This document shows positions 1 to 57,291 of a stretch of 57,291 nucleotides of DNA, piece by piece. Position 1 is the first letter of the stretch. Each line of letters begins with the position of its first letter. A model generated the notes under the pieces. That model was not told the DNA's origin, ran no database searches, and saw only the letters and a list, made by a program, of their open reading frames with translations. This DNA comes from a virus (Duplodnaviria > Caudoviricetes): the IMG/VR virus record IMGVR_UViG_3300008954_000065, positions 1 through 57,291 of that record; one strand, 5' to 3'. The position numbers were made by a program, and so were the translations under genes.

Positions 1-105
1 CCAAGCGCGCGCCAAGCGCGCGCGGATTCCGCTGGTGGTCTGCATGATCCGGGCATGGTCCAATTCCCATAAAATTACCATGTGATCTTTTTTTTGGATC
101 TATTG

Positions 106-134
106 TTGACAGTCCTATTTCATGGGAGTACAGT
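106..134 (+). promoter_or_regulatory. Sigma70-type early promoter TTGACA-17bp-TACAGT with upstream T-tract
   Basis: TTGACA 106-111, 17-bp spacer, TACAGT 129-134; T-run upstream; precedes first ORF. Confidence 0.7.
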
Positions 135-175
135 GTTCTTATAGGGATTAACCTATAAAACACAAGGGGTTCGAT

Positions 176-403
176 ATGAAAAACGCAAAAGTAGTCTCTC
201 TTTTAAAGTTGCAGGTCCAAGAGCGAGTAACCCAATACTGCATTAAAAATAAACTTAATCGAGGCTCTCTTCTCGATTGGGAGTGGTTGATCGATGGGGA
301 TGGCGTATCCATGTCTTGCCTAGTTATTGCTTCAAGCGATTTTGCCATGGCTGGAAACGTTAAAACACTAACCTGCGTCAACGGTGTCATTGATATTCTA
401 TAA
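176..403 (+). CDS. Hypothetical early protein
   Basis: 75-aa ORF with AAGGGG RBS downstream of promoter. Confidence 0.65.
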   Translation: MKNAKVVSLLKLQVQERVTQYCIKNKLNRGSLLDWEWLIDGDGVSMSCLVIASSDFAMAGNVKTLTCVNGVIDIL

Positions 404-612
404 TTAAACCCCTGGGCCATTGGGCGCGCGCGATCCGGCGCGCGTCTGATGGTCTTTTTTTTAGCAGAAAGTTGGCTCTATTATGCAAGATTTTATCGAT
501 CTAATCCTATTTTCCACCGCTATTTCAGCGGCTTGGATCTGTCCTATTTTAAGCGCGCTACAATAGCGTTAAACAATAACCGGGGCTGCGGTCCCATTTC
601 AAGGGGTTCACT

Positions 613-1290
613 ATGCATCAAACTATTTACAACCAAGAAAGCGCTTGCGTGTGTCTCGATTCGCTGGCCGATAAATTTGAGCGATACGGTTACTCTGAAC
701 GCGCTATCGGCGCGGGGTTCGAGTCTCTATTCGTATATTGGGGTTTTGATCGGCTCTCACGGGATGCGCGGCGGCGCGCGTGGTCAGTCCTGGATCTAGT
801 TGCGGGGTTTCGCGGGCGCGGTGCTGACCCGGATGAGCACGATCAATTCGTCGGTTGGCTTGAGTGGCTTGCTAGTAAAACGCTAGATGATGACTTCGCC
901 AGCGATCACGGGTTTGATCACAACCCATGGCGCGGCTGCGAGTCAACGCGCGCGCGGATGTCGCGCGGTGGGGCTGATGACGCGGTCATAAGCGCAATTC
1001 TCGCTATCGCGTCAAGTGCGCGGGATGCGCTGCGGATCTGGTCTGAGCCTGGCGCGTATGAACGGCAATTAATCGCCGAATTAGTCGGAACGTTCGGATC
1101 GAATATCGGCGCGCGTGGCTCTGGTGGCGCGTCTTACGATTGGGCGCGCGGCGTGCGTTTGCAGGTCTCGTGCGGTTCTGACTCGTGCGGTCAAGTCGAA
1201 TGGGGCTGCCAGTTTTTTGAAGTGGGGCCTTTCATGCCCTACGGGAATTTGATCAGCGGGTGGCGCGTGATGATCGGGGGTGCGGTATGA
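613..1290 (+). CDS. Hypothetical early protein
   Basis: 225-aa ORF, CAAGGGGTT leader, stop overlaps next ATG (ATGA). Confidence 0.75.
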   Translation: MHQTIYNQESACVCLDSLADKFERYGYSERAIGAGFESLFVYWGFDRLSRDARRRAWSVLDLVAGFRGRGADPDEHDQFVGWLEWLASKTLDDDFASDHGFDHNPWRGCESTRARMSRGGADDAVISAILAIASSARDALRIWSEPGAYERQLIAELVGTFGSNIGARGSGGASYDWARGVRLQVSCGSDSCGQVEWGCQFFEVGPFMPYGNLISGWRVMIGGAV

Positions 1291-1547
1291 ACCGGGCGCA
1301 AAGTGAAGCGGTGTCCGCGGTTTTTCACCTGCTCAAAACACGGGCAATTAATCCTTCCGGCACGTTTGACCGCGCTGGGCGGTGGTATCCGATCGCGGCA
1401 AATTCGGACCTGGTCGACCACCTGCGCGCGCCGTCGCGCGCGTGGCCTTATTCGCTTCTGGCCGGGTGTCGCACGCGCAAATTCGTGGCGGCGATCGCGG
1501 CGCGGTCCGGTGTTGAAACGGTAGCCGGCCTTCGGGCGCTGGTTTAG
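1287..1547 (+). CDS. Conserved-looking phage hypothetical protein (GxFDxAGRWYP...RxPSRAWPYS motif)
   Basis: ATG 1287 coupled to upstream stop; motif recalled from small phage proteins. Confidence 0.7.
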   Translation: MNRAQSEAVSAVFHLLKTRAINPSGTFDRAGRWYPIAANSDLVDHLRAPSRAWPYSLLAGCRTRKFVAAIAARSGVETVAGLRALV

Positions 1548-1596
1548 TTTTTGGCCTTACGCGGGGATCGGCTCCCGCATTTGCAAGGGGTTGGTT

Positions 1597-1857
1597 ATGA
1601 AACGCACGTTTAAAGATGCTCAAGACTCGTTTTTTCAAAATTTGGGCCTGCTCGGTTGGTCGCGGTCGTCTCCATTTCTCAAAGTCCGGTGGGCCGAAAA
1701 AGGGCCTGTGCGCGTGTGGTTCAAGTCGCGGTCCGTCTATATCGGGTCAAGCGGACCCGGCGCGCGGCTGAGTGATGCGCGTTCGATGACTCATGACGCG
1801 GACCTGCGCGATATGCCGATGGGCCAATTTCTGGACATGATCGCGCGGTGGTCATAA
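1597..1857 (+). CDS. Hypothetical early protein
   Basis: ATG 1597 after CAAGGGGTT; TAATG coupling to next gene. Confidence 0.7.
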   Translation: MKRTFKDAQDSFFQNLGLLGWSRSSPFLKVRWAEKGPVRVWFKSRSVYIGSSGPGARLSDARSMTHDADLRDMPMGQFLDMIARWS

Positions 1858-2591
1858 TGCAGGGGCTCATACTTTATGAGGGCGCTAGCTATCTCGGTGA
1901 TCAGCAAATCGTGGTTATCGCTACGTTTAAATCCAGCAATGGCAAGACTGGGCCAATGGTCCAAATTTGGATCTTGGTGCGCGATATCTCACCGACGGAG
2001 GCTAGTGCGACCGGCGCGGACGTCTCCTGCTGCGGGGATTGCAAATTGCGACATTTCAACGGCGGGCCGTGTTATGTGGTGATCTTCCAGGGGCCTGGAT
2101 CGGTATGGGGCGCGTATGATCGAGGATCGTATCGCCATGCTACGGATCGCGATTGGCGGATGCTGCAAACGATGCGAAACCGCATCGGCGCGTACGGTGA
2201 TCCGGCGGCGGCTCCTCCATGGATCACAGTCGATCTAGGTCAAGGGCCCGGATCAGTGGGGTACACTCACCAGTGGCGCACGTGTGATCCGATTTTCGCC
2301 AATTTTCTAATGGCGTCGGTGGATTCGGTCGAAGAAATGCGCGAAGCGCACGCGATGGGCTGGCGCACGTTTCGGACGGGTTTCGACGGACCAATTCCGG
2401 GTTTAGAGGTTCGCTGCCCGCATAAAACAAAGGGAACCCTGTGTTATTCGTGCGGGCTGTGCGCTGGTAACCAAGTCGGCGCGAAATCAATCTATGAAGA
2501 ACTTCACGGAGCGCGCGCGGCGCGTTTCAAACCAAAACACGATTCGCGGCGGGCGCTGCGGGTTCTAGCAGGAAACGAGGCTACGGCATGA
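1857..2591 (+). CDS. Cys-rich Gp88-like (putative Fe-S/radical-SAM-fold) phage protein
   Basis: CCGDC..CYV, RIGAYGDP, GYTHQW, ASVD and C-terminal CxxCxxC motifs. Confidence 0.6.
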   Translation: MQGLILYEGASYLGDQQIVVIATFKSSNGKTGPMVQIWILVRDISPTEASATGADVSCCGDCKLRHFNGGPCYVVIFQGPGSVWGAYDRGSYRHATDRDWRMLQTMRNRIGAYGDPAAAPPWITVDLGQGPGSVGYTHQWRTCDPIFANFLMASVDSVEEMREAHAMGWRTFRTGFDGPIPGLEVRCPHKTKGTLCYSCGLCAGNQVGAKSIYEELHGARAARFKPKHDSRRALRVLAGNEATA

Positions 2592-2812
2592 AAGAAACAA
2601 ACAAAAATTCAATCCATTATGATCTGCAAGAGGCCAGCTCCTGGGCGGGTCGCGTCAAGTCAAGTCATCGGCTGCAAGCGTCCGATGTGGGCCGTGAGAT
2701 ATCCGAGTTTTGGGGATTCGGCGCGGTTCAATTGCGCGATGTGGGCGCGCAAGTGACCCTGGATCAGAATGGGGTTATCTGGCTAAGTCATCGAATCGAG
2801 GCGCGGCCATGA
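2588..2812 (+). CDS. Hypothetical protein
   Basis: ATGA-coupled to both neighbours. Confidence 0.65.
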   Translation: MKETNKNSIHYDLQEASSWAGRVKSSHRLQASDVGREISEFWGFGAVQLRDVGAQVTLDQNGVIWLSHRIEARP

Positions 2813-3033
2813 AATGCAAACGACTAACACTAGAACAAGCGCAAGGCCTTCTGAGAGTTGCGCTGGGCATTGACAAGCCGTGGTCTACAATGTTGCGCAA
2901 CGATTCAATTGATGTTGGCGCATCTAAGCTGATTAAAATGCAAGTTGAGCGGGTTGGTGAGTACGGCGGGGAAATGCGCTGGTTTCTAATCGGGCCCGTG
3001 CGTGATGTTCGCTACTGGTTTGAACTGGTTTAG
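2809..3033 (+). CDS. Hypothetical protein
   Basis: ATG 2809 overlapping upstream stop; GAGG RBS. Confidence 0.65.
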   Translation: MKCKRLTLEQAQGLLRVALGIDKPWSTMLRNDSIDVGASKLIKMQVERVGEYGGEMRWFLIGPVRDVRYWFELV

Positions 3034-3041
3034 GGGTCTAT

Positions 3042-3206
3042 ATGTCTAAACTAAGCGAGTTAGCAAAAGAGGCCGTCCGGCTAAATTGTGGGCTGGCAGA
3101 TCAACCGGCGGTCACCTGCGATCAATGCGGGCACGTTGGGCGCTGGCTATACGTGCCAGAGATGGAGAACGATTTCCCGCGGTGCCAGTGGTGCGGATCA
3201 TGCTAG
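3042..3206 (+). CDS. Small zinc-ribbon protein (54 aa; not in ORF track)
   Basis: MSKLSELAKEAVRLNCGLADQPAVTCDQCGHVGRWLYVPEMENDFPRCQWCGSC; AGGGG RBS; two CxxC pairs. Confidence 0.65.
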   Translation: MSKLSELAKEAVRLNCGLADQPAVTCDQCGHVGRWLYVPEMENDFPRCQWCGSC

Positions 3207-3358
3207 CGCTGCTGCTAGCGCTGCTGCTGGCGCTATGTGAAGGGATCGCGCGTGTGGGTGCGCGCGTCCACTTCGCGCTGGCGCGCGCGTTGGCCATCGG
3301 CTCACCGGCTGCGGCTGCGGGTGCGGACCTGCATTGCCTATTTTTTTGGAGTAATAAG

Positions 3359-3387
3359 TTGACCGGGGCAAGTCATCGGCGTAGTGT
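3359..3387 (+). promoter_or_regulatory. Sigma70-type promoter TTGACC-17bp-TAGTGT
   Basis: TTGACC 3359-3364, TAGTGT 3382-3387, upstream CCTA-T7 tract; same architecture as 8288-8316. Confidence 0.6.
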
Positions 3388-3439
3388 TGATCAACCGGGA
3401 TCAAATTTTTTTAGAGATCAAAATTTGACGGGTGACAGT

Positions 3440-3590
3440 GGCCAGCGAAGCGAAGCGAAACGAAGCAAGGCCAGCGAAGCAAAGCGAAACGAAGCAAAAA
3501 AGTCAATAAAAACGCGGGTGTGCGCGAAAAGCGCGGATGCGGGCGGGCGCGCGGGCGCGCGGGCGCGGGCGGGCGCGCGCGCGGGGCACC
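3440..3590. repeat. GCGAA/GCAAA 5-mer tandem repeats followed by a near-pure G/C (GGGCGC-like) tract
   Basis: GGCCAGCGAAGCGAAGCGAAACGAAGCAA-type unit twice (3440-3500); gcgggcgggcgcgcgggcgcgc... 3539-3588. Confidence 0.85.
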
Positions 3591-3613
3591 ATGACCCGAA
3601 TTCGGGACACAAG

Positions 3614-3729
3614 TTGCCGTACAGGATTGCCGTGCAGGATTGCCTCACAGGGTGCCTCACAGGAAAACCCCTCACAGGTTGCCGTACAGGATCACGATAA
3701 AAAACAGCGGCATAGGGTGCCGCACAGGA
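3614..3729 (+). repeat. Tandem ~13-bp direct repeats, consensus TTGCC(GT/TC/GC)ACAGGA, 7 copies
   Basis: Copies at 3614, 3627, 3640, 3653, ~3668 (partial), 3679, 3717. Confidence 0.9.
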
Positions 3730-3742
3730 TTGGAGCTAAAAA

Positions 3743-3997
3743 ATGAAAAACATTGAAGCCATGCCAGTTGAGTCCGTTCCGGTTTCGTCACTGTCGAAAT
3801 TGCCGGACGGCGTTTTGTGCGCCGAGGTGCCATGCACTGATTATTCTGCGCTGCAAAAGTTGCCGCACAGTCTGGAGGTATGCTGCCACTGGATGCGGGC
3901 GCGGGTCATCGTCACTCGCACGGGTTGGGATTCGGATCGGTGCGTTGCCTACTACAAAGACAACATCTTACACGCGCTCAGCGTAAGGGGAGCATGA
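3743..3997 (+). CDS. Hypothetical protein
   Basis: GGAG RBS, 84-aa ORF right after repeat block. Confidence 0.7.
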   Translation: MKNIEAMPVESVPVSSLSKLPDGVLCAEVPCTDYSALQKLPHSLEVCCHWMRARVIVTRTGWDSDRCVAYYKDNILHALSVRGA

Positions 3998-4065
3998 TAT
4001 GGAATTCACAACGATACGAGACGCGTCATTATTGCCGCAATCAACAAAAAAGAAAGGGTAGAACA

Positions 4066-4572
4066 ATGAAAAACCAAGAATTTGAGCTAACTACGTTCGA
4101 TCAAGACGCGACACCAGGATCCGATTTTCCAGATATTGCCGTACATAACCCGATCACGGGCAATTACATGTGGTTAGGCAGTAAACACGGCTTTATTGAT
4201 TTGTTCCACATTTGGAGCCCGGATCAAATGGTTGAGTGCATCATGCCCGACGATGAATTGTTGCGGGCTGAAATGTGGTTCAAAGGCGAATGCTCACATT
4301 TGATTGATGATTTTTCTATCGATTATGAGCGTTTATGTGTTGACATGGGATTGATCGATGGGCTGAACGATCTTGATCTTGATCAATGGTGTCAATCTCG
4401 TGAGACAGATCAAGCAATCGCAAAAGCGATTTTTGAATTGGCTACTGTTCCGAGTGAGGCCCAAGAAATTTGGGAATCGCCTTATTCGCTTGAGGAAAAA
4501 ATCGTCTCAAGAGCATTTGAGCTAACCGAAGAAAACAAATTGCAATGGGGCCAAGAATCCTACGAGCGATAA
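4066..4572 (+). CDS. Hypothetical acidic protein
   Basis: ATG 4066 after AAGGG RBS, within ORF 3880..4572. Confidence 0.7.
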   Translation: MKNQEFELTTFDQDATPGSDFPDIAVHNPITGNYMWLGSKHGFIDLFHIWSPDQMVECIMPDDELLRAEMWFKGECSHLIDDFSIDYERLCVDMGLIDGLNDLDLDQWCQSRETDQAIAKAIFELATVPSEAQEIWESPYSLEEKIVSRAFELTEENKLQWGQESYER

Positions 4573-4612
4573 AAAAAACGCGGTATTATTGCCGCATGGA
4601 AGGGATAAGACA

Positions 4613-4822
4613 ATGGAAAATTACAGATGTGAAAGATGTTGCAAGCCTTGCGACACGGGGATTGCCTGCGATCCTTGCGAGATAAAGACCATAAAATCAT
4701 TTCTTGAAAATGAATCTTGGCTTAAATATAGGGGTTCAGTTTTTTGCGATTATGAAAAAAAGACTCATAGGGAAATCTTTGAGTCCGAGCTGAAAATGCT
4801 TGAGCTATCAAGCCAACCGTGA
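4613..4822 (+). CDS. Small Cys-rich (zinc-binding) hypothetical protein
   Basis: ATG 4613; CERCC..C...CDPC. Confidence 0.65.
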   Translation: MENYRCERCCKPCDTGIACDPCEIKTIKSFLENESWLKYRGSVFCDYEKKTHREIFESELKMLELSSQP

Positions 4823-4861
4823 CCGCTCAAAAAACCAGATATTGCCGCATGGAGTAAGACA

Positions 4862-5113
4862 ATGGAAAACAAACGAAAAAAACTGAAGGCGCAAACACTT
4901 GAACGATATACTGCCGTACAGGCATGGAACGCCGTGCTTCTCCGGTCTGAGTCTTATCGCTATGAATGCGATGGGATTTACATAGACTGCGGCGAGCACT
5001 TTGAATTCTATGCCGGGCACCACGATTATGACCGTGCTGTCCGCGCGCTGATCGGCATGGGCGCAGTGGATTTCGACGGGAACAATTCTAGAAGCCTCCT
5101 TCATCTGATGTGA
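4862..5113 (+). CDS. Hypothetical protein
   Basis: GGAG RBS; leader nearly identical to that of the 4613 gene. Confidence 0.7.
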   Translation: MENKRKKLKAQTLERYTAVQAWNAVLLRSESYRYECDGIYIDCGEHFEFYAGHHDYDRAVRALIGMGAVDFDGNNSRSLLHLM

Positions 5114-5144
5114 GATCCCACAATAAGTTGCCGTACAGCCAGAA

Positions 5145-5369
5145 GTGCGATATGTCTTGGTTATGAAGCATCAGGGACCATGGCTAGAATACCGCACTGC
5201 TGGCATCGTTTGGAAGCGGCACAATTTCCTCCAAGCTCCAGGAACACAACTGGACGTGCCAAAACTAATTGAGCTTTTAGAGCATCTGCAAGCGGTAGAA
5301 GTCCGATTCGGAGAGATACATCTTCACCGGAACGATCTTCAATCGCCTTGGGAATCTGGCCAGCGTTGA
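5145..5369 (+). CDS. Hypothetical protein (uncertain)
   Basis: 74-aa ORF filling gap in rightward run; GTG start, weak RBS. Confidence 0.4.
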   Translation: MRYVLVMKHQGPWLEYRTAGIVWKRHNFLQAPGTQLDVPKLIELLEHLQAVEVRFGEIHLHRNDLQSPWESGQR

Positions 5370-6259
5370 CTGAATTCAATATATTTTCCGTACACAAAAA
5401 AACCTGCATTGCCAGGCGCGCTTTCATGCGCGCGATGGATGCGGTACGGTTCACGTTCCTGACCGGGTTCGTCATGCCTCCCGGTCTGGTCTGGGGTCAG
5501 CGGGAAATAAATATGGTGCTGAGAATGGTCGCCGATGAGTATGCCGCAGTTTACCATGATGGCCTATTGGTAGGATACGGCCAGCACTGGCACGGTGCAT
5601 TTACCCTGCACCGCATCTTTAAGCTGTGTAGGGTGGATCACTCCTATGAGATTCACTGCACATCCAAACCAGAATCCCTTGCATTGCTGCAAACATGCAC
5701 CACCGGGCATCTCACCGCACTGGAAAAGAAAACAAAGATTTCCGTGCAGATGCGCCAATATCCGAGCAATGAAAACCTGGTCAGTATGCTGGACACCTAC
5801 GAATATTTCCGCACATGGCACCGGGCAAATGCCCGCTGCTGGTGGATTTTCGACAGATATGTTGCCGTACAGGAATCGATTGACACTTTCAAGGAAATGG
5901 TGATTGCGCGAAACCAGGAACTTATTGATGCAGAGATGTCCAAAACTACGCGAGAAGAAAAAGAAACAGTACGCTTTCATGCAGTGAAATCAATAACGCG
6001 TCGAAGGCCATCAATCCTTCTTGATTTCGTAAGCATGTGCGACAACAACCCTTTAGACAAGACGTCTACAGAGTTTGAACACATCTTGAAATCAAATGCG
6101 ATCATCATTTCAGATGAAAACGAAAGACGAAAACGCATAAAGCACCGCGCATCCAAACGCGCGAAGAAATTGCGCAAAAGATCTCAGGACATTGGGGGCA
6201 AATCCAAGAGAAATATTCTTTCCCTGCTGAATGATTATTTTGGTGAACGTCCACTTTGA
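5348..6259 (+). CDS. Hypothetical protein (start uncertain), basic C-terminus
   Basis: 303-aa ORF. Confidence 0.65.
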   Translation: MGIWPALTEFNIFSVHKKTCIARRAFMRAMDAVRFTFLTGFVMPPGLVWGQREINMVLRMVADEYAAVYHDGLLVGYGQHWHGAFTLHRIFKLCRVDHSYEIHCTSKPESLALLQTCTTGHLTALEKKTKISVQMRQYPSNENLVSMLDTYEYFRTWHRANARCWWIFDRYVAVQESIDTFKEMVIARNQELIDAEMSKTTREEKETVRFHAVKSITRRRPSILLDFVSMCDNNPLDKTSTEFEHILKSNAIIISDENERRKRIKHRASKRAKKLRKRSQDIGGKSKRNILSLLNDYFGERPL

Positions 6260-6497
6260 TCTTGCAAGTGGGCTCCTACGACGCAAACGTATTTTGATGA
6301 CGAACAATAAAGAAACGATCTGCCCCGACTGCAACAATGATGGCTGGCACTTTTCAACCGTTGTCAGGCATGTCAAGAGAAGACAATCCGACGGACAACA
6401 GGCAATCAGATGCGAAGTCGATAAGATACGCGTCACCTGCGAATGCCCCCAGGGCGATCTGTGGATGGAGACACACGGGCTAAGGTTCATCGGCTAA
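6231..6497 (+). CDS. Small zinc-finger-like hypothetical protein
   Basis: CPDC...CECPQG; converges on loader gene; true start may be later. Confidence 0.45.
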   Translation: MIILVNVHFDLASGLLRRKRILMTNNKETICPDCNNDGWHFSTVVRHVKRRQSDGQQAIRCEVDKIRVTCECPQGDLWMETHGLRFIG

Positions 6498-7243
6498 CGC
6501 CTTGACTTGCCCTTCATTGTGACCCATCCTGAACCACACTTATCAACATATGCCCTTGTTCTATCGAGGATATCGTTCCCATATATTTTCGTGAACTCAT
6601 CTTTGCTCGATCTTGTGGTGATAATGGTAGGCAATCCTTTGTCATGGCGCTCGCACAAAATAGTGCTAACCACCCGGATACAGTTGGGGCTATCACCAGC
6701 GGTAGTTTGCGGAGCCACTTCATCTAGCACAACAACCCCCCGAATAGTCATCAAATCCCTGAGCAGTTCCCCGGATTCCCCAAAAGCAGTGATACCCATC
6801 CATTCAGACCGTGCCATGAAGCGACCATTGGACCTCCAAGCCGCATACGAAGCCGCTACCGTCTTACCCACCCCATTGGTCCCAGAAAGCACCAGAACGC
6901 CTCTCACGCGCGCTGAGACATACTTATCCATTGACTCCCCAAGTTTACCTCCAAGCTTGTTGTCTTGAGACTCCGGCGTAAGCCGGAGGGTTTTCACAAA
7001 ACTGTCAGACACGGCAATCTTCCTTATCCTTGCTTCAAAATCAGTTGACCTTTGCGAATCCGTCTCATTGGATTCCACAAAGTCCTTGATTGCCTTGTCA
7101 TTTTCAACAGCACACATCATGCAAAACGCCTCTCCGCGCTCAACCAAGAACGAAAAGTGCTCAGGTATCTTCGCAGTGCATGACGAACAGGGAACATCTT
7201 TGACCAGCCCGTAGCCGTTCTTTTCCAATGTGTTATTATTCAA
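6494..7243 (-). CDS. DnaC/IstB-like AAA+ helicase loader
   Basis: N-terminal CxxC..CxxC, Walker A GTNGVGKT, Walker B VVLDE, ER..K.LPTIITT; follows initiator-like gene. Confidence 0.85.
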   Translation of the reverse strand: MNNNTLEKNGYGLVKDVPCSSCTAKIPEHFSFLVERGEAFCMMCAVENDKAIKDFVESNETDSQRSTDFEARIRKIAVSDSFVKTLRLTPESQDNKLGGKLGESMDKYVSARVRGVLVLSGTNGVGKTVAASYAAWRSNGRFMARSEWMGITAFGESGELLRDLMTIRGVVVLDEVAPQTTAGDSPNCIRVVSTILCERHDKGLPTIITTRSSKDEFTKIYGNDILDRTRAYVDKCGSGWVTMKGKSRR

Positions 7244-7829
7244 AGGTTATATCCTCTCTGCCTGCTATCCAATCCGCTTCAGTTGCATATCCTTCATCGC
7301 GCCATGGCCCGTAGCCACCAGGCGCAGATGGGTTATCAGGCTCGCTGAAAAGAGCTACCCATTTGTCAAAATGTTTTGCGATGTGGGTGAAGGACCAGAA
7401 CCTGGGCCGGTCTTCCCAGGGGTCTTTTTTTATTCCGTGGATTGCTTGGATGATTTGGACCAGGGTGCGCCCCTCATCCAGCATTTCTTCAATCGCTTCT
7501 CTAGTTTTTTTGCTTTTGAATGAAACAGAAGAACCCAACACAGACCGATGACATTTGACCGCGACTGCCACCGCATCATTGACCGTTATGTCCGGGCATA
7601 GATCTGGATTGAGCAGCACGGATTTCCAATCCACGCTGCACGGTTCAGCCTCAGTTTCTTTTTGCTTTAGTTTTTTATTGTAATTAATAGAACTAATATA
7701 ATTAGTAGTTACACCATGGTTGTATATAACTAATTGTAACTCAGTAGTGCTATAGAATTTATAGTTAGCAGATTGACTTTTTTCTGTCAAATCATTTTTA
7801 AGTATCTGTTTTTGCTTTTCTTTTTCCAT
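7236..7829 (-). CDS. Replication initiator/replisome organiser, C-terminal part
   Basis: Upstream of DnaC-like loader; low-complexity N/Y/K-rich linker then helical domain (IIQAIHG...DPW); GGAGG RBS. Confidence 0.6.
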   Translation of the reverse strand: MEKEKQKQILKNDLTEKSQSANYKFYSTTELQLVIYNHGVTTNYISSINYNKKLKQKETEAEPCSVDWKSVLLNPDLCPDITVNDAVAVAVKCHRSVLGSSVSFKSKKTREAIEEMLDEGRTLVQIIQAIHGIKKDPWEDRPRFWSFTHIAKHFDKWVALFSEPDNPSAPGGYGPWRDEGYATEADWIAGREDITFE

Positions 7830-7876
7830 CTGTTCCCTCCGTTTTTCGGTTTTTTCCCATTTCTTTTTGTTCTTTT

Positions 7877-7992
7877 GCGTAAGGCCACGCCTTACGCTTT
7901 CGTTTTTTTGTAAGACTACCTCTTACGCTTTTGGCAACTTTGTAAGACTACACCTTACGCATTTTGCTTTTCTGTAAGACTACACCTTACGC
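7877..7992. repeat. Four palindromic iterons GTAAG-N7-CTTACGC (putative replication origin)
   Basis: GTAAG starts at 7879, 7910, 7942, 7974 (31/32/32-bp period), T-tract spacers, nearby AT-rich tract ~7660-7810. Confidence 0.8.
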
Positions 7993-8255
7993 TTCTTCGC
8001 CCGGTATGCGCGCATATATTTCGCTGGGTGACTATAAGATGCGGGCACCCTCCCATCCGCCAGTCCTGCTTGCTCCAGCATTTCTTGTGAGATCCATTCC
8101 GGCATGTGGACCTCTGCTTCAGCAGCGGCTGAAGACCAAATGGTGATCGCTACTCCCAGACATTCGTGATGCGTGTGTCCGGTGATTTCAGCCAGCGCTA
8201 AAACGCGGGGGTCCGATATGGCATCCAGGGACAACCTTAACTGTTTCAGTGACAT
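7980..8255 (-). CDS. Replication initiator N-terminal-like domain (91 aa)
   Basis: LSLDAISDPRVLALAE...LGVAITIW resembles N-termini of phage replisome organisers; GGAG RBS; stop lies in iteron 4. Confidence 0.55.
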   Translation of the reverse strand: MSLKQLRLSLDAISDPRVLALAEITGHTHHECLGVAITIWSSAAAEAEVHMPEWISQEMLEQAGLADGRVPASYSHPAKYMRAYRAKKRKV

Positions 8256-8287
8256 AACTCGCTCCCTATTTTTTTTGTTCTACGGTG

Positions 8288-8316
8288 TTGATCTTTTTGC
8301 CCCGCGACATTAGTGT
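8288..8316 (+). promoter_or_regulatory. Sigma70-type promoter TTGATC-17bp-TAGTGT in divergent intergenic region
   Basis: TTGATC 8288-8293, TAGTGT 8311-8316; inverted repeat GTTGATCT/AGATCAAC at 8287-8294 and 8318-8325. Confidence 0.6.
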
Positions 8317-8373
8317 GAGATCAACGGATCAAAAAAATACAAACAAACATCAAAAAAGTCAAAGGGAGATCAC

Positions 8374-8811
8374 ATGAAACAGCCAAACATTATCGCAACC
8401 GATTTTTCGGACATCAGCTCAGTCCAGCTATGCGGGCAGGATGCGTCCTTAGTATGGGATGCAGACACGGCATCCGGCAAGCTTACATTGACCGGTTCTG
8501 AGCCATTTGATGCCGGAACCCAACACCTTCTGCTTAACTTCTTCTTTGACAAAAGCGGCGATGACCTATGCGACCTGAAGAAGATGATAGCCCGCGAGTC
8601 CGATGGCTTCTCCTCCCTGCTACTTCAGCATGAGTCTGGCATCAGCCTTCCCGCGAAAATGGAATCCTGCTTGATGATGCCTGGACCAGAAAAGATCCGC
8701 TATCGGATCGAATACTTCGTGTGCATTCTTCTAGATGGCGAAGAGATTGATTCTGAAGACCACATGCTTGAGATTCTGCATCCACGCAGCTTGGAGGAGA
8801 TGTATGGATAA
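8374..8811 (+). CDS. Hypothetical protein
   Basis: GGGAG RBS, first gene of rightward operon. Confidence 0.75.
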   Translation: MKQPNIIATDFSDISSVQLCGQDASLVWDADTASGKLTLTGSEPFDAGTQHLLLNFFFDKSGDDLCDLKKMIARESDGFSSLLLQHESGISLPAKMESCLMMPGPEKIRYRIEYFVCILLDGEEIDSEDHMLEILHPRSLEEMYG

Positions 8812-8971
8812 TGAGTTTCAGGAAAATCTCAGCAATGTTTTCACCGGTCTGCTCGGATTGATGAAAACAAGCGACAAGAAAACAAAAAAAGAACTGGAAA
8901 AAATGGCCTTATTCTTCATTCAAATGGAGGTTGAGGCGTACAAAAAAACGGAGGAAGAAAATGGGAATTAA
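8804..8971 (+). CDS. Hypothetical protein
   Basis: GGAGGAG RBS, ATG 8804. Confidence 0.6.
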   Translation: MDNEFQENLSNVFTGLLGLMKTSDKKTKKELEKMALFFIQMEVEAYKKTEEENGN

Positions 8972-9263
8972 GATGCACAACAATGGGGTTTTAGATTACC
9001 TCGATTCGGAAATGCCAGAAGGACCAACCTACGATGTGGAACTCGACGGTCACCTGCTCGACTTCATGGATGACGTTTCAGATATCCTATCCAAAAACGT
9101 AGACATCTTGCATCGGGCCAGAAGAGAGTTGATGCGCAAAGGGCCTGAGAATGCGCTATCGGTCCTAGTTGTTGATGGTCAAGTGGAGATCCTACGCGAA
9201 ATGAAACACCAGATAAACATGGTGGGAGAAAGGAAGCGACACGATGCAGCATCCAAATTTTGA
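8961..9263 (+). CDS. Hypothetical protein
   Basis: GGAGG RBS, ATG 8961. Confidence 0.7.
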   Translation: MGIKMHNNGVLDYLDSEMPEGPTYDVELDGHLLDFMDDVSDILSKNVDILHRARRELMRKGPENALSVLVVDGQVEILREMKHQINMVGERKRHDAASKF

Positions 9264-9414
9264 GACAGTGAAGACCCGTGCCCATTGCCTGGCGCTCCAA
9301 GCAGCCACGCGGGCACACGGAGACGCTTGGATTGATTTGATTCAGGCGCAATTGAAACTGAAACTAGCGGAAAAGAAACTAGAGAAAATAAAAAAAGAAA
9401 GAAGGACAAGATGA
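9244..9414 (+). CDS. Small basic coiled-coil hypothetical protein (56 aa; not in ORF track)
   Basis: MQHPNFETVKTRAHCLALQAATRAHGDAWIDLIQAQLKLKLAEKKLEKIKKERRTR; stop overlaps ATG 9411. Confidence 0.5.
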   Translation: MQHPNFETVKTRAHCLALQAATRAHGDAWIDLIQAQLKLKLAEKKLEKIKKERRTR

Positions 9415-9707
9415 CCAAACCAGAAACCCACAAAATCCACAAGTTCCACGGTGATACACATAGCTTCGAGGAATCGCTGGATATTTTCAGTGACACCATT
9501 TTTCTGCTTGATGTGCTCGGACGCATCATGGAAGCAAATGAAAATGATCCAGACTCAGTGTCCTGCTACATACCCACATGGCCACAGCTAATGTTGCTCC
9601 ACGAAACCTATGCGCGCGGACAAGCGCTCGGTTTCAATGAAGGACTAATGGAAGCTTCCACCAAAAAGAAAACCGCCAAGAAGAAGAAGAAAGGTGGTGC
9701 GAAATGA
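9411..9707 (+). CDS. Hypothetical protein with Lys-rich tail
   Basis: AAGGA RBS; ATGA coupling. Confidence 0.7.
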   Translation: MTKPETHKIHKFHGDTHSFEESLDIFSDTIFLLDVLGRIMEANENDPDSVSCYIPTWPQLMLLHETYARGQALGFNEGLMEASTKKKTAKKKKKGGAK

Positions 9708-9940
9708 AGAACATCAAAGACATCGCGGTCCCCACTGTGGATATCGATCTTTTGAGGGTCCAAAGGGATGCGCTTCTGGAGATGATAGACATCGCCCCAC
9801 TTCTCAATGATGGGTGCGTGGGCGCAGCGCTGGAAATCATGGATTCTGTGACAAACCGAAACGGGGTCGATTTCATCCAGGGGTTGATCGAAATGCTGGA
9901 CGCAATGCTGGACATTGCGGAGCTGGGTGGTGCGAAATGA
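9704..9940 (+). CDS. Hypothetical protein
   Basis: ATGA coupling. Confidence 0.7.
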   Translation: MKNIKDIAVPTVDIDLLRVQRDALLEMIDIAPLLNDGCVGAALEIMDSVTNRNGVDFIQGLIEMLDAMLDIAELGGAK

Positions 9941-10087
9941 CATTCCATAAGTGAGTGCGATGATGAAAAAATCATGTGGGAACTTGCAAACCTAAATGGA
10001 CAAGAGTGGGAAGAAACAAAGGCTTACGCCAAATCTATTGTTGTCGGCAACGGATGCTGAAAAACAGAAAGAAGAAAGGAAGAACAG

Positions 10088-11011
10088 ATGAAAAGACTAG
10101 AAGGAATAGGCGGAACAGATGTGGGATGCTTGCTGGGAGTAGGGTTCAAGAGCCCCTATGAGCTTTGGGAGGAAAAGACTGGGCGCGGGAAGGAATTTTC
10201 CATGAACGAAGCGATGCGCTGGGGGGTGGCACTGGAAGACGTTTTGCGCGTTCGATACGCGGAAGAGACCGGGCACAAGGTTGATACAATCGAGCCTGTT
10301 CGCCACCCGAAACATGAATGGTGGGTAGGTTCGCCCGATGGGGTAACGCCAGACCGTGTGCTGGAGATAAAAACTGCACGATTCCAGGGAGATGACTGGG
10401 GAAATCCGGGCACAGATCAAGTGCCAATGGGCTATTATTGCCAGGTACAGTGGTACATGGCAGCCCTATCCCTCAACAAAGCCGACATTGCCGTGCTTTT
10501 TTCCGGCCAGGACTTCGCCATTTATCATATCGAAAGAGATGACAAGTGCCTAAAAAGCCTGTATAAAAAAGCTAAGAACTTCTGGGAGAAAAATGTCAAG
10601 GAAGACATACCACCAGAGGAAATGTCAGCGAAAGAGCAACAGCGGTATCTCGGCATAAAATACCCGAATGATGACGGTGAAATAAAGGTTGTGGGAAATG
10701 ACGACTCTGATATGAAAGAAGCAGAGGCAATGGAATCCCTACTGTACATCAAGAAGGAGATAGAGGCTCTCAAGGAAAGAAAGGAAGAGATAGAGGCTGA
10801 GATAAAATCTTCGATTGGGCCAAATAAGGGTATGCAATCAGACCTTTATCGGGCCACATGGACCCCGCAAACGAGAAAAACAATGGACCAGAGTCGCTTT
10901 AAGGCCATGGTTGCTGATGAAATAGGGTCCAAAAGAGCCCAGGAGATGATCGAAAAATGCAAGAAGGAAAACAGCTACAGAGTCTTGAGACTGACGGAGC
11001 GAAAACAATAG
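10088..11011 (+). CDS. YqaJ-like viral recombinase / lambda-type exonuclease
   Basis: GIGGTD, SPYELWEEKTG, SPDG, LEIKT, YYCQVQWYM motifs. Confidence 0.93.
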   Translation: MKRLEGIGGTDVGCLLGVGFKSPYELWEEKTGRGKEFSMNEAMRWGVALEDVLRVRYAEETGHKVDTIEPVRHPKHEWWVGSPDGVTPDRVLEIKTARFQGDDWGNPGTDQVPMGYYCQVQWYMAALSLNKADIAVLFSGQDFAIYHIERDDKCLKSLYKKAKNFWEKNVKEDIPPEEMSAKEQQRYLGIKYPNDDGEIKVVGNDDSDMKEAEAMESLLYIKKEIEALKERKEEIEAEIKSSIGPNKGMQSDLYRATWTPQTRKTMDQSRFKAMVADEIGSKRAQEMIEKCKKENSYRVLRLTERKQ

Positions 11012-11034
11012 AGGCAGAAAAGAAGGAGGGAAAA

Positions 11035-11691
11035 ATGGTTGTTTCAGGAAAGCAAATGCAAAAGGTGAACATCAGCGAAAATGGTGTCCAGTTATCAGAC
11101 TTGGACTCATTGCAGAGATTCTGCAAAATGGCCCACGCATCCGGGTTTTTCGGGTCCAGGGCTACGGGAGAAGCGCTCATTCGAGAGCTGGCCCAGGCAG
11201 CAGTCAAGGTGGAATACGGCCTAGAGATTGGGCTAAAGCCCATCTCAGCGCTCATGAATGTCTATACCGTGGATGGGAAACCTAGCCTATCCAGCGGGGC
11301 AATCGGCGGCCTCATCCGAAAATCAGGCAAATACACGTATACAGTCAGCTCGACCGATCAACAATGCACCATTGAATGGTTCGAGCGATATAACGGCCAG
11401 CGAGAGCCCCTGGGGCAGTCTTCATTCAACATGGAAGACGCCAAGAAGGCAGGTCTCTCAGGCAGAAACCCATGGAAGAGATACCCAAAGGCAATGCTAT
11501 TCGCCCGCGCTTTGACGCAGGGCGCAAGGATGTTTTGCCAGGATATCTTCCTGGGCGCAGTCTACACGCCAGAAGAACTCTCGGACGGAAAGATGACAGA
11601 AGACGATTTCGAGGGAGATGTTGAACGGCAGGTGGAGGCCACAGTTGTTGGCAGTCCATCAGATTTATTTGGAGACGACGATGACGATTGA
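11035..11691 (+). CDS. RecT/Red-beta-like single-strand annealing protein
   Basis: Follows exonuclease; GLEIGL.P..AL.NVY.VDGKP, W.RYPKAMLFARA, YTPEE; acidic tail. Confidence 0.8.
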   Translation: MVVSGKQMQKVNISENGVQLSDLDSLQRFCKMAHASGFFGSRATGEALIRELAQAAVKVEYGLEIGLKPISALMNVYTVDGKPSLSSGAIGGLIRKSGKYTYTVSSTDQQCTIEWFERYNGQREPLGQSSFNMEDAKKAGLSGRNPWKRYPKAMLFARALTQGARMFCQDIFLGAVYTPEELSDGKMTEDDFEGDVERQVEATVVGSPSDLFGDDDDD

Positions 11692-11878
11692 GGAAATGTT
11701 TAGCGGGTTGGGTGTAAAGATCGATACGATAGAGTTTAAGGAATACGTGTCCAAATACGCGATTCAAAACGTACCCCCCGGTGGACTCATAACCGCATGG
11801 GTTGGAGAAGACGATGGAACAGAAGAAGTCATGGCAACTTGCCAACAAAATCGTAAGGGTAATCGAACAAGACCTTGA
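11681..11878 (+). CDS. Hypothetical protein
   Basis: GGAG RBS, ATG 11681. Confidence 0.5.
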   Translation: MTIEEMFSGLGVKIDTIEFKEYVSKYAIQNVPPGGLITAWVGEDDGTEEVMATCQQNRKGNRTRP

Positions 11879-12068
11879 TCTTGACGAACAAAAAGAGCTT
11901 ATCGTCTTATGGTGGGCCCTGACCTTTCTCCAGATGGAACTCACATCCAGGCTGAAAATGTCAATGGATGAGCAAAGGGAGAACCTGCACCGAGCAATGA
12001 AGCTTGTCTCCAGGGGCCACAACGTAGAAATGCCACCGGAGCCGGAAGATAAATGGGACATACACTGA
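11802..12068 (+). CDS. Hypothetical protein
   Basis: 88-aa ORF in operon; likely start MEQKK. Confidence 0.6.
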   Translation: MEKTMEQKKSWQLANKIVRVIEQDLDLDEQKELIVLWWALTFLQMELTSRLKMSMDEQRENLHRAMKLVSRGHNVEMPPEPEDKWDIH

Positions 12069-12613
12069 TCGCCATAGACCCAGGGTCAAAGACCGGATGG
12101 GCCATCTATGAGAACCACCATCTTTTCCTGTCAGGAGAAAAACCCCTAAAGGTTGCCGTACAGGAAATAAAGGAAAACATAGATGGAAAGCGTGTGGATG
12201 CCTTTGCGATTGAGAATATGTACTTTGGGGCTGGTCGGGCAAGCCCGAGCGCCCTCTACAAACTTGGACATAACACGGGATACATTGTTGGGTTGCTTGA
12301 ACCCTACCTGAATAACGACACCGTGATGTGGAACCCTCAGCCTGGAGAATGGCGAAAGGTTTTAGAGTTTGCTCGCGGGAGCAGGGAAGAAATGGCCGCC
12401 CTGGCATTAGAAAAAGCTGAAACCATTGCCGCACAGAAACTGGAGGGCCCAAGAGGTGGCAAACACATAGACCGAGCAATGGCCATCTGCATAGGAAGGG
12501 CCATGACTTTAATACTGAAAGGGGACTTTAAAAATGAAGAGCCGACAAAAAGAAAAACTAAAACTAGAAAGAAGCAAAAAAAGACCAGCGTACCTAAAGC
12601 GGTCAAGAGTTGA
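12053..12613 (+). CDS. RuvC-like Holliday junction resolvase
   Basis: IAIDPG..TGWA, AIE, P.EWRK, D.AMAI RNase H-fold motifs. Confidence 0.8.
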   Translation: MGHTLIAIDPGSKTGWAIYENHHLFLSGEKPLKVAVQEIKENIDGKRVDAFAIENMYFGAGRASPSALYKLGHNTGYIVGLLEPYLNNDTVMWNPQPGEWRKVLEFARGSREEMAALALEKAETIAAQKLEGPRGGKHIDRAMAICIGRAMTLILKGDFKNEEPTKRKTKTRKKQKKTSVPKAVKS

Positions 12614-13031
12614 GCGAGAGTTCATAGAGGTCATAACAGACTTTATCGAGTTTCAGGATGCACCAATCGAGCATCAAGAGGAGGTAAAAAAAAGAACAAA
12701 CGAAAAGAAAAACGGCAGGCATGTAATACCAGTCTCAACAGTGAGAACCATGCTTAGAAAAATGGACAAGTTTGGGCACATCAAATGGCTCGAAGATATA
12801 TTTAAAGAAAGGATGCAAGCGGAACTTGGGGATTTCACCCCAGGAAAACCTGGTCCGACTCCACCGTCGCCAGGAGACATGAAAACATATTCGATACTAA
12901 CAGACACCAAAGGTAGGTCTTTTGCAAGAATACCTACGTGTACGCTTGGACTGGATGACGGGGAAAAGATTCTCGTTGAGTTTAGGTCTTCGCGTATAAT
13001 CATCACACCACAAAAGGAGATAGAGTCATGA
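12534..13031 (+). CDS. Hypothetical protein, possible C-terminal AbrB-like DNA-binding domain
   Basis: RIP...LGL.DGEKILVEF....IIITP pattern. Confidence 0.5.
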   Translation: MKSRQKEKLKLERSKKRPAYLKRSRVEREFIEVITDFIEFQDAPIEHQEEVKKRTNEKKNGRHVIPVSTVRTMLRKMDKFGHIKWLEDIFKERMQAELGDFTPGKPGPTPPSPGDMKTYSILTDTKGRSFARIPTCTLGLDDGEKILVEFRSSRIIITPQKEIES

Positions 13032-13420
13032 ATACATTTTTCTTAAGCGGTCGCCTAGGGGCTGACCCTGAAGTTAAGTTCACCAAGGGTGGTCTCGCCA
13101 TCACAACCATCAGCATTGCCAATAATCGACGCGTCAAAAAGGACGATGCGTGGGAGGATAAGACAGACTGGTTTAGGATAAAGTTCTTCGGAAAGAAGGG
13201 CGAGGTGGTGGGAGAGCATTTCTCTAAAGGGAAATACATCAACACATGGGGCCGCATTGAGCCATTCTCATACGAAAAGGATGACGGACAGAAGGTGTAC
13301 GGACATGACTTCTGCGCCAACGATTTTGACTTTGTTGACAAGAAGGGAGAGGGGGGCGGCGAAGCTGCACCCAAGGCTCGCTCAACATCTTCCGCCGATG
13401 CGGATGAACTTCCATTTTAG
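13028..13420 (+). CDS. ssb: Single-stranded DNA-binding protein
   Basis: MN...GRLGADPE, W..KTDWF, KG, C-terminal DELPF. Confidence 0.95.
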   Translation: MNTFFLSGRLGADPEVKFTKGGLAITTISIANNRRVKKDDAWEDKTDWFRIKFFGKKGEVVGEHFSKGKYINTWGRIEPFSYEKDDGQKVYGHDFCANDFDFVDKKGEGGGEAAPKARSTSSADADELPF

Positions 13421-13427
13421 GTGAACC

Positions 13428-13862
13428 ATGAGCAGCGTTAAGATAAAAATAAAGCCGCTCAGAGAAGACTGTAAGCTACCCGAGCGTAAGACCTCGGGGG
13501 CTTCCTGTCTGGACCTGTATGCTTGCATGGATGTAACCATGTATCCGAATGACACAAGAATCATAAGAACAGGGTTCGCCCTGGAGCTGCCTCCCGGTGT
13601 CGAAGGACAGATAAGGCCCCGCTCAGGGTTGGCTTCCAGGGGTATTGCCGCACACTTCGGAACGATTGACTCAGACTATCGCGGCGAAGTCAAAGTTATC
13701 CTCATAAATATGAGCAAGAAGAAACACGAGATTAGATCCGGGGACAGGATTGCGCAGCTTGCAATAAACTCCACCGTGACAGACAAGCTGGTGTTCCTTG
13801 TGACCGAGTGCTTAAGCGAAACGAAGAGGGGAGAAAAAGGGTTTGGCTCAACAGGAGACTAA
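13428..13862 (+). CDS. dut: Trimeric dUTPase
   Basis: PRSGLA, GTIDSDYRGE, GDRIAQL, RGEKGFGSTG motifs. Confidence 0.97.
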   Translation: MSSVKIKIKPLREDCKLPERKTSGASCLDLYACMDVTMYPNDTRIIRTGFALELPPGVEGQIRPRSGLASRGIAAHFGTIDSDYRGEVKVILINMSKKKHEIRSGDRIAQLAINSTVTDKLVFLVTECLSETKRGEKGFGSTGD

Positions 13863-13882
13863 TACGGAAGATTGGCGACGGG

Positions 13883-14083
13883 ATGGACGACTACGAGGCT
13901 ATCAAAAAACTGATAATAGAGACCCTGTACTCAAGGGAGCTGTCAAAAACTCCAGAGGAAGAGAGAGATAACTGCGCATCAGTAATAAGGTCCATGAACC
14001 TGGAAGAGATAAAGAAAACAATAAGGGTGCGGAAAAATGCAGGAGAGACTGTTCCTAGGGATTGTGACAAAGATAAAATATAA
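13883..14083 (+). CDS. Hypothetical protein
   Basis: ORF in operon, ATG 13883. Confidence 0.55.
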   Translation: MDDYEAIKKLIIETLYSRELSKTPEEERDNCASVIRSMNLEEIKKTIRVRKNAGETVPRDCDKDKI

Positions 14084-14099
14084 TATAGACGGAGGCACC

Positions 14100-14348
14100 A
14101 TGGGCACCCGCATGGTGCTGTGGGTAAAGCCGGTATACGGAAGTGCAAAGAACAACCTGGTCGCGCCAGGAGGCAAGACTGCCCCGTTTCCCGTAGAGAT
14201 AAACGAGAGGCTTACCATCAAACACATAAAGAATATAGAAGTGGGAGACCTGCTGGAGATAAAAAGCCTTTACAAGATAAAGCCGAACAAGGACAGCATT
14301 GTCATTTTTGAAATAAACAAAAAGAGGTTACCTTCACATGAAAAATAA
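14100..14348 (+). CDS. Hypothetical protein
   Basis: GGAGG RBS, ATG 14100. Confidence 0.65.
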   Translation: MGTRMVLWVKPVYGSAKNNLVAPGGKTAPFPVEINERLTIKHIKNIEVGDLLEIKSLYKIKPNKDSIVIFEINKKRLPSHEK

Positions 14349-14520
14349 AAAATGGCAGCACGACGGAGCATTCTGTCAAGAGCTTATAAAAAAAGAATAC
14401 GCAAAAAGAAACAAGAAGGGCGGGCTTGACCCGGTTGTGTCAGATGGACTTATAATCTATATGTGGGAAATGTTTAAAGCGGGAATCATGCACGAAAAAA
14501 ACATGGGCGAAAAAAGATGA
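14338..14520 (+). CDS. Hypothetical protein
   Basis: GAGG RBS, coupled to neighbours. Confidence 0.6.
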   Translation: MKNKKWQHDGAFCQELIKKEYAKRNKKGGLDPVVSDGLIIYMWEMFKAGIMHEKNMGEKR

Positions 14521-14834
14521 ATACCAGGGCATTTCTTGGCGCAATATTTAACCGTGTGCAAAGAGACAGGGAGATAAAGTTCTCCGGCGTCAGGGTTGAG
14601 TGTGGCTCCTGGTTTTCTGCTTACCAGTACGTGTATGAGACAGACCCGCTAACAGGCAAAGACGTGACAGACTTCTCAACAGAGATGAAATCGATGGAAG
14701 ATGTTGAATGCAACGAGGACGGTGAAGGAAAAGTTGTATTCACAATAAAGAAAGAGATAGTGAATAGGATCAAAGGGGATCAAAATGGAAAAATGGAATC
14801 TGGAACAGAAAAAGCTCGCGAGGGCACTGCTTAG
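14517..14834 (+). CDS. Hypothetical protein
   Basis: ATGA coupling. Confidence 0.65.
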   Translation: MNTRAFLGAIFNRVQRDREIKFSGVRVECGSWFSAYQYVYETDPLTGKDVTDFSTEMKSMEDVECNEDGEGKVVFTIKKEIVNRIKGDQNGKMESGTEKAREGTA

Positions 14835-15132
14835 TTATCCTGACTTGGTAAAAAAGGCCGTGTTAGCTCTCGATGTAATGCCCAAGACATTGAACGAGGA
14901 GCTTCGTACATTTATCGCCCAACTGGCAATCCTGGTAGACAAATACCCGGATGACCTGGGCAAGGCCCTGATGCAGACACCTGTGAAGCGCAACGGTGTG
15001 CTGGCCTACATATTCTATGAGGTACACGGAACAAAGAAGAGAGAAGATTTCAATGTCCAGATAGACAGATGGGATTGCGATCAAGTTGTGAACGATTTCC
15101 TAAAGAAGCGCTTTGTGAAAAAGGAAAAGTGA
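14785..15132 (+). CDS. Hypothetical protein
   Basis: AAGGGG RBS. Confidence 0.65.
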   Translation: MEKWNLEQKKLARALLSYPDLVKKAVLALDVMPKTLNEELRTFIAQLAILVDKYPDDLGKALMQTPVKRNGVLAYIFYEVHGTKKREDFNVQIDRWDCDQVVNDFLKKRFVKKEK

Positions 15133-15188
15133 TGAATCACAAAAAGAAAGAAGACACCATTCATTAGTGGTGGAGGTAAGGGGTACAT

Positions 15189-16007
15189 ATGGACAAGGGA
15201 AAGACGCTCGCCAAGGAAGAGATTTACGGTGACCTCGACGCGCTGTTTGAGAAGGCGACGACGAGAACCTGGGAAAACAGTACGGTCTGCCCGGAAACGC
15301 GAAAGTGGAGTATAAGAAACAGCAAGGAACATTTCCTAATAGATATGGAGAGAAAGATAGGAGGCATGCGCCGCGAGTTGGCACTCGAAGCCATTAAGAG
15401 CCGTGGGTATAAAATGTTTTCCAGCGAAGATTCTTTGAGTTCATGGCTTGAGGAAAACATAAGCAGCAATTTTCATGTCATACCGGAGGTTTGGGGAAAG
15501 CACACGCCGACTGGGAAAAACATAAGAATAGATTTCATACTGTACCCCAGGGAGCACCTGGTCAAGGCTGGTTTTATAGAGAAACCGTTTGGCGTCGAAG
15601 TGAAACACTTTGACCTTATGAACACCAAGGGGCAGGTAAAGAAAATAAGAAAGACATTGAGGCAGTCTCAAACATATCAAGAATCTATATACTCCAGGTC
15701 TGGAAGAAAATTTTCTACCGCGTTTACATTAATTTTCTCAAACTTATCGTTTATCCGCGAAAGAAGATTTGCGTTTGACTGTAACAGCGAACTTAAACCG
15801 GCCTACAAGGCAATGATGTGCTCGTTAAGGTATTCGATGGTGGGCGAGTTGATCATACCGGGCTACGTGCCGGACACAGACGGTTGGAAAATTTCTTTTT
15901 CTGGCCAGGTCTGGGCATCGTGTGGCGATGGCCGCTCCCCTGACGGGGCCTCCTTTAGCCCTGTAAACGATATCTTTAAAGCGCCCCTGAAGGTGGGGTC
16001 ACTGTAA
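15189..16007 (+). CDS. Hypothetical protein, putative PD-(D/E)XK nuclease fold
   Basis: E...RIDFIL...FGVEVK and Q..Y spacing. Confidence 0.5.
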   Translation: MDKGKTLAKEEIYGDLDALFEKATTRTWENSTVCPETRKWSIRNSKEHFLIDMERKIGGMRRELALEAIKSRGYKMFSSEDSLSSWLEENISSNFHVIPEVWGKHTPTGKNIRIDFILYPREHLVKAGFIEKPFGVEVKHFDLMNTKGQVKKIRKTLRQSQTYQESIYSRSGRKFSTAFTLIFSNLSFIRERRFAFDCNSELKPAYKAMMCSLRYSMVGELIIPGYVPDTDGWKISFSGQVWASCGDGRSPDGASFSPVNDIFKAPLKVGSL

Positions 16008-16031
16008 GCATAAAAATAAAAGGGAACGGCA

Positions 16032-17897
16032 GTGATAAAAAGAAAGAAGCATGACCAACTGATTTTCCCTGGGCTCCACGATGGCCCAAAGGGAAGACAT
16101 TTCAAGAAAATAAACACCATCGCAAGGGAGGATAAAGAGATGGCCAGCAATGGATTTATAGCAACAGACCAGCATGAGGCGATATTTAAATTTATCATGA
16201 ATGGTTTAGGAAATTGCCAGGTATCAGCGCTAGCTGGGTCGGGGAAGACATCGACCATGATACAGCTATGCCTTTTGCTTGAGAAGCATAGGATGGATAT
16301 ACGAAAAATCCTTATGTGTGCCTTCAACAAAGCGATTATTGATGAAATTTCCGCAAAAGCAAAAAGACTTGGACTTTCTGTGGACTGCCTGACGACTCAT
16401 GCCGTTGGAAATCAATCCGTAAGGCCTTTTCTTTTCAGCATTGGGGCAGGCAAGGTGTCTGTTTCTGAACCTGGGCATCCGTACACTGGCATAATCAGAG
16501 ACAAGTTCAAGGATGATAAAGAGAGAAAAGACCTGGCTCTTGAAATACTTGGATACCTTTTTAACGGGTGTGCATGGTTATCCATAGAGGACTTGATGAA
16601 CGCTGACCGCGATCAGGTCAAGCCCTTGCTGGATCACCACGGAATATATGTGCCCCCCACCGTAGAGATACCAAACCAGGACGCCAGCGAGAAAGACCTC
16701 GTTGAGTATCTGCTTGGGCTGATAACCACAAGGGTCAAGCTGCTGGCAGAGGGGAAACATATAGACCCCGAACAGCCGCACATGACGTTCAATGAAATGA
16801 TCTCGCTGCCACTTATCTTTAACACGAAGCTAAATAAATATGACCTTGTTATTATCGACGAGGCCCAGGATCTAAACAAAACAAAGCAGAGTCTTATAAA
16901 AAAGTTTGCGGACGATGGCGCTAGGATTATAACGGTGGGGGATCCTCACCAGGCGATATATGGGTTCACTGGGGCGGACCACAGGTCAATGGATACCATG
17001 AAAGAGATGCTCAATATAGAGAAGGAGCTTCCCCTTACCGTGTCGTACCGCATACCAAAAAGAGTATGTTGGTTGGCCCAGAGAGACGTGCCGGAAATAG
17101 AATGTCTGCCATCTGCGGAGGAGGGGGAGGTAATCCTCGATTACGACAAGGGATCTGACACCGTGCATGGCATCCCTATACTGGAATCCGAGCAGGACAG
17201 GTATCTGGGCAGAGTTTTACAGGATTTCGATGGAGAGGCGCTGATACTGTGTCGGTACAATGCGCCCCTTTTCAAAATTGCTTCTTTGCTTATCAGGAGG
17301 GACGTTGGCTTTACCTTTAGGGGGAAATCAGGGTTTGCACGAAAGTATAAAAACTTCATGGAGAGGGTATACGAGCAAGACCTTCCTATCTGCACCGAAT
17401 ACCTGCAGGGAAAGAACGGACTTCTGCACCTCATGAAGGAAAGAAAGAACAACGAATTGGCGAGAATCGAGAAAAAGAAAGCTAAGGATAGCAACTACAA
17501 TTGCGGAGAGGCAACATCCAAGATTAGGGACATGGTTGCGACATGTGAAGCCATAGTCTCTAATGCGCTTGAAGATGGGTACGAAAAAGTCACTGACGTT
17601 ATAGGGCAATACAAAAAGACCAAGAGGGTTGGAGGCACCATAGAAAAGTTCATGTATATGAAGACACAAGACCCTGACAGGCAGGGGGCCAGCCGCATAG
17701 AGTTGTCGAGCATCCATCAGGCAAAGGGAACAGAGGCAGACAACGTAATAATCTGGGGATGGAGCATGATGCCATCGGTTCATGCGAAGAGCGAGTGGGA
17801 GTTGATCCAAGAGCGAAACCTAAGATATGTTGCGGTGACCAGGGCAAAGAAAAAACTTCTTCTGGTGGATATAGAAAGGGATGAGGATGATGACTAA
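16032..17897 (+). CDS. UvrD/Rep-family superfamily 1 DNA helicase
   Basis: ALAGSGKT, IIDEAQD, GDPHQAIYGF, SYR, SIHQAKGTE, RYVAVTRAK. Confidence 0.93.
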   Translation: MIKRKKHDQLIFPGLHDGPKGRHFKKINTIAREDKEMASNGFIATDQHEAIFKFIMNGLGNCQVSALAGSGKTSTMIQLCLLLEKHRMDIRKILMCAFNKAIIDEISAKAKRLGLSVDCLTTHAVGNQSVRPFLFSIGAGKVSVSEPGHPYTGIIRDKFKDDKERKDLALEILGYLFNGCAWLSIEDLMNADRDQVKPLLDHHGIYVPPTVEIPNQDASEKDLVEYLLGLITTRVKLLAEGKHIDPEQPHMTFNEMISLPLIFNTKLNKYDLVIIDEAQDLNKTKQSLIKKFADDGARIITVGDPHQAIYGFTGADHRSMDTMKEMLNIEKELPLTVSYRIPKRVCWLAQRDVPEIECLPSAEEGEVILDYDKGSDTVHGIPILESEQDRYLGRVLQDFDGEALILCRYNAPLFKIASLLIRRDVGFTFRGKSGFARKYKNFMERVYEQDLPICTEYLQGKNGLLHLMKERKNNELARIEKKKAKDSNYNCGEATSKIRDMVATCEAIVSNALEDGYEKVTDVIGQYKKTKRVGGTIEKFMYMKTQDPDRQGASRIELSSIHQAKGTEADNVIIWGWSMMPSVHAKSEWELIQERNLRYVAVTRAKKKLLLVDIERDEDDD

Positions 17898-18228
17898 AAC
17901 AAAGAGCGATTATGATTACTGGGCGGACTACAAAAAAGAAGTCCAGGAAGGCATCAAAAAAATGATCGATGAAAGCGATGGCCGGGAGGTTGGGCCTGAT
18001 GAGCAGTTAATGCTCCAGGGCTATACCGAGTGGAAACTGGATACGGATACGGTCCAATCAGGGCTGCGGATTCCAATCTTTATGCTGCGTCAACTTCATG
18101 AAATGCGACCCTGGCTGATGCAAGAACCGGAGCTTTACGGAAGGCCACCAACGAACGCCGAGATGATTCGTGTGGCCCTTGCCGTGGGGGTTCTACACCT
18201 AAAAAGAAGAATGAAGGAGGTGACCTAA
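17881..18228 (+). CDS. Hypothetical protein, possible ribbon-helix-helix-like C-terminus
   Basis: Last rightward gene; GLRIP..ML..L...AEMIRVAL. Confidence 0.6.
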   Translation: MRMMTKTKSDYDYWADYKKEVQEGIKKMIDESDGREVGPDEQLMLQGYTEWKLDTDTVQSGLRIPIFMLRQLHEMRPWLMQEPELYGRPPTNAEMIRVALAVGVLHLKRRMKEVT

Positions 18229-18257
18229 CTAGGCAAAACATCTGAACCACATACGTG

Positions 18258-18845
18258 CTAAAATCTGTCGTCACTATTCACGTTCTGTACGGCAGTGGAT
18301 GCCCAGGATCGGACTTCCGCAATCGGATAGTTTGGCCCTGGGCATTGTTTTGGTTTTCGGTTTCGCATAGCTAAGATCTCGTCATGACCGTAGACCCCAC
18401 GGATGTCAGGAAAGTCTAGCCATAGGTCTCGGCAGAGATGCTTCGTGCTTAAGATTTGACTAGCCGTCGGACTCGAACGACGAAAATCCCCAAAGTTACC
18501 AACCCCAATGGAAGTAGAATTAACTCCTGCACAGTGGGCACCTTTACACGCTGCGTCAAGGAACTGGTAAACCTTCCCCTTCCGGTCCACGATATAGTGG
18601 TAGGGGACGTATGCTCGGCTCTTATAGTTCTCCGGCACACCATACTTCCTCCAGTCCCGAATCGCATCCAGGCGGGCCTCAAGGCTTCCAATGGTCACCG
18701 TGGCAACACCCTCTGGGTCTTCCGTGAAAAACTCATGCACGGAATCCACCGTGTATCCAATTTTGATCCGGTGGACAACAATGCTTGAGGTTATTTTTCT
18801 TATTGGGCGAGGAATATCTTCGGGTATCCGCTCGACCACTTTCAT
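18258..18845 (-). CDS. Endolysin, N-acetylmuramoyl-L-alanine amidase (Amidase_2 type)
   Basis: IVVH, PYHYIV, GAHC.G.N..SIG, GH, K.CPG zinc-amidase motifs; end of late operon. Confidence 0.9.
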   Translation of the reverse strand: MKVVERIPEDIPRPIRKITSSIVVHRIKIGYTVDSVHEFFTEDPEGVATVTIGSLEARLDAIRDWRKYGVPENYKSRAYVPYHYIVDRKGKVYQFLDAACKGAHCAGVNSTSIGVGNFGDFRRSSPTASQILSTKHLCRDLWLDFPDIRGVYGHDEILAMRNRKPKQCPGPNYPIAEVRSWASTAVQNVNSDDRF

Positions 18846-19063
18846 TTCATGAGCCTTCCGAGCGCCGCAGCCCATGGCATCTTGGCCGCTGCTGTCTGGC
18901 CCAAGGTGATAAGTCCGGCAGCTATCACGGATGTGGGCAGCTCCACCTTAACATCAGGAACACTGAATGCGCCCAAGACCTTTACACCCTTGATTTCAAG
19001 CTCAAGGTTTCCATCTCGATCTGCATCCCCAACACGTCCACTTCCCCAGCTAATCAAGTCCAT
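18842..19063 (-). CDS. Small hypothetical protein in lysis region
   Basis: GGGAG RBS; hydrophobic C-terminus; coupled to amidase. Confidence 0.6.
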   Translation of the reverse strand: MDLISWGSGRVGDADRDGNLELEIKGVKVLGAFSVPDVKVELPTSVIAAGLITLGQTAAAKMPWAAALGRLMK

Positions 19064-19100
19064 GTCACTCTCCCTCTGTTTTTATTGGCGAGCATCTTCT

Positions 19101-19370
19101 TTATTCGCTCGTCTGTTGTTGAATCCTTTTTACCCTGGCTTCGGCTTTTCTTTTCATCTTTTTTGAAAGCTTTTTGCCACGGATTTCTTCGATCTTTTTT
19201 ACGCATTCTTCCACGTCCTCGATGACGTGGGCGACATCCTCTGCCGCCTCAAGCGTCTTCGTCAAATCAAACTTCCCAGTCTGAACCCTGGCCACAATAA
19301 CCGGTGTTATGGCGAACACCAAGGCCACAATCACCCCAAGAATATCAACTGCTATTTCCACGTATTCCAT
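19101..19370 (-). CDS. Putative holin-like membrane protein
   Basis: One N-terminal TM helix, charged C-terminus, near endolysin. Confidence 0.5.
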   Translation of the reverse strand: MEYVEIAVDILGVIVALVFAITPVIVARVQTGKFDLTKTLEAAEDVAHVIEDVEECVKKIEEIRGKKLSKKMKRKAEARVKRIQQQTSE

Positions 19371-19372
19371 GA

Positions 19373-19966
19373 TTACTCCACAACGTCCGCGCCAATGGAA
19401 AAGTTTCCACTGAGCCCTGTCGGCGTTTTTCTGTCCCCTTGATAGGTCGAATGCGTGATACCTGCCTCGTCCACGAAACCCGTATAGCCTACGGTGATGG
19501 TCCCTGCTGTGGCATCAAAGTCCGTGATGACCACGAGCAGATTATTCTGCGGAAACCCGCTGCTCAAGTCGATGACCTGGCCGAGACTGATTTCGTCAAA
19601 GTCGATACCTGTCCCAGTCAAAACCCCGCTTCCTGCGGTCACGGCAAATGTCCCTGCCGAGGTCGCGAGGTCACCTTTTCTGGTCACATCCAAGTCCCAA
19701 TAATACTGACCGGGGGTGACATTGATCGTGTCTGCCACCAAGAGTTTGATGAGCGATTCCCCGCTGGCTGGGACTGTTATCTGAAGCTGGTCTGGATAGT
19801 ACGATTGCTTAAATATGATGGACCGGCTGTTGTCGTCATAGACACTGCCCTTAACTGCAAAGCGCAGCACAGCCTCAGTGATATCAACCGGCGTGGTACC
19901 ATCACTTTCGTATATCGTAACGCTGAAGTTTCGCGAGTCTCCCCGGACGATGCTGATGTCTGTCAT
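19373..19966 (-). CDS. Structural protein with BppU-like N-terminal Ig fold
   Basis: I.IVRGDS..F.VTI..DGTTPVDIT.A..RF.VK...G.YYWDL pattern. Confidence 0.55.
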   Translation of the reverse strand: MTDISIVRGDSRNFSVTIYESDGTTPVDITEAVLRFAVKGSVYDDNSRSIIFKQSYYPDQLQITVPASGESLIKLLVADTINVTPGQYYWDLDVTRKGDLATSAGTFAVTAGSGVLTGTGIDFDEISLGQVIDLSSGFPQNNLLVVITDFDATAGTITVGYTGFVDEAGITHSTYQGDRKTPTGLSGNFSIGADVVE

Positions 19967-19968
19967 TT

Positions 19969-20163
19969 TTACGCTCCCTGGATACTTTGCTTAATCTTTT
20001 GAGCATAGATTTTAGCATTTTTAAACTCGATTTCTGACACATCTTCCGGCCACTCTGTGGACGCATGAACCGCGTCGAGCCATGCGATAAATTCAGCTTT
20101 TGTTCCAGAGGTCTCTGGGGCCATTTTTCTCATGATGCTAAAAATATAAGGTGTCATCTTCAT
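19969..20163 (-). CDS. Hypothetical protein
   Basis: GGAG RBS, 64 aa in operon. Confidence 0.6.
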   Translation of the reverse strand: MKMTPYIFSIMRKMAPETSGTKAEFIAWLDAVHASTEWPEDVSEIEFKNAKIYAQKIKQSIQGA

Positions 20164-20165
20164 CT

Positions 20166-21635
20166 TTAACTCCTGACAACAGTGCCGACGCCTGTGGCTG
20201 CGGTGAAATCATTTTGAGGCAATGCCCCGTATGCGAAGTTCCCAGCGTTTCCGACTGTGACATCGGCTACGCCAGCAACAATGGAAGAGCCCGCACCAAG
20301 GCCAGATGCGAAGGATGGTCCGTCAAGGCGGAATCCGATGTTCGTGACAGCGCCTGTAATATTTCCGCTAGATGCCTTGATGCTGACGGAAGCGTCTTCC
20401 CCTGCGATCATAAAAGTTGCGACTGTCGCTGCTGCGTCGATAGATACCCCTCCGGCGATATTTATTCGATGCTCTCCCTGGTCGGCCCGGATGCAATACG
20501 TGGAGCTGTTTTCCATATCAACCTTGGAAACAGTCAGGTCCGTAGCGTTCCCCGTGAAGGAGAAATGCTGGGACACGCCGCCCTTTTTTTGGATTGTGCA
20601 TTCAGATAGTGATATTCCTCCACCGACGGGATTGACGAATCCGGCAACGCCACCGACAAAGCATATTTTCTCTATTCCCCTGCATCCAATCGTTCCATCC
20701 GCCGCAAAGACGTCACCGTCAACGATGCTGATATAGCCGCTGGTCATGCCGGAGTGATCGCAGGCAATCATGTCGCAGTTCCTAACATCGGGGATGGAAA
20801 CGCCAGACACGTCCTGAAACTTTATGCCCATGAATGTCACTGACACGTTCAGGTTCGCTGATCCGAGAGGGGTGCTTGTTCCATCTACCTCGAAAACGGT
20901 GCTGATGGGAAACACGGGCGGATCGTAACTCCCAAACGCATAAACACCGCCATACCTCATTACCACGTTCAAGTTAGGGCTGACGCTCGGCAGTGATACA
21001 CCCGCCGGGGCGTATGCGAAAATGTCCTCTTCGATGGTGGCCGAAAATCCATCTATTATGAAGTGCGAACCTGATGTGATGGGATCAGTATAACCATTTG
21101 TGGTGACCGTGTACTGCGAAAATTTTCCGGCGACAGGGGCAACGGTGACGGGTCTTGGGATCGTTGTCGTTGGGGTCTGGTCAATGTTTCCGGTGAAGAC
21201 AATATTGATTGAACCGCCACCCTTGGGGGCGAGGTCAACGATCTGCGGGGCCGGAAAAGGACCGTCATCAAGAGGCCGAATAAGGAAATCGCCAGAGCTT
21301 TCAGGTTGGATCGTGCTTGCACACCTTTGTGGTGTAGCGTAAGGGTTTCCAGGTGTGCCGTCACCAGTGTCGTCGTCCCCCGTGGTCGCGTAGTAAATGT
21401 TTGATACTGATTGTGCTGGCTCGCTCTTCAGCTTCCAGCCCGTAGCTGTTCGCTCGTAGGTTGTTCCATTTGACTGAACATGAACCAGACACCCGGTCTT
21501 GTCGAAGTCAGAGCCAGCAATAGCGTCTCGCTCTGCAATGTCAGCAACAACCCGATACCCGCCGCGAAGGGCAGTGTCGTCAAGCGATGCGACACCAACG
21601 GCAGCGTTTACGAGTTCTCCTGCAAATGTGGGCAT
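20166..21635 (-). CDS. Tail fibre/spike-like protein, probable beta-helix
   Basis: IYYATTGDDDTGDGT.GNPYAT motif; Gly/Ser/Thr-rich beta content. Confidence 0.7.
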   Translation of the reverse strand: MPTFAGELVNAAVGVASLDDTALRGGYRVVADIAERDAIAGSDFDKTGCLVHVQSNGTTYERTATGWKLKSEPAQSVSNIYYATTGDDDTGDGTPGNPYATPQRCASTIQPESSGDFLIRPLDDGPFPAPQIVDLAPKGGGSINIVFTGNIDQTPTTTIPRPVTVAPVAGKFSQYTVTTNGYTDPITSGSHFIIDGFSATIEEDIFAYAPAGVSLPSVSPNLNVVMRYGGVYAFGSYDPPVFPISTVFEVDGTSTPLGSANLNVSVTFMGIKFQDVSGVSIPDVRNCDMIACDHSGMTSGYISIVDGDVFAADGTIGCRGIEKICFVGGVAGFVNPVGGGISLSECTIQKKGGVSQHFSFTGNATDLTVSKVDMENSSTYCIRADQGEHRINIAGGVSIDAAATVATFMIAGEDASVSIKASSGNITGAVTNIGFRLDGPSFASGLGAGSSIVAGVADVTVGNAGNFAYGALPQNDFTAATGVGTVVRS

Positions 21636-21644
21636 CTCAATCTC

Positions 21645-22412
21645 CTATGGCGTAACGGTAAAGGCCAACGGCCCGGTAATGGTTGTGTCGATAAGGTTAT
21701 CCGAACGAGCAACGCGATAGTTCTGGGTGTTGCCGAATGCGTTCGTTATGGAAAGCGCCACCTGCACCTCGGTCATATCGCCAGGCCCAAAAGAGCCAAT
21801 CTCAAAGTTGGTGGGCAGCAAAGGTCCATACGGGTCGGGATATGCGTGAACAATGTACTGGTTCACTGGTGCAATCGTCCCTGAATACGAAGCAGACGAA
21901 GAAAGACTCTGCGTTATGAGAGCCTCAATATCCGCTTCGGTGTATGGTCCAGCATTGGCCGTGATGCCCGTAAAAACCAGTGGTCGCCAGGTAAATACAA
22001 CCTGCCCCGTGTCTGGACTTCCAGCCTGGCTTGCCGTCAAGGTGAACGTGACAGTTGCGTTGTTAGCCGTCTTGGTGAATGTACCGTCAGAGCTGAATGA
22101 TGTTGGTGTAACGGTCACATCTTTTGCCGGGGTTCCGTCATCGTCAGTCAGAACAGCACTGTCTGGTGTACGATTGTATGCCGCGCTAAATGATGGTGTC
22201 GCAGAAGACTGCCCCACTTCAAAGCTCGAACCAGACAAGGAAGAGAACGATGTGATATCGAAGGCTGGGGCTGCGCAGTCTTCAATGATGGTCCCAATGA
22301 GGTTGGGGTCTGCGGCAATGATGCCAGATAACTGCTCCTGGACACAAACCTCCACTGTGACCGTCGATGGGTCAACAATGGTTCCTCCTGTGACTATTCC
22401 GCTGATTCCCAT
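21645..22412 (-). CDS. Virion structural protein (Ig-like plus C-terminal beta domain)
   Basis: ATG 22412 via TAATG coupling; Thr/Ser-rich. Confidence 0.65.
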   Translation of the reverse strand: MGISGIVTGGTIVDPSTVTVEVCVQEQLSGIIAADPNLIGTIIEDCAAPAFDITSFSSLSGSSFEVGQSSATPSFSAAYNRTPDSAVLTDDDGTPAKDVTVTPTSFSSDGTFTKTANNATVTFTLTASQAGSPDTGQVVFTWRPLVFTGITANAGPYTEADIEALITQSLSSSASYSGTIAPVNQYIVHAYPDPYGPLLPTNFEIGSFGPGDMTEVQVALSITNAFGNTQNYRVARSDNLIDTTITGPLAFTVTP

Positions 22413-24805
22413 TAGACCGTCCTTAGCAGTGTCTCCCATTTCGCTGCATCAATCTGCGTTGCCGAAATGGTGACCGTCATGATTTCGCCCTCTCCAACTC
22501 CTCCGGGTGTGGAAGCGTTGGCAGTGGCTGCATCTGGAAATATTCGTCTGCGCAAAGTCAATGGTCTATCGTTTGCGTCGTAGGTCAGAGCGTCATCTCT
22601 GACGTTACCACCTGCGTTTCCAAATGCGGCAGCAAGTGCTTGACCCGCAGTTCCTGTTGCGAGATGCCCAGCAAGAGACTCATCGAAGATAGCATCAACG
22701 CCAGCAGCATCAAGACTCATCGCGTCTCCAGGGGTTGCCCTACTCGAAACCGTGGCATCCAGATTGGTGGCAACTGTTGGCTGCATCGCTGCCGTATCCG
22801 CAAGAACATCTTGCAGCTCACCAGCGGCAGTTGCTGCGGTCGCCCCAGTAACGCCGAGTGCTTGACGAATCTGCTCTTTTTCTCCCGTGGTCCAATCCGT
22901 ATCCGAATCCGACTCCCAGAGACCTGCACCGTGGGTGCCAGAAAGCTCAGTGTCGATGGCTGTGCGCTCTCCGGCTGTAAGCGTCATCGCGTCACCTGGG
23001 TCTGCTGTTCCCCGGCTTGACACTGCTGCATCAACATTCGCCCCGTTGAAGGGTGTCGCATCGGCAAGGATATCAGCTTGGGCCAGTGTCGAACGAGAGC
23101 TGATGGTCGCGTCAACATTGTCACCAACTATCTTCCCTGCCTCACCCGCCGCAAAGGCTCCGGGCAAAGACTCCGCCCAGACTGCCGCTGCGATTGTTGC
23201 AGGAGTAGATCCACCTCCTGCATTGTCCAATGCTTCTCCTGTCGATCCAGCTCCAAGATGCCCAGCGATTGGCTCGTCCCAAATGCCGTCAATCCCGGCT
23301 GCCGTTAGCCCCATATTGTCCCCGGCAACCGCAAAGCCAGTAGCTGTTTGGTAAGAGCCTGCTCCGTGACTCGCGGTCACCAATGCGTCCACGTCAGCGG
23401 CAGTGTGACTGCTTCTTGAAGAGATGCTGGCATCAATGTCCGCACCGGGGAACGGTGTGGCGTCAGATAAAATATCCGCCTGAGTCAAGGTAGACCGAGA
23501 GCTAATAGTCGCATCGACATTAGCTGTGACAAGCGGCTCGATGGCTGCCGTGTCCGCCAGTATATCCTGAAGCTCACCTGCGGCTGTTGCCAGCGTCGCG
23601 CCGGTAATGCCAAGTGCCTGCCTCATTTGGCTTCGCTCTGAGACTGTCCAGTCAACACCTGCTCCACTGGATGCGTCATTCAACGCTTCGCCAACACTGC
23701 CAACGCCAAGGTGACCTGCAATAGGCTCATCCCAAACCGCATCAACGCCAGCAGCGGTGAGACCCATATTGTCTCCCGCCACTGCGAATCCAGTTGCCGT
23801 AATGTATGAACCCGCGCCATGACTAGCTGTCACGAGGGCATCCACATCTGCGGCTGTATGACTTGACCGGCTCGAAATGGCCGCGTCGATATCTGCCCCA
23901 GGAAATGGCGTGGCATCCGATAGGATATCTGCCTGAACCAGCGTAGACCTAGAGCTTACGGTGGCGTTCAGGTTCGTGGACACCAGCGGTTCCATGGCCG
24001 CAGTATCCGCAAGAACGTCCTGAAGCTCGCCCGCAGCGGTCGCAGCCGTGAGGCCCGTAACGCCCAGCGCTTGACGAATCTGTTGCTTCTCCGCACCAGT
24101 CCAGTCCGTTGCGCTTGCAGATTCCCAGTTTCCAGCCCCGTGAGTTCCACTGAGCTGGACGTCAATAGCTGTTCTTTCGCCTGCGGTCAGCGTCATTGCA
24201 TCACCGGGATCGGCAGTGCCTCGACTTGAGATAGTCGCGTCTATGCTGGCTCCAGCGAATGGAGTTGCGTCACTTAAAATATCTGCCTGCGTGAGAGTGG
24301 ACCGGCTGCTGATGGTGGCGTTGACATTATCGCCAACGATCTTGCCAGCTTCACCAGCACCAAAGGCACCAGGAAGCGCTTCCGCCCAAACTGCCGCAGA
24401 GATAGCTGCTGGAGTTGACCCGCCGACAGATGCGTCGTCCAGTGCTTTCCCCGTCGAACCAGCGGAAAGATGGCCCGCCAGCGCCTCATCCCAAACATCG
24501 TCCTGAACGGAGTTGGTAACGCGCATATGCTCAGACACACGCTCAATGTTCGCAACCAGCGTCGTATGTCCAGCATCGCTGTACGTTAGATATATGATGG
24601 AATACCCGCCGACAGCAGGAGCTGTCAGCGTCCCCTGATAAAGACCATCTGCAACGTGGGAAAGGTTGACCGGGCTTGCGCCAATGGCCACCCCCGCATT
24701 ATCGTAAATCTCGGCCTGCGGAAACCTGCTTGTGTCACCGTCCGCCAGGACCAACTCCAACAAGGCCGTGTCGCCTGTGATTACTTCAATCATCGCTTCC
24801 TCCAC
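22412..24805 (-). CDS. Long modular-repeat virion protein (fibre-like)
   Basis: Repeated modules VWDExxAGHLxAGSTG, DATISSR, DWT..E..QIRQALG.TG. Confidence 0.75.
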   Translation of the reverse strand: MEEAMIEVITGDTALLELVLADGDTSRFPQAEIYDNAGVAIGASPVNLSHVADGLYQGTLTAPAVGGYSIIYLTYSDAGHTTLVANIERVSEHMRVTNSVQDDVWDEALAGHLSAGSTGKALDDASVGGSTPAAISAAVWAEALPGAFGAGEAGKIVGDNVNATISSRSTLTQADILSDATPFAGASIDATISSRGTADPGDAMTLTAGERTAIDVQLSGTHGAGNWESASATDWTGAEKQQIRQALGVTGLTAATAAGELQDVLADTAAMEPLVSTNLNATVSSRSTLVQADILSDATPFPGADIDAAISSRSSHTAADVDALVTASHGAGSYITATGFAVAGDNMGLTAAGVDAVWDEPIAGHLGVGSVGEALNDASSGAGVDWTVSERSQMRQALGITGATLATAAGELQDILADTAAIEPLVTANVDATISSRSTLTQADILSDATPFPGADIDASISSRSSHTAADVDALVTASHGAGSYQTATGFAVAGDNMGLTAAGIDGIWDEPIAGHLGAGSTGEALDNAGGGSTPATIAAAVWAESLPGAFAAGEAGKIVGDNVDATISSRSTLAQADILADATPFNGANVDAAVSSRGTADPGDAMTLTAGERTAIDTELSGTHGAGLWESDSDTDWTTGEKEQIRQALGVTGATAATAAGELQDVLADTAAMQPTVATNLDATVSSRATPGDAMSLDAAGVDAIFDESLAGHLATGTAGQALAAAFGNAGGNVRDDALTYDANDRPLTLRRRIFPDAATANASTPGGVGEGEIMTVTISATQIDAAKWETLLRTV

Positions 24806-24820
24806 TAATAATATCTACGC

Positions 24821-24982
24821 TCATGACGGCACTTCTGGGTTTGAGGCAACGACTGACGCATGAACGTATTCTTCAGATGCCGTATGGTCAGGGTTAGCCT
24901 CCAGGTGGGCGTCCATTCCTGCATAGTTGTCGATGTCGAAAGTTTCGCCGCACGAGCAGATAAAAAGCATCCTTGTAGCCAT
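24821..24982 (-). CDS. Small protein with CxC..H..H motif (53 aa; not in ORF track)
   Basis: MATRMLFICSCGETFDIDNYAGMDAHLEANPDHTASEEYVHASVVASNPEVPS; GAGG RBS; fills gap. Confidence 0.6.
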   Translation of the reverse strand: MATRMLFICSCGETFDIDNYAGMDAHLEANPDHTASEEYVHASVVASNPEVPS

Positions 24983-24983
24983 C

Positions 24984-26465
24984 TTATGACCTCACAAATT
25001 CTAAGGTTAACCACATCCGATTCCCTTGACCGATTGCCACACCATTTGTACCAGTTGACTGGCATCTCAGGCGAACGACATCAGATGCGGCAAGCTGGAC
25101 CAGAAATGCAGTGCCGGAGCTGGCGGTGTCGTCAATGGTGTTACGAGCATAAGAGGACGACCTCGAAGGAACGATTTCGACAGTGTTATTCTCCACCCAT
25201 CCGTCCACTGTACGCCTGGCATTGGTGTTCGTGTCAAACATTATAGAGTATGAAATGCGGTACACGCCAGCCGTGTTGATCGTTACATTCTCGCCTGACC
25301 GAGTGTAGTTTGAATCCTGGAAGTCGTTGGCATTCAGAACCACTGTTGTGGCTGCTGTATTGATGGTTAGATTGCCGGTCTGCCGGTACTGTGCAATATT
25401 CGGCGTAAAGCCGGAGATCGCAATGTTGGCCACTCCGCCACCAGCATCCGTTACAGTGACCGCACCACCAACAAAGTCAAGATTCGTATGAGGACCGCCC
25501 GCGACTATAGAGCCTTCGTCCTCGACGATAACGCTGCTACCAGAACCCGCCGGACCCTGTGGCCCTGTCGCGCCGGCTGCCCCGTTCGCCCCAACCGTTT
25601 GGATGCTTAGGCGAAGGCTGTCTGCCAGCGTGTTCATCGTGTCGCTACCGTCAACAACCTGACCCCTAATGCGGATAACATCCGTCGCATCAAGGTCTAA
25701 AATGGCAAAACCGGAATTGCCGCCCTCCTCATCACTAGAGTCATGAAACCATCTTGATCGAGTTCCCCCAACCTCAACAAAGCCGCCGCCCGTATTCAGC
25801 TCGATCCACATATCCACTGTGGCGTCGTTGTTACTTGACTCGCTTGAAGAACACCCGAAATCGATACGATATGTACCATCCGTATTAATGGTAAGCTCAG
25901 AGGATCCGCTTAGGGTGAAAGCCGCATTTGTTATTCTTGCCGTATTGAATGGCAACGTGCTGGCAGTTGTCGTAATGCCAGCATACGAGACAGAATGATA
26001 ATAGTTTGCGAACGCGGCTTCGGGCAGGTCAACCCATGAAAGACCGGACGGCTGAACGCTGTTTGCAGTCAGAACCTGCCTGGTTGACCCCACCGGAAAT
26101 CTCGCAACAGTGTCCGCGGCCGTCGCAACAATCAAGTCACCCCTTGCGTCTACAATGGTATCCAAGATTCCGTCAACAGACGTGGTTTGTAGAGCTGCCG
26201 TTTCACCTGGATTCCGAATCGAGGCCAGAGCGACGTTCATATCAACTAAAACCACTGTCCCAGACTGAGAACTCGTCAGCGTTACGGCTAGGGCATTTCG
26301 CGGGTCTGTTGACGAAAGCTCAATAACATCGATTAAGTCTGTTCTAGATATGCCATCAACCAGAACCATCGCCCCGAGCTGCACACGATCAAGGTTGTGA
26401 GTTATCCGTATCGACGAGGACGACGAAAATGTTTGTGTGAAAAGCTCTTTCCATGCACCAGCCAT
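24984..26465 (-). CDS. Tail fibre-like protein with two C1q/BclA-like beta-sandwich domains and short collagen-like linker
   Basis: GDLIVA..ARFPVG..QVLT fibre motif; LTINTDGTYRIDF and INTAGVYRISY; GANGAAGATGPQGPAG. Confidence 0.7.
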   Translation of the reverse strand: MAGAWKELFTQTFSSSSSIRITHNLDRVQLGAMVLVDGISRTDLIDVIELSSTDPRNALAVTLTSSQSGTVVLVDMNVALASIRNPGETAALQTTSVDGILDTIVDARGDLIVATAADTVARFPVGSTRQVLTANSVQPSGLSWVDLPEAAFANYYHSVSYAGITTTASTLPFNTARITNAAFTLSGSSELTINTDGTYRIDFGCSSSESSNNDATVDMWIELNTGGGFVEVGGTRSRWFHDSSDEEGGNSGFAILDLDATDVIRIRGQVVDGSDTMNTLADSLRLSIQTVGANGAAGATGPQGPAGSGSSVIVEDEGSIVAGGPHTNLDFVGGAVTVTDAGGGVANIAISGFTPNIAQYRQTGNLTINTAATTVVLNANDFQDSNYTRSGENVTINTAGVYRISYSIMFDTNTNARRTVDGWVENNTVEIVPSRSSSYARNTIDDTASSGTAFLVQLAASDVVRLRCQSTGTNGVAIGQGNRMWLTLEFVRS

Positions 26466-28612
26466 TATAACGCTCCTCCAAGACTAAACTTTATTCCGTT
26501 AACGACAAGGGCGATAATGCTTACATCCTGGTTTGGTGTCCCATCGTCTGTCATCTCGACACGGACGAACAAAACATCGCCCTCATAGTATGATGACGCA
26601 TCGAATGCGGCGAACTCCTGGTCAATCGCATAGTCGTCATACGTTGCAGGAAGGACTGTTCCTGATGGCACCAGATTCTGGGCATCAAATTCTGCGATAC
26701 CAGTCGTTAAAGTGTCTGTATTCACCAGAGACCGAGGCACTGGGTCAATGCCGCCTGATGGGTCTGCCACTAGGTTCCCGGCGACCTCTGCCGTATAAAC
26801 AGACATTGTGAGTTCTGGCGCAGCAGTAACGGGGGTTGACCCATTAAGCTTGTATACGACGGACATGTCCAAAGGATGGGCAGTACATAAACCTTCAGGA
26901 ATGGCGAACTGGAAGTAAATCGCATCACCTGTTTGGTTGAGCCTGCTGTTTGGCATTGGGTGTGTCCAACCTGTCGGAGTACCTCCAGACCCAACGCCAA
27001 CATTGGCCAAAACAACCCCGCCACTTTCACCAAAAACATTTCCGCTGGCAGAAAGGGTTCCGCGCCATTTAGCAAGTCCCGATGCCGTTTTTCTTCCTCT
27101 ACTGTTTATCTGTGAGGACGACGGCATGAGCCAGGTCCGCTCAAACGTGGGAAGAACAGATGGGGCAGAAATGATTTCGACGCATGACCAATATGTCGTT
27201 GCCCCATCGACGGACGTGGTTGCCCACGTTGAATCATCGTCAATGCCGTAGTGCAACCCCTCCTCTGAGGATGCGCGAAGAAACACATCATTCGCATATC
27301 GGTATGATTCTTCTTCGCTCACGGCCTCAATGCCGATTGTCTCCCACGCCGCTCCGTTCCAAATCTTGAACTCGTAAGATCCACCCACTCCGGCAGCGCT
27401 CTGGGCTATTTGAAGACCCCAGTGCTTGATCACCGAAACGGTATCCTGTCGCAATGACCCAAAATATATTCTGTGTCCTGCGGCAGTTCCTTGAAACGTG
27501 ATCGTTGACCCAGATATGCTCGAAGCGTCTGCCGTGACATCGACAAGTCCGCCAGTCCCTGTAGCGTTCGAGGTGACGACCTTTATCCCGTCCGCATATG
27601 GCGAACCGCTTCCAGCGTACACGCTAGATCCCTTTTCCGGGAACCCGAAAATAGAATCAACGCCAAAGGTTCTCTGCTGTGAAAAACTGGTATCACTTGA
27701 CTCCCTGAAGAACGAAAGACCAAAATCGCTATTGAGCAGGGCAGGGGGGAAAGAGTAGTTGGTTTGGTGATTCGCCGTTATTCTGACGACCGTATTCGTT
27801 CCAACGAGGCCGGGATCTGCAAGCACGGCAAACTGTGTTTGGTCCATCTTGCCGCCGAGAATGCTGACGTTTATCCCGTCGGATGCCATATGCAAACTGT
27901 TGTCGCAGTTGAAGGTGTTAATACCGAAAACAATCGTCGTACTTGTTCCGTCGCAGTAGATTGCGTCGGTGACATTTGGCGAGCCGACATTGAAGTCTGC
28001 GAGCTGAAACCGCCCGGCCCCCTCGGCCCTAGCGACAACATCGATGTCTCCCGACCCAGGTGGAACGTGGATAGATTCGAGAGCGATGACACCATTGTCA
28101 ACACGAAGAACCGTATCTAGGCCGCCTGTGTCGCATCGTATTTCTGCGCCAATGATTTTCCCGCCGCCGGTCTTGTAGATTCCGTTGCCAGAACCAGTCC
28201 CCCCGTCGCCATGCAGTTGCACATTATAGATGGAGAATGTGGCAGGGCCAACACCGTCAAACTCAACGCCTGACAACCCTGCCCCAGCCGGGCAGTCGAT
28301 TGCAATGCCGTCGATTTGGCTGAGGTCTCCAACGTCGAAAATGTTTGTCAGAGCTGTGCTGTCACCGATCCTCGTAACCTGATATCCACCAACCCCCTTC
28401 AGCGCAACGCCACCCGGAAGGGTCAACCCAGACTCGACATAGGTCCCAGGATAAACCGCGACCTCGTCTCCAGCCACAGCCACAGCTAATGCTGCGCCAA
28501 CCGTCAAAAACGGATGTAGAGGGTCGCCAGAGGTGCCGCTGGCATCATTGCCGTTGACGGCATCCACCCAGATGACGTTTCCGGTTCTTTGTAGCAGGCT
28601 CGCTGTGGGCAT
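26465..28612 (-). CDS. Tail spike-like protein, pectin-lyase-like beta-helix N-terminal half
   Basis: IWVDAVNGND..G....PFLTV.AAL..A.AGD.V.V.PGTY motif. Confidence 0.7.
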   Translation of the reverse strand: MPTASLLQRTGNVIWVDAVNGNDASGTSGDPLHPFLTVGAALAVAVAGDEVAVYPGTYVESGLTLPGGVALKGVGGYQVTRIGDSTALTNIFDVGDLSQIDGIAIDCPAGAGLSGVEFDGVGPATFSIYNVQLHGDGGTGSGNGIYKTGGGKIIGAEIRCDTGGLDTVLRVDNGVIALESIHVPPGSGDIDVVARAEGAGRFQLADFNVGSPNVTDAIYCDGTSTTIVFGINTFNCDNSLHMASDGINVSILGGKMDQTQFAVLADPGLVGTNTVVRITANHQTNYSFPPALLNSDFGLSFFRESSDTSFSQQRTFGVDSIFGFPEKGSSVYAGSGSPYADGIKVVTSNATGTGGLVDVTADASSISGSTITFQGTAAGHRIYFGSLRQDTVSVIKHWGLQIAQSAAGVGGSYEFKIWNGAAWETIGIEAVSEEESYRYANDVFLRASSEEGLHYGIDDDSTWATTSVDGATTYWSCVEIISAPSVLPTFERTWLMPSSSQINSRGRKTASGLAKWRGTLSASGNVFGESGGVVLANVGVGSGGTPTGWTHPMPNSRLNQTGDAIYFQFAIPEGLCTAHPLDMSVVYKLNGSTPVTAAPELTMSVYTAEVAGNLVADPSGGIDPVPRSLVNTDTLTTGIAEFDAQNLVPSGTVLPATYDDYAIDQEFAAFDASSYYEGDVLFVRVEMTDDGTPNQDVSIIALVVNGIKFSLGGAL

Positions 28613-28661
28613 CTAATCCTCCAAAAATAATCTATCAAATCGAAAGGTGAATCCGTAAGGT

Positions 28662-31600
28662 TTAATCATTGCTGATTTCCTCAATAGTTACCTGGGAAAT
28701 GTTTGTTGCGGTTACGCCGCTTGCGTCAAGAAGGGTGAGGTAAACAATCGGCGTTCCAGTCCCACTTACAGAATCAGCATTTGGCCTAAGAACAAAAGAT
28801 ATTTTATCCCCAGAAACAAGGAAGACCTCGCCATCTATAAAGACAGGGGTTGCCACATTGTCTGTCCCGCCCGCAATTGGAACCGCAAATGAATTATACG
28901 GAATGACGCAGACCCTAGACAAAAGAACATCGCCAAATGAGGACACAGACCCACCGGCAGCAAACGTCGCATCCCTTTGAATATCCAAAGTCAGATTCAT
29001 CGTTCCGGCATTAAGAGTCCCAGGAAGGCCATCCCCATTCTGATAAAAAATTTCAAAATAACATACACCCTTAATCTTGTAGGTTCCGTCTCTTGGTGCC
29101 TCAAAGTAAGCACCATCTGCGACAGAAGATCCCATGTCGGAACCTGGATCGGAACCCGGAGGGCTCACATTTGAATACGGTATGAATATAGAATTGGCGG
29201 CAGTGTTCGCGTTTGTCCAGTCAAGCTCGTAAGCGTTGCCCGCCAGAGAAACATCACTCAAGGCTTTTATCGATGGATCCGCCGGGTAAATCGAAACATT
29301 GTCAACGTATATCTCACTGTTTGCCGTTGCCCCGCTTCTGAGGAAATGGATGCGGGCATATCTTGCGTCAGACCCTGTAAAATGCCCCTCGCTCCTGTAA
29401 GTTACCCAGCTCCCGGTGGATGCGTTGCCGTCGCCCATCACTATCGTTCCGCTATCGGCGGGCGTTGCGGCGCTGGACCCATCTGCCTGGTAGTAGGCTA
29501 TCTTGCATTCGGGCAAGTCTCCAACGGCACAACTTCCGTTGCGCTGGAATGTCATCTCAATCCCATATGAAGACGCGGTGCCCCCCTCAAGTGGTATCAG
29601 GTCACTCTCCACTGTTGGCGCGGAGGGCAGAAGAGCCACAGATAATGCACCCGTTATAGAGGTGTCAGAGTTCAATATTGTCGTGTTGTCCCAACTCCCA
29701 GTCCCATCAAGTACGCGCCATGAAGTCGGCGGATTAAGCCTTCCGTTTGCCCAGGTTGTAAAGGCATTGTTGCGGACCTGCATGTAGCGTCCACCCATAT
29801 TCATCTGTGTTTTGCCTAGGACGGACTGAACAGATTGGAGCTTTTGCGCCTTGGTTAAACTGTTCGATGCCTCCATCGGGCTGTTTGCTGGGTTTGGTGC
29901 GCCGCGAGATTCAAGTGCAAGCCACCGTTTAAACCCAAGGTTGGGTTTGCCTCGAAGGGAGATGGTGGTGGTCGCATCTTCTTGGAAGTTGTGGGTTATG
30001 TTTGCAACAGCCAGGTACTGGGACTCGGTATACAGGTAGCTGTTTGGTTGAAACCCTATGATGTCGTGAATATCAAGCGACGGCATAAGCGGTATGGTGA
30101 CGGAGTGGTCAAACTCTGGGTTGGCCAAGTCTAAAATCATAGAAAGGGCCATCTTGGTGGCCTCTTTCCCAGTGTTTATCTGGCTGGTTGACGACTCCTG
30201 AACCTCCATGAACCTACGACCGTAAGATGTCATAGATGCCCCGTACTCTAGCTCAACAAATGCTGGCGTGTCTTCCTTTTCCCCACTTGGGGTAACATCA
30301 GTTTCTCCGTTAACATTGTATCCGACTCCAGATCCAGCAGGTATTCCTCCACCAGCTATGCTAACCTCGGCAGGCAAAGTGATTTGATTAATGCCAGTGG
30401 ACACATTTGTTGCCTGATCGTTATTGTCTACCTCGGCAGAATCATACGATACGCGCACAATATTTCTTATACGCTGACCGGCCAGCTCCGCCTTTGAGAC
30501 GGACTTAATATCTTCAGGCGAGAAAAGCGACGATATAGTCAAAGAGTCCCGCTCCGGCTCATAAATCACAAGTTTAAATGACTCGGTATCTTCATCCCAT
30601 CTATATTTAACGTCGTGGCCAAACTGTCCTGCGATGGTCCTGATGGCGACCATAACGGGCTCGCGCTTTTGGATGTATTTATTAACCGCCCACTCATAAG
30701 GGGCGGCGACAAGAGACACGGGGTCTCCAGGGTCAACATATGAATCTGTCTTGCTGGCAGGCGGGGTGGCACTGTTCGCCGCCAGTATTTCGCCCATTAT
30801 CTCGGCGGCATACTTGAGGGGAGGAACAGCGTCAGGCTCATTGCCATAAAACGCATCGGCCTCGATGAACGTATCAACAAGAACCCCACCCTTATCCCGA
30901 AACATAACGGAGGTCTCTTCAGTGCCCCAGTCAATCCCGTCAATCGTGCCGTCCAGCAACTGCCAGTAATCACTTCCACTGGCCTGAATCCCAAGAGGCA
31001 TTGTAGCCGTGTATATTTTGATGCCACGGTTTATCTCTATGAACTTTTCCGTCGTCGTAAGATCTGAATCTGGAGACTGAAGGTTTAACCTTGTGTCATT
31101 CTTAAGATAGGCAAGAGACAGGTTTTCCTGCTCACGTAAAAACTTAACAGTACCCTGAACGCAAGCATTGTCCGGGCTGTTTGACGTACTCAAGCTTGAA
31201 ACGAAGTCGAGACCATCAAGGTCCGTGGCGTCGTAATAAAACTCAGTGCCACTGCTGTCTGGTTTTTCTATCGCGACTTTAACGCTCTGGCTTGTGTGGA
31301 ACGGAAGCAGAAGGCCGCGCCGATAGTCTTCTTCTATTTGGACTGCGGTGAGCGATTCGTTCCAGGCGTACACCCCGGCTATTTTGCCGCTAAACGGCTG
31401 ACCCCAGGCCCCGGCAGATGACACCTGGCCGCCAATATTCCACTCTGCGTTGGCTCCTCCGCCTGGGGTGTTCCAGGTGCCCGATTGAAGGCCCATCTGC
31501 TCTATGAATCGCCCGTTCACGTACAAATCATAATCAACCTGGGAACCCCCGTTGGCCTTCCTGACAAAGCAGACGTATATCCATCTTTTCACAGGTGGCT

Positions 31601-32081
31601 GATATGTGGACCTCCACGTGCTGATAGAGCCAGCGCCATCCTCTGTGAAAATCTCAAACACGGGGTCGGTTGTGATGCTCAACCTGAAAAGACAGTTATC
31701 CGCAGCGGCTGCCGAGTCGCTTGGCCCGCTGAACTTTAAAGCCGTGTTGAAAACAGGTACTGCAAGGTCGGCCACATACAACCAGCACCCGACTGATACC
31801 GTTTGCGTCTTAAATGCCGCTATAGATGCAGTGTCAGACCCAGGCGTTTCGGTTGCTAGACCCATCACATCGGCACCAACAAACTCGCGGCCCATGCCTA
31901 TGGGGGATGCGCACATGTATGGGGGATCTACGGTCGCTGTTGGGTGGTCTATAAGGTTCTCTCCAGTTGTACCCCATACAGACGGGGATGCAACACCTGT
32001 GGTTTCGTCAAAAAACCACGCCCGCAGAGATGAAGACCTCTGCTTTGGATGCGCTCCGCGTCTGTTTGAGGGCATTCTCAT
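28662..32081 (-). CDS. Large tail tip/baseplate hub-like protein with N-terminal LamG/concanavalin-like domain
   Basis: W.YVCFV..YVNG..IGG..FSGKIA.V..W..LT..I LamG signature; position after Dit-like genes. Confidence 0.7.
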   Translation of the reverse strand: MRMPSNRRGAHPKQRSSSLRAWFFDETTGVASPSVWGTTGENLIDHPTATVDPPYMCASPIGMGREFVGADVMGLATETPGSDTASIAAFKTQTVSVGCWLYVADLAVPVFNTALKFSGPSDSAAAADNCLFRLSITTDPVFEIFTEDGAGSISTWRSTYQPPVKRWIYVCFVRKANGGSQVDYDLYVNGRFIEQMGLQSGTWNTPGGGANAEWNIGGQVSSAGAWGQPFSGKIAGVYAWNESLTAVQIEEDYRRGLLLPFHTSQSVKVAIEKPDSSGTEFYYDATDLDGLDFVSSLSTSNSPDNACVQGTVKFLREQENLSLAYLKNDTRLNLQSPDSDLTTTEKFIEINRGIKIYTATMPLGIQASGSDYWQLLDGTIDGIDWGTEETSVMFRDKGGVLVDTFIEADAFYGNEPDAVPPLKYAAEIMGEILAANSATPPASKTDSYVDPGDPVSLVAAPYEWAVNKYIQKREPVMVAIRTIAGQFGHDVKYRWDEDTESFKLVIYEPERDSLTISSLFSPEDIKSVSKAELAGQRIRNIVRVSYDSAEVDNNDQATNVSTGINQITLPAEVSIAGGGIPAGSGVGYNVNGETDVTPSGEKEDTPAFVELEYGASMTSYGRRFMEVQESSTSQINTGKEATKMALSMILDLANPEFDHSVTIPLMPSLDIHDIIGFQPNSYLYTESQYLAVANITHNFQEDATTTISLRGKPNLGFKRWLALESRGAPNPANSPMEASNSLTKAQKLQSVQSVLGKTQMNMGGRYMQVRNNAFTTWANGRLNPPTSWRVLDGTGSWDNTTILNSDTSITGALSVALLPSAPTVESDLIPLEGGTASSYGIEMTFQRNGSCAVGDLPECKIAYYQADGSSAATPADSGTIVMGDGNASTGSWVTYRSEGHFTGSDARYARIHFLRSGATANSEIYVDNVSIYPADPSIKALSDVSLAGNAYELDWTNANTAANSIFIPYSNVSPPGSDPGSDMGSSVADGAYFEAPRDGTYKIKGVCYFEIFYQNGDGLPGTLNAGTMNLTLDIQRDATFAAGGSVSSFGDVLLSRVCVIPYNSFAVPIAGGTDNVATPVFIDGEVFLVSGDKISFVLRPNADSVSGTGTPIVYLTLLDASGVTATNISQVTIEEISND

Positions 32082-32320
32082 ATTACATCTTCACCTGATT
32101 CAGACTGCACTATTGTTACGGCAGCGGTCGTGCATCTAATGTTAACGGTTATTTCTGATGCCTCACCCCGCTTCATGGAAGCCTTAAACCCGGAAACAAC
32201 AGGGGCACTCATTGCAAGCGAAACAGCCTGCCCGATAAAGTTTCCACCCGGAGCTGGAACGTCCAGCTCTCCATCAACTTCAATGATTATTTTTCTTATT
32301 GGTTGTCGTATTCCTGACAT
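32078..32320 (-). CDS. Hypothetical tail protein
   Basis: GGAG RBS; coupled to next gene. Confidence 0.6.
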   Translation of the reverse strand: MSGIRQPIRKIIIEVDGELDVPAPGGNFIGQAVSLAMSAPVVSGFKASMKRGEASEITVNIRCTTAAVTIVQSESGEDVI

Positions 32321-32328
32321 GCTCTCTC

Positions 32329-34608
32329 CTATCTAAAAATCCGTCTATCGTATCCCTTGCGAAAAGTGGTTACGATCTCATCCATCTCAATCACCCTTTT
32401 CCATATCATGACCGACTTGATTTTCCCGTCGAAATTCTGCGGTACGTCGTTCGTTCCGATTGCGCTCCCATGGGTGGTTCCGGCACCGGTCCCGCCGTTC
32501 TCGGCAGAGAAAGTGGTCCGACCAAAAGACAGTCCGGCAGCTTCATCCAACAGCGAAACCATTGTTTTCGACGCCACGTTTGCGTATATAGAGGCAGTAG
32601 CATTCGGGAGGTCAAGCGTACCCAGAATGAAATACCATTCCCCGGTAGAAACGACATCTGTGTTGCTGGTTAATCCTTCAAATGAATCACCAATCTCTGA
32701 CCTGCCGCCCCATTGGATAGATCCACCACCATCCGTGTGGACGTTCAAGGCGACCTTGCTGAAAGATGAGCCAGCTTTTATGGGAATATTCAGTATTGAT
32801 CCGACGGTCATATTCTCAACATAAATCCAGGCACCGACACTTACCCCGGAATGGCCACCAAGATCTGAAGACAGGTTGGAGAGCCCAGAGTGGTCGCTCG
32901 GTAGATCAAATCCCTGTGATGCGGCTGGATCAAAGCTCTGGCAGAACCCAAACCCGTCGTCTATGTCGTAGACAAGCGTGGGCGCTGCGGGTGCCAGCTT
33001 CTTTTGATAGAGATATCCACCAGCAGCGTCTAAGCTATAGGGACCATTCAGTTGGTCAATGACAAACTCTGGCTCCAGTATAAAGTTGGCATCTGGCCTG
33101 GAAACGCCACCTTCCTGCACCGGGGAAACCTCTTGGAGTATAAGATTTATGGACCTGTCGTTGGAGGAATACGTCCCACCGTGCTGGACATATGCTTCAG
33201 AATCGACCTTGCCGATAACTTCTTTAGGGTGCTGGCTGCCGATGCAATCGCCCGACACCAAGAGTCGTGGCAGCTTAGAGAATGCCCGGTCTTGCGGGGG
33301 TATGAAGTCGTACCCATAAAGACCCTTCTGGTATATCTCGGCAATCTGGTAAACATCAAGAGCCTGCCTGTAATACCTGAAGTCGTCTACGCTGCACAGA
33401 GCGCTGTCGCCAGATATGGTCGGCACGGCTGCCTTGTCGCCTATATATATATTTTCAGCAAACTGTGCTGAATCTGGTGTTGCCGTATCCGTCCCAACGA
33501 GTACCCCATTTTTATACAGCGACAATGTGGGTGTCGTCGTCGGGGATGAATACACCATGGTCAAGTGTGCCCACTCGTCCGCGACTAGCGTGTCGGGATC
33601 GTTAATCGCAGCGCTGGTGCCATCTAACTGGTAAAACACTCTGGCGTTTCCGGTTGCCATAGAAAACACCCAGCCATGGGTGACGGCAAACTGCTCTGCC
33701 AGATCTGGGGAAGCAACGAGAAGGGATCCGGCAGATGGGTTTACCCAGAAGCATACGGTTATTTCATCGTCAGTGTTTAGCTCTATTGGGTCGCCAAGAG
33801 AAACAGGGAACTCTACGTTGTCGGTTGCATCTGTATTTAAAAGAGCACCGTCGCCGCTTTTGCGGGTCAAGTTGCCAGCCGCAATGTTGTCGGAAGTCGG
33901 AACTCCCTCCACGCCATTAACCCTGTCCGCGAAGTCACCCGGATAGTCAAACGGGCACTGCATAACGACGCCGTTGTCGTTTTGCCACGCATAAAGATCG
34001 GCAACAAAGGATGCGTCCACATTAAATGGAAGCAGGACTAAATCGTCCATATCTTTCGATACAGTCCCGGCGGGAAAGTTTGTATAGTCAATGGTCACGA
34101 TGCCATCTGCTACGGTGATAAAAGATGTCACCGCTGTGGCAACCCCATCCTGGTATGTGTCACCGGTCGCAGTTTCAACATGCTGATGCCATTCTCCAGA
34201 CCCAGTGTTGTCTGCCCAGACAATAACCGTCCACTTCTTTGTCGGAAATCCAACGTCAAATGACATGTCTGCGGTAAAACTCGCATGACCGGTTCCGAAT
34301 CGCTGTAGCCCGCCGCCTTCGACAATGGACTTGCTCGCCAGAGACGTTGGTGCCACCCCAGAGTCGCTCCAGAAGTTTGTATTCAACGGGAAGTGGTGCC
34401 CGCGACCCATCAGAAGGCCCTCGACCGTATCGGCCACAGAGGGCGTCTGGAACAGCATGCTGCCGCTCCAGGTTCTTGGATTCATTCTTCTGCGAATCAG
34501 TGCCCTGTTCGTAAAAGACTTGCCAGAGTTCCCATATTGCGTCGATGTTTCCGACATGCCGCCGTTTACAATCGGAACATTCCATCCGTTGATGTTAAAG
34601 AAGCTCAT
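32329..34608 (-). CDS. Distal-tail (Dit)-like protein with two LamG domains
   Basis: WAHLTMVY..LYKNG..VDDFRYY and WYFILGT..FDGKI.SV.IW; N-terminus paralogous to 34605..35615. Confidence 0.65.
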   Translation of the reverse strand: MSFFNINGWNVPIVNGGMSETSTQYGNSGKSFTNRALIRRRMNPRTWSGSMLFQTPSVADTVEGLLMGRGHHFPLNTNFWSDSGVAPTSLASKSIVEGGGLQRFGTGHASFTADMSFDVGFPTKKWTVIVWADNTGSGEWHQHVETATGDTYQDGVATAVTSFITVADGIVTIDYTNFPAGTVSKDMDDLVLLPFNVDASFVADLYAWQNDNGVVMQCPFDYPGDFADRVNGVEGVPTSDNIAAGNLTRKSGDGALLNTDATDNVEFPVSLGDPIELNTDDEITVCFWVNPSAGSLLVASPDLAEQFAVTHGWVFSMATGNARVFYQLDGTSAAINDPDTLVADEWAHLTMVYSSPTTTPTLSLYKNGVLVGTDTATPDSAQFAENIYIGDKAAVPTISGDSALCSVDDFRYYRQALDVYQIAEIYQKGLYGYDFIPPQDRAFSKLPRLLVSGDCIGSQHPKEVIGKVDSEAYVQHGGTYSSNDRSINLILQEVSPVQEGGVSRPDANFILEPEFVIDQLNGPYSLDAAGGYLYQKKLAPAAPTLVYDIDDGFGFCQSFDPAASQGFDLPSDHSGLSNLSSDLGGHSGVSVGAWIYVENMTVGSILNIPIKAGSSFSKVALNVHTDGGGSIQWGGRSEIGDSFEGLTSNTDVVSTGEWYFILGTLDLPNATASIYANVASKTMVSLLDEAAGLSFGRTTFSAENGGTGAGTTHGSAIGTNDVPQNFDGKIKSVMIWKRVIEMDEIVTTFRKGYDRRIFR

Positions 34609-35615
34609 GGCAGCACCGGATATCTGGTTGGCTCGCCTTCTCCCTCTGAGAGAACGGAACCACCAAGACGAAGCACTGGAAGATTGAACGGGGAAACCGG
34701 TACTGCAACATCCGGGTCATACTTATACCCTGGTAGGTACTCGGTAAGCTTGAAGGAGACAGTTTTGGCGTTGTTGGAGCCCGGCTTCTGAATGTAGGCT
34801 ATAGATGTGACCTCGCCAGTTACGGGGACACTCGGCTCTGCCACCACGGGAGTAGTGTATCCTGTGCCCACGCTCAACTGCTCGATAAAGTAGTCCGGCA
34901 TTACATACGGAACAATGAACATGTCCGATATTTTTGCGGTCAGTGACAGCCCTGTTTCGTTGAAGTCAAACTCTATCGACAGGTAGAGGACTCCTTCACG
35001 AACTTCAGCAGAATAGCCAATCCCACCAACGGGAATAGACTTACCAGTGCTAATATACGTATTATCATAACTTTGTTTTACCCCGGCGAGATAAACCTCA
35101 CCATCAGATCTAAAGAACATTGGGTCATATTCCGTGGTGTCATCATTATAAACAAGGAACATGGCTGTCCACTTGTCGTCTTGAAGTTGACAGTCCCACG
35201 CAAACATGTCGGAAAAGTATGTGGCAAAAGGGGCGTTGAAGTTCACCTCAAGACACCCGCTTGACCAATAGTCCCCACCTGTTCCAGAGAATGTCAAGCC
35301 GTCTGTCGGGCTGGTGGCGAGTTCCATCAGCTCGCGGCCCGTGTAACCGGGGACCAAAGACATGCCCGTGTCGGACGTCGAGCCGTTTTCTAGTGCCCAG
35401 TAATGCCCCTCACCGTTAATCAGGTTGATGAACCCGTCGGCTATATCAAAGTCTTGGAATAGCGCAGTCGCTTCCCATGTTCGCCTGTATCCACGTCCAG
35501 CATTGCGAAGCTGCCCACCGAAAGAACGGCTGACACCTTGTATTTTATCTTCACCGCGTGAACATTGGTTCATCACGATTGGGATATTTATGCCGTTTAA
35601 GATGAGGAACTGCAT
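34605..35615 (-). CDS. Distal-tail (Dit)-like protein
   Basis: Directly after tape measure (TAATG coupling); paralogous N-terminus. Confidence 0.6.
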   Translation of the reverse strand: MQFLILNGINIPIVMNQCSRGEDKIQGVSRSFGGQLRNAGRGYRRTWEATALFQDFDIADGFINLINGEGHYWALENGSTSDTGMSLVPGYTGRELMELATSPTDGLTFSGTGGDYWSSGCLEVNFNAPFATYFSDMFAWDCQLQDDKWTAMFLVYNDDTTEYDPMFFRSDGEVYLAGVKQSYDNTYISTGKSIPVGGIGYSAEVREGVLYLSIEFDFNETGLSLTAKISDMFIVPYVMPDYFIEQLSVGTGYTTPVVAEPSVPVTGEVTSIAYIQKPGSNNAKTVSFKLTEYLPGYKYDPDVAVPVSPFNLPVLRLGGSVLSEGEGEPTRYPVLP

Positions 35616-38600
35616 TATGACCTTCCGCCTCCGCCTTCGTTGCCACCCCACCAGCCAGAGCCTGACTGATGACTTGGGAACGGAGTTCCTGCCTGGGCCA
35701 TTTGGTTGCGCGTAGACCTCTCTGCAATCATATTGGCGAGCTGGTCTGGGTTTGCCGCATCGGCAATGCTGAGTTCGTTGATGTTGATGTTCATGGTGTT
35801 GTTGCCGGAAGTTATGTTTCCGCCAGCCTGTCTTCCGCCCATCGCGGCCCCCATTCCTCCTCCACCCTGGAATGCTTCCTCCGGGCCAAGCAGTGCAAGG
35901 CCGAGGGTGTTGGTCAAGGAGTCGAATGCGTTGCCAAGCTCGTTTGACATGCGATCCAGTGGGTGGCCAAAAATATCCTCCCAGTTGTCTGGCCTTATAA
36001 CGTCATCAAGAGAACCTATCGCATCAGTCAAAGACCCTAGAGACTGCGCCGTTCCTGAGCGAACAGCCTCAGCCATGCGGCCAAAGAAGTCCGTAGCGTC
36101 AATATCCATAATGCTGCGACCACCGCCCATGTCAACTGCACCACCTTCGCCGTCAGCATCCATTGCTTTGAACCGAGCGAGGTTTACCTTGAATCCAGAT
36201 GGGACGTTGGTGAGCTGTTCGCCGAATTCTTTGGCCGAATCTGAAGCATCCCGGCCTATCTCGTCCAAAAGGTTAAACCTGTCTAAGCCGTCCTGAAATG
36301 ATGAATTCTCAACTTTGTCCCGAAGTGACTCGAATCGCGAGAGATCAATAGGCTCAGAAATATCGCTCACAAGATCGTTTATATTTCCCTGCATATCAAT
36401 AACCCACTGGTCCCAATCATTAACCACCGCCCCTAGACCAGCATCAGTCGTTAGCACTGCGGCCTGGTCGATAAGATCGGCACCCAGGCCGCCACCTGGG
36501 ACAAGATTATTCGCGAAAGTGCCCACGGCAGTAAGTATGGAAACCATTATGTCTCTCAACATTACTCGAAAGTCCAGAAACCCCTGCGCGGCGTTAAGCA
36601 TATTCTCGTTAACTTTAGCGTGAACTTGCGCCCCAAACACCATAATGTTGTGCATATGCGCCAGCGCGGTTATTACATCAAGAACAACAAGCGCAAGCTG
36701 CTTGAACACATCATACAACGTCTCCCCGAAGTCCAAGTCACCCAGGGAGTCAGCAATGATAACAAAAGCCTCCATCACCATGTCAAAAAGCCCAACAAGC
36801 GCGAACAGATTTTCATAAAATGGACCCATGGCGTAAATAACCCGGTCGATAGACGCAGCAAGTGCATCCATAATGCGCATCCATGGGGTTCTGTGGTCGT
36901 CGTCAAGTTCTGTGACTCCGGGGTCATCGTCGAGAGCAGAGCCAAGAATCTTTTTATTCTTAAGTTCCTTGGTGCCAAGAGCAAGAAGGAACGAGGCTAT
37001 GGCACTACCCGCAGCGGTTGACAATGCCGCGATTATGGTTGCGGGAGCTGCCACCAGGGCTGCTGCAAAAGTGGCTACTGCGGCAATGGCAACAGGTATC
37101 CATACATACCACTGTCCCACTGCTGACGCTCCAGCGGCAATGGCAATAATGATCGCCCCGATAGCGATTATGGCCATCCATATGGCCGGGATAAGGACCG
37201 CGCCGATTGCTGACCCGAGAATTGTCACCGTTGCCGCGACAGAAGAGAAAATTTTAGCTGAACTCGCGAATGCGCCCTGAAACCTTTTCTCCGGCACCAG
37301 AGTGGAAGCCTTTTTTGCCAAATCCCCAATAGCCTTATAGAAGGAGTTCACCTTCTCAACAAAGCCCATAACCAGACTCTCAAACATGTTCCCGATAGAC
37401 TTTCCTATTTGCGATCCTATCATTGGGTCGCTTGCGAAAGACCCGATAAGGCCGCCAAGCGCAAGGCCAATAGACGAGCCCACCCCGGAAGTTTCGCCGC
37501 CCACCTGCCCAATCATGTCAGAGAAAACATCTCTTGCCTCTGCGAGATTCTTTGAATCGAATTCCTTTCCGAGCACTTTGGTTTTCAGCGTTTGACTCTC
37601 CTGGTCAAAGCTGGTCGTTGAGATTGAATCAATGACAGAAGATATCGACTCCTGCAGCGAGGCAAACATAGAATCTGCGTCCGCTGAAAGACTAGAGAAG
37701 GGTATGGAGGATAGAGACTTGTTTACTTTGTCGAACCCGATCTTCCCGAGAGACGTGGCTTCTATTATGGAATCTTCTATATCTGATATGTTTCCGCCCC
37801 CGCCAAGTGTTTTAAGGAATTCCGTTTCGCCTCTTATGTCCGCCCATGATTTTAGCTCTTGGCCCTCTTCCTTCAACGTGGTCATGCGGAGAAGATGGTT
37901 CTTATTTATTACGTCCGCCTCTATTTTGGATTGGGCGAATGAGGCTCTTTGTACCTCCTGGTAATTGGCCAAAGCCTGACTGTACTCACTCTGGCTCACT
38001 CCGCCCTCAGTCTGGATCTTCTCAGCCCTCATCCGGACAAGTTGCTTGGCCAGGGCGTTCTCATCAAAGCTCAAATAAGTCTCTTGAAGCTTGTCAGATG
38101 GGATGTCTCCCCGGACAGCCGCAGTGTTGTCAGACACGGCAGACGCAAGGGTTTTCATTTCTAGCCCAAGACCACCAATGTTATTAGAAAGCTCAGAGAA
38201 GCCAAGGTTGTTCATTGTCGCAACCATAAGCTCTGACGCTGACGACTGAAGGCCAAGCGCCTCGTTTAATTCTAAAAGTTTTATTTCGTGCCGTCTTAAT
38301 GCTTCAGCGTTATCCATGGCACCCTTTACCATAAGGTCGATGCTCTTCTTTTGCTCGTCAACGCCGTGAAACAACCGCATGGTTTCCGGGGATCGGGACT
38401 CTAAAACAGCTATCTCAAGCTGTATTTCATCCCTTTTTTCGGACAAGGCTGCCAGTGAATCTTGATAGGACTTTTCATGCTTATCTACGGAAGAAGATGC
38501 AGACTCAATCTTTTTCTTGAAGTCTTCTTGGGCTATCGCCATCGCGTAAACAACGTCTGTCAGGTCACCAAATGCAATCTGAACTCCGCCGACACTTTTC

Positions 38601-41440
38601 GAAAATTCATTAAGCCTGTCTATGTGCGGAGCCATTCCCTCTGCTATTTGGTTTACCTGGTCATGGGCAGCACTGCTGAACCTGACACTGCCGTCCGCAG
38701 CCTTCACGAAAGAGGATGCCAACCTCATAGCCTCCATGCCCACCAGGCCAACGGCTTTTCTGAATTTACCAATCTCCTCTGAACTTCGCCCTGAAAGCTT
38801 ACCCCCGCCAGGCTCTTTAGCTATGCGGTCAAGCCTCTTTCCCGCATCAGCAATAAATTTATCAATAAAGGCACCAGCCTGAATTGATGGTTTCATGGAC
38901 GGCTTAAAGGCAGATATAAGTTTGGCAGACAAAGACCTTATTTTTCCGCCAATCCAGTCGAAAAAAGAATCCCAGAGCTTGCCAATTTTATCAACCCGGT
39001 CTTCCTGCTTTGCAGACGCCTCCGTTGCCTTAACAAGCAGTTTGCCTATGCTTTTGTCCCCTTCGTTGATCATATCGTTGATTTTTTGAAGAGTTTTCTT
39101 GAGGCGCTCCATCTCAAGCTCTTTAAGGGGGTCTAGGAATGCCTGAAGGACAGGAGAAACTTCTCTTGCCTTTTCCACTATGGCTTCAGTCCGACCTTCC
39201 GTTTCAACGGTGACCTTAACTTTTGCGGCGATTTCCTCAATGTTCGATACATCCACCTTTATTTCACCACGCAATTGCTCTAGCTGGTTAACGAAATTGT
39301 CAAGGTCTTCTTCGGCCTTCGCAATCTGTTTCGGTGTGAGGTCAACCCGGCTAAGGAGCTTTGACGTCGTCGCTATATTTCCTACTATTTCGTTCAGCCT
39401 ATCCTCATAAACATCCATTTGAGCGGGGTTTAATGCTTCTTCAAAAAGGCCACCGCTATCTTTTCCTATCGAATCAAAAAGTTCTTTGTAAAATTTCTTA
39501 AAGTCACTCACCTTGTCAAACGACGTTGTCTCTGCGCCAATTTGTACCGTCAGAGCCTTCTGGAAAAGACCTGAGCTTGCAGTGCCAAGAGCCGCCATGT
39601 CATCCATCATCGCATCAAGGCGCAAGTCGGCAGACGAGAGCCTCATCGCAGCATCCGCTCCCTTGAAAATTTCTTGGTTGAGTTCCATTCTGTCTATTTC
39701 GTTAGACAGGCCGACAAAGGCTTTCATCTGTTTTATTATGCCCATAAACCCAAACGATGCCGTATCCAGGGCGTAGCCAAGGTCAATCGCCGCCATCCCC
39801 TGCCTACCAAGTGCCGCATTGAATAATTCTGCACCCAGGAGGGCAGTTCCTACCACCAGACCGAACCCCGCGACTGCAAAAGCGGCCCCTCCTGCGGCTG
39901 TGGCCATTGATCCGAAAGTGATGCCAAGGGTGGAGCCGACATATCCGTAAAGTGCAAATGCTGCAATGGAACCAGTAGCAACAACTGCAAGCGAGGCAAA
40001 TGCAGCGCCTACAGCAAGGACCACCAACGCCGCCTGCCCATAATTCGCTATAAATCTTATAAGAGTACCATCTCCCGCAGAAAAGGAATTCACTACGTCC
40101 TTAACCCTATCGACAAGGTCATTCAATTTTGGCAGCAGAAGGTCGCCAATGGCAATGGCAAGGCTTTCTACATTGCTTTTTAGTATCTTGAGTTTTCCGG
40201 TTGTCGTCTCGTGCTGGATATTCTGGAGGAAGGTTGTGATGTCGTCAAACTGAGCCTGTTTTGTCGCTACGGACAAGTCGATAAAGGCATCGGTGCCCTG
40301 CTTAACCAGTGCGGCCATGCCTGGACCGGACCTCTCACCAAACACCTCCATAAGGTCCGCGACGTATTGGGTTGTCTTCCCAGTCTCCGCATACTTTTTC
40401 TTCATTTTCTCAAGAATCGCGATAACTCGAAGCATCCCAGATGCTTGACCCTTCTGCCTTTCCCTAAGCACTTCCGTTGTGAGCCCTAAGCGCCCCATCG
40501 CCTTGGCTGACTGTTTGGTGGGTTTCACAAGGGCAGAAAAAGCTCGCTTAAGTGAAGTACCGGCAAGAGTGCCCTGTATGCCCACGTTGCCCAAGAGGCC
40601 GATGGATACAGCAACGTCTTTAAAGCTTACGTCAGCGGCGCTGGCAACCGCGCCCACAATCTTAAATGCTTCACCAAGCTGGAGCACATTCACATTGGAA
40701 TTAGTGAATACGCCAACAAGGATATTGTTCACATCGGTCAACTGCCTACCAAGCTCTTGTGCGACCGCAGCCTGGTCCACCATGCCAGCAGTGGTCCGTG
40801 TCAGCTCCGACCTCACATTAACCGCAGTAATGCCAAAGGTGGACATAATGTTTGTTAAAACATTGCCGCTTTCAGCCATTGTTATATTGGCCGCAGTGGC
40901 CAGCTTCCCGACCTCGCCAATGGTTGCAATCACTTCGGCAGCATTGAAACCGGCCATTGCCATAAATTCCATGGCCCCTGTGACTTCCTTGGCGGTATGG
41001 ATGGTAGTGTTCGCTGTCTTAATAGCCTCTTTGCGCATAGACTTAAATGCGCCTCCAAAGGCGAGCGAACTACCGGAAGCAACAGCAGCAGCCTTTGACA
41101 TCCCAAGCTCAAAGTCTGCCGATATCTTAACGATGACGGAGGCTGTCGCCGCAAGCGCACCAAAGGCTGCCACGGCACCAATGGATATTTTCCTGAAAGA
41201 CTCCGACAGGCCGGTCATGTTGGACCTAAGCGACCCCAATCGCTTCTCTAGCGTTTTTGCGCTAGACGCCATCGACTTTGTTCCCTTGCTGAACTCCTTT
41301 GACGACTTCTTGGTTGCGGCTGAGGTTTTCTGAAGACCAGCCACAAGCTTGGTAATCTTGTCAACAGCCTTAGTGAGGTCTGTTACGGCTTTTTGGACAT
41401 CAGCGTTTAGCTTTACAGTTACTTCTCTTGCCACAGTCAT
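35615..41440 (-). CDS. Tail tape measure protein (TP901-family core)
   Basis: 1941 aa, Ala/Gly-rich helical; MEFMAMAGF, GIQGTLAGTSL, hydrophobic segments. Confidence 0.95.
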   Translation of the reverse strand: MTVAREVTVKLNADVQKAVTDLTKAVDKITKLVAGLQKTSAATKKSSKEFSKGTKSMASSAKTLEKRLGSLRSNMTGLSESFRKISIGAVAAFGALAATASVIVKISADFELGMSKAAAVASGSSLAFGGAFKSMRKEAIKTANTTIHTAKEVTGAMEFMAMAGFNAAEVIATIGEVGKLATAANITMAESGNVLTNIMSTFGITAVNVRSELTRTTAGMVDQAAVAQELGRQLTDVNNILVGVFTNSNVNVLQLGEAFKIVGAVASAADVSFKDVAVSIGLLGNVGIQGTLAGTSLKRAFSALVKPTKQSAKAMGRLGLTTEVLRERQKGQASGMLRVIAILEKMKKKYAETGKTTQYVADLMEVFGERSGPGMAALVKQGTDAFIDLSVATKQAQFDDITTFLQNIQHETTTGKLKILKSNVESLAIAIGDLLLPKLNDLVDRVKDVVNSFSAGDGTLIRFIANYGQAALVVLAVGAAFASLAVVATGSIAAFALYGYVGSTLGITFGSMATAAGGAAFAVAGFGLVVGTALLGAELFNAALGRQGMAAIDLGYALDTASFGFMGIIKQMKAFVGLSNEIDRMELNQEIFKGADAAMRLSSADLRLDAMMDDMAALGTASSGLFQKALTVQIGAETTSFDKVSDFKKFYKELFDSIGKDSGGLFEEALNPAQMDVYEDRLNEIVGNIATTSKLLSRVDLTPKQIAKAEEDLDNFVNQLEQLRGEIKVDVSNIEEIAAKVKVTVETEGRTEAIVEKAREVSPVLQAFLDPLKELEMERLKKTLQKINDMINEGDKSIGKLLVKATEASAKQEDRVDKIGKLWDSFFDWIGGKIRSLSAKLISAFKPSMKPSIQAGAFIDKFIADAGKRLDRIAKEPGGGKLSGRSSEEIGKFRKAVGLVGMEAMRLASSFVKAADGSVRFSSAAHDQVNQIAEGMAPHIDRLNEFSKSVGGVQIAFGDLTDVVYAMAIAQEDFKKKIESASSSVDKHEKSYQDSLAALSEKRDEIQLEIAVLESRSPETMRLFHGVDEQKKSIDLMVKGAMDNAEALRRHEIKLLELNEALGLQSSASELMVATMNNLGFSELSNNIGGLGLEMKTLASAVSDNTAAVRGDIPSDKLQETYLSFDENALAKQLVRMRAEKIQTEGGVSQSEYSQALANYQEVQRASFAQSKIEADVINKNHLLRMTTLKEEGQELKSWADIRGETEFLKTLGGGGNISDIEDSIIEATSLGKIGFDKVNKSLSSIPFSSLSADADSMFASLQESISSVIDSISTTSFDQESQTLKTKVLGKEFDSKNLAEARDVFSDMIGQVGGETSGVGSSIGLALGGLIGSFASDPMIGSQIGKSIGNMFESLVMGFVEKVNSFYKAIGDLAKKASTLVPEKRFQGAFASSAKIFSSVAATVTILGSAIGAVLIPAIWMAIIAIGAIIIAIAAGASAVGQWYVWIPVAIAAVATFAAALVAAPATIIAALSTAAGSAIASFLLALGTKELKNKKILGSALDDDPGVTELDDDHRTPWMRIMDALAASIDRVIYAMGPFYENLFALVGLFDMVMEAFVIIADSLGDLDFGETLYDVFKQLALVVLDVITALAHMHNIMVFGAQVHAKVNENMLNAAQGFLDFRVMLRDIMVSILTAVGTFANNLVPGGGLGADLIDQAAVLTTDAGLGAVVNDWDQWVIDMQGNINDLVSDISEPIDLSRFESLRDKVENSSFQDGLDRFNLLDEIGRDASDSAKEFGEQLTNVPSGFKVNLARFKAMDADGEGGAVDMGGGRSIMDIDATDFFGRMAEAVRSGTAQSLGSLTDAIGSLDDVIRPDNWEDIFGHPLDRMSNELGNAFDSLTNTLGLALLGPEEAFQGGGGMGAAMGGRQAGGNITSGNNTMNININELSIADAANPDQLANMIAERSTRNQMAQAGTPFPSHQSGSGWWGGNEGGGGRS

Positions 41441-41442
41441 AA

Positions 41443-41853
41443 CTACTCACCTTCCCCGAAACCGCTAAAGTCAACCTCTTCATCATATTGTATCGCCTCT
41501 GGCTCCCGCATACCAAGGATTACGAACGGGTCGGCGTCACTGCCAGCACTTCTGACCTCTGCATCCTCCACCCTACGTCGCATCATAGCCTTAAAGTCTC
41601 CGATGGACCCCGGCGACATTGATACGCGTTGGTTCTCATAGTCTGAAGCAACACCCTTCTCTTTAGGGAGAAGGTCTTTTGGTTTAATGCTCTTCTTGGA
41701 CCAGCAATTCATGATATTGGCACACGCCCACGCAAGCATCTCCATTTGCCGCTTTTGCTGCACCTGATGTCCCTTAAACATAACACTAAGTTCGCGCAAG
41801 GTAACACCCGTCCCAATATCATCAGGTCTGCCCCAGAATGATTCTGGGGTCAT
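41443..41853 (-). CDS. Tail assembly chaperone, frameshifted C-terminal (gpT-like) part
   Basis: MTPESFW..TLREL motif; its frame is open upstream into the gpG-like gene past the slippery sites. Confidence 0.75.
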   Translation of the reverse strand: MTPESFWGRPDDIGTGVTLRELSVMFKGHQVQQKRQMEMLAWACANIMNCWSKKSIKPKDLLPKEKGVASDYENQRVSMSPGSIGDFKAMMRRRVEDAEVRSAGSDADPFVILGMREPEAIQYDEEVDFSGFGEGE

Positions 41854-41873
41854 ACCTATTTCAACAGCAGAAC

Positions 41874-42320
41874 TCAGGAGTTCTTGGAAGTCGAAACGCT
41901 TTTGCTCGCCTTTTTTGGCGGGACGAAAGGGTCCGGCTCTTTTTCTTCACCGTCTTCCTCTTCGTCATCCCCGTCTTCTTGTGCGCCGGGGATACCCAAG
42001 GCAACTGCTTCCATAACTGTTGACATAAGCTCACCAAGGTCTTCACAATCGTCAATCCAACGACCAACCTTGGCCAGTGTAAGCCGCGCTTCCTTGCCCT
42101 TTTTACCGGCATATTCATGCGCAACGCCCACTAGAATCGCCTCACGCAGAGTGCGAATGCCGAGCTGAGACTCTGAAAGGATATTCGTAATCGAAGACCC
42201 AAGCCTTTCCTCCAGCATCGCAATCTCGTGAGTACGGAAGCGAAGGGTATGCATCCGTCCGCCCATGCGCACTTCAACCATACCCCTCGTTTTGTTTTTT
42301 AAACCTACAACACTTCCCAT
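41874..42320 (-). CDS. Tail assembly chaperone (gpG-like)
   Basis: Between tail tube and tape measure; GGAGG RBS. Confidence 0.75.
   Translation of the reverse strand: MGSVVGLKNKTRGMVEVRMGGRMHTLRFRTHEIAMLEERLGSSITNILSESQLGIRTLREAILVGVAHEYAGKKGKEARLTLAKVGRWIDDCEDLGELMSTVMEAVALGIPGAQEDGDDEEEDGEEKEPDPFVPPKKASKSVSTSKNS
41910..41931 (-). promoter_or_regulatory. Programmed -1 ribosomal frameshift sites (C CCT TTC and A AAA AAG)
   Basis: Both X XXY YYZ heptamers are in gpG frame; -1 frame reads ...FDFQELLSSAVEIGMTPESFW. Confidence 0.75.
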
Positions 42321-42372
42321 CGTTTCCTCCTGTTAGAAGCCCCCCTTTGGGGCTGTTTGTTTAATGTGCATA

Positions 42373-42972
42373 TTACGCAGTAAGCGTAACAATGTCTGTG
42401 CCGCTTAGGCGAAGTGTTACATCGAATGTAGTCACATCGTCAAGCGGGCTACCTGGAGAGAAGCTTGTCGAAAACGCCTTGCCATAAAAAGCATTTGCGC
42501 CGACTGTGCCCTGACCCAACGGTGTGCCACGATTCGCCACGGATATATTCGACGGATCTGCATCCATAACAAACGCTTCGCCGTCAGGAACATACCAGAA
42601 ATGGAACAAAAAACTGTTCAAAGCACAAACCAAGACACCCATCGATTCTTCATCTTCTTCATCATATCGAAACGATACGTCCAATGTTTCATCGTGAAAG
42701 TTTGGTATGTATGTCCTAGCTGTACCATGTGTTGGGCTGGCTCCACTGGTGTTATGCACCGTTGTTTCCAGCTCATCGACGTTACCGTTCATGGTAGCGT
42801 CAACAAGCGCCCCCGTGGCCGTACCGGGGTTTGCGGTAAGGCCATCGTTCTCAAGCTGGTCTAGCGCAAATGGCTCCGTGTCATTTGTTGCGCTCCCGGA
42901 CAAGGAAGTGACCGGAAAGCCACCCTCACACGCAACCCACAATTCTCCTAAACGTCCTGCTATTCCTGACAT
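42373..42972 (-). CDS. Major tail tube protein, paralogue 2
   Basis: Position before chaperones; G.AF.TSFSP.SPLDDV.TFDVTLR.SG tube-like C-terminus. Confidence 0.8.
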   Translation of the reverse strand: MSGIAGRLGELWVACEGGFPVTSLSGSATNDTEPFALDQLENDGLTANPGTATGALVDATMNGNVDELETTVHNTSGASPTHGTARTYIPNFHDETLDVSFRYDEEDEESMGVLVCALNSFLFHFWYVPDGEAFVMDADPSNISVANRGTPLGQGTVGANAFYGKAFSTSFSPGSPLDDVTTFDVTLRLSGTDIVTLTA

Positions 42973-42981
42973 TTTTTCCTC

Positions 42982-43506
42982 CTACAGTGTATTAATTAAA
43001 GTTCCGCTGAGTCTCAGCGTCACGTCAAAAGTGCCAACGTCATCCAGCGGACTTCCCGGAGAAAAGCTCGTCGAAAACGCCTGGCCACGAAACTGGTTTG
43101 CGCCAGTGGTTGCAGCATCATATGCCTCACCGTCAGGGCGATACCAAAAGTTAAAAAGCCAACTGTTCATTGCACACAACAAAATGGCCATGGATACACG
43201 ATCCTCTTCGTTATACCGAAAAGTTACATCCTGGGTTTCATCGTGAAAGTTGGGGATATAGGTTCTGGCTGTGCCATGCGTGGGAGAAGCTCCGCTAGTA
43301 TTGTGAACAGTGGTCTCCAATTCGTCTACGTTGCCGTTCATGGTTGAGTCAACCAGTGCCCCCGTTGCGTACCCGGTCGCCGGGATAATCGCCGCCGGAA
43401 AAGACGTAACGCTCCCCGATGGCGGAACATACGGGTTAGGGTCTACATCAATATCCGTGTTAAACTCCGCCCAAAATTCTCCTAATCTACCTGCTATTGC
43501 TGCCAT
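42982..43506 (-). CDS. Major tail tube protein, paralogue 1
   Basis: Long identical blocks with 42373..42972; GGAG RBS. Confidence 0.8.
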   Translation of the reverse strand: MAAIAGRLGEFWAEFNTDIDVDPNPYVPPSGSVTSFPAAIIPATGYATGALVDSTMNGNVDELETTVHNTSGASPTHGTARTYIPNFHDETQDVTFRYNEEDRVSMAILLCAMNSWLFNFWYRPDGEAYDAATTGANQFRGQAFSTSFSPGSPLDDVGTFDVTLRLSGTLINTL

Positions 43507-43660
43507 TTCTTACTCCTGCTGGGGAAATATCCCCTATGTCACTAAGGACAAATCCCCCCAAAAGGTTCACAAAAAAGGGTGGCAACCGTTAGGTCACAGC
43601 AATCACAAGGGGGGGAATGATTGCCCGCAAATGCGCACCCCATAAAAAGTTTATTGTCCT

Positions 43661-44395
43661 TCATGTTACCTCCACGGTTTTTGCGCCAAGGTTTGTCAAT
43701 GTTGACTCCCAAAGCTGATAGGTAATGCCACTTACCGTGGCCGTGGAGGTCATAGAAAACGTACTTGCATCGCCTACTATATTGAACGCAACTGCCCCTT
43801 CTGTAGAGAAATCGACAGGGAATGCGTAATACATGGATTCGCCAACGCCGGACGTTAAAGTCATCGTCCTATATCTAAATGGAGCATATTCGTTGGTGGC
43901 AAGAGCCTCAATAAAGGCTGCACCAGTGCTGGCGGCAGGCCCGATGCCCCAGTATACAACTCTTTCCTGCAGCGCATATGTCAAGTCAACGCTGACGACC
44001 CAGTTGTGGTGCCCATCCTCGTCCATGCCCAAATACATCGGTGTCCCAGTAACAACCTTTGAGTCAATATACCCCTCAGGCGTCTTTCTATCGAGCAGAT
44101 TGAATATCGCGTTAGCTAAAATCTGGCCGCCTGGGAAATCAAAAGGATTTGATCTCACATGAACCTCAACCGTAGGGTAGACAATCTGCTTTCGGTACTG
44201 CCCGCCAACCATAAACGTAACAGGATTGAATCCACCACTTTGCAGGCAAAACGTAGCCTGATGCGGGATACCTGGACCTTCGCTTGGGTTTATGTACGGC
44301 CTGACTGGACCGGCAAACAAATTTGCCCCAGTTGAAAATTGAGGTAGCGTCGAGCTAATATGGTTAACCATGTCTATATCTGGCTGGATAAACAT
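43661..44395 (-). CDS. Tail terminator/minor capsid-like protein with C-terminal extra domain
   Basis: PTVEVHVRS..A.AIF.LL..P.YLG.DEDG.H.W..S pattern; position. Confidence 0.65.
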   Translation of the reverse strand: MFIQPDIDMVNHISSTLPQFSTGANLFAGPVRPYINPSEGPGIPHQATFCLQSGGFNPVTFMVGGQYRKQIVYPTVEVHVRSNPFDFPGGQILANAIFNLLDRKTPEGYIDSKVVTGTPMYLGMDEDGHHNWVVSVDLTYALQERVVYWGIGPAASTGAAFIEALATNEYAPFRYRTMTLTSGVGESMYYAFPVDFSTEGAVAFNIVGDASTFSMTSTATVSGITYQLWESTLTNLGAKTVEVT

Positions 44396-44994
44396 TATTT
44401 GCCACCCTTAACCATTCTGTAGGACCTGGATGGTTTTTGCTTTGCGTCGCTGGAATACTTCCTGCTCGACTTCTTGCTGTGCCATACGCTACCGGAATGC
44501 GGGGAAGAAGCGCTACCAAGGATATCCTTCAGCCCGGCAACGCGAACCTTATCATCGATAGCCTTCTGGATAGCCAAGCTAAGGCTTGCCTCAGACCCTC
44601 TGGTGGCAATCGCCACGGACGCTGCTCGCTGCAGATAAAGGGCGACTTTTCCATGATTGAACTTTACCCCGGTGGCTTCGTGGACTTTGACCGCATAGTT
44701 TACCTCGTCTTTTCCCTCGTTTGTTTTGACTGACGGGAGTATCCCTCCGTATGACACTGTGGTTGTGTAATCATTCGCCTTGTTTGGGGGTCGCAGTATA
44801 CCTGTGCTTCTAAGAGCGCCGGTATCGATAGGAACAAGCTCCTGGCTTCTTCTTAGTACATATTTACCAAGGTGGTTGTAGATTACATATGCGGTTGCCG
44901 CTGGAGCCCGCTTCGCAAGTTCCTTAATGTCAAGGACAAGCTTGTTCCAGTCGTTTCCTATACGCAAACTTATGTCAAGACTACCTTTTGCCAT
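44395..44994 (-). CDS. HK97 gp10-like tail completion/neck protein
   Basis: SQELVPIDTGALRST, YAVKVHE, YL.RA motifs. Confidence 0.75.
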   Translation of the reverse strand: MAKGSLDISLRIGNDWNKLVLDIKELAKRAPAATAYVIYNHLGKYVLRRSQELVPIDTGALRSTGILRPPNKANDYTTTVSYGGILPSVKTNEGKDEVNYAVKVHEATGVKFNHGKVALYLQRAASVAIATRGSEASLSLAIQKAIDDKVRVAGLKDILGSASSPHSGSVWHSKKSSRKYSSDAKQKPSRSYRMVKGGK

Positions 44995-45001
44995 GATATA
45001 C

Positions 45002-45325
45002 CTAGAAGAAAGTAAGATAAAACGTATAAGAAGCTGAAGGGGTTTCAGCGGAAGACAATGCGATTGGGGTGAGCGCTTCATTCGGATCAGATGTATCTCT
45101 GCCCGGAAGCCATACCCGGTCAAACTCTCCTATTGGGGTGTTTGTACACACCTGGGTTTTGCTTACACGCTCATCACCCTTGCGATCACGTATAAGCTCC
45201 ATCTTTGTTTCAACCCTGGATTTCAAGACGACAGAGGTGGTTGAATATGTTGGCTGACCATACGTGTTCCGGCCCGTTAAAGCCTGAACCGTTATACTCT
45301 GAGTTAATAGACCAGCTAGAGACAT
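45002..45325 (-). CDS. Head closure/head-tail adaptor
   Basis: NTYGQP.Y, IRD..G.E.VS pattern; position. Confidence 0.7.
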   Translation of the reverse strand: MSLAGLLTQSITVQALTGRNTYGQPTYSTTSVVLKSRVETKMELIRDRKGDERVSKTQVCTNTPIGEFDRVWLPGRDTSDPNEALTPIALSSAETPSASYTFYLTFF

Positions 45326-46021
45326 TTATGCCCCCGGTATGCGCCGATGTGGCACGAGCATCTGGGTCACTTGGGTGGAAAATGGAGAAGCAGGATACAT
45401 CTTATGCAATGTTGCCTCGCCCATTCCTGTTCTTTCATATGTAATGCTGTATGACATAAGCTTTTCGCTTTTGATGTTTCTATCTTTTCCGCGCATTCTG
45501 TACTCGGAAGCAACAGCAATAGTGCAAGCCCTTTGGATGTCAGCGGGCAGTGTCGGTGACGCAGAGGATGGCATATCGTAGCCAGCGTCATATGTAACTT
45601 TAATGGATGGCCACTCTTGGCCAGTAACGGGATCTCCAGCGATAGACCCAGGAGGGCATGGAACCGTCCATGGCCAGCCAGCGGGATAATAAAGTATCCC
45701 TGCATCCGGGTTTTGTATCTGAAGGTTTGTTAAATCGAAATCATAATAGACAGATGGAACAGATGACTGAAGCATCTCGACGCTTGTCACGGAAAGGACA
45801 GGCGTCCTGCTCACAACCAGTTTGTAAAGACCATGCCCAGGGACCATTTCTTCAAACGCAGTCACTCTTTCGAGCTTGCGCTGCAAAAATGTCTCGACCT
45901 GAGCGGACACGGTATTGATCAAGCTTTCAATGTACCTATCGTTAGATACATCTGTGCTCGCAACACCAAGCTCAAGCTTGACATCTTGTAATGTGGTCAG
46001 GGCGTTTGCACTCAAAGCCAT
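45326..46021 (-). CDS. Head-tail connector (gp6/gp15-like)
   Basis: LTTL.DVK.ELG..D..IE.LI..VS..E.F..R; V.Y.AGY; P.DI..A. Confidence 0.8.
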   Translation of the reverse strand: MALSANALTTLQDVKLELGVASTDVSNDRYIESLINTVSAQVETFLQRKLERVTAFEEMVPGHGLYKLVVSRTPVLSVTSVEMLQSSVPSVYYDFDLTNLQIQNPDAGILYYPAGWPWTVPCPPGSIAGDPVTGQEWPSIKVTYDAGYDMPSSASPTLPADIQRACTIAVASEYRMRGKDRNIKSEKLMSYSITYERTGMGEATLHKMYPASPFSTQVTQMLVPHRRIPGA

Positions 46022-46308
46022 CAGCTATCCTTTTTGAATATACGAGCGCGTTTCTTTTTCTTGGCCGCTTTCTTTTTGGGCCGCTTTTCTTCTGCTGCTG
46101 GGGAAGGTGGAGATGGCTCGGAGTCAACCGGCTCACTTGATGGTGCTTCCTTTGTCACGGGGGAGGCAGTGACCGCAGTAGTGACATATCGAGCAACGCC
46201 CGTTCTCACATATTTGTCTGCAATCGGACTGGTAAAACCAGCCTTGTCGCCCTCGTTGTAAGGTGAACAACATCGAATAAACTGAATTGATACTTTCGCC
46301 ATCTCCAA
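46021..46308 (-). CDS. Small head-associated protein
   Basis: PYNEGD.AGF...A..YV..GVA followed by Pro/Lys-rich tail. Confidence 0.6.
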   Translation of the reverse strand: MEMAKVSIQFIRCCSPYNEGDKAGFTSPIADKYVRTGVARYVTTAVTASPVTKEAPSSEPVDSEPSPPSPAAEEKRPKKKAAKKKKRARIFKKDS

Positions 46309-46318
46309 ACCCCTTTGC

Positions 46319-46813
46319 CTATACAGGCTTTCTTACGTTACCGGTGCTGATTGCTGCACAGTGATAATCCACCGTGTCAGCGCCGCCGCTAACCGTCCAC
46401 AAAGCTTGAACACGAACATGTCGTCTCAAACGATGAAGAGGAACAGTGAACGAGAAACTACCAGCCTGTGTTGCGTTATCGAGAGAGATAACGGGGTTGG
46501 CGGGCAAGCCGTCAGCTCCGTCAGCAGCTCCCATAAACACGTCAGCAGCTACGTCAGCGAAAGCACCGGGAGCCCCAGTGCCGTCATCGGCAGCATCCTG
46601 AAGCGTAATGGCCAGGGTTGCAGTTTCAGCTACAGCAATCGTTCCAGCGGCATCACATTGGATGATAGCTGAACCAAGTTGCTGGTCGCCAGCGGGAATG
46701 GTGTCAACAGAGGCACCATCTGCTTCGGGGTCGCCAGTGGCGAACCTTGCTTGTTGCAGCAGGTTCGATACGACATAAGCCCCTGCGTCATGAATATTTG
46801 ATACTCCAGACAT
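46319..46813 (-). CDS. Capsid decoration/cement-like protein
   Basis: Immediately after MCP; LQDA.D, RRHVRV pattern. Confidence 0.6.
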   Translation of the reverse strand: MSGVSNIHDAGAYVVSNLLQQARFATGDPEADGASVDTIPAGDQQLGSAIIQCDAAGTIAVAETATLAITLQDAADDGTGAPGAFADVAADVFMGAADGADGLPANPVISLDNATQAGSFSFTVPLHRLRRHVRVQALWTVSGGADTVDYHCAAISTGNVRKPV

Positions 46814-46842
46814 ATTTTTCTCCTTAAAGGCTTAAGCCCGTG

Positions 46843-48081
46843 TTAGATGCCCCAATCGACGTCAGTGATGACTGCGATTTCGTTTCCTCGTTGACGTGCG
46901 CCAAAATCGTGCCGTGCGATTGCTCGGATCACAGTTTGGTCAGTGCTGATACCGGATACAACTCCAGCACCATCATTGAACGCACCACCCTCGTAAACGC
47001 TGACTTGCAGGCTGCTGCTTTCAGCGATAACCAGGCTACCAAAACTAGCGAAGTAAACTTCAGTTTGGTTTCCAGGGCCACCAAGGTTGGTCGGGATTTG
47101 AGTGGTGGTTTCGTAGCGAAAACCGAGCAAGTTGCCGCGAAGCATCTCATCCCGATAAACGAACTGACCATTCACATCACGGATACGCATAAGACCAGAC
47201 TTCGTTCGAGGAGTCAGGATCCAACCCGCAGTGTCGAGAGGAATGTTGTTGTTTTCAAGTAACAGCATTGCGTTAAAAAGATCGTTAGTGATCTCATCAA
47301 GCGTTGCAGCTCCAGGGCCACCAGCAGCAGTACGTGCAAAGACGTTAGCAGCAGGAGCCCAGTTACGCATACCCTTTGGAGTATTGCCAGCACCCGTGTC
47401 ACGGATAAAAGCGATATCTTCGCGGAGAGACATGGTGCGAACCATGTCATTGCGTACCAATGAATCAACGCTGAAGGAAGAATCCGAAAGGAGGTCATTG
47501 GAAATCGGAACCAAGTTAACAAGCTTCTTGGCAGACAAGGTGAGCTGACCATATGAGGGCTGGCTCGGCGGAATGTTTTGAAGCTCTCCAATGTAGTTGG
47601 CAGTGCTGGCGGTATCTTGGAAAGGCATCGTCAATGAACCACGGTTCATAGGGATGCTTTGTGCTCCAAGGGAACGCACAACAGTCTTAGCGCGAAGAAG
47701 AGGGATCAACTCGTTCATGAACTCTTCAGGAACAAGGGCACCACCAGCGGCGAAGACACTTTCGTTTAAGCTCTTTGCCATGTAGTTGTCGCCCCAGCCT
47801 TTTGCGATTTTAGCCGCACGTTCTGGGTCGCCTTTACCGGCAGCCAAAAGACGAAGGTACCGAGCAGCCATCACACCTTTTTCATGGGTGCGAGTATGGA
47901 CAGCGGCGGACTCTTCTTTGCCGACGAAAGCATTTGCATACTTACGCTCGGATCGCTCTTTGTTATTTTTAGCGAGGGTTTCTACTTCCTCTTTGAGGGA
48001 CTTGAGCTGCGCGACAACATCAGTGTTGTCAACAGCCTCATCCACAATCGATTGCACATCATCTTTAGTCTCGATGCTCAT
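46843..48081 (-). CDS. Major capsid protein (HK97 fold)
   Basis: GGALVPEE..ELI..LR, KL..LVPISNDLL.DS, ED.AFI..G..N.PKG, LLG. Confidence 0.95.
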   Translation of the reverse strand: MSIETKDDVQSIVDEAVDNTDVVAQLKSLKEEVETLAKNNKERSERKYANAFVGKEESAAVHTRTHEKGVMAARYLRLLAAGKGDPERAAKIAKGWGDNYMAKSLNESVFAAGGALVPEEFMNELIPLLRAKTVVRSLGAQSIPMNRGSLTMPFQDTASTANYIGELQNIPPSQPSYGQLTLSAKKLVNLVPISNDLLSDSSFSVDSLVRNDMVRTMSLREDIAFIRDTGAGNTPKGMRNWAPAANVFARTAAGGPGAATLDEITNDLFNAMLLLENNNIPLDTAGWILTPRTKSGLMRIRDVNGQFVYRDEMLRGNLLGFRYETTTQIPTNLGGPGNQTEVYFASFGSLVIAESSSLQVSVYEGGAFNDGAGVVSGISTDQTVIRAIARHDFGARQRGNEIAVITDVDWGI

Positions 48082-49208
48082 CGGTCTACTCCTCTGCTGA
48101 TCTCACCGACTAGGCTCTTCAGCTCTTGGGTTAAAGACAAGACTCTTCGCTCAAATGTAGCCTGCGCTAATCTTCGCAAATCGTCATCGTTTGTTTCTAC
48201 CTCATCTTGCGAATCGGCTTCTTTTGCCTGACTTTCATCAAGCGTAAGTTCTTTTTCTTCAGTCTCTACTTTGGCTTCTTCTTCGCCAGCGGAAGACGCC
48301 ATTTCTTCAGCGTCTGCGGACTTTTCTTCTGCCTCTATCTCATGGGACTCTTCCACTACGTCTTCCTCGTGGGTGAAATGCTCATGTGCATCTTCCGTAA
48401 AAGACTTCACCTGTTCTTCAACCTTCTCCGAGAAACTCTCTTCAACCCTAAACATGTCGAGTTGAATGGATGAATCCTTATTCAAAATGAAAACCTTGGA
48501 TGAAGCGTTCTTCCTGACTTCCTCAAGCAAGTGCCGGGGGAGGATTAATGAACCCTCGCCGTCAAGGATCTTTTCTGCCCATGTCACCATCGGAGCCAAG
48601 TCAATCCCTGCGCTACGTGCCTGGACCAAGCCTTCAGGGTTGCTTGGCACGGGAACCGCAGACCACTCCAAAAGCTTCTGGGACTTAAAGTCAACGGGGG
48701 AGAAACCCTCCCGCTCTCTATTGATTTCGTATTCAACTGGCAAGAAACCTACTGACGCCCCATGAAGAAAACCATTTTTATAAAGACGTCCAACCATATT
48801 CCCAAAAGGATAAAGGTCTCTAGAGGGGAACTCCGCAACAGACATAAGGTGGACTGCGTCTTCTCCCACGTTCTTTGAAACGGTTTCAGCAAGATAAGTA
48901 GCGTTAGCTTTTGCCACGGGGGGAGCCGAGGAGTCATGCGCCCATAAGACGACGGGGTTCTTCTTGTATTCAGATAGATCCCAGCCGCTTTGCTCAATGG
49001 TGTCGCCATCACGGTCTATGTGGTCCGTGGAGATAGTAAAGAAAAGCTTAAGGCCAGACTCTTCCTGAACACCATCGTCCTCGCCATCCACAGACACTTC
49101 CATGAACTTTCTTACGCCATCATGGGATTCCATTTCATCAGCGTAATCCCCCTCGCTATACTTATCATCTGAACTAAATTTCTTGGATGAAATATCAAAC
49201 CATTTCAT
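48078..49208 (-). CDS. HK97-type prohead protease with acidic scaffold-like C-terminus
   Basis: ST..IDRDGD, NPVVLWAH, ASVGF, LLEWSAVPVPSNP. Confidence 0.92.
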   Translation of the reverse strand: MKWFDISSKKFSSDDKYSEGDYADEMESHDGVRKFMEVSVDGEDDGVQEESGLKLFFTISTDHIDRDGDTIEQSGWDLSEYKKNPVVLWAHDSSAPPVAKANATYLAETVSKNVGEDAVHLMSVAEFPSRDLYPFGNMVGRLYKNGFLHGASVGFLPVEYEINREREGFSPVDFKSQKLLEWSAVPVPSNPEGLVQARSAGIDLAPMVTWAEKILDGEGSLILPRHLLEEVRKNASSKVFILNKDSSIQLDMFRVEESFSEKVEEQVKSFTEDAHEHFTHEEDVVEESHEIEAEEKSADAEEMASSAGEEEAKVETEEKELTLDESQAKEADSQDEVETNDDDLRRLAQATFERRVLSLTQELKSLVGEISRGVDR

Positions 49209-50589
49209 TTTCTTCCTCCAGTGGGACATCGCCACCCTGCTCAACTTCTTCTTGAAGCAAATCGTCTTCCTCTTGCTCTTCGGGGTCGCTTGTTATGTCT
49301 TCGGTTATACTTCCATTAAGCGGCACCCAGTAAGCCTCGCCTTCATCACCAGAAAGGGGCGCATGGTCTGCCATCGCTCTTATTTCATTTATGCTAAATG
49401 CAAACGGAAAAGATTTCGCAACACTTAAGTTGTGCTCTTTGTCGTCGGGAACCGGATTGATATACTCAATGGTAAACCCATCGCCAAACATTGGCGCAAG
49501 ATACTTCTGCATCTCAGTGCGCCAGAACTCAAGCCTTGGAACAATCACCCAGCGCGTAAAAAGATAATCCGCACTCTCAATGGTGGCGCGGTTACTGTTT
49601 TCTAGGATGCCGAGGATTTCGGGAGGAACACCAAACGTGTTCACAATAATGTCCCGCTCGAACTCTCTGAACTGGACAAGTTGTTGGTCTGCAAATGTTT
49701 GACTGAGCTGTGTCACCTGAAGTTCGCCCGAATGCCAATGGGAACCGTATGCGCGTTTAAACCCACGGTTATTATTTTCCCAGGCTTGCTTCGCACCCTT
49801 TAGCTGGTCTTCGGATGCGCCCTTAACACCAACGAGAAGGTCGGGTGTTGCTCGATTATAAAACCAGGACTTGACATGTTTGGCTGCATACTCATCAGCA
49901 TCAAGCTCATCACCAAGGGCCTCGCCAATACCAGTCCCGCGACCGTATGGGTTAGACGGGTCTGCCATTTTCATCCAAAGCATGTCGTCATCTTCAACAA
50001 TCATATTTAAGCTTTGGTGCTGCACCACATAATATGGCTTATCGCCTCGCGGGATATCTTTGACCCAAGTCGGGGGAATCGACCAAAGTTCAAATGGTCT
50101 CCCGTTCTCATCGCGCTCAATAAGCAAAAACGCCTCACCAATAAGCTCAAGATGCGTTTGCGATAAAATGCGAAGCTGCCTGCCGGTCATGCAGGGGTTT
50201 CCATTTTCGATAAGATTGGAAAAAGGCGTATTTAGCGCCAGTGGGGTCGCATGACTAAGGTGGTCCTTCAGTATCTTCTGCCGAGTGCTAGGGTCTGAAG
50301 TTATGTTAAGCTGCCTTAAAACACTGGACTCTGATGTATCAACCACCACCCATTTAACAGATGCTGTGGCGTTTGATATTCGGTCAACGACACTTCGCAG
50401 CCAAGGCAAAGTCTTATAAGCATTTAAAAGCTCCGGCGTTCCGCGTCTTGGCGCATTGGTATTCTGAAGTGCCGATGATATCAGCCCATAGGCGGGGTTT
50501 GAGCTTGATGGAAGCATTTTGATCTCCGAATCTGCTTCAGATCCAGAGCCCCCAAACCAGTTTTTCCACATGTCAAGAAATCCTGCCAT
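49195..50589 (-). CDS. Portal protein (HK97 family)
   Basis: L.GEAF, FYN.A.P, I...FGVPP..LG, NRAT.E, INE.R. Confidence 0.93.
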   Translation of the reverse strand: MAGFLDMWKNWFGGSGSEADSEIKMLPSSSNPAYGLISSALQNTNAPRRGTPELLNAYKTLPWLRSVVDRISNATASVKWVVVDTSESSVLRQLNITSDPSTRQKILKDHLSHATPLALNTPFSNLIENGNPCMTGRQLRILSQTHLELIGEAFLLIERDENGRPFELWSIPPTWVKDIPRGDKPYYVVQHQSLNMIVEDDDMLWMKMADPSNPYGRGTGIGEALGDELDADEYAAKHVKSWFYNRATPDLLVGVKGASEDQLKGAKQAWENNNRGFKRAYGSHWHSGELQVTQLSQTFADQQLVQFREFERDIIVNTFGVPPEILGILENSNRATIESADYLFTRWVIVPRLEFWRTEMQKYLAPMFGDGFTIEYINPVPDDKEHNLSVAKSFPFAFSINEIRAMADHAPLSGDEGEAYWVPLNGSITEDITSDPEEQEEDDLLQEEVEQGGDVPLEEENEMV

Positions 50590-50642
50590 AAATTCAACCT
50601 ATCTGTGAAAAATCCCAAATACAAGTAAACAATTATACTATG

Positions 50643-52043
50643 CTAAACAAAGAAGAAGTCGAGCCTTCTCTGCATAGACATGGCCATTACTACTGCGTCA
50701 GCCTCGTCAGGAGACTTAACGCCCCGTTTTTTCATATCTTCTTTCGACTCTATCTGGATTAAGCCCCTCGAATTAATCTTCCATTTAATGGATGAAAGCT
50801 GGGCTATTAGTTTCTGGTTATTTGGTATAAAAATTGGGTTATCGGAATCTGGATCTAAAAGTTCCCTGAGCGTGAAATACCATTCTGCGCGTCGGTTAAG
50901 GTACCTTTCGTTGTTTTCAGCCCTCATGCCGCCCCTCATTTCCACGGTTATGGAGCCGAGCTGCTCGTTTAGGCGGTCAAAAACACCTGCACCGAGGCCG
51001 TCTGCGTCAACCCTGATTTCCGTTATCCGCTCAAACCCGCCTCTTTCCTCAAAAGATTTAAGCACATGTCCAACAGTCTCCATTGTGTCGCATTTGGGAA
51101 CAGTGATCATTTCTTTAACACCATTCTCGTCCGCAAAGGCAAAAACGGTGGTGTCGGCACCGAATCGGGCCACATCGACCGACATAACCATGGGGCCAAT
51201 GCTTTTTTTCGACTGTTTCTGGAACCTTGATGCGGCTTCTTCTGCCCAGGAAAGCGGTATGACCGTGGCGTCTGAGGTATCTGGAAAGTTTCCAAGGACA
51301 CGGGACTGCCACATTGGGGTGTTTTCCATCCATTCCTTTTTTCGGTCCTCCACCCACTCTCTTGTGCAAAGACCCGGTATCACGGTCTTGCCCTGCTTCA
51401 CGTTGGGTACGTCATATGCACTGATATGGAATGTTTTTGCCGAGTTTTCCTTGTTAAACATGTCGTAAAACGGCCCGGATGTTTCGGTGGGGTTGCCGAT
51501 GCAGAGCAACCGGTCATTTTCGCCAACAATCACACCCTGAACCGCATCCCATATGTCTGGCGCAACACCTGGGGCTTCATCGAACACTGCCAGGACGCCT
51601 CCTGGGGAATGCCAGCCCTGAAAGCTGGTGGGGTCATCGGTGGAGAACCCAATACAGAGCCAATCGTCATCAATGGTCAGCTTGGGCGCTTTCGGCAGCA
51701 TTTCGCCACCTATTTTCATGCCCATCGCCTCAAACCTGGACTTTGCATTCTTAAATGACTTGCGTATCTCTTTCCAGAGAAGTTCATTGACCTGTCTGCC
51801 GGTTGGTGCGGTAGTAACCACCGTGGAATAGGGTCTAGTTAGCACCCACCACAGTGCGATTTGCGCAGCCATAAAGGTTTTACCGCTACCGTGGCAGCTC
51901 CGAATGCCCACAACCCGGTTATCCACCAGCGCATTGGCTATATCTCTCTGTTTGCCCCAAAGCTCTACCCCAAAAAAGTGCTGTATGAACCGCACTGGGT
52001 CTTTTTGGGCGTTAAGCACGTCTTCTTTTGTAATGTCACTCAT
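50643..52043 (-). CDS. terL: Terminase large subunit
   Basis: SCHGSGKT Walker A, VFDEA Walker B, IGNP, DVARFG.D and SPD.AD nuclease motifs. Confidence 0.95.
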   Translation of the reverse strand: MSDITKEDVLNAQKDPVRFIQHFFGVELWGKQRDIANALVDNRVVGIRSCHGSGKTFMAAQIALWWVLTRPYSTVVTTAPTGRQVNELLWKEIRKSFKNAKSRFEAMGMKIGGEMLPKAPKLTIDDDWLCIGFSTDDPTSFQGWHSPGGVLAVFDEAPGVAPDIWDAVQGVIVGENDRLLCIGNPTETSGPFYDMFNKENSAKTFHISAYDVPNVKQGKTVIPGLCTREWVEDRKKEWMENTPMWQSRVLGNFPDTSDATVIPLSWAEEAASRFQKQSKKSIGPMVMSVDVARFGADTTVFAFADENGVKEMITVPKCDTMETVGHVLKSFEERGGFERITEIRVDADGLGAGVFDRLNEQLGSITVEMRGGMRAENNERYLNRRAEWYFTLRELLDPDSDNPIFIPNNQKLIAQLSSIKWKINSRGLIQIESKEDMKKRGVKSPDEADAVVMAMSMQRRLDFFFV

Positions 52044-53599
52044 TCATTCCCCTTTGCTTTTCTGATTCTGGCTCTTGCAATCTTGGCGTATTCTGTTGAT
52101 TTCTCCATCCCAATGCTGCGTATGCCTTCCCTTTGAGCTGCAATGCAAGTGGTTCCAGAGCCCAAAAAGGTATCCAGTACAACCCCATTCTTTGGGGTTA
52201 CCAGGCGCACCAGCCATCGCATCAGATTGATGGGCTTTACGGTTGGGTGGTAGTTTTTAACGTGTTCAGCCGTTCTGCCTGCACCAGCTCGCGGGTTTTT
52301 CAATCCCTTGCTGTCCTTTTTTCTGCCGGTTGCCTCATGCCCGGTGGTGCCTTTTAGGTCTTCGCAGCCTTCTTCCTTTTCGCTGCGGGCTGGCTTTGGA
52401 CAGTGGTAGATATTTGCCGGCCATCGGTCCTGAGATTCACCCGTGCGCGGCCCAGGCCATGCGGGGTCTGATTCGACTATCCTGCAACCGTCAATATTCA
52501 ATCCGCCCGTCCCCCACTTGGTGACATTTTGTGCGACCGTGCCTTCAAGCGGTTTGCGGGCAAGCATGGCAGGCTCTTGTGATGGCTTAAGCGCTGTGCC
52601 CCAGCCGACCCATTCTTCGGCCTCCTTGGTTTTTGGCTCATACGGGCCAACCGGGTTTGATGTTAGCTTGTTTTCCATGTCCGTATCACACGCCTGATAG
52701 GAAGATGCGGTAGGTATGGCGCGTCCCCGGTTCGGATGACCTTCCCCTTTGTCAATAGACAGGCTGATATTTTTCGATTTCGGGAACCCCTGCCACTGTA
52801 TCCAGGCTATTTGATCCCGTATTTCAAATCCTGCATCTTCCAGCGCAATGGCCAGCCGATGCACGGTGCGCGTTGCGGCAAATGCGATGATATGCCCACC
52901 CGGCTTCAGGATACGCAGGCATTCTGCTGCCCAAGCATCTCCCGGCACATCCTGGTCCCACTCTTTTCCCATAAACCCGATTCCATATGGTGGGTCGGTC
53001 ACAATGGCATCCACAGAGCTGTCTTCCATTTCTCCCATCAGGGCAACACAATCCCCGCATATAAGCGTGGCATCCCCAATCAACTCCATATGGTTTTCCT
53101 CTATCTCTTCGTCTTCTTCTGTGGGCTCATAATATTCCCCATCAAGCTCATCAGGGGCAGCTGCAACTTTTTCCTTTTCATAGGTATCAATATGGGACAC
53201 ATTGTCACTTCCAAAATCATCGAATCGCAGCTCATCGAAATCTGGGTATTCGCCAGCTTGCAATTCGTCCATCAGGTCATGGAGTTCATCTGTAAAAGTG
53301 CCCATCAAATGGGGGGAGTTTAATGCAATGTTGAGTGCTTTTTCATCATGGTCATTCAGGTCCACATAGGCGACATTTGCCTTTGTGACACCCGCTGCCC
53401 GCATGGCTTTTACACGCTGATGACCACCAACAATCTTATTATTGCGCTCATTGACAACAATTTCCTGCACCAAACCGAATTTCTCGATAGAACTTTTCAA
53501 CGCAGAAAGCGCATCATTGCTAATGTTTCTTGGGTTATATTCGCTATTTAGCAGCTTATCGATACCCACGGTGGAGCGTCTTACTTTGGGGAGTGCCAT
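52040..53599 (-). CDS. ParB/Srx-like N-terminal domain fused to beta-class N6A/N4C DNA methyltransferase
   Basis: YNPR..SIEKFG..I.VN..IVGGHQR; TDPPY; HPTVKP; LDTFLGSGTT. Confidence 0.9.
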   Translation of the reverse strand: MALPKVRRSTVGIDKLLNSEYNPRNISNDALSALKSSIEKFGLVQEIVVNERNNKIVGGHQRVKAMRAAGVTKANVAYVDLNDHDEKALNIALNSPHLMGTFTDELHDLMDELQAGEYPDFDELRFDDFGSDNVSHIDTYEKEKVAAAPDELDGEYYEPTEEDEEIEENHMELIGDATLICGDCVALMGEMEDSSVDAIVTDPPYGIGFMGKEWDQDVPGDAWAAECLRILKPGGHIIAFAATRTVHRLAIALEDAGFEIRDQIAWIQWQGFPKSKNISLSIDKGEGHPNRGRAIPTASSYQACDTDMENKLTSNPVGPYEPKTKEAEEWVGWGTALKPSQEPAMLARKPLEGTVAQNVTKWGTGGLNIDGCRIVESDPAWPGPRTGESQDRWPANIYHCPKPARSEKEEGCEDLKGTTGHEATGRKKDSKGLKNPRAGAGRTAEHVKNYHPTVKPINLMRWLVRLVTPKNGVVLDTFLGSGTTCIAAQREGIRSIGMEKSTEYAKIARARIRKAKGNE

Positions 53600-53667
53600 A
53601 TTTTCTCCAGTTTTCGACTATTTGTGACTTACTATATAAAATAAACACCGACGACAGTGACTATCAG

Positions 53668-53910
53668 ATGACAAAAAAGAAACCAGCATCCGAATGGATT
53701 ATAAAAAGGAACAGGGAATTAATATATGAACTCTATACAAAAAAAGTCGGTGTTATGTCTATTGCCGTTCGCCTTGGCGTTCCGGCCTATCTTGTCAGGT
53801 ATGTTTTAGATGGGCAACCTGACCCTATTACTGGCGAACCTATCGATTATGACAGTAGTATGTATATGCCTGAAAACTATTCCGTTGGATCTAAGAAAAG
53901 AGATGATTAA
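53668..53910 (+). CDS. Small HTH-like protein
   Basis: RNRELIYELY...IAVRLGV...V..VL. Confidence 0.55.
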   Translation: MTKKKPASEWIIKRNRELIYELYTKKVGVMSIAVRLGVPAYLVRYVLDGQPDPITGEPIDYDSSMYMPENYSVGSKKRDD

Positions 53911-54192
53911 ATGACACCTTGGATATCATTACTGCTCAGTGCCGGGACAAGCTTACTTTTGTTTGGCGCAGCCTACGGGACGCTTTTGGCCCGCTCGAAA
54001 CAGAACTCTACCCTAATCAAGGAGGCAGCAGAAAGCATGAAAGAGCATGTTCAAGAAATCAAGCAAACAAAGGCATCAAATGAGCGCATGGATGCTTTTG
54101 CTGACCGGATAGACCGGCTAGAGGAAGGGATGAACCAAAAGTTTGAAGAACTGAAAGAATCGATCAAGGAGCTGTCAAGGCGCAGTCTTTGA
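53911..54192 (+). CDS. Membrane-anchored coiled-coil protein
   Basis: N-terminal TM helix followed by heptad-rich helix. Confidence 0.6.
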   Translation: MTPWISLLLSAGTSLLLFGAAYGTLLARSKQNSTLIKEAAESMKEHVQEIKQTKASNERMDAFADRIDRLEEGMNQKFEELKESIKELSRRSL

Positions 54193-54209
54193 GAAAGGTA
54201 TAAAGGGGC

Positions 54210-54740
54210 ATGACAGAGAACTTAGGTAAGTATGGGCGTTTGCAACGTCGCATTGAGATAACCGAACCACAAATCGAAGAGCTGGTCCGCGCATTGCGGG
54301 CTGGCAATCGGATGCAGACTGCTTGCGAGCTTGCTGGTGTCCAGCATAGGACTGTTGCTGGATTGCAGCGAGAGGCATCAAAAGCAGCAGTTGAGCATGA
54401 AAATGGCCGTTTGACGCGCCATGAAGAAGAAATCTTAGATATTGACCGGCGTTTGCGCAGGGCCATGGCTGAAGCTGAGGGTCGTGCGGTCAACACTATT
54501 GCCCGTGCTGTTGCGGAAAACGACTGGCGGGCTGGCGCTTGGTTCCTTCAATACGCTCGCGGCTGGACAAAGATGGACGTTCAGGTCAGTACGGACGCAA
54601 CGCAGGTTGGCGGATCTTGGGCGGCCACCTTGAAGCAGGCGTTATTGGGTGAAGGCAGCGGAGAAAAGGTGCCAGAAAAATCTGATGACGAAACTTCTGA
54701 AATCATAGAAGCGGAAGTCTTGACAAAGGTTGAATCATGA
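54210..54740 (+). CDS. Putative terminase small subunit-like HTH protein
   Basis: L.AGN...ACELAGV HTH; A.AEAE..DWRAGAWFL motif typical of TerS-like proteins. Confidence 0.6.
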   Translation: MTENLGKYGRLQRRIEITEPQIEELVRALRAGNRMQTACELAGVQHRTVAGLQREASKAAVEHENGRLTRHEEEILDIDRRLRRAMAEAEGRAVNTIARAVAENDWRAGAWFLQYARGWTKMDVQVSTDATQVGGSWAATLKQALLGEGSGEKVPEKSDDETSEIIEAEVLTKVES

Positions 54741-55006
54741 CCACATTTGGGTTTTGCGAGTTTTGCAACGCCCAATGCTTCGGGAGCAAAAAAGGCACCT
54801 ACGTTTGCGTTTCTTGCTATAAGCCTGAAAACCCCACATTTGGCTGGATGGTCAGCGAATACATGCGGCGCGGCCTATGCTCCTTGCAGTTTTATAAGGC
54901 CAGCCGTGAGACCAAGACACGTCTTGAGACATTCCTGCGTAAAGCGTTAGACATCAAGCGTGTGCGGGAAGTCAAGCCTAAGCGCGGCGACACTGGGGAC
55001 AGATAA
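54737..55006 (+). CDS. Zinc-finger hypothetical protein
   Basis: CEFC...CVSC; ATGA coupling. Confidence 0.6.
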   Translation: MTTFGFCEFCNAQCFGSKKGTYVCVSCYKPENPTFGWMVSEYMRRGLCSLQFYKASRETKTRLETFLRKALDIKRVREVKPKRGDTGDR

Positions 55007-55067
55007 TTCTTTATTTCCGGCTTTTGCGGTCTTATGATTTAATTCAACATATACTCAGGGGAGCCCT

Positions 55068-55406
55068 ATGCTTTTTTTAACCGACAACTTTTCATTTAGC
55101 TGGCTTGAGAACAAGACAGATTCCACCATTACAACCAAGGTCATCGAAGCGCCAGAGGCCCAGCGCATCATGAACGGCAACGATTGGCACGTTTCTTTCG
55201 TTTCTGGTCAGATGAAGATGGCTATTTCCACGGAGCTTGGATTCAGATTCGAGGAAGACGTAACAATCAACCTGCGTTCGGGGGACAAGCTTATTATTTC
55301 ATCCTTTAGCGAGTTTGACACATATAAGGATCATGCGATTTCCATGTTTTCTGAGAATTTTCCAGATGAGATGAAAAGCAGCTTTCTTTTATTAGAGGTT
55401 TCATGA
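55068..55406 (+). CDS. Hypothetical protein
   Basis: GGGGAG RBS, 112 aa. Confidence 0.7.
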   Translation: MLFLTDNFSFSWLENKTDSTITTKVIEAPEAQRIMNGNDWHVSFVSGQMKMAISTELGFRFEEDVTINLRSGDKLIISSFSEFDTYKDHAISMFSENFPDEMKSSFLLLEVS

Positions 55407-55472
55407 TAGTCTCCATTTAGGATAAAGGTTTTCCGTTCCTTTGTTCCCTTTCTTTTCCTCGCCAGTGGCTCG

Positions 55473-55492
55473 CCCCGTTGGCGGGGTTTTTT
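55473..55492 (+). terminator. Rho-independent terminator
   Basis: CCCCG-TTGG-CGGGG followed by T6, between convergent genes. Confidence 0.7.
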
Positions 55493-55589
55493 ATTGCGGG
55501 TATCTTGTTTCCGGTTTACGGTGTTTGTTCGCGCCCCTGGTCCGCATTAACTTAGGAGTGGGTCTTAAATTACTGGCGGGCCATGGGCA

Positions 55590-56756
55590 TTAAGCATCCA
55601 GTTGCCCGATGCAGCCTCTGTCCCTATCAATCAAATAAGCCGACAGCACACGTTTGCTGCCCACAAATCCTTTGCGACTGTGCCATCGGTCTGTCCCGGA
55701 TAGGCTCCCCATCTGGTACATCATCACGCCTTTGTGTTCTTTGACTTGCTGGTGGTGGAGGTGGCCCGAGAATACCATCCGGTGTTCTGCCTCGCCCCAT
55801 TCTTGCGCAGCCTCATACGCCATGATGCCTGGGATATCCGTACTCCTGGCGTTGTCGCCATGGGTTACGCAAATCAGGCTATTGCCATAAGTCACGTACT
55901 GTCGCTCCGCAGGGGTCGTGGTTGTGGTCATCCCTTCCGTATCCTTATACATATGGGTCAGCAGAGTCATCAGCCCCAGGCTAGAAGTCCGGTCATGGTT
56001 ACCCGGCATGAATATCAGGTTGATGCTAGGGCAAAAAGAGCGCAGCATCTCCACGAAGTCCACAAAGAGCTGGCAGCCTTCAGAGAAAATCTGCGCATAG
56101 CTGCCATCCGTATCCTGTGGCGTACCGGCAGTTGTGGTCGCGCTGTCTGTGTCGATATGGAACCAGTCTGAACCAACTCCAACGTGCATCACATCCGGCT
56201 GGCCATACTTGGCCACCAAACTCAGCAGGTCATCTGTCCGCTGCATCAGGAGCGTTCTTGCCTCATCCCGCGAATATCCCGTGTTGGTTTCAACTGACCA
56301 CCCGTATTTCCCATAGTGAAAATCAGTCGGCGTACAGAAAACCGCAAATGGGTCTTGGTCCTTCTTTAGCCTTAGCCTTGGAAGTCTAGGTGGCGGCTCT
56401 AGCTGGATATCCTGTATTGGCAGTCGGTCGCCTTCAATCGCACGGATATGCCTATATATCCAGCCTTCGATTATGCGGGGTCTGCGTTTGTCTGTCTTAA
56501 TCACATAGACATCACGCGGTGCGTCATAGTAACCCCTGTCTGCATCATGGGCCTGGTTGCGCTCGTCAGACTCATGGAGAGCCTCTATATCATCCAGAAC
56601 CGATTCCCTGTTACCATCATCCACTTTGTAAACATACGTGCCGCGCAGGGTGTCCCACTTGCGCTCAATCGTTCCTCTGCGCCCACGTTTGCGCAACGCT
56701 TCCGGGGAAGATATCCCCAAAAGGCGCGCAGCATCCACTGCCTTATGCCATGCCAT
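55590..56756 (-). CDS. Calcineurin-like metallophosphoesterase with N-terminal HTH-like segment
   Basis: DFHYG, GSDWFH, GNHD, HGD, GHLH motifs; AARLLGIS..ALRKR N-terminus. Confidence 0.85.
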   Translation of the reverse strand: MAWHKAVDAARLLGISSPEALRKRGRRGTIERKWDTLRGTYVYKVDDGNRESVLDDIEALHESDERNQAHDADRGYYDAPRDVYVIKTDKRRPRIIEGWIYRHIRAIEGDRLPIQDIQLEPPPRLPRLRLKKDQDPFAVFCTPTDFHYGKYGWSVETNTGYSRDEARTLLMQRTDDLLSLVAKYGQPDVMHVGVGSDWFHIDTDSATTTAGTPQDTDGSYAQIFSEGCQLFVDFVEMLRSFCPSINLIFMPGNHDRTSSLGLMTLLTHMYKDTEGMTTTTTPAERQYVTYGNSLICVTHGDNARSTDIPGIMAYEAAQEWGEAEHRMVFSGHLHHQQVKEHKGVMMYQMGSLSGTDRWHSRKGFVGSKRVLSAYLIDRDRGCIGQLDA

Positions 56757-56757
56757 A

Positions 56758-56991
56758 TCAACCGTCCTCTGGGTTTACCACGTTCGATTCAATCACGTTT
56801 AAGCATTGAACCGGGGTGCGCTCAGGGAATGATAGCGCCATCTCCTTGCCTAGGTGAGCCATTAGAAATCTGGCATCCACACTCGAATGCACATAGAGCT
56901 GCACCCGCCAACCCTCACCCTCGTCTTCAGGCTCACAACCTACAGGACATATTTTAACTATCATGTATTCACCCATGACGCTCTGCGTCAA
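56758..56991 (-). CDS. Hypothetical protein
   Basis: ORF ending just before phosphoesterase start. Confidence 0.5.
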   Translation of the reverse strand: MTQSVMGEYMIVKICPVGCEPEDEGEGWRVQLYVHSSVDARFLMAHLGKEMALSFPERTPVQCLNVIESNVVNPEDG

Positions 56992-57291
56992 CTAACCGTC
57001 ACGCTGCCAGGTGCAGCAAGCTCATGTTAACGGGCCGAACGCCCATTCGGTAACAGAATTTTTTTGGGGAAAATTTGGCAACAGAATTTGGTGTGGGATT
57101 TTTTCGGGGGGTAATATAGAGAGAAGTGGGTGGGATTGGGGGGCATCCCCCCTATCCCTCAATATTCCCATACGTTCTACGTTAATTGAGCTTTCGCGAA
57201 AAGTAGAATAAAATAGAGCATTTATTCCTAATTTTGCATTCGTTTCTGGTGTTCTGGTGTTTTTGTTTTTGTTTTAGTATCTTATCGTTTC

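Follow-up and report, generated by a model that had tools for sequence, protein, structure and literature searches.

We read the first 3.7 kb of the analysed viral DNA, with moderate confidence, as a mosaic early accessory module of high turnover that stems from a separate gene pool. The window is the entire record IMGVR_UViG_3300008954_000065 (57,291 nt), which IMG/VR classes as linear without an end repeat. Genes on the + strand extend from 176 to 17897 and form a rightward arm. The other arm, 18258-56756, consists of long ORFs on the - strand, with five short + strand ORFs located at 53911-55593. The sign of the GC skew changes at approximately 18 kb. The window is the genome of a marine tailed phage of about 57 kb, and its rightward (early/replication) arm starts, next to the promoter, with positions 1-3742. 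These positions (1-3730 in some counts) are here named leader, and the other 53.5 kb body. For comparison a sister phage (contig L053) and three more distant relatives (G001, G002 and G003) were used. The features of the leader and its borders are:

1-38, + strand: CG-rich tandem array, last unit (CCAAGCGCGCG twice, then CGGATTCCGCTGGTGG); contig break
84-109, + strand: two GATC-led T-rich 13-mers, overlapping the promoter
106-134, + strand: sigma70-like promoter TTGACA-17-TACAGT, 10 of 12 consensus matches
176-403, + strand: g1, 75 aa; AT-richer cassette with zero CGCG; an unrelated 122-aa gene in the sister
414-455, + strand: intrinsic-terminator-like hairpin of (CG)n runs, then a T8 run
613-1290, + strand: g2, 225 aa; near-ORFan; dN/dS 0.18
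1287-1547, + strand: g3, 86 aa; ATGA overlap onto g2; absent in the sister
1523-1544, + strand: terminator-like site after g3
1597-1857, + strand: g4, 86 aa; 56% amino acid identity to the sister; dN/dS 0.27
1857-2591, + strand: g5, 244 aa; phrog_2554, DUF7227/GP88-like, 7 invariant Cys; dN/dS 0.09
2588-2812, + strand: g6, 74 aa; ATGA overlap onto g5
2809-3033, + strand: g7, 74 aa; absent in the sister
3042-3206, + strand: g8, 54 aa; CxxC...CxxC, zinc-ribbon-like by eye; absent in the sister
3207-3742, + strand: non-coding repeat wall of 536 bp between g8 and g9
3201-3234, + strand: 12-nt repeat of the repeat wall
about 3337-3435, + strand: conserved core of the repeat wall with three GATCAA
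3440-3497, + strand: 29-nt unit, two copies, in the repeat wall
3531-3585, + strand: (GCGCGCGG)n stretch of the repeat wall
3614-3730, + strand: six TTGCCGTACAGGA-like units of 12-13 nt, just upstream of g9
3743-3997, + strand: g9, 84 aa; first gene past the boundary; 88% identity to the sister
56992-57291, no strand assigned: remaining half of the divergent control region between the arms, with a 28-nt repeat, a G6CATC6 palindrome and T-rich repeats

The distinct composition that the first-pass annotation had ascribed to the left end is real. Per kb, CGCG and GCGC are about 10-fold, GCGCGC about 60-fold and GATC and AATT about 4-fold more frequent in the leader than in the rest. The densities amount to 25.7 versus 2.6 (CGCG), 7.5 versus 0.13 (GCGCGC), 11.2 versus 2.6 (GATC) and 6.7 versus 1.8 (AATT) per kb. 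Positions 1-3730 were also compared with the remainder cut into 15 bins, all equal to them in size except the last (1341 nt). The first 3730 nt contained 96 CGCG (5-21 in the other bins), 99 GCGC (8-23), 28 GCGCGC (0-4), 42 GATC (0-21) and 25 AATT (0-20). No 3730-nt window starting past 3742 exceeded 22 CGCG or 22 GATC, and of the 35 GCGCGC sites in the genome, 28 are situated no further than position 3577. An earlier hand count of GATC (about 40 versus about 13) was correct, with 41 sites in 1-3600 and 13 in 13001-18000. Relative to expectation from base composition the leader is enriched 4.3-fold in CGCG, 16-fold in GCGCGC, 67-fold in CGCGCGCG and 2.9-fold in GATC, and (CG)n hexamers to octamers reach 50-500 times their body frequency. 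The dinucleotide distance (delta*) between leader and genome was 160, compared with 63.9 +/- 14.4 (maximum 88.7) for 27 other windows.

Codon usage accounts for only part of this excess, as seen in 1000 synonymous shuffles of the leader coding sequence. CGCG occurred 64 times versus 39.3 +/- 4.4 in the shuffles and GCGC 65 times versus 37.5 +/- 4.3; none of the 1000 shuffles reached either observed value. Starts were spread over all three codon positions (CGCG 20/20/24, GCGC 21/23/21), and the excess of both words is present in the non-coding leader DNA too; AATT likewise is in excess in every codon phase and in non-coding DNA. For GATC, however, 30 sites compared with 25.4 +/- 2.9 in the shuffles (z 1.6), so that codon usage within the leader itself accounts for its count in the window. 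The excess of CGCG, GCGC and AATT survived codon correction, whereas that of GATC did not. As a negative control, 15 large body genes treated in the same way showed deficits of GATC (74 versus 129.6), AATT (45 versus 95.5) and CGCG (73 versus 102.5). Arginine AGR codons make up 1% in the leader versus 45% elsewhere, and the alanine codon GCG 59% versus 23%. The (CG)n runs, the CpG/GpC excess, the near-zero use of AGA/AGG and the missing palindrome avoidance together form a dialect, which is a DNA-level signature of the module and not a by-product of protein composition. This dialect is not simply host-optimal, since the gene of the major capsid protein, presumably expressed more highly than any other late gene, avoids AGR (0 versus 25 CGN) yet does so without GCG use. 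Simple inheritance from a high-GC donor is likewise insufficient: the leader has 26 CGCG per kb at 56% GC, at least the density of phage loci with g5 homologues at 63-71% GC (9-23 per kb, counted over the whole locus).

The CGCG density is highest in g2 (35 per kb). As g1 is free of CGCG, the island proper covers approximately 404-3742 plus the array at 1-38. At the right side it does stop at the repeat block, as had been proposed; composition moves back toward normal from g9 on and the skew fades at about 4.0 kb. This block at 3.2-3.7 kb exists as described earlier and bounds the segment as a conserved non-coding boundary. Indels of 11, 2, 8, 10, 10 and 13 nt relative to the sister indicate that it is not coding, and the z-score of its RNA fold was -0.04. 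Its array of 12-13-nt motifs is lineage-conserved. In G001 the motif clusters directly within the divergent control region. The motif also recurs at scattered + strand sites throughout the left arm, a pattern more in keeping with a putative transcription signal than with an iteron origin.

The eight genes of the module encode proteins of 54-244 aa and are mostly ORFans; ATGA/TAATG overlaps couple most of them translationally. Scanning ten proteins (g1-g8, g9 and g10) against PHROGs and Pfam gave phrog_2554 and a YccJ-like domain as sole hits, and a family was found for one of the eight module genes only. The leader carries, as stated by the first-pass annotation, only small genes of no assigned function. 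Among billions of proteins, the relatives of g2 were the sister protein (78%) and one other at 35-38%. Nevertheless, dN/dS versus the sister was 0.09-0.27 in the four comparable genes, which denotes purifying selection. Upstream, the sigma70 promoter mentioned earlier is present as a consensus match. Promoter-like sites in 1-6000 numbered seven in total, not above shuffled sequence (5.5 +/- 2.5), and positions 41-182 match the sister at 89% identity. Expression of the module would probably be immediate-early and driven by the host RNA polymerase, and its proteins may act in host takeover or anti-defence.

Comparison with the sister phage revealed a rapid turnover. Nucleotide identity of the leader is 61-89%, depending on the aligned stretch (69-89% in the stretches aligned by BLAST), versus 93-95% in the flanks, a divergence 3-5 times that of the flanks. 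The dS values are 0.69-2.8 for the leader genes and 0.34-0.42 for the next genes. Between these near-identical genomes the gene content differs by gain, loss and replacement of cassettes: the sister has another gene in place of g1, is devoid of g3, g7 and g8, and carries two extra genes. Two clean cassette breakpoints sit at RBS/ATG microhomology, and the region 395-491 is duplicated with one copy on each side of an extra gene. The module is missing from G001 and G003; all that G002 has of it is a g5 homologue, which is located elsewhere.

The skew of the sister allele has the same sign, also against synonymous shuffles (GCGC z 3.2, GATC z 3.2, CpG z 3.6). In G001, G002 and G003, which do not carry the module as such, a milder version was found: junction-proximal accessory DNA exceeds the structural body per kb 2.6-4.4-fold in GATC, 3.5-4.2-fold in AATT and 1.8-3.4-fold in CGCG. 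Non-homologous sequences are included in this excess, which implies a clade-wide relaxation of avoidance in accessory DNA. A donor lineage matching in both sequence and composition was found neither in viral contigs nor in metagenome contigs or protein collections. The search returned the sister plus relatives at no more than 53% identity, the nearest of which were CGCG-poor; for g5, homologues outside the sister reach at most 53%, and the next closest (44-46%) lie in CGCG-poor contigs. A recently acquired island with an identifiable donor is therefore not what we see. That neither a donor nor a pool turned up also speaks against the separate-pool origin that we infer for the dialect.

According to our preferred reading the module begins in the divergent control region between the arms, with its CG-rich array and sigma70-like promoter. 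It carries the eight small, mostly coupled genes and ends at the 536-bp non-coding block, where the array of 12-13-nt motifs marks the start of the next unit. Most likely the cassettes circulate in a separate and rapidly exchanged gene pool and enter the backbone by recombination, for which conserved sequences (promoter, terminator, RBS) serve as exchange sites. In this way they would have escaped the restriction-driven avoidance of GATC, AATT and CGCG that presumably shaped the conserved body.

A possible but rather unlikely alternative is that selection on the DNA or RNA itself keeps the (CG)n runs and short palindromes. Such a tract could possibly act as a sink or decoy for host nucleases or methyltransferases directed at the words avoided by the body, as a Z-DNA- or cruciform-prone tract or as a GC-rich anti-silencing early tract. 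The word excess beyond codon usage and independent of codon phase argues in its favour, and so does the same sign in the sister allele despite a dS of 0.7-1. Palindromes are about 2-fold enriched in the leader and about 2-fold depleted in the body, which contradicts the restriction-site avoidance once proposed for the leader. The five 4-mer palindromes most avoided by the body (AATT, GATC, CGCG, CATG, TGCA) all exceed 1 in both leader alleles (10 of 10 values). For the decoy or methylation-target loading considered by the first-pass annotation, this is the sole hint. Leader and body are anti-correlated in their profiles of palindromic 4-mers (Spearman -0.53, p 0.03, n 16), while all 10 body windows correlate positively; the value for the sister leader was -0.32 and not significant. 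This hints at selection and not at a mere absence of selection. Furthermore, alternating R-Y tracts of at least 10 nt are 5 times denser in the leader (2.4 versus 0.49 per kb). However, only one of them reaches 12 nt, and long Z-prone tracts are absent. Single CGCG sites are conserved no better than background: 10 of 24 positions in g2 and 2 of 13 in g5 are common to the sister, which does not exceed the approximately 0.4 obtained by raising nucleotide identity to the fourth power. Against our preferred reading, on the other hand, both alleles keep the dialect after a dS of about 0.7-1, and g2 has 14 allele-specific sites in the window and 6 in the sister, so that the sites seem to turn over while the dialect is maintained and does not decay. 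As further points against selection on the tract itself, a cut in a cis-acting decoy would break the genome anyway, the more distant relatives manage without the module, the two leader alleles are not independent samples, and neither a binding protein nor a modification is known.

We regard it as improbable that the composition is an effect of position, driven by mutation that is biased locally (for instance by GC-biased repair in the course of frequent recombination) beside a replication origin or recombination hot spot in the divergent control region. Two positions, the junction and about 18 kb, do mark a reversal of both GC skew and GCTGGTGG orientation, but gene orientation alone accounts for the skew pattern. 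CGCG declines with distance from the junction (96, 21, 14 and 8 per 3.73 kb), and the three relatives show the milder skew near it; however, g1 at the very start is devoid of CGCG, and the g5 homologue of G002 keeps raised CGCG and GATC at its different position in the genome. GATC-led T-rich 13-mers, iterons and GATC clusters occur at both leader edges. An iteron-type origin would have tandem iterons, an AT-rich unwinding element, DnaA boxes and a neighbouring initiator gene; the repeat block contains six direct repeats of 12-13 nt and T-rich/GATC-rich stretches. Yet it lacks DnaA boxes, as does all of 1-3742 (none of the four TTWTNCACA sites of the genome), and no initiator gene was recognised. 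GC-biased conversion predicts neither alternating CG runs nor an excess of AATT.

Even less probable is a first-entering leader in the sense of T5 or T7, with the array end as the physical left terminus and the repeat block as the stop signal. A strong sigma70-like promoter lies less than 140 nt from the contig end, nothing but small genes of no assigned function follows, and the repeat-rich block of 536 bp closes the segment. Every assembly breaks at the same array, as a physical end could also explain: contigs from all four runs terminate within 1-38, where TRF reported a period of 11 (1-23) and one GCTGGTGG octamer is present. However, one contig of 68 nt extends past position 38 with CCAAGCGCGCG, and in the sister a 53-nt unit repeated 4.5 times occupies the array position, its contig reading through the junction with the control region running on into array and promoter (8400-9060). 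The contig has its left end where assembly broke off within a tandem array. G001 assembles into a circle, as 135 nt from its start recur at its end with 99.3% identity, and is cut elsewhere; the window has no end repeat. The assembled contigs thus do not place the leader at a genome terminus, nor within a long direct terminal repeat as in T5. Among the ten proteins, including all eight leader gene products, PHROGs and Pfam gave no match to a pre-early or anti-restriction family and no homologue of A1/A2 or dmp. The repeat block has direct repeats, but the leader contains no DnaA box and no long inverted repeat (longest arms 24 nt at 71%), unlike a T5-type injection stop signal. Enriched palindromes are moreover the opposite of what is expected for first-entering, restriction-exposed DNA. 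Of the separately selected leader first proposed, the separate evolution was borne out by the dialect, the promoter and the 3-5-fold divergence, whereas the staged entry was not, given the assembly break and the read-through in the sister.

A misjoin of foreign DNA to the phage contig end is highly improbable. In its favour are the extreme composition at the end and the points where short-read contigs break (1-38, about 1351-1474, about 3543-3586). However, the order on both sides recurs in an independent contig that comes from another sample. In three of the four runs, moreover, the boundary between leader and body is spanned by single contigs (1351-8000, 1653-6760 and 2220-5239), whose depth is similar (8-10x in X1).

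The mosaic accessory module that we favour resembles the hyperplastic early regions of other tailed phages, in which small non-essential genes next to the promoter are exchanged as cassettes. There, too, an early promoter is followed at once by small and mostly ORFan genes, near-identical genomes vary in gene content with breakpoints at conserved regulatory or RBS sequences, and divergence exceeds that of the flanks with an atypical composition. It differs by (CG)n runs that occur in every codon phase at 50-500 times their frequency in the body and by the reversed sign of the palindrome bias, a skew for which no account was found among published titles.

In T7, the class I early region has host-polymerase promoters at the entering end and an anti-restriction gene first. 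The consensus-like host promoter near the start of the window, followed by small genes and terminators, is similar. In contrast, a mapped terminus and a recognisable Ocr-like protein are absent here, and no T7-type single-subunit RNA polymerase was found, although the PF00940 search was likewise silent in control genomes. The leader is also rich, not poor, in restriction-type palindromes. With the first-step-transfer region of T5 it shares a left block of small early genes and a closing non-coding stretch rich in direct repeats. The T5 block is outlined as lying in a terminal repeat of about 10 kb, needing A1/A2 and having 131-bp inverted repeats with paired DnaA boxes (10.1101/866236), all of which are absent here.

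Early and late phage genes are described as differing in codon usage (BMC Genomics 2017, PMC5683454). The genes near the early promoter indeed use another codon set than the structural genes, but the word counts of the leader exceed synonymous shuffles. Finally, phage genomes are summarised as avoiding restriction sites and palindromes (BMC Genomics 2018, PMC6286503). The body of 53 kb is in agreement with this, having GATC and AATT at about half of expectation, whereas the leader is exempt and even enriched.

The window, which is the complete virus record of 57,291 bases, is organised in two arms that diverge from the point at which the contig is cut. The leader (1-3742) opens the + strand arm, and the remaining 53.5 kb are here called the body. 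The main features are as follows:

1-38, end of a tandem array in the divergent control region, at the contig break
84-109, pair of neighbouring T-rich 13-mers beginning with GATC (GATCTTTTTTTTG and GATCTATTGTTGA), which overlap the early promoter at its -35 box
176-17897, + strand, small genes, YqaJ-like exonuclease, RecT-like protein and helicase
176-403, + strand, leader gene g1
613-1290, + strand, leader gene g2
1857-2591, + strand, leader gene g5
3207-3742, repeat block of 536 bp closing the leader
3743-3997, g9, the first gene past the leader
4066-4572, + strand, 168-aa protein whose C-terminal 64 residues match the YccJ-like family PF13993 (E 1.5e-10)
6494-8255, - strand, three genes, one with a weak AAA ATPase match, adjoining the following repeat
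7907-7994, 32-nt tandem repeat (2.8 copies) in a left-arm stretch with 38% GC
10088-11691, + strand, YqaJ-like exonuclease followed by a weak RecT-like protein
18258-56756, - strand, long ORFs: amidase, tail, capsid, portal, TerL, ParB_N-methyltransferase fusion and exonuclease
52040-53599, - strand, fusion of a ParB N-terminal domain with an N6/N4 DNA methyltransferase, immediately upstream of the large terminase gene
53911-55593, + strand, five short ORFs within the - strand arm

The cumulative GC skew goes up to 18 kb and down thereafter. No tRNA, Rfam family or tyrosine integrase was found in the window; Rfam gave no match at gathering score over its whole length and a single chance-level row at E <= 5 for positions 1-6000. 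Since the YqaJ-like exonuclease has a weak RecT-like neighbour, the phage appears to possess its own recombination pair. The sequence was present in four sequencing runs, all from one marine-metagenome study, and no near-identical phage records were found. The best TerL relative was a Methanosarcinales virus (37%) without synteny. Against 185,579 species genomes the capsid gene gave a single 38% match, to a Bryobacteraceae MAG, which is uninformative for the host.

The octamer GCTGGTGG, the E. coli-type Chi, occurred in 12 copies compared with 1.96 expected, a number reached in none of 100 shuffles. Its orientation matched the genes of its own arm in 9 of the 12 copies, and one copy falls within the unit that is repeated in the junction array. 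The positions are:

GCTGGTGG: 31-38, 5838, 25438, 30349, 33017, 35310, 35648, 47318, 47741, 51624, 51923, 55748

The compositional excess reported for the left end by the first-pass annotation was confirmed, and its hand counts of GATC were exact on recount. Positions 1-3730 contained 96 CGCG, 99 GCGC, 28 GCGCGC, 42 GATC and 25 AATT, versus 5-21, 8-23, 0-4, 0-21 and 0-20, respectively, in the 15 other bins. Per kb, the leader exceeded the rest ~10-fold for CGCG, ~60-fold for GCGCGC and ~4-fold for both GATC and AATT. The enriched core is alternating CG, with CGCGC at 22 times, CGCGCG at 80 times and CGCGCGC at 107 times the body frequency. Likewise, the relative abundance was 1.36 vs 0.92 for CpG and 1.35 vs 1.08 for GpC, and the dinucleotide distance between leader and genome was 160 compared with 63.9 +/- 14.4 for 27 other windows. 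The sequence CGCGCGCG was found at eight places within 404-3742 and once within 1-38, and nowhere in the other 53.5 kb. Since g1 lacks any CGCG, the island proper comprises ~404-3742 together with the array at 1-38. Despite the enrichment of GATC and GCGC, the 6-mers GGATCC, GGCGCC and CTGCAG were absent from 1-3742 (5.2, 6.9 and 3.1 expected, both strands pooled).

The leader skew is no codon or GC artefact. AGA and AGG made up 1% of Arg in the leader genes versus 45% outside them, and GCG, ACG, TCG and CCG were favoured; tRNAs were discarded as the cause of this split, none being found in the window. In shuffles that kept the protein sequence and the codon usage of the leader fixed, the excess of CGCG (64 vs 39.3 +/- 4.4), GCGC (65 vs 37.5 +/- 4.3) and AATT (19 vs 9.7 +/- 2.1) survived. 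For GATC, the codon usage of the leader was a sufficient explanation in the window (z 1.6), but not in the sister contig IMGVR_UViG_3300025770_000070 (z 3.2). CGCG and GCGC started equally often in each codon phase and occurred in the leader's non-coding DNA as well. For 15 large body genes the same shuffle gave the opposite sign, with 74 vs 129.6 for GATC, 45 vs 95.5 for AATT and 73 vs 102.5 for CGCG.

Perfect palindromes of 6, 8 and 10 nt reached 29.7, 8.8 and 2.1 per kb in the leader versus 8.3, 2.1 and 0.45 in the rest, which corresponds to about twice and about half of the random expectation, respectively. Leader 8-mer palindromes other than (CG)n were approximately at expectation. In the structural arm (18000-57000) GATC and AATT were present at about half of expectation and were also low against synonymous shuffles; three relatives (L057, L058 and L059) showed the same avoidance. 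This suggests a long exposure of the structural arm to enzymes cutting these words.

Comparison with the sister revealed a high turnover of the leader. The flanks were 93-95% identical, whereas the leader stretches aligned by BLAST reached 69-89% and much of the leader remained unaligned; dS was 0.69-2.8 for leader genes vs 0.34-0.42 just outside. In the sister g1 was replaced, g3, g7 and g8 were lacking and two other small genes were added, one extra gene being situated between two copies of the terminator region. The two clean cassette breakpoints were located at RBS/ATG repeats (microhomologies) instead of (CG)n runs, and the latter were rejected as recombination microhomology. Beyond the leader, an unrelated 75-aa gene occupies the sister position of the YccJ-like gene.

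A check of relatives for the same skew was positive for the sister, whose leader retained the usage (CpG 1.25-1.54; 0-1 AGR vs 5-19 CGN codons) with fewer CGCG. Of the CGCG positions, 10 of 24 and 2 of 13 were common to both alleles, at or below the prediction from chance identity. The module had no homologue in the more distant relatives G001 and G003, and G002 carried a g5 homologue (53%) at another place. In these three genomes junction-proximal accessory DNA exceeded the structural arm per kb 2.6-4.4x for GATC, 3.5-4.2x for AATT and 1.8-3.4x for CGCG. To find further leader alleles, g5 and g2 were scanned against viral and metagenome contigs, which recovered the sister alone; P0003 has no viral contig, and a conserved 25-mer from the repeat block matched the sister only. 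The promoter 17-mer matched four unrelated contigs, by chance since they share no other similarity. No donor for the leader was found.

The array is followed by the two 13-mers, which resemble oriC unwinding-element repeats, and then by a TTGACA-17-TACAGT promoter identified by sequence match. Gene g1 precedes a predicted (CG)n hairpin terminator, and g2 to g8 are linked either through ATGA/TAATG overlaps or through short spacers with a recurrent CAAGGGGTT...ATG initiation context. The leader genes are under purifying selection (dN/dS 0.09-0.27). g5 belongs to phrog_2554; 53 homologues were available, and in the 32 that were aligned seven cysteines were invariant. Its confident model (pLDDT 90.6) matched DUF7227 and GP88-like proteins in BFVD, which are phage proteins without a known function, and Foldseek gave no PDB match at E <= 0.001. 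In a wide VIA search nine of the top ten rows were radical-SAM enzymes, at Z <= 4.1 and below the noise level of the tool, so that a weak resemblance of the modelled g5 to these enzymes may serve as a lead only. The near-ORFan g2 gave a model too poor for structure search (mean pLDDT 57.8), and an Atlas features search stayed at chance level (scores <= 0.81). P0004, a 2471-aa Ig/LRR protein, was dismissed as a g2 relative; its nine stretches against g2 residues 112-188 look compositional.

The repeat block is non-coding, because its indels relative to the sister measure 11, 2, 8, 10, 10 and 13 nt; these non-triplet lengths also disqualify a 204-aa ORF (3086-3700) across it. Six TTGCCGTACAGGA-like units close the block directly before g9. 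At <=1 mismatch the motif occurs 11 times in the window, always on the + strand between 3614 and 12426, nine times in the sister (0.27 expected) and four times in the left arm of G001 (0.10 expected), which is otherwise unrelated. Positions are:

TTGCCGYACAGG: window 3614-3730, 3860, 4911, 5128, 5862, 12153, 12426; L053 (sister) 12314-20488; L078 (stretch of G001) 2642-4782

The TTGCCGYACAGG motif is strand-specific, limited to the early arm and kept in both of these relatives. The recurrence in all three genomes therefore marks a lineage-conserved cis-signal of the early arm, and to this extent the proposed boundary at the repeat block is real. The motif may act as promoter or operator, or as a signal at the RNA level. 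Its unit resembles the CsrA-binding consensus; a structured RNA or CsrB-like sponge was put aside as a bare lead (fold z-score -0.04, no Rfam match for the array). G001, which has no intervening leader, carries its motif cluster within the divergent control region itself.

The best-supported reading is that the leader is a high-turnover, promoter-proximal accessory module. Its cassettes would be drawn from a gene pool with other word usage, and this pool would have been exempt from the avoidance that restriction imposed on the conserved body. This reading does not account for how strong and how persistent the (CG)n excess is.

Selection on the leader DNA itself could keep this excess. We regard it as rather unlikely, yet worth weighing because the donor search came up empty, the CGCG density of the leader equals or exceeds that of phage loci with 63-71% GC, the excess was kept in both alleles after dS ~1, and the palindrome profile of the leader mirrors that of the body (Spearman -0.53, p 0.03 in the window; -0.32, not significant, in the sister; positive in 10 of 10 body windows). 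On the other hand, the two alleles are not independent samples. Even more doubtful is an actively maintained DNA device, a sink or loading platform for nucleases or methyltransferases. Here, early genes would be loaded with the palindromes GATC, AATT, CGCG, CATG and TGCA and self-complementary (CG)n, all purged elsewhere in the genome; the enzymes concerned would be nucleases or methyltransferases of the host, or the methyltransferase with a ParB domain that the phage itself encodes. Functional borders would be provided by the motif array and by the tandem array with its Chi copy.

A single 57-kb phage genome cleanly combines two word-usage regimes of opposite sign: GATC, AATT and CGCG are purged from the conserved body and accumulate in the swap-prone early module beyond codon requirement. 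Should this contrast stem from gene-pool history alone, a simple measure of composition could mark accessory regions of high turnover, which are candidates for anti-defence functions, in uncultured phages. Should it be under selection, it would indicate a novel interaction of host enzymes with early phage DNA at the DNA level.

An oddly composed contig end is easily mistaken for a physical genome end with an entry function, and here this reading fails. The contig, classed as linear, has no end overlap, and contigs from all four runs stop within 1-38, where one small contig shows repetition of the 38-nt unit. The sister runs unbroken from the right end of the window into its left end through 4.5 copies of a 53-nt unit, and a further sister-type contig ends inside this array. 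G001 (56,891 nt) is cut elsewhere, within a gene, and 135 nt at its start match its end with 99.3% identity, so that it must be regarded as a circular assembly although it is classed as linear (ends L078 1-148 and L079 end). The CheckV completeness of 73% is probably an underestimate for this clade. The left end of the window is an assembly break, and assembled contigs, the sole data type here, show no physical terminus at position 1. The T5 description cited here names among the defining features a terminal repeat, the genes A1/A2, and large inverted repeats that contain paired DnaA boxes (10.1101/866236). None of these was found for the leader, so that the proposed T5-like first entry is very unlikely. 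Restriction-site avoidance in the leader is contradicted: under the T5 logic first-entering DNA should be poorer in restriction-type palindromes, whereas the leader is richer in them.
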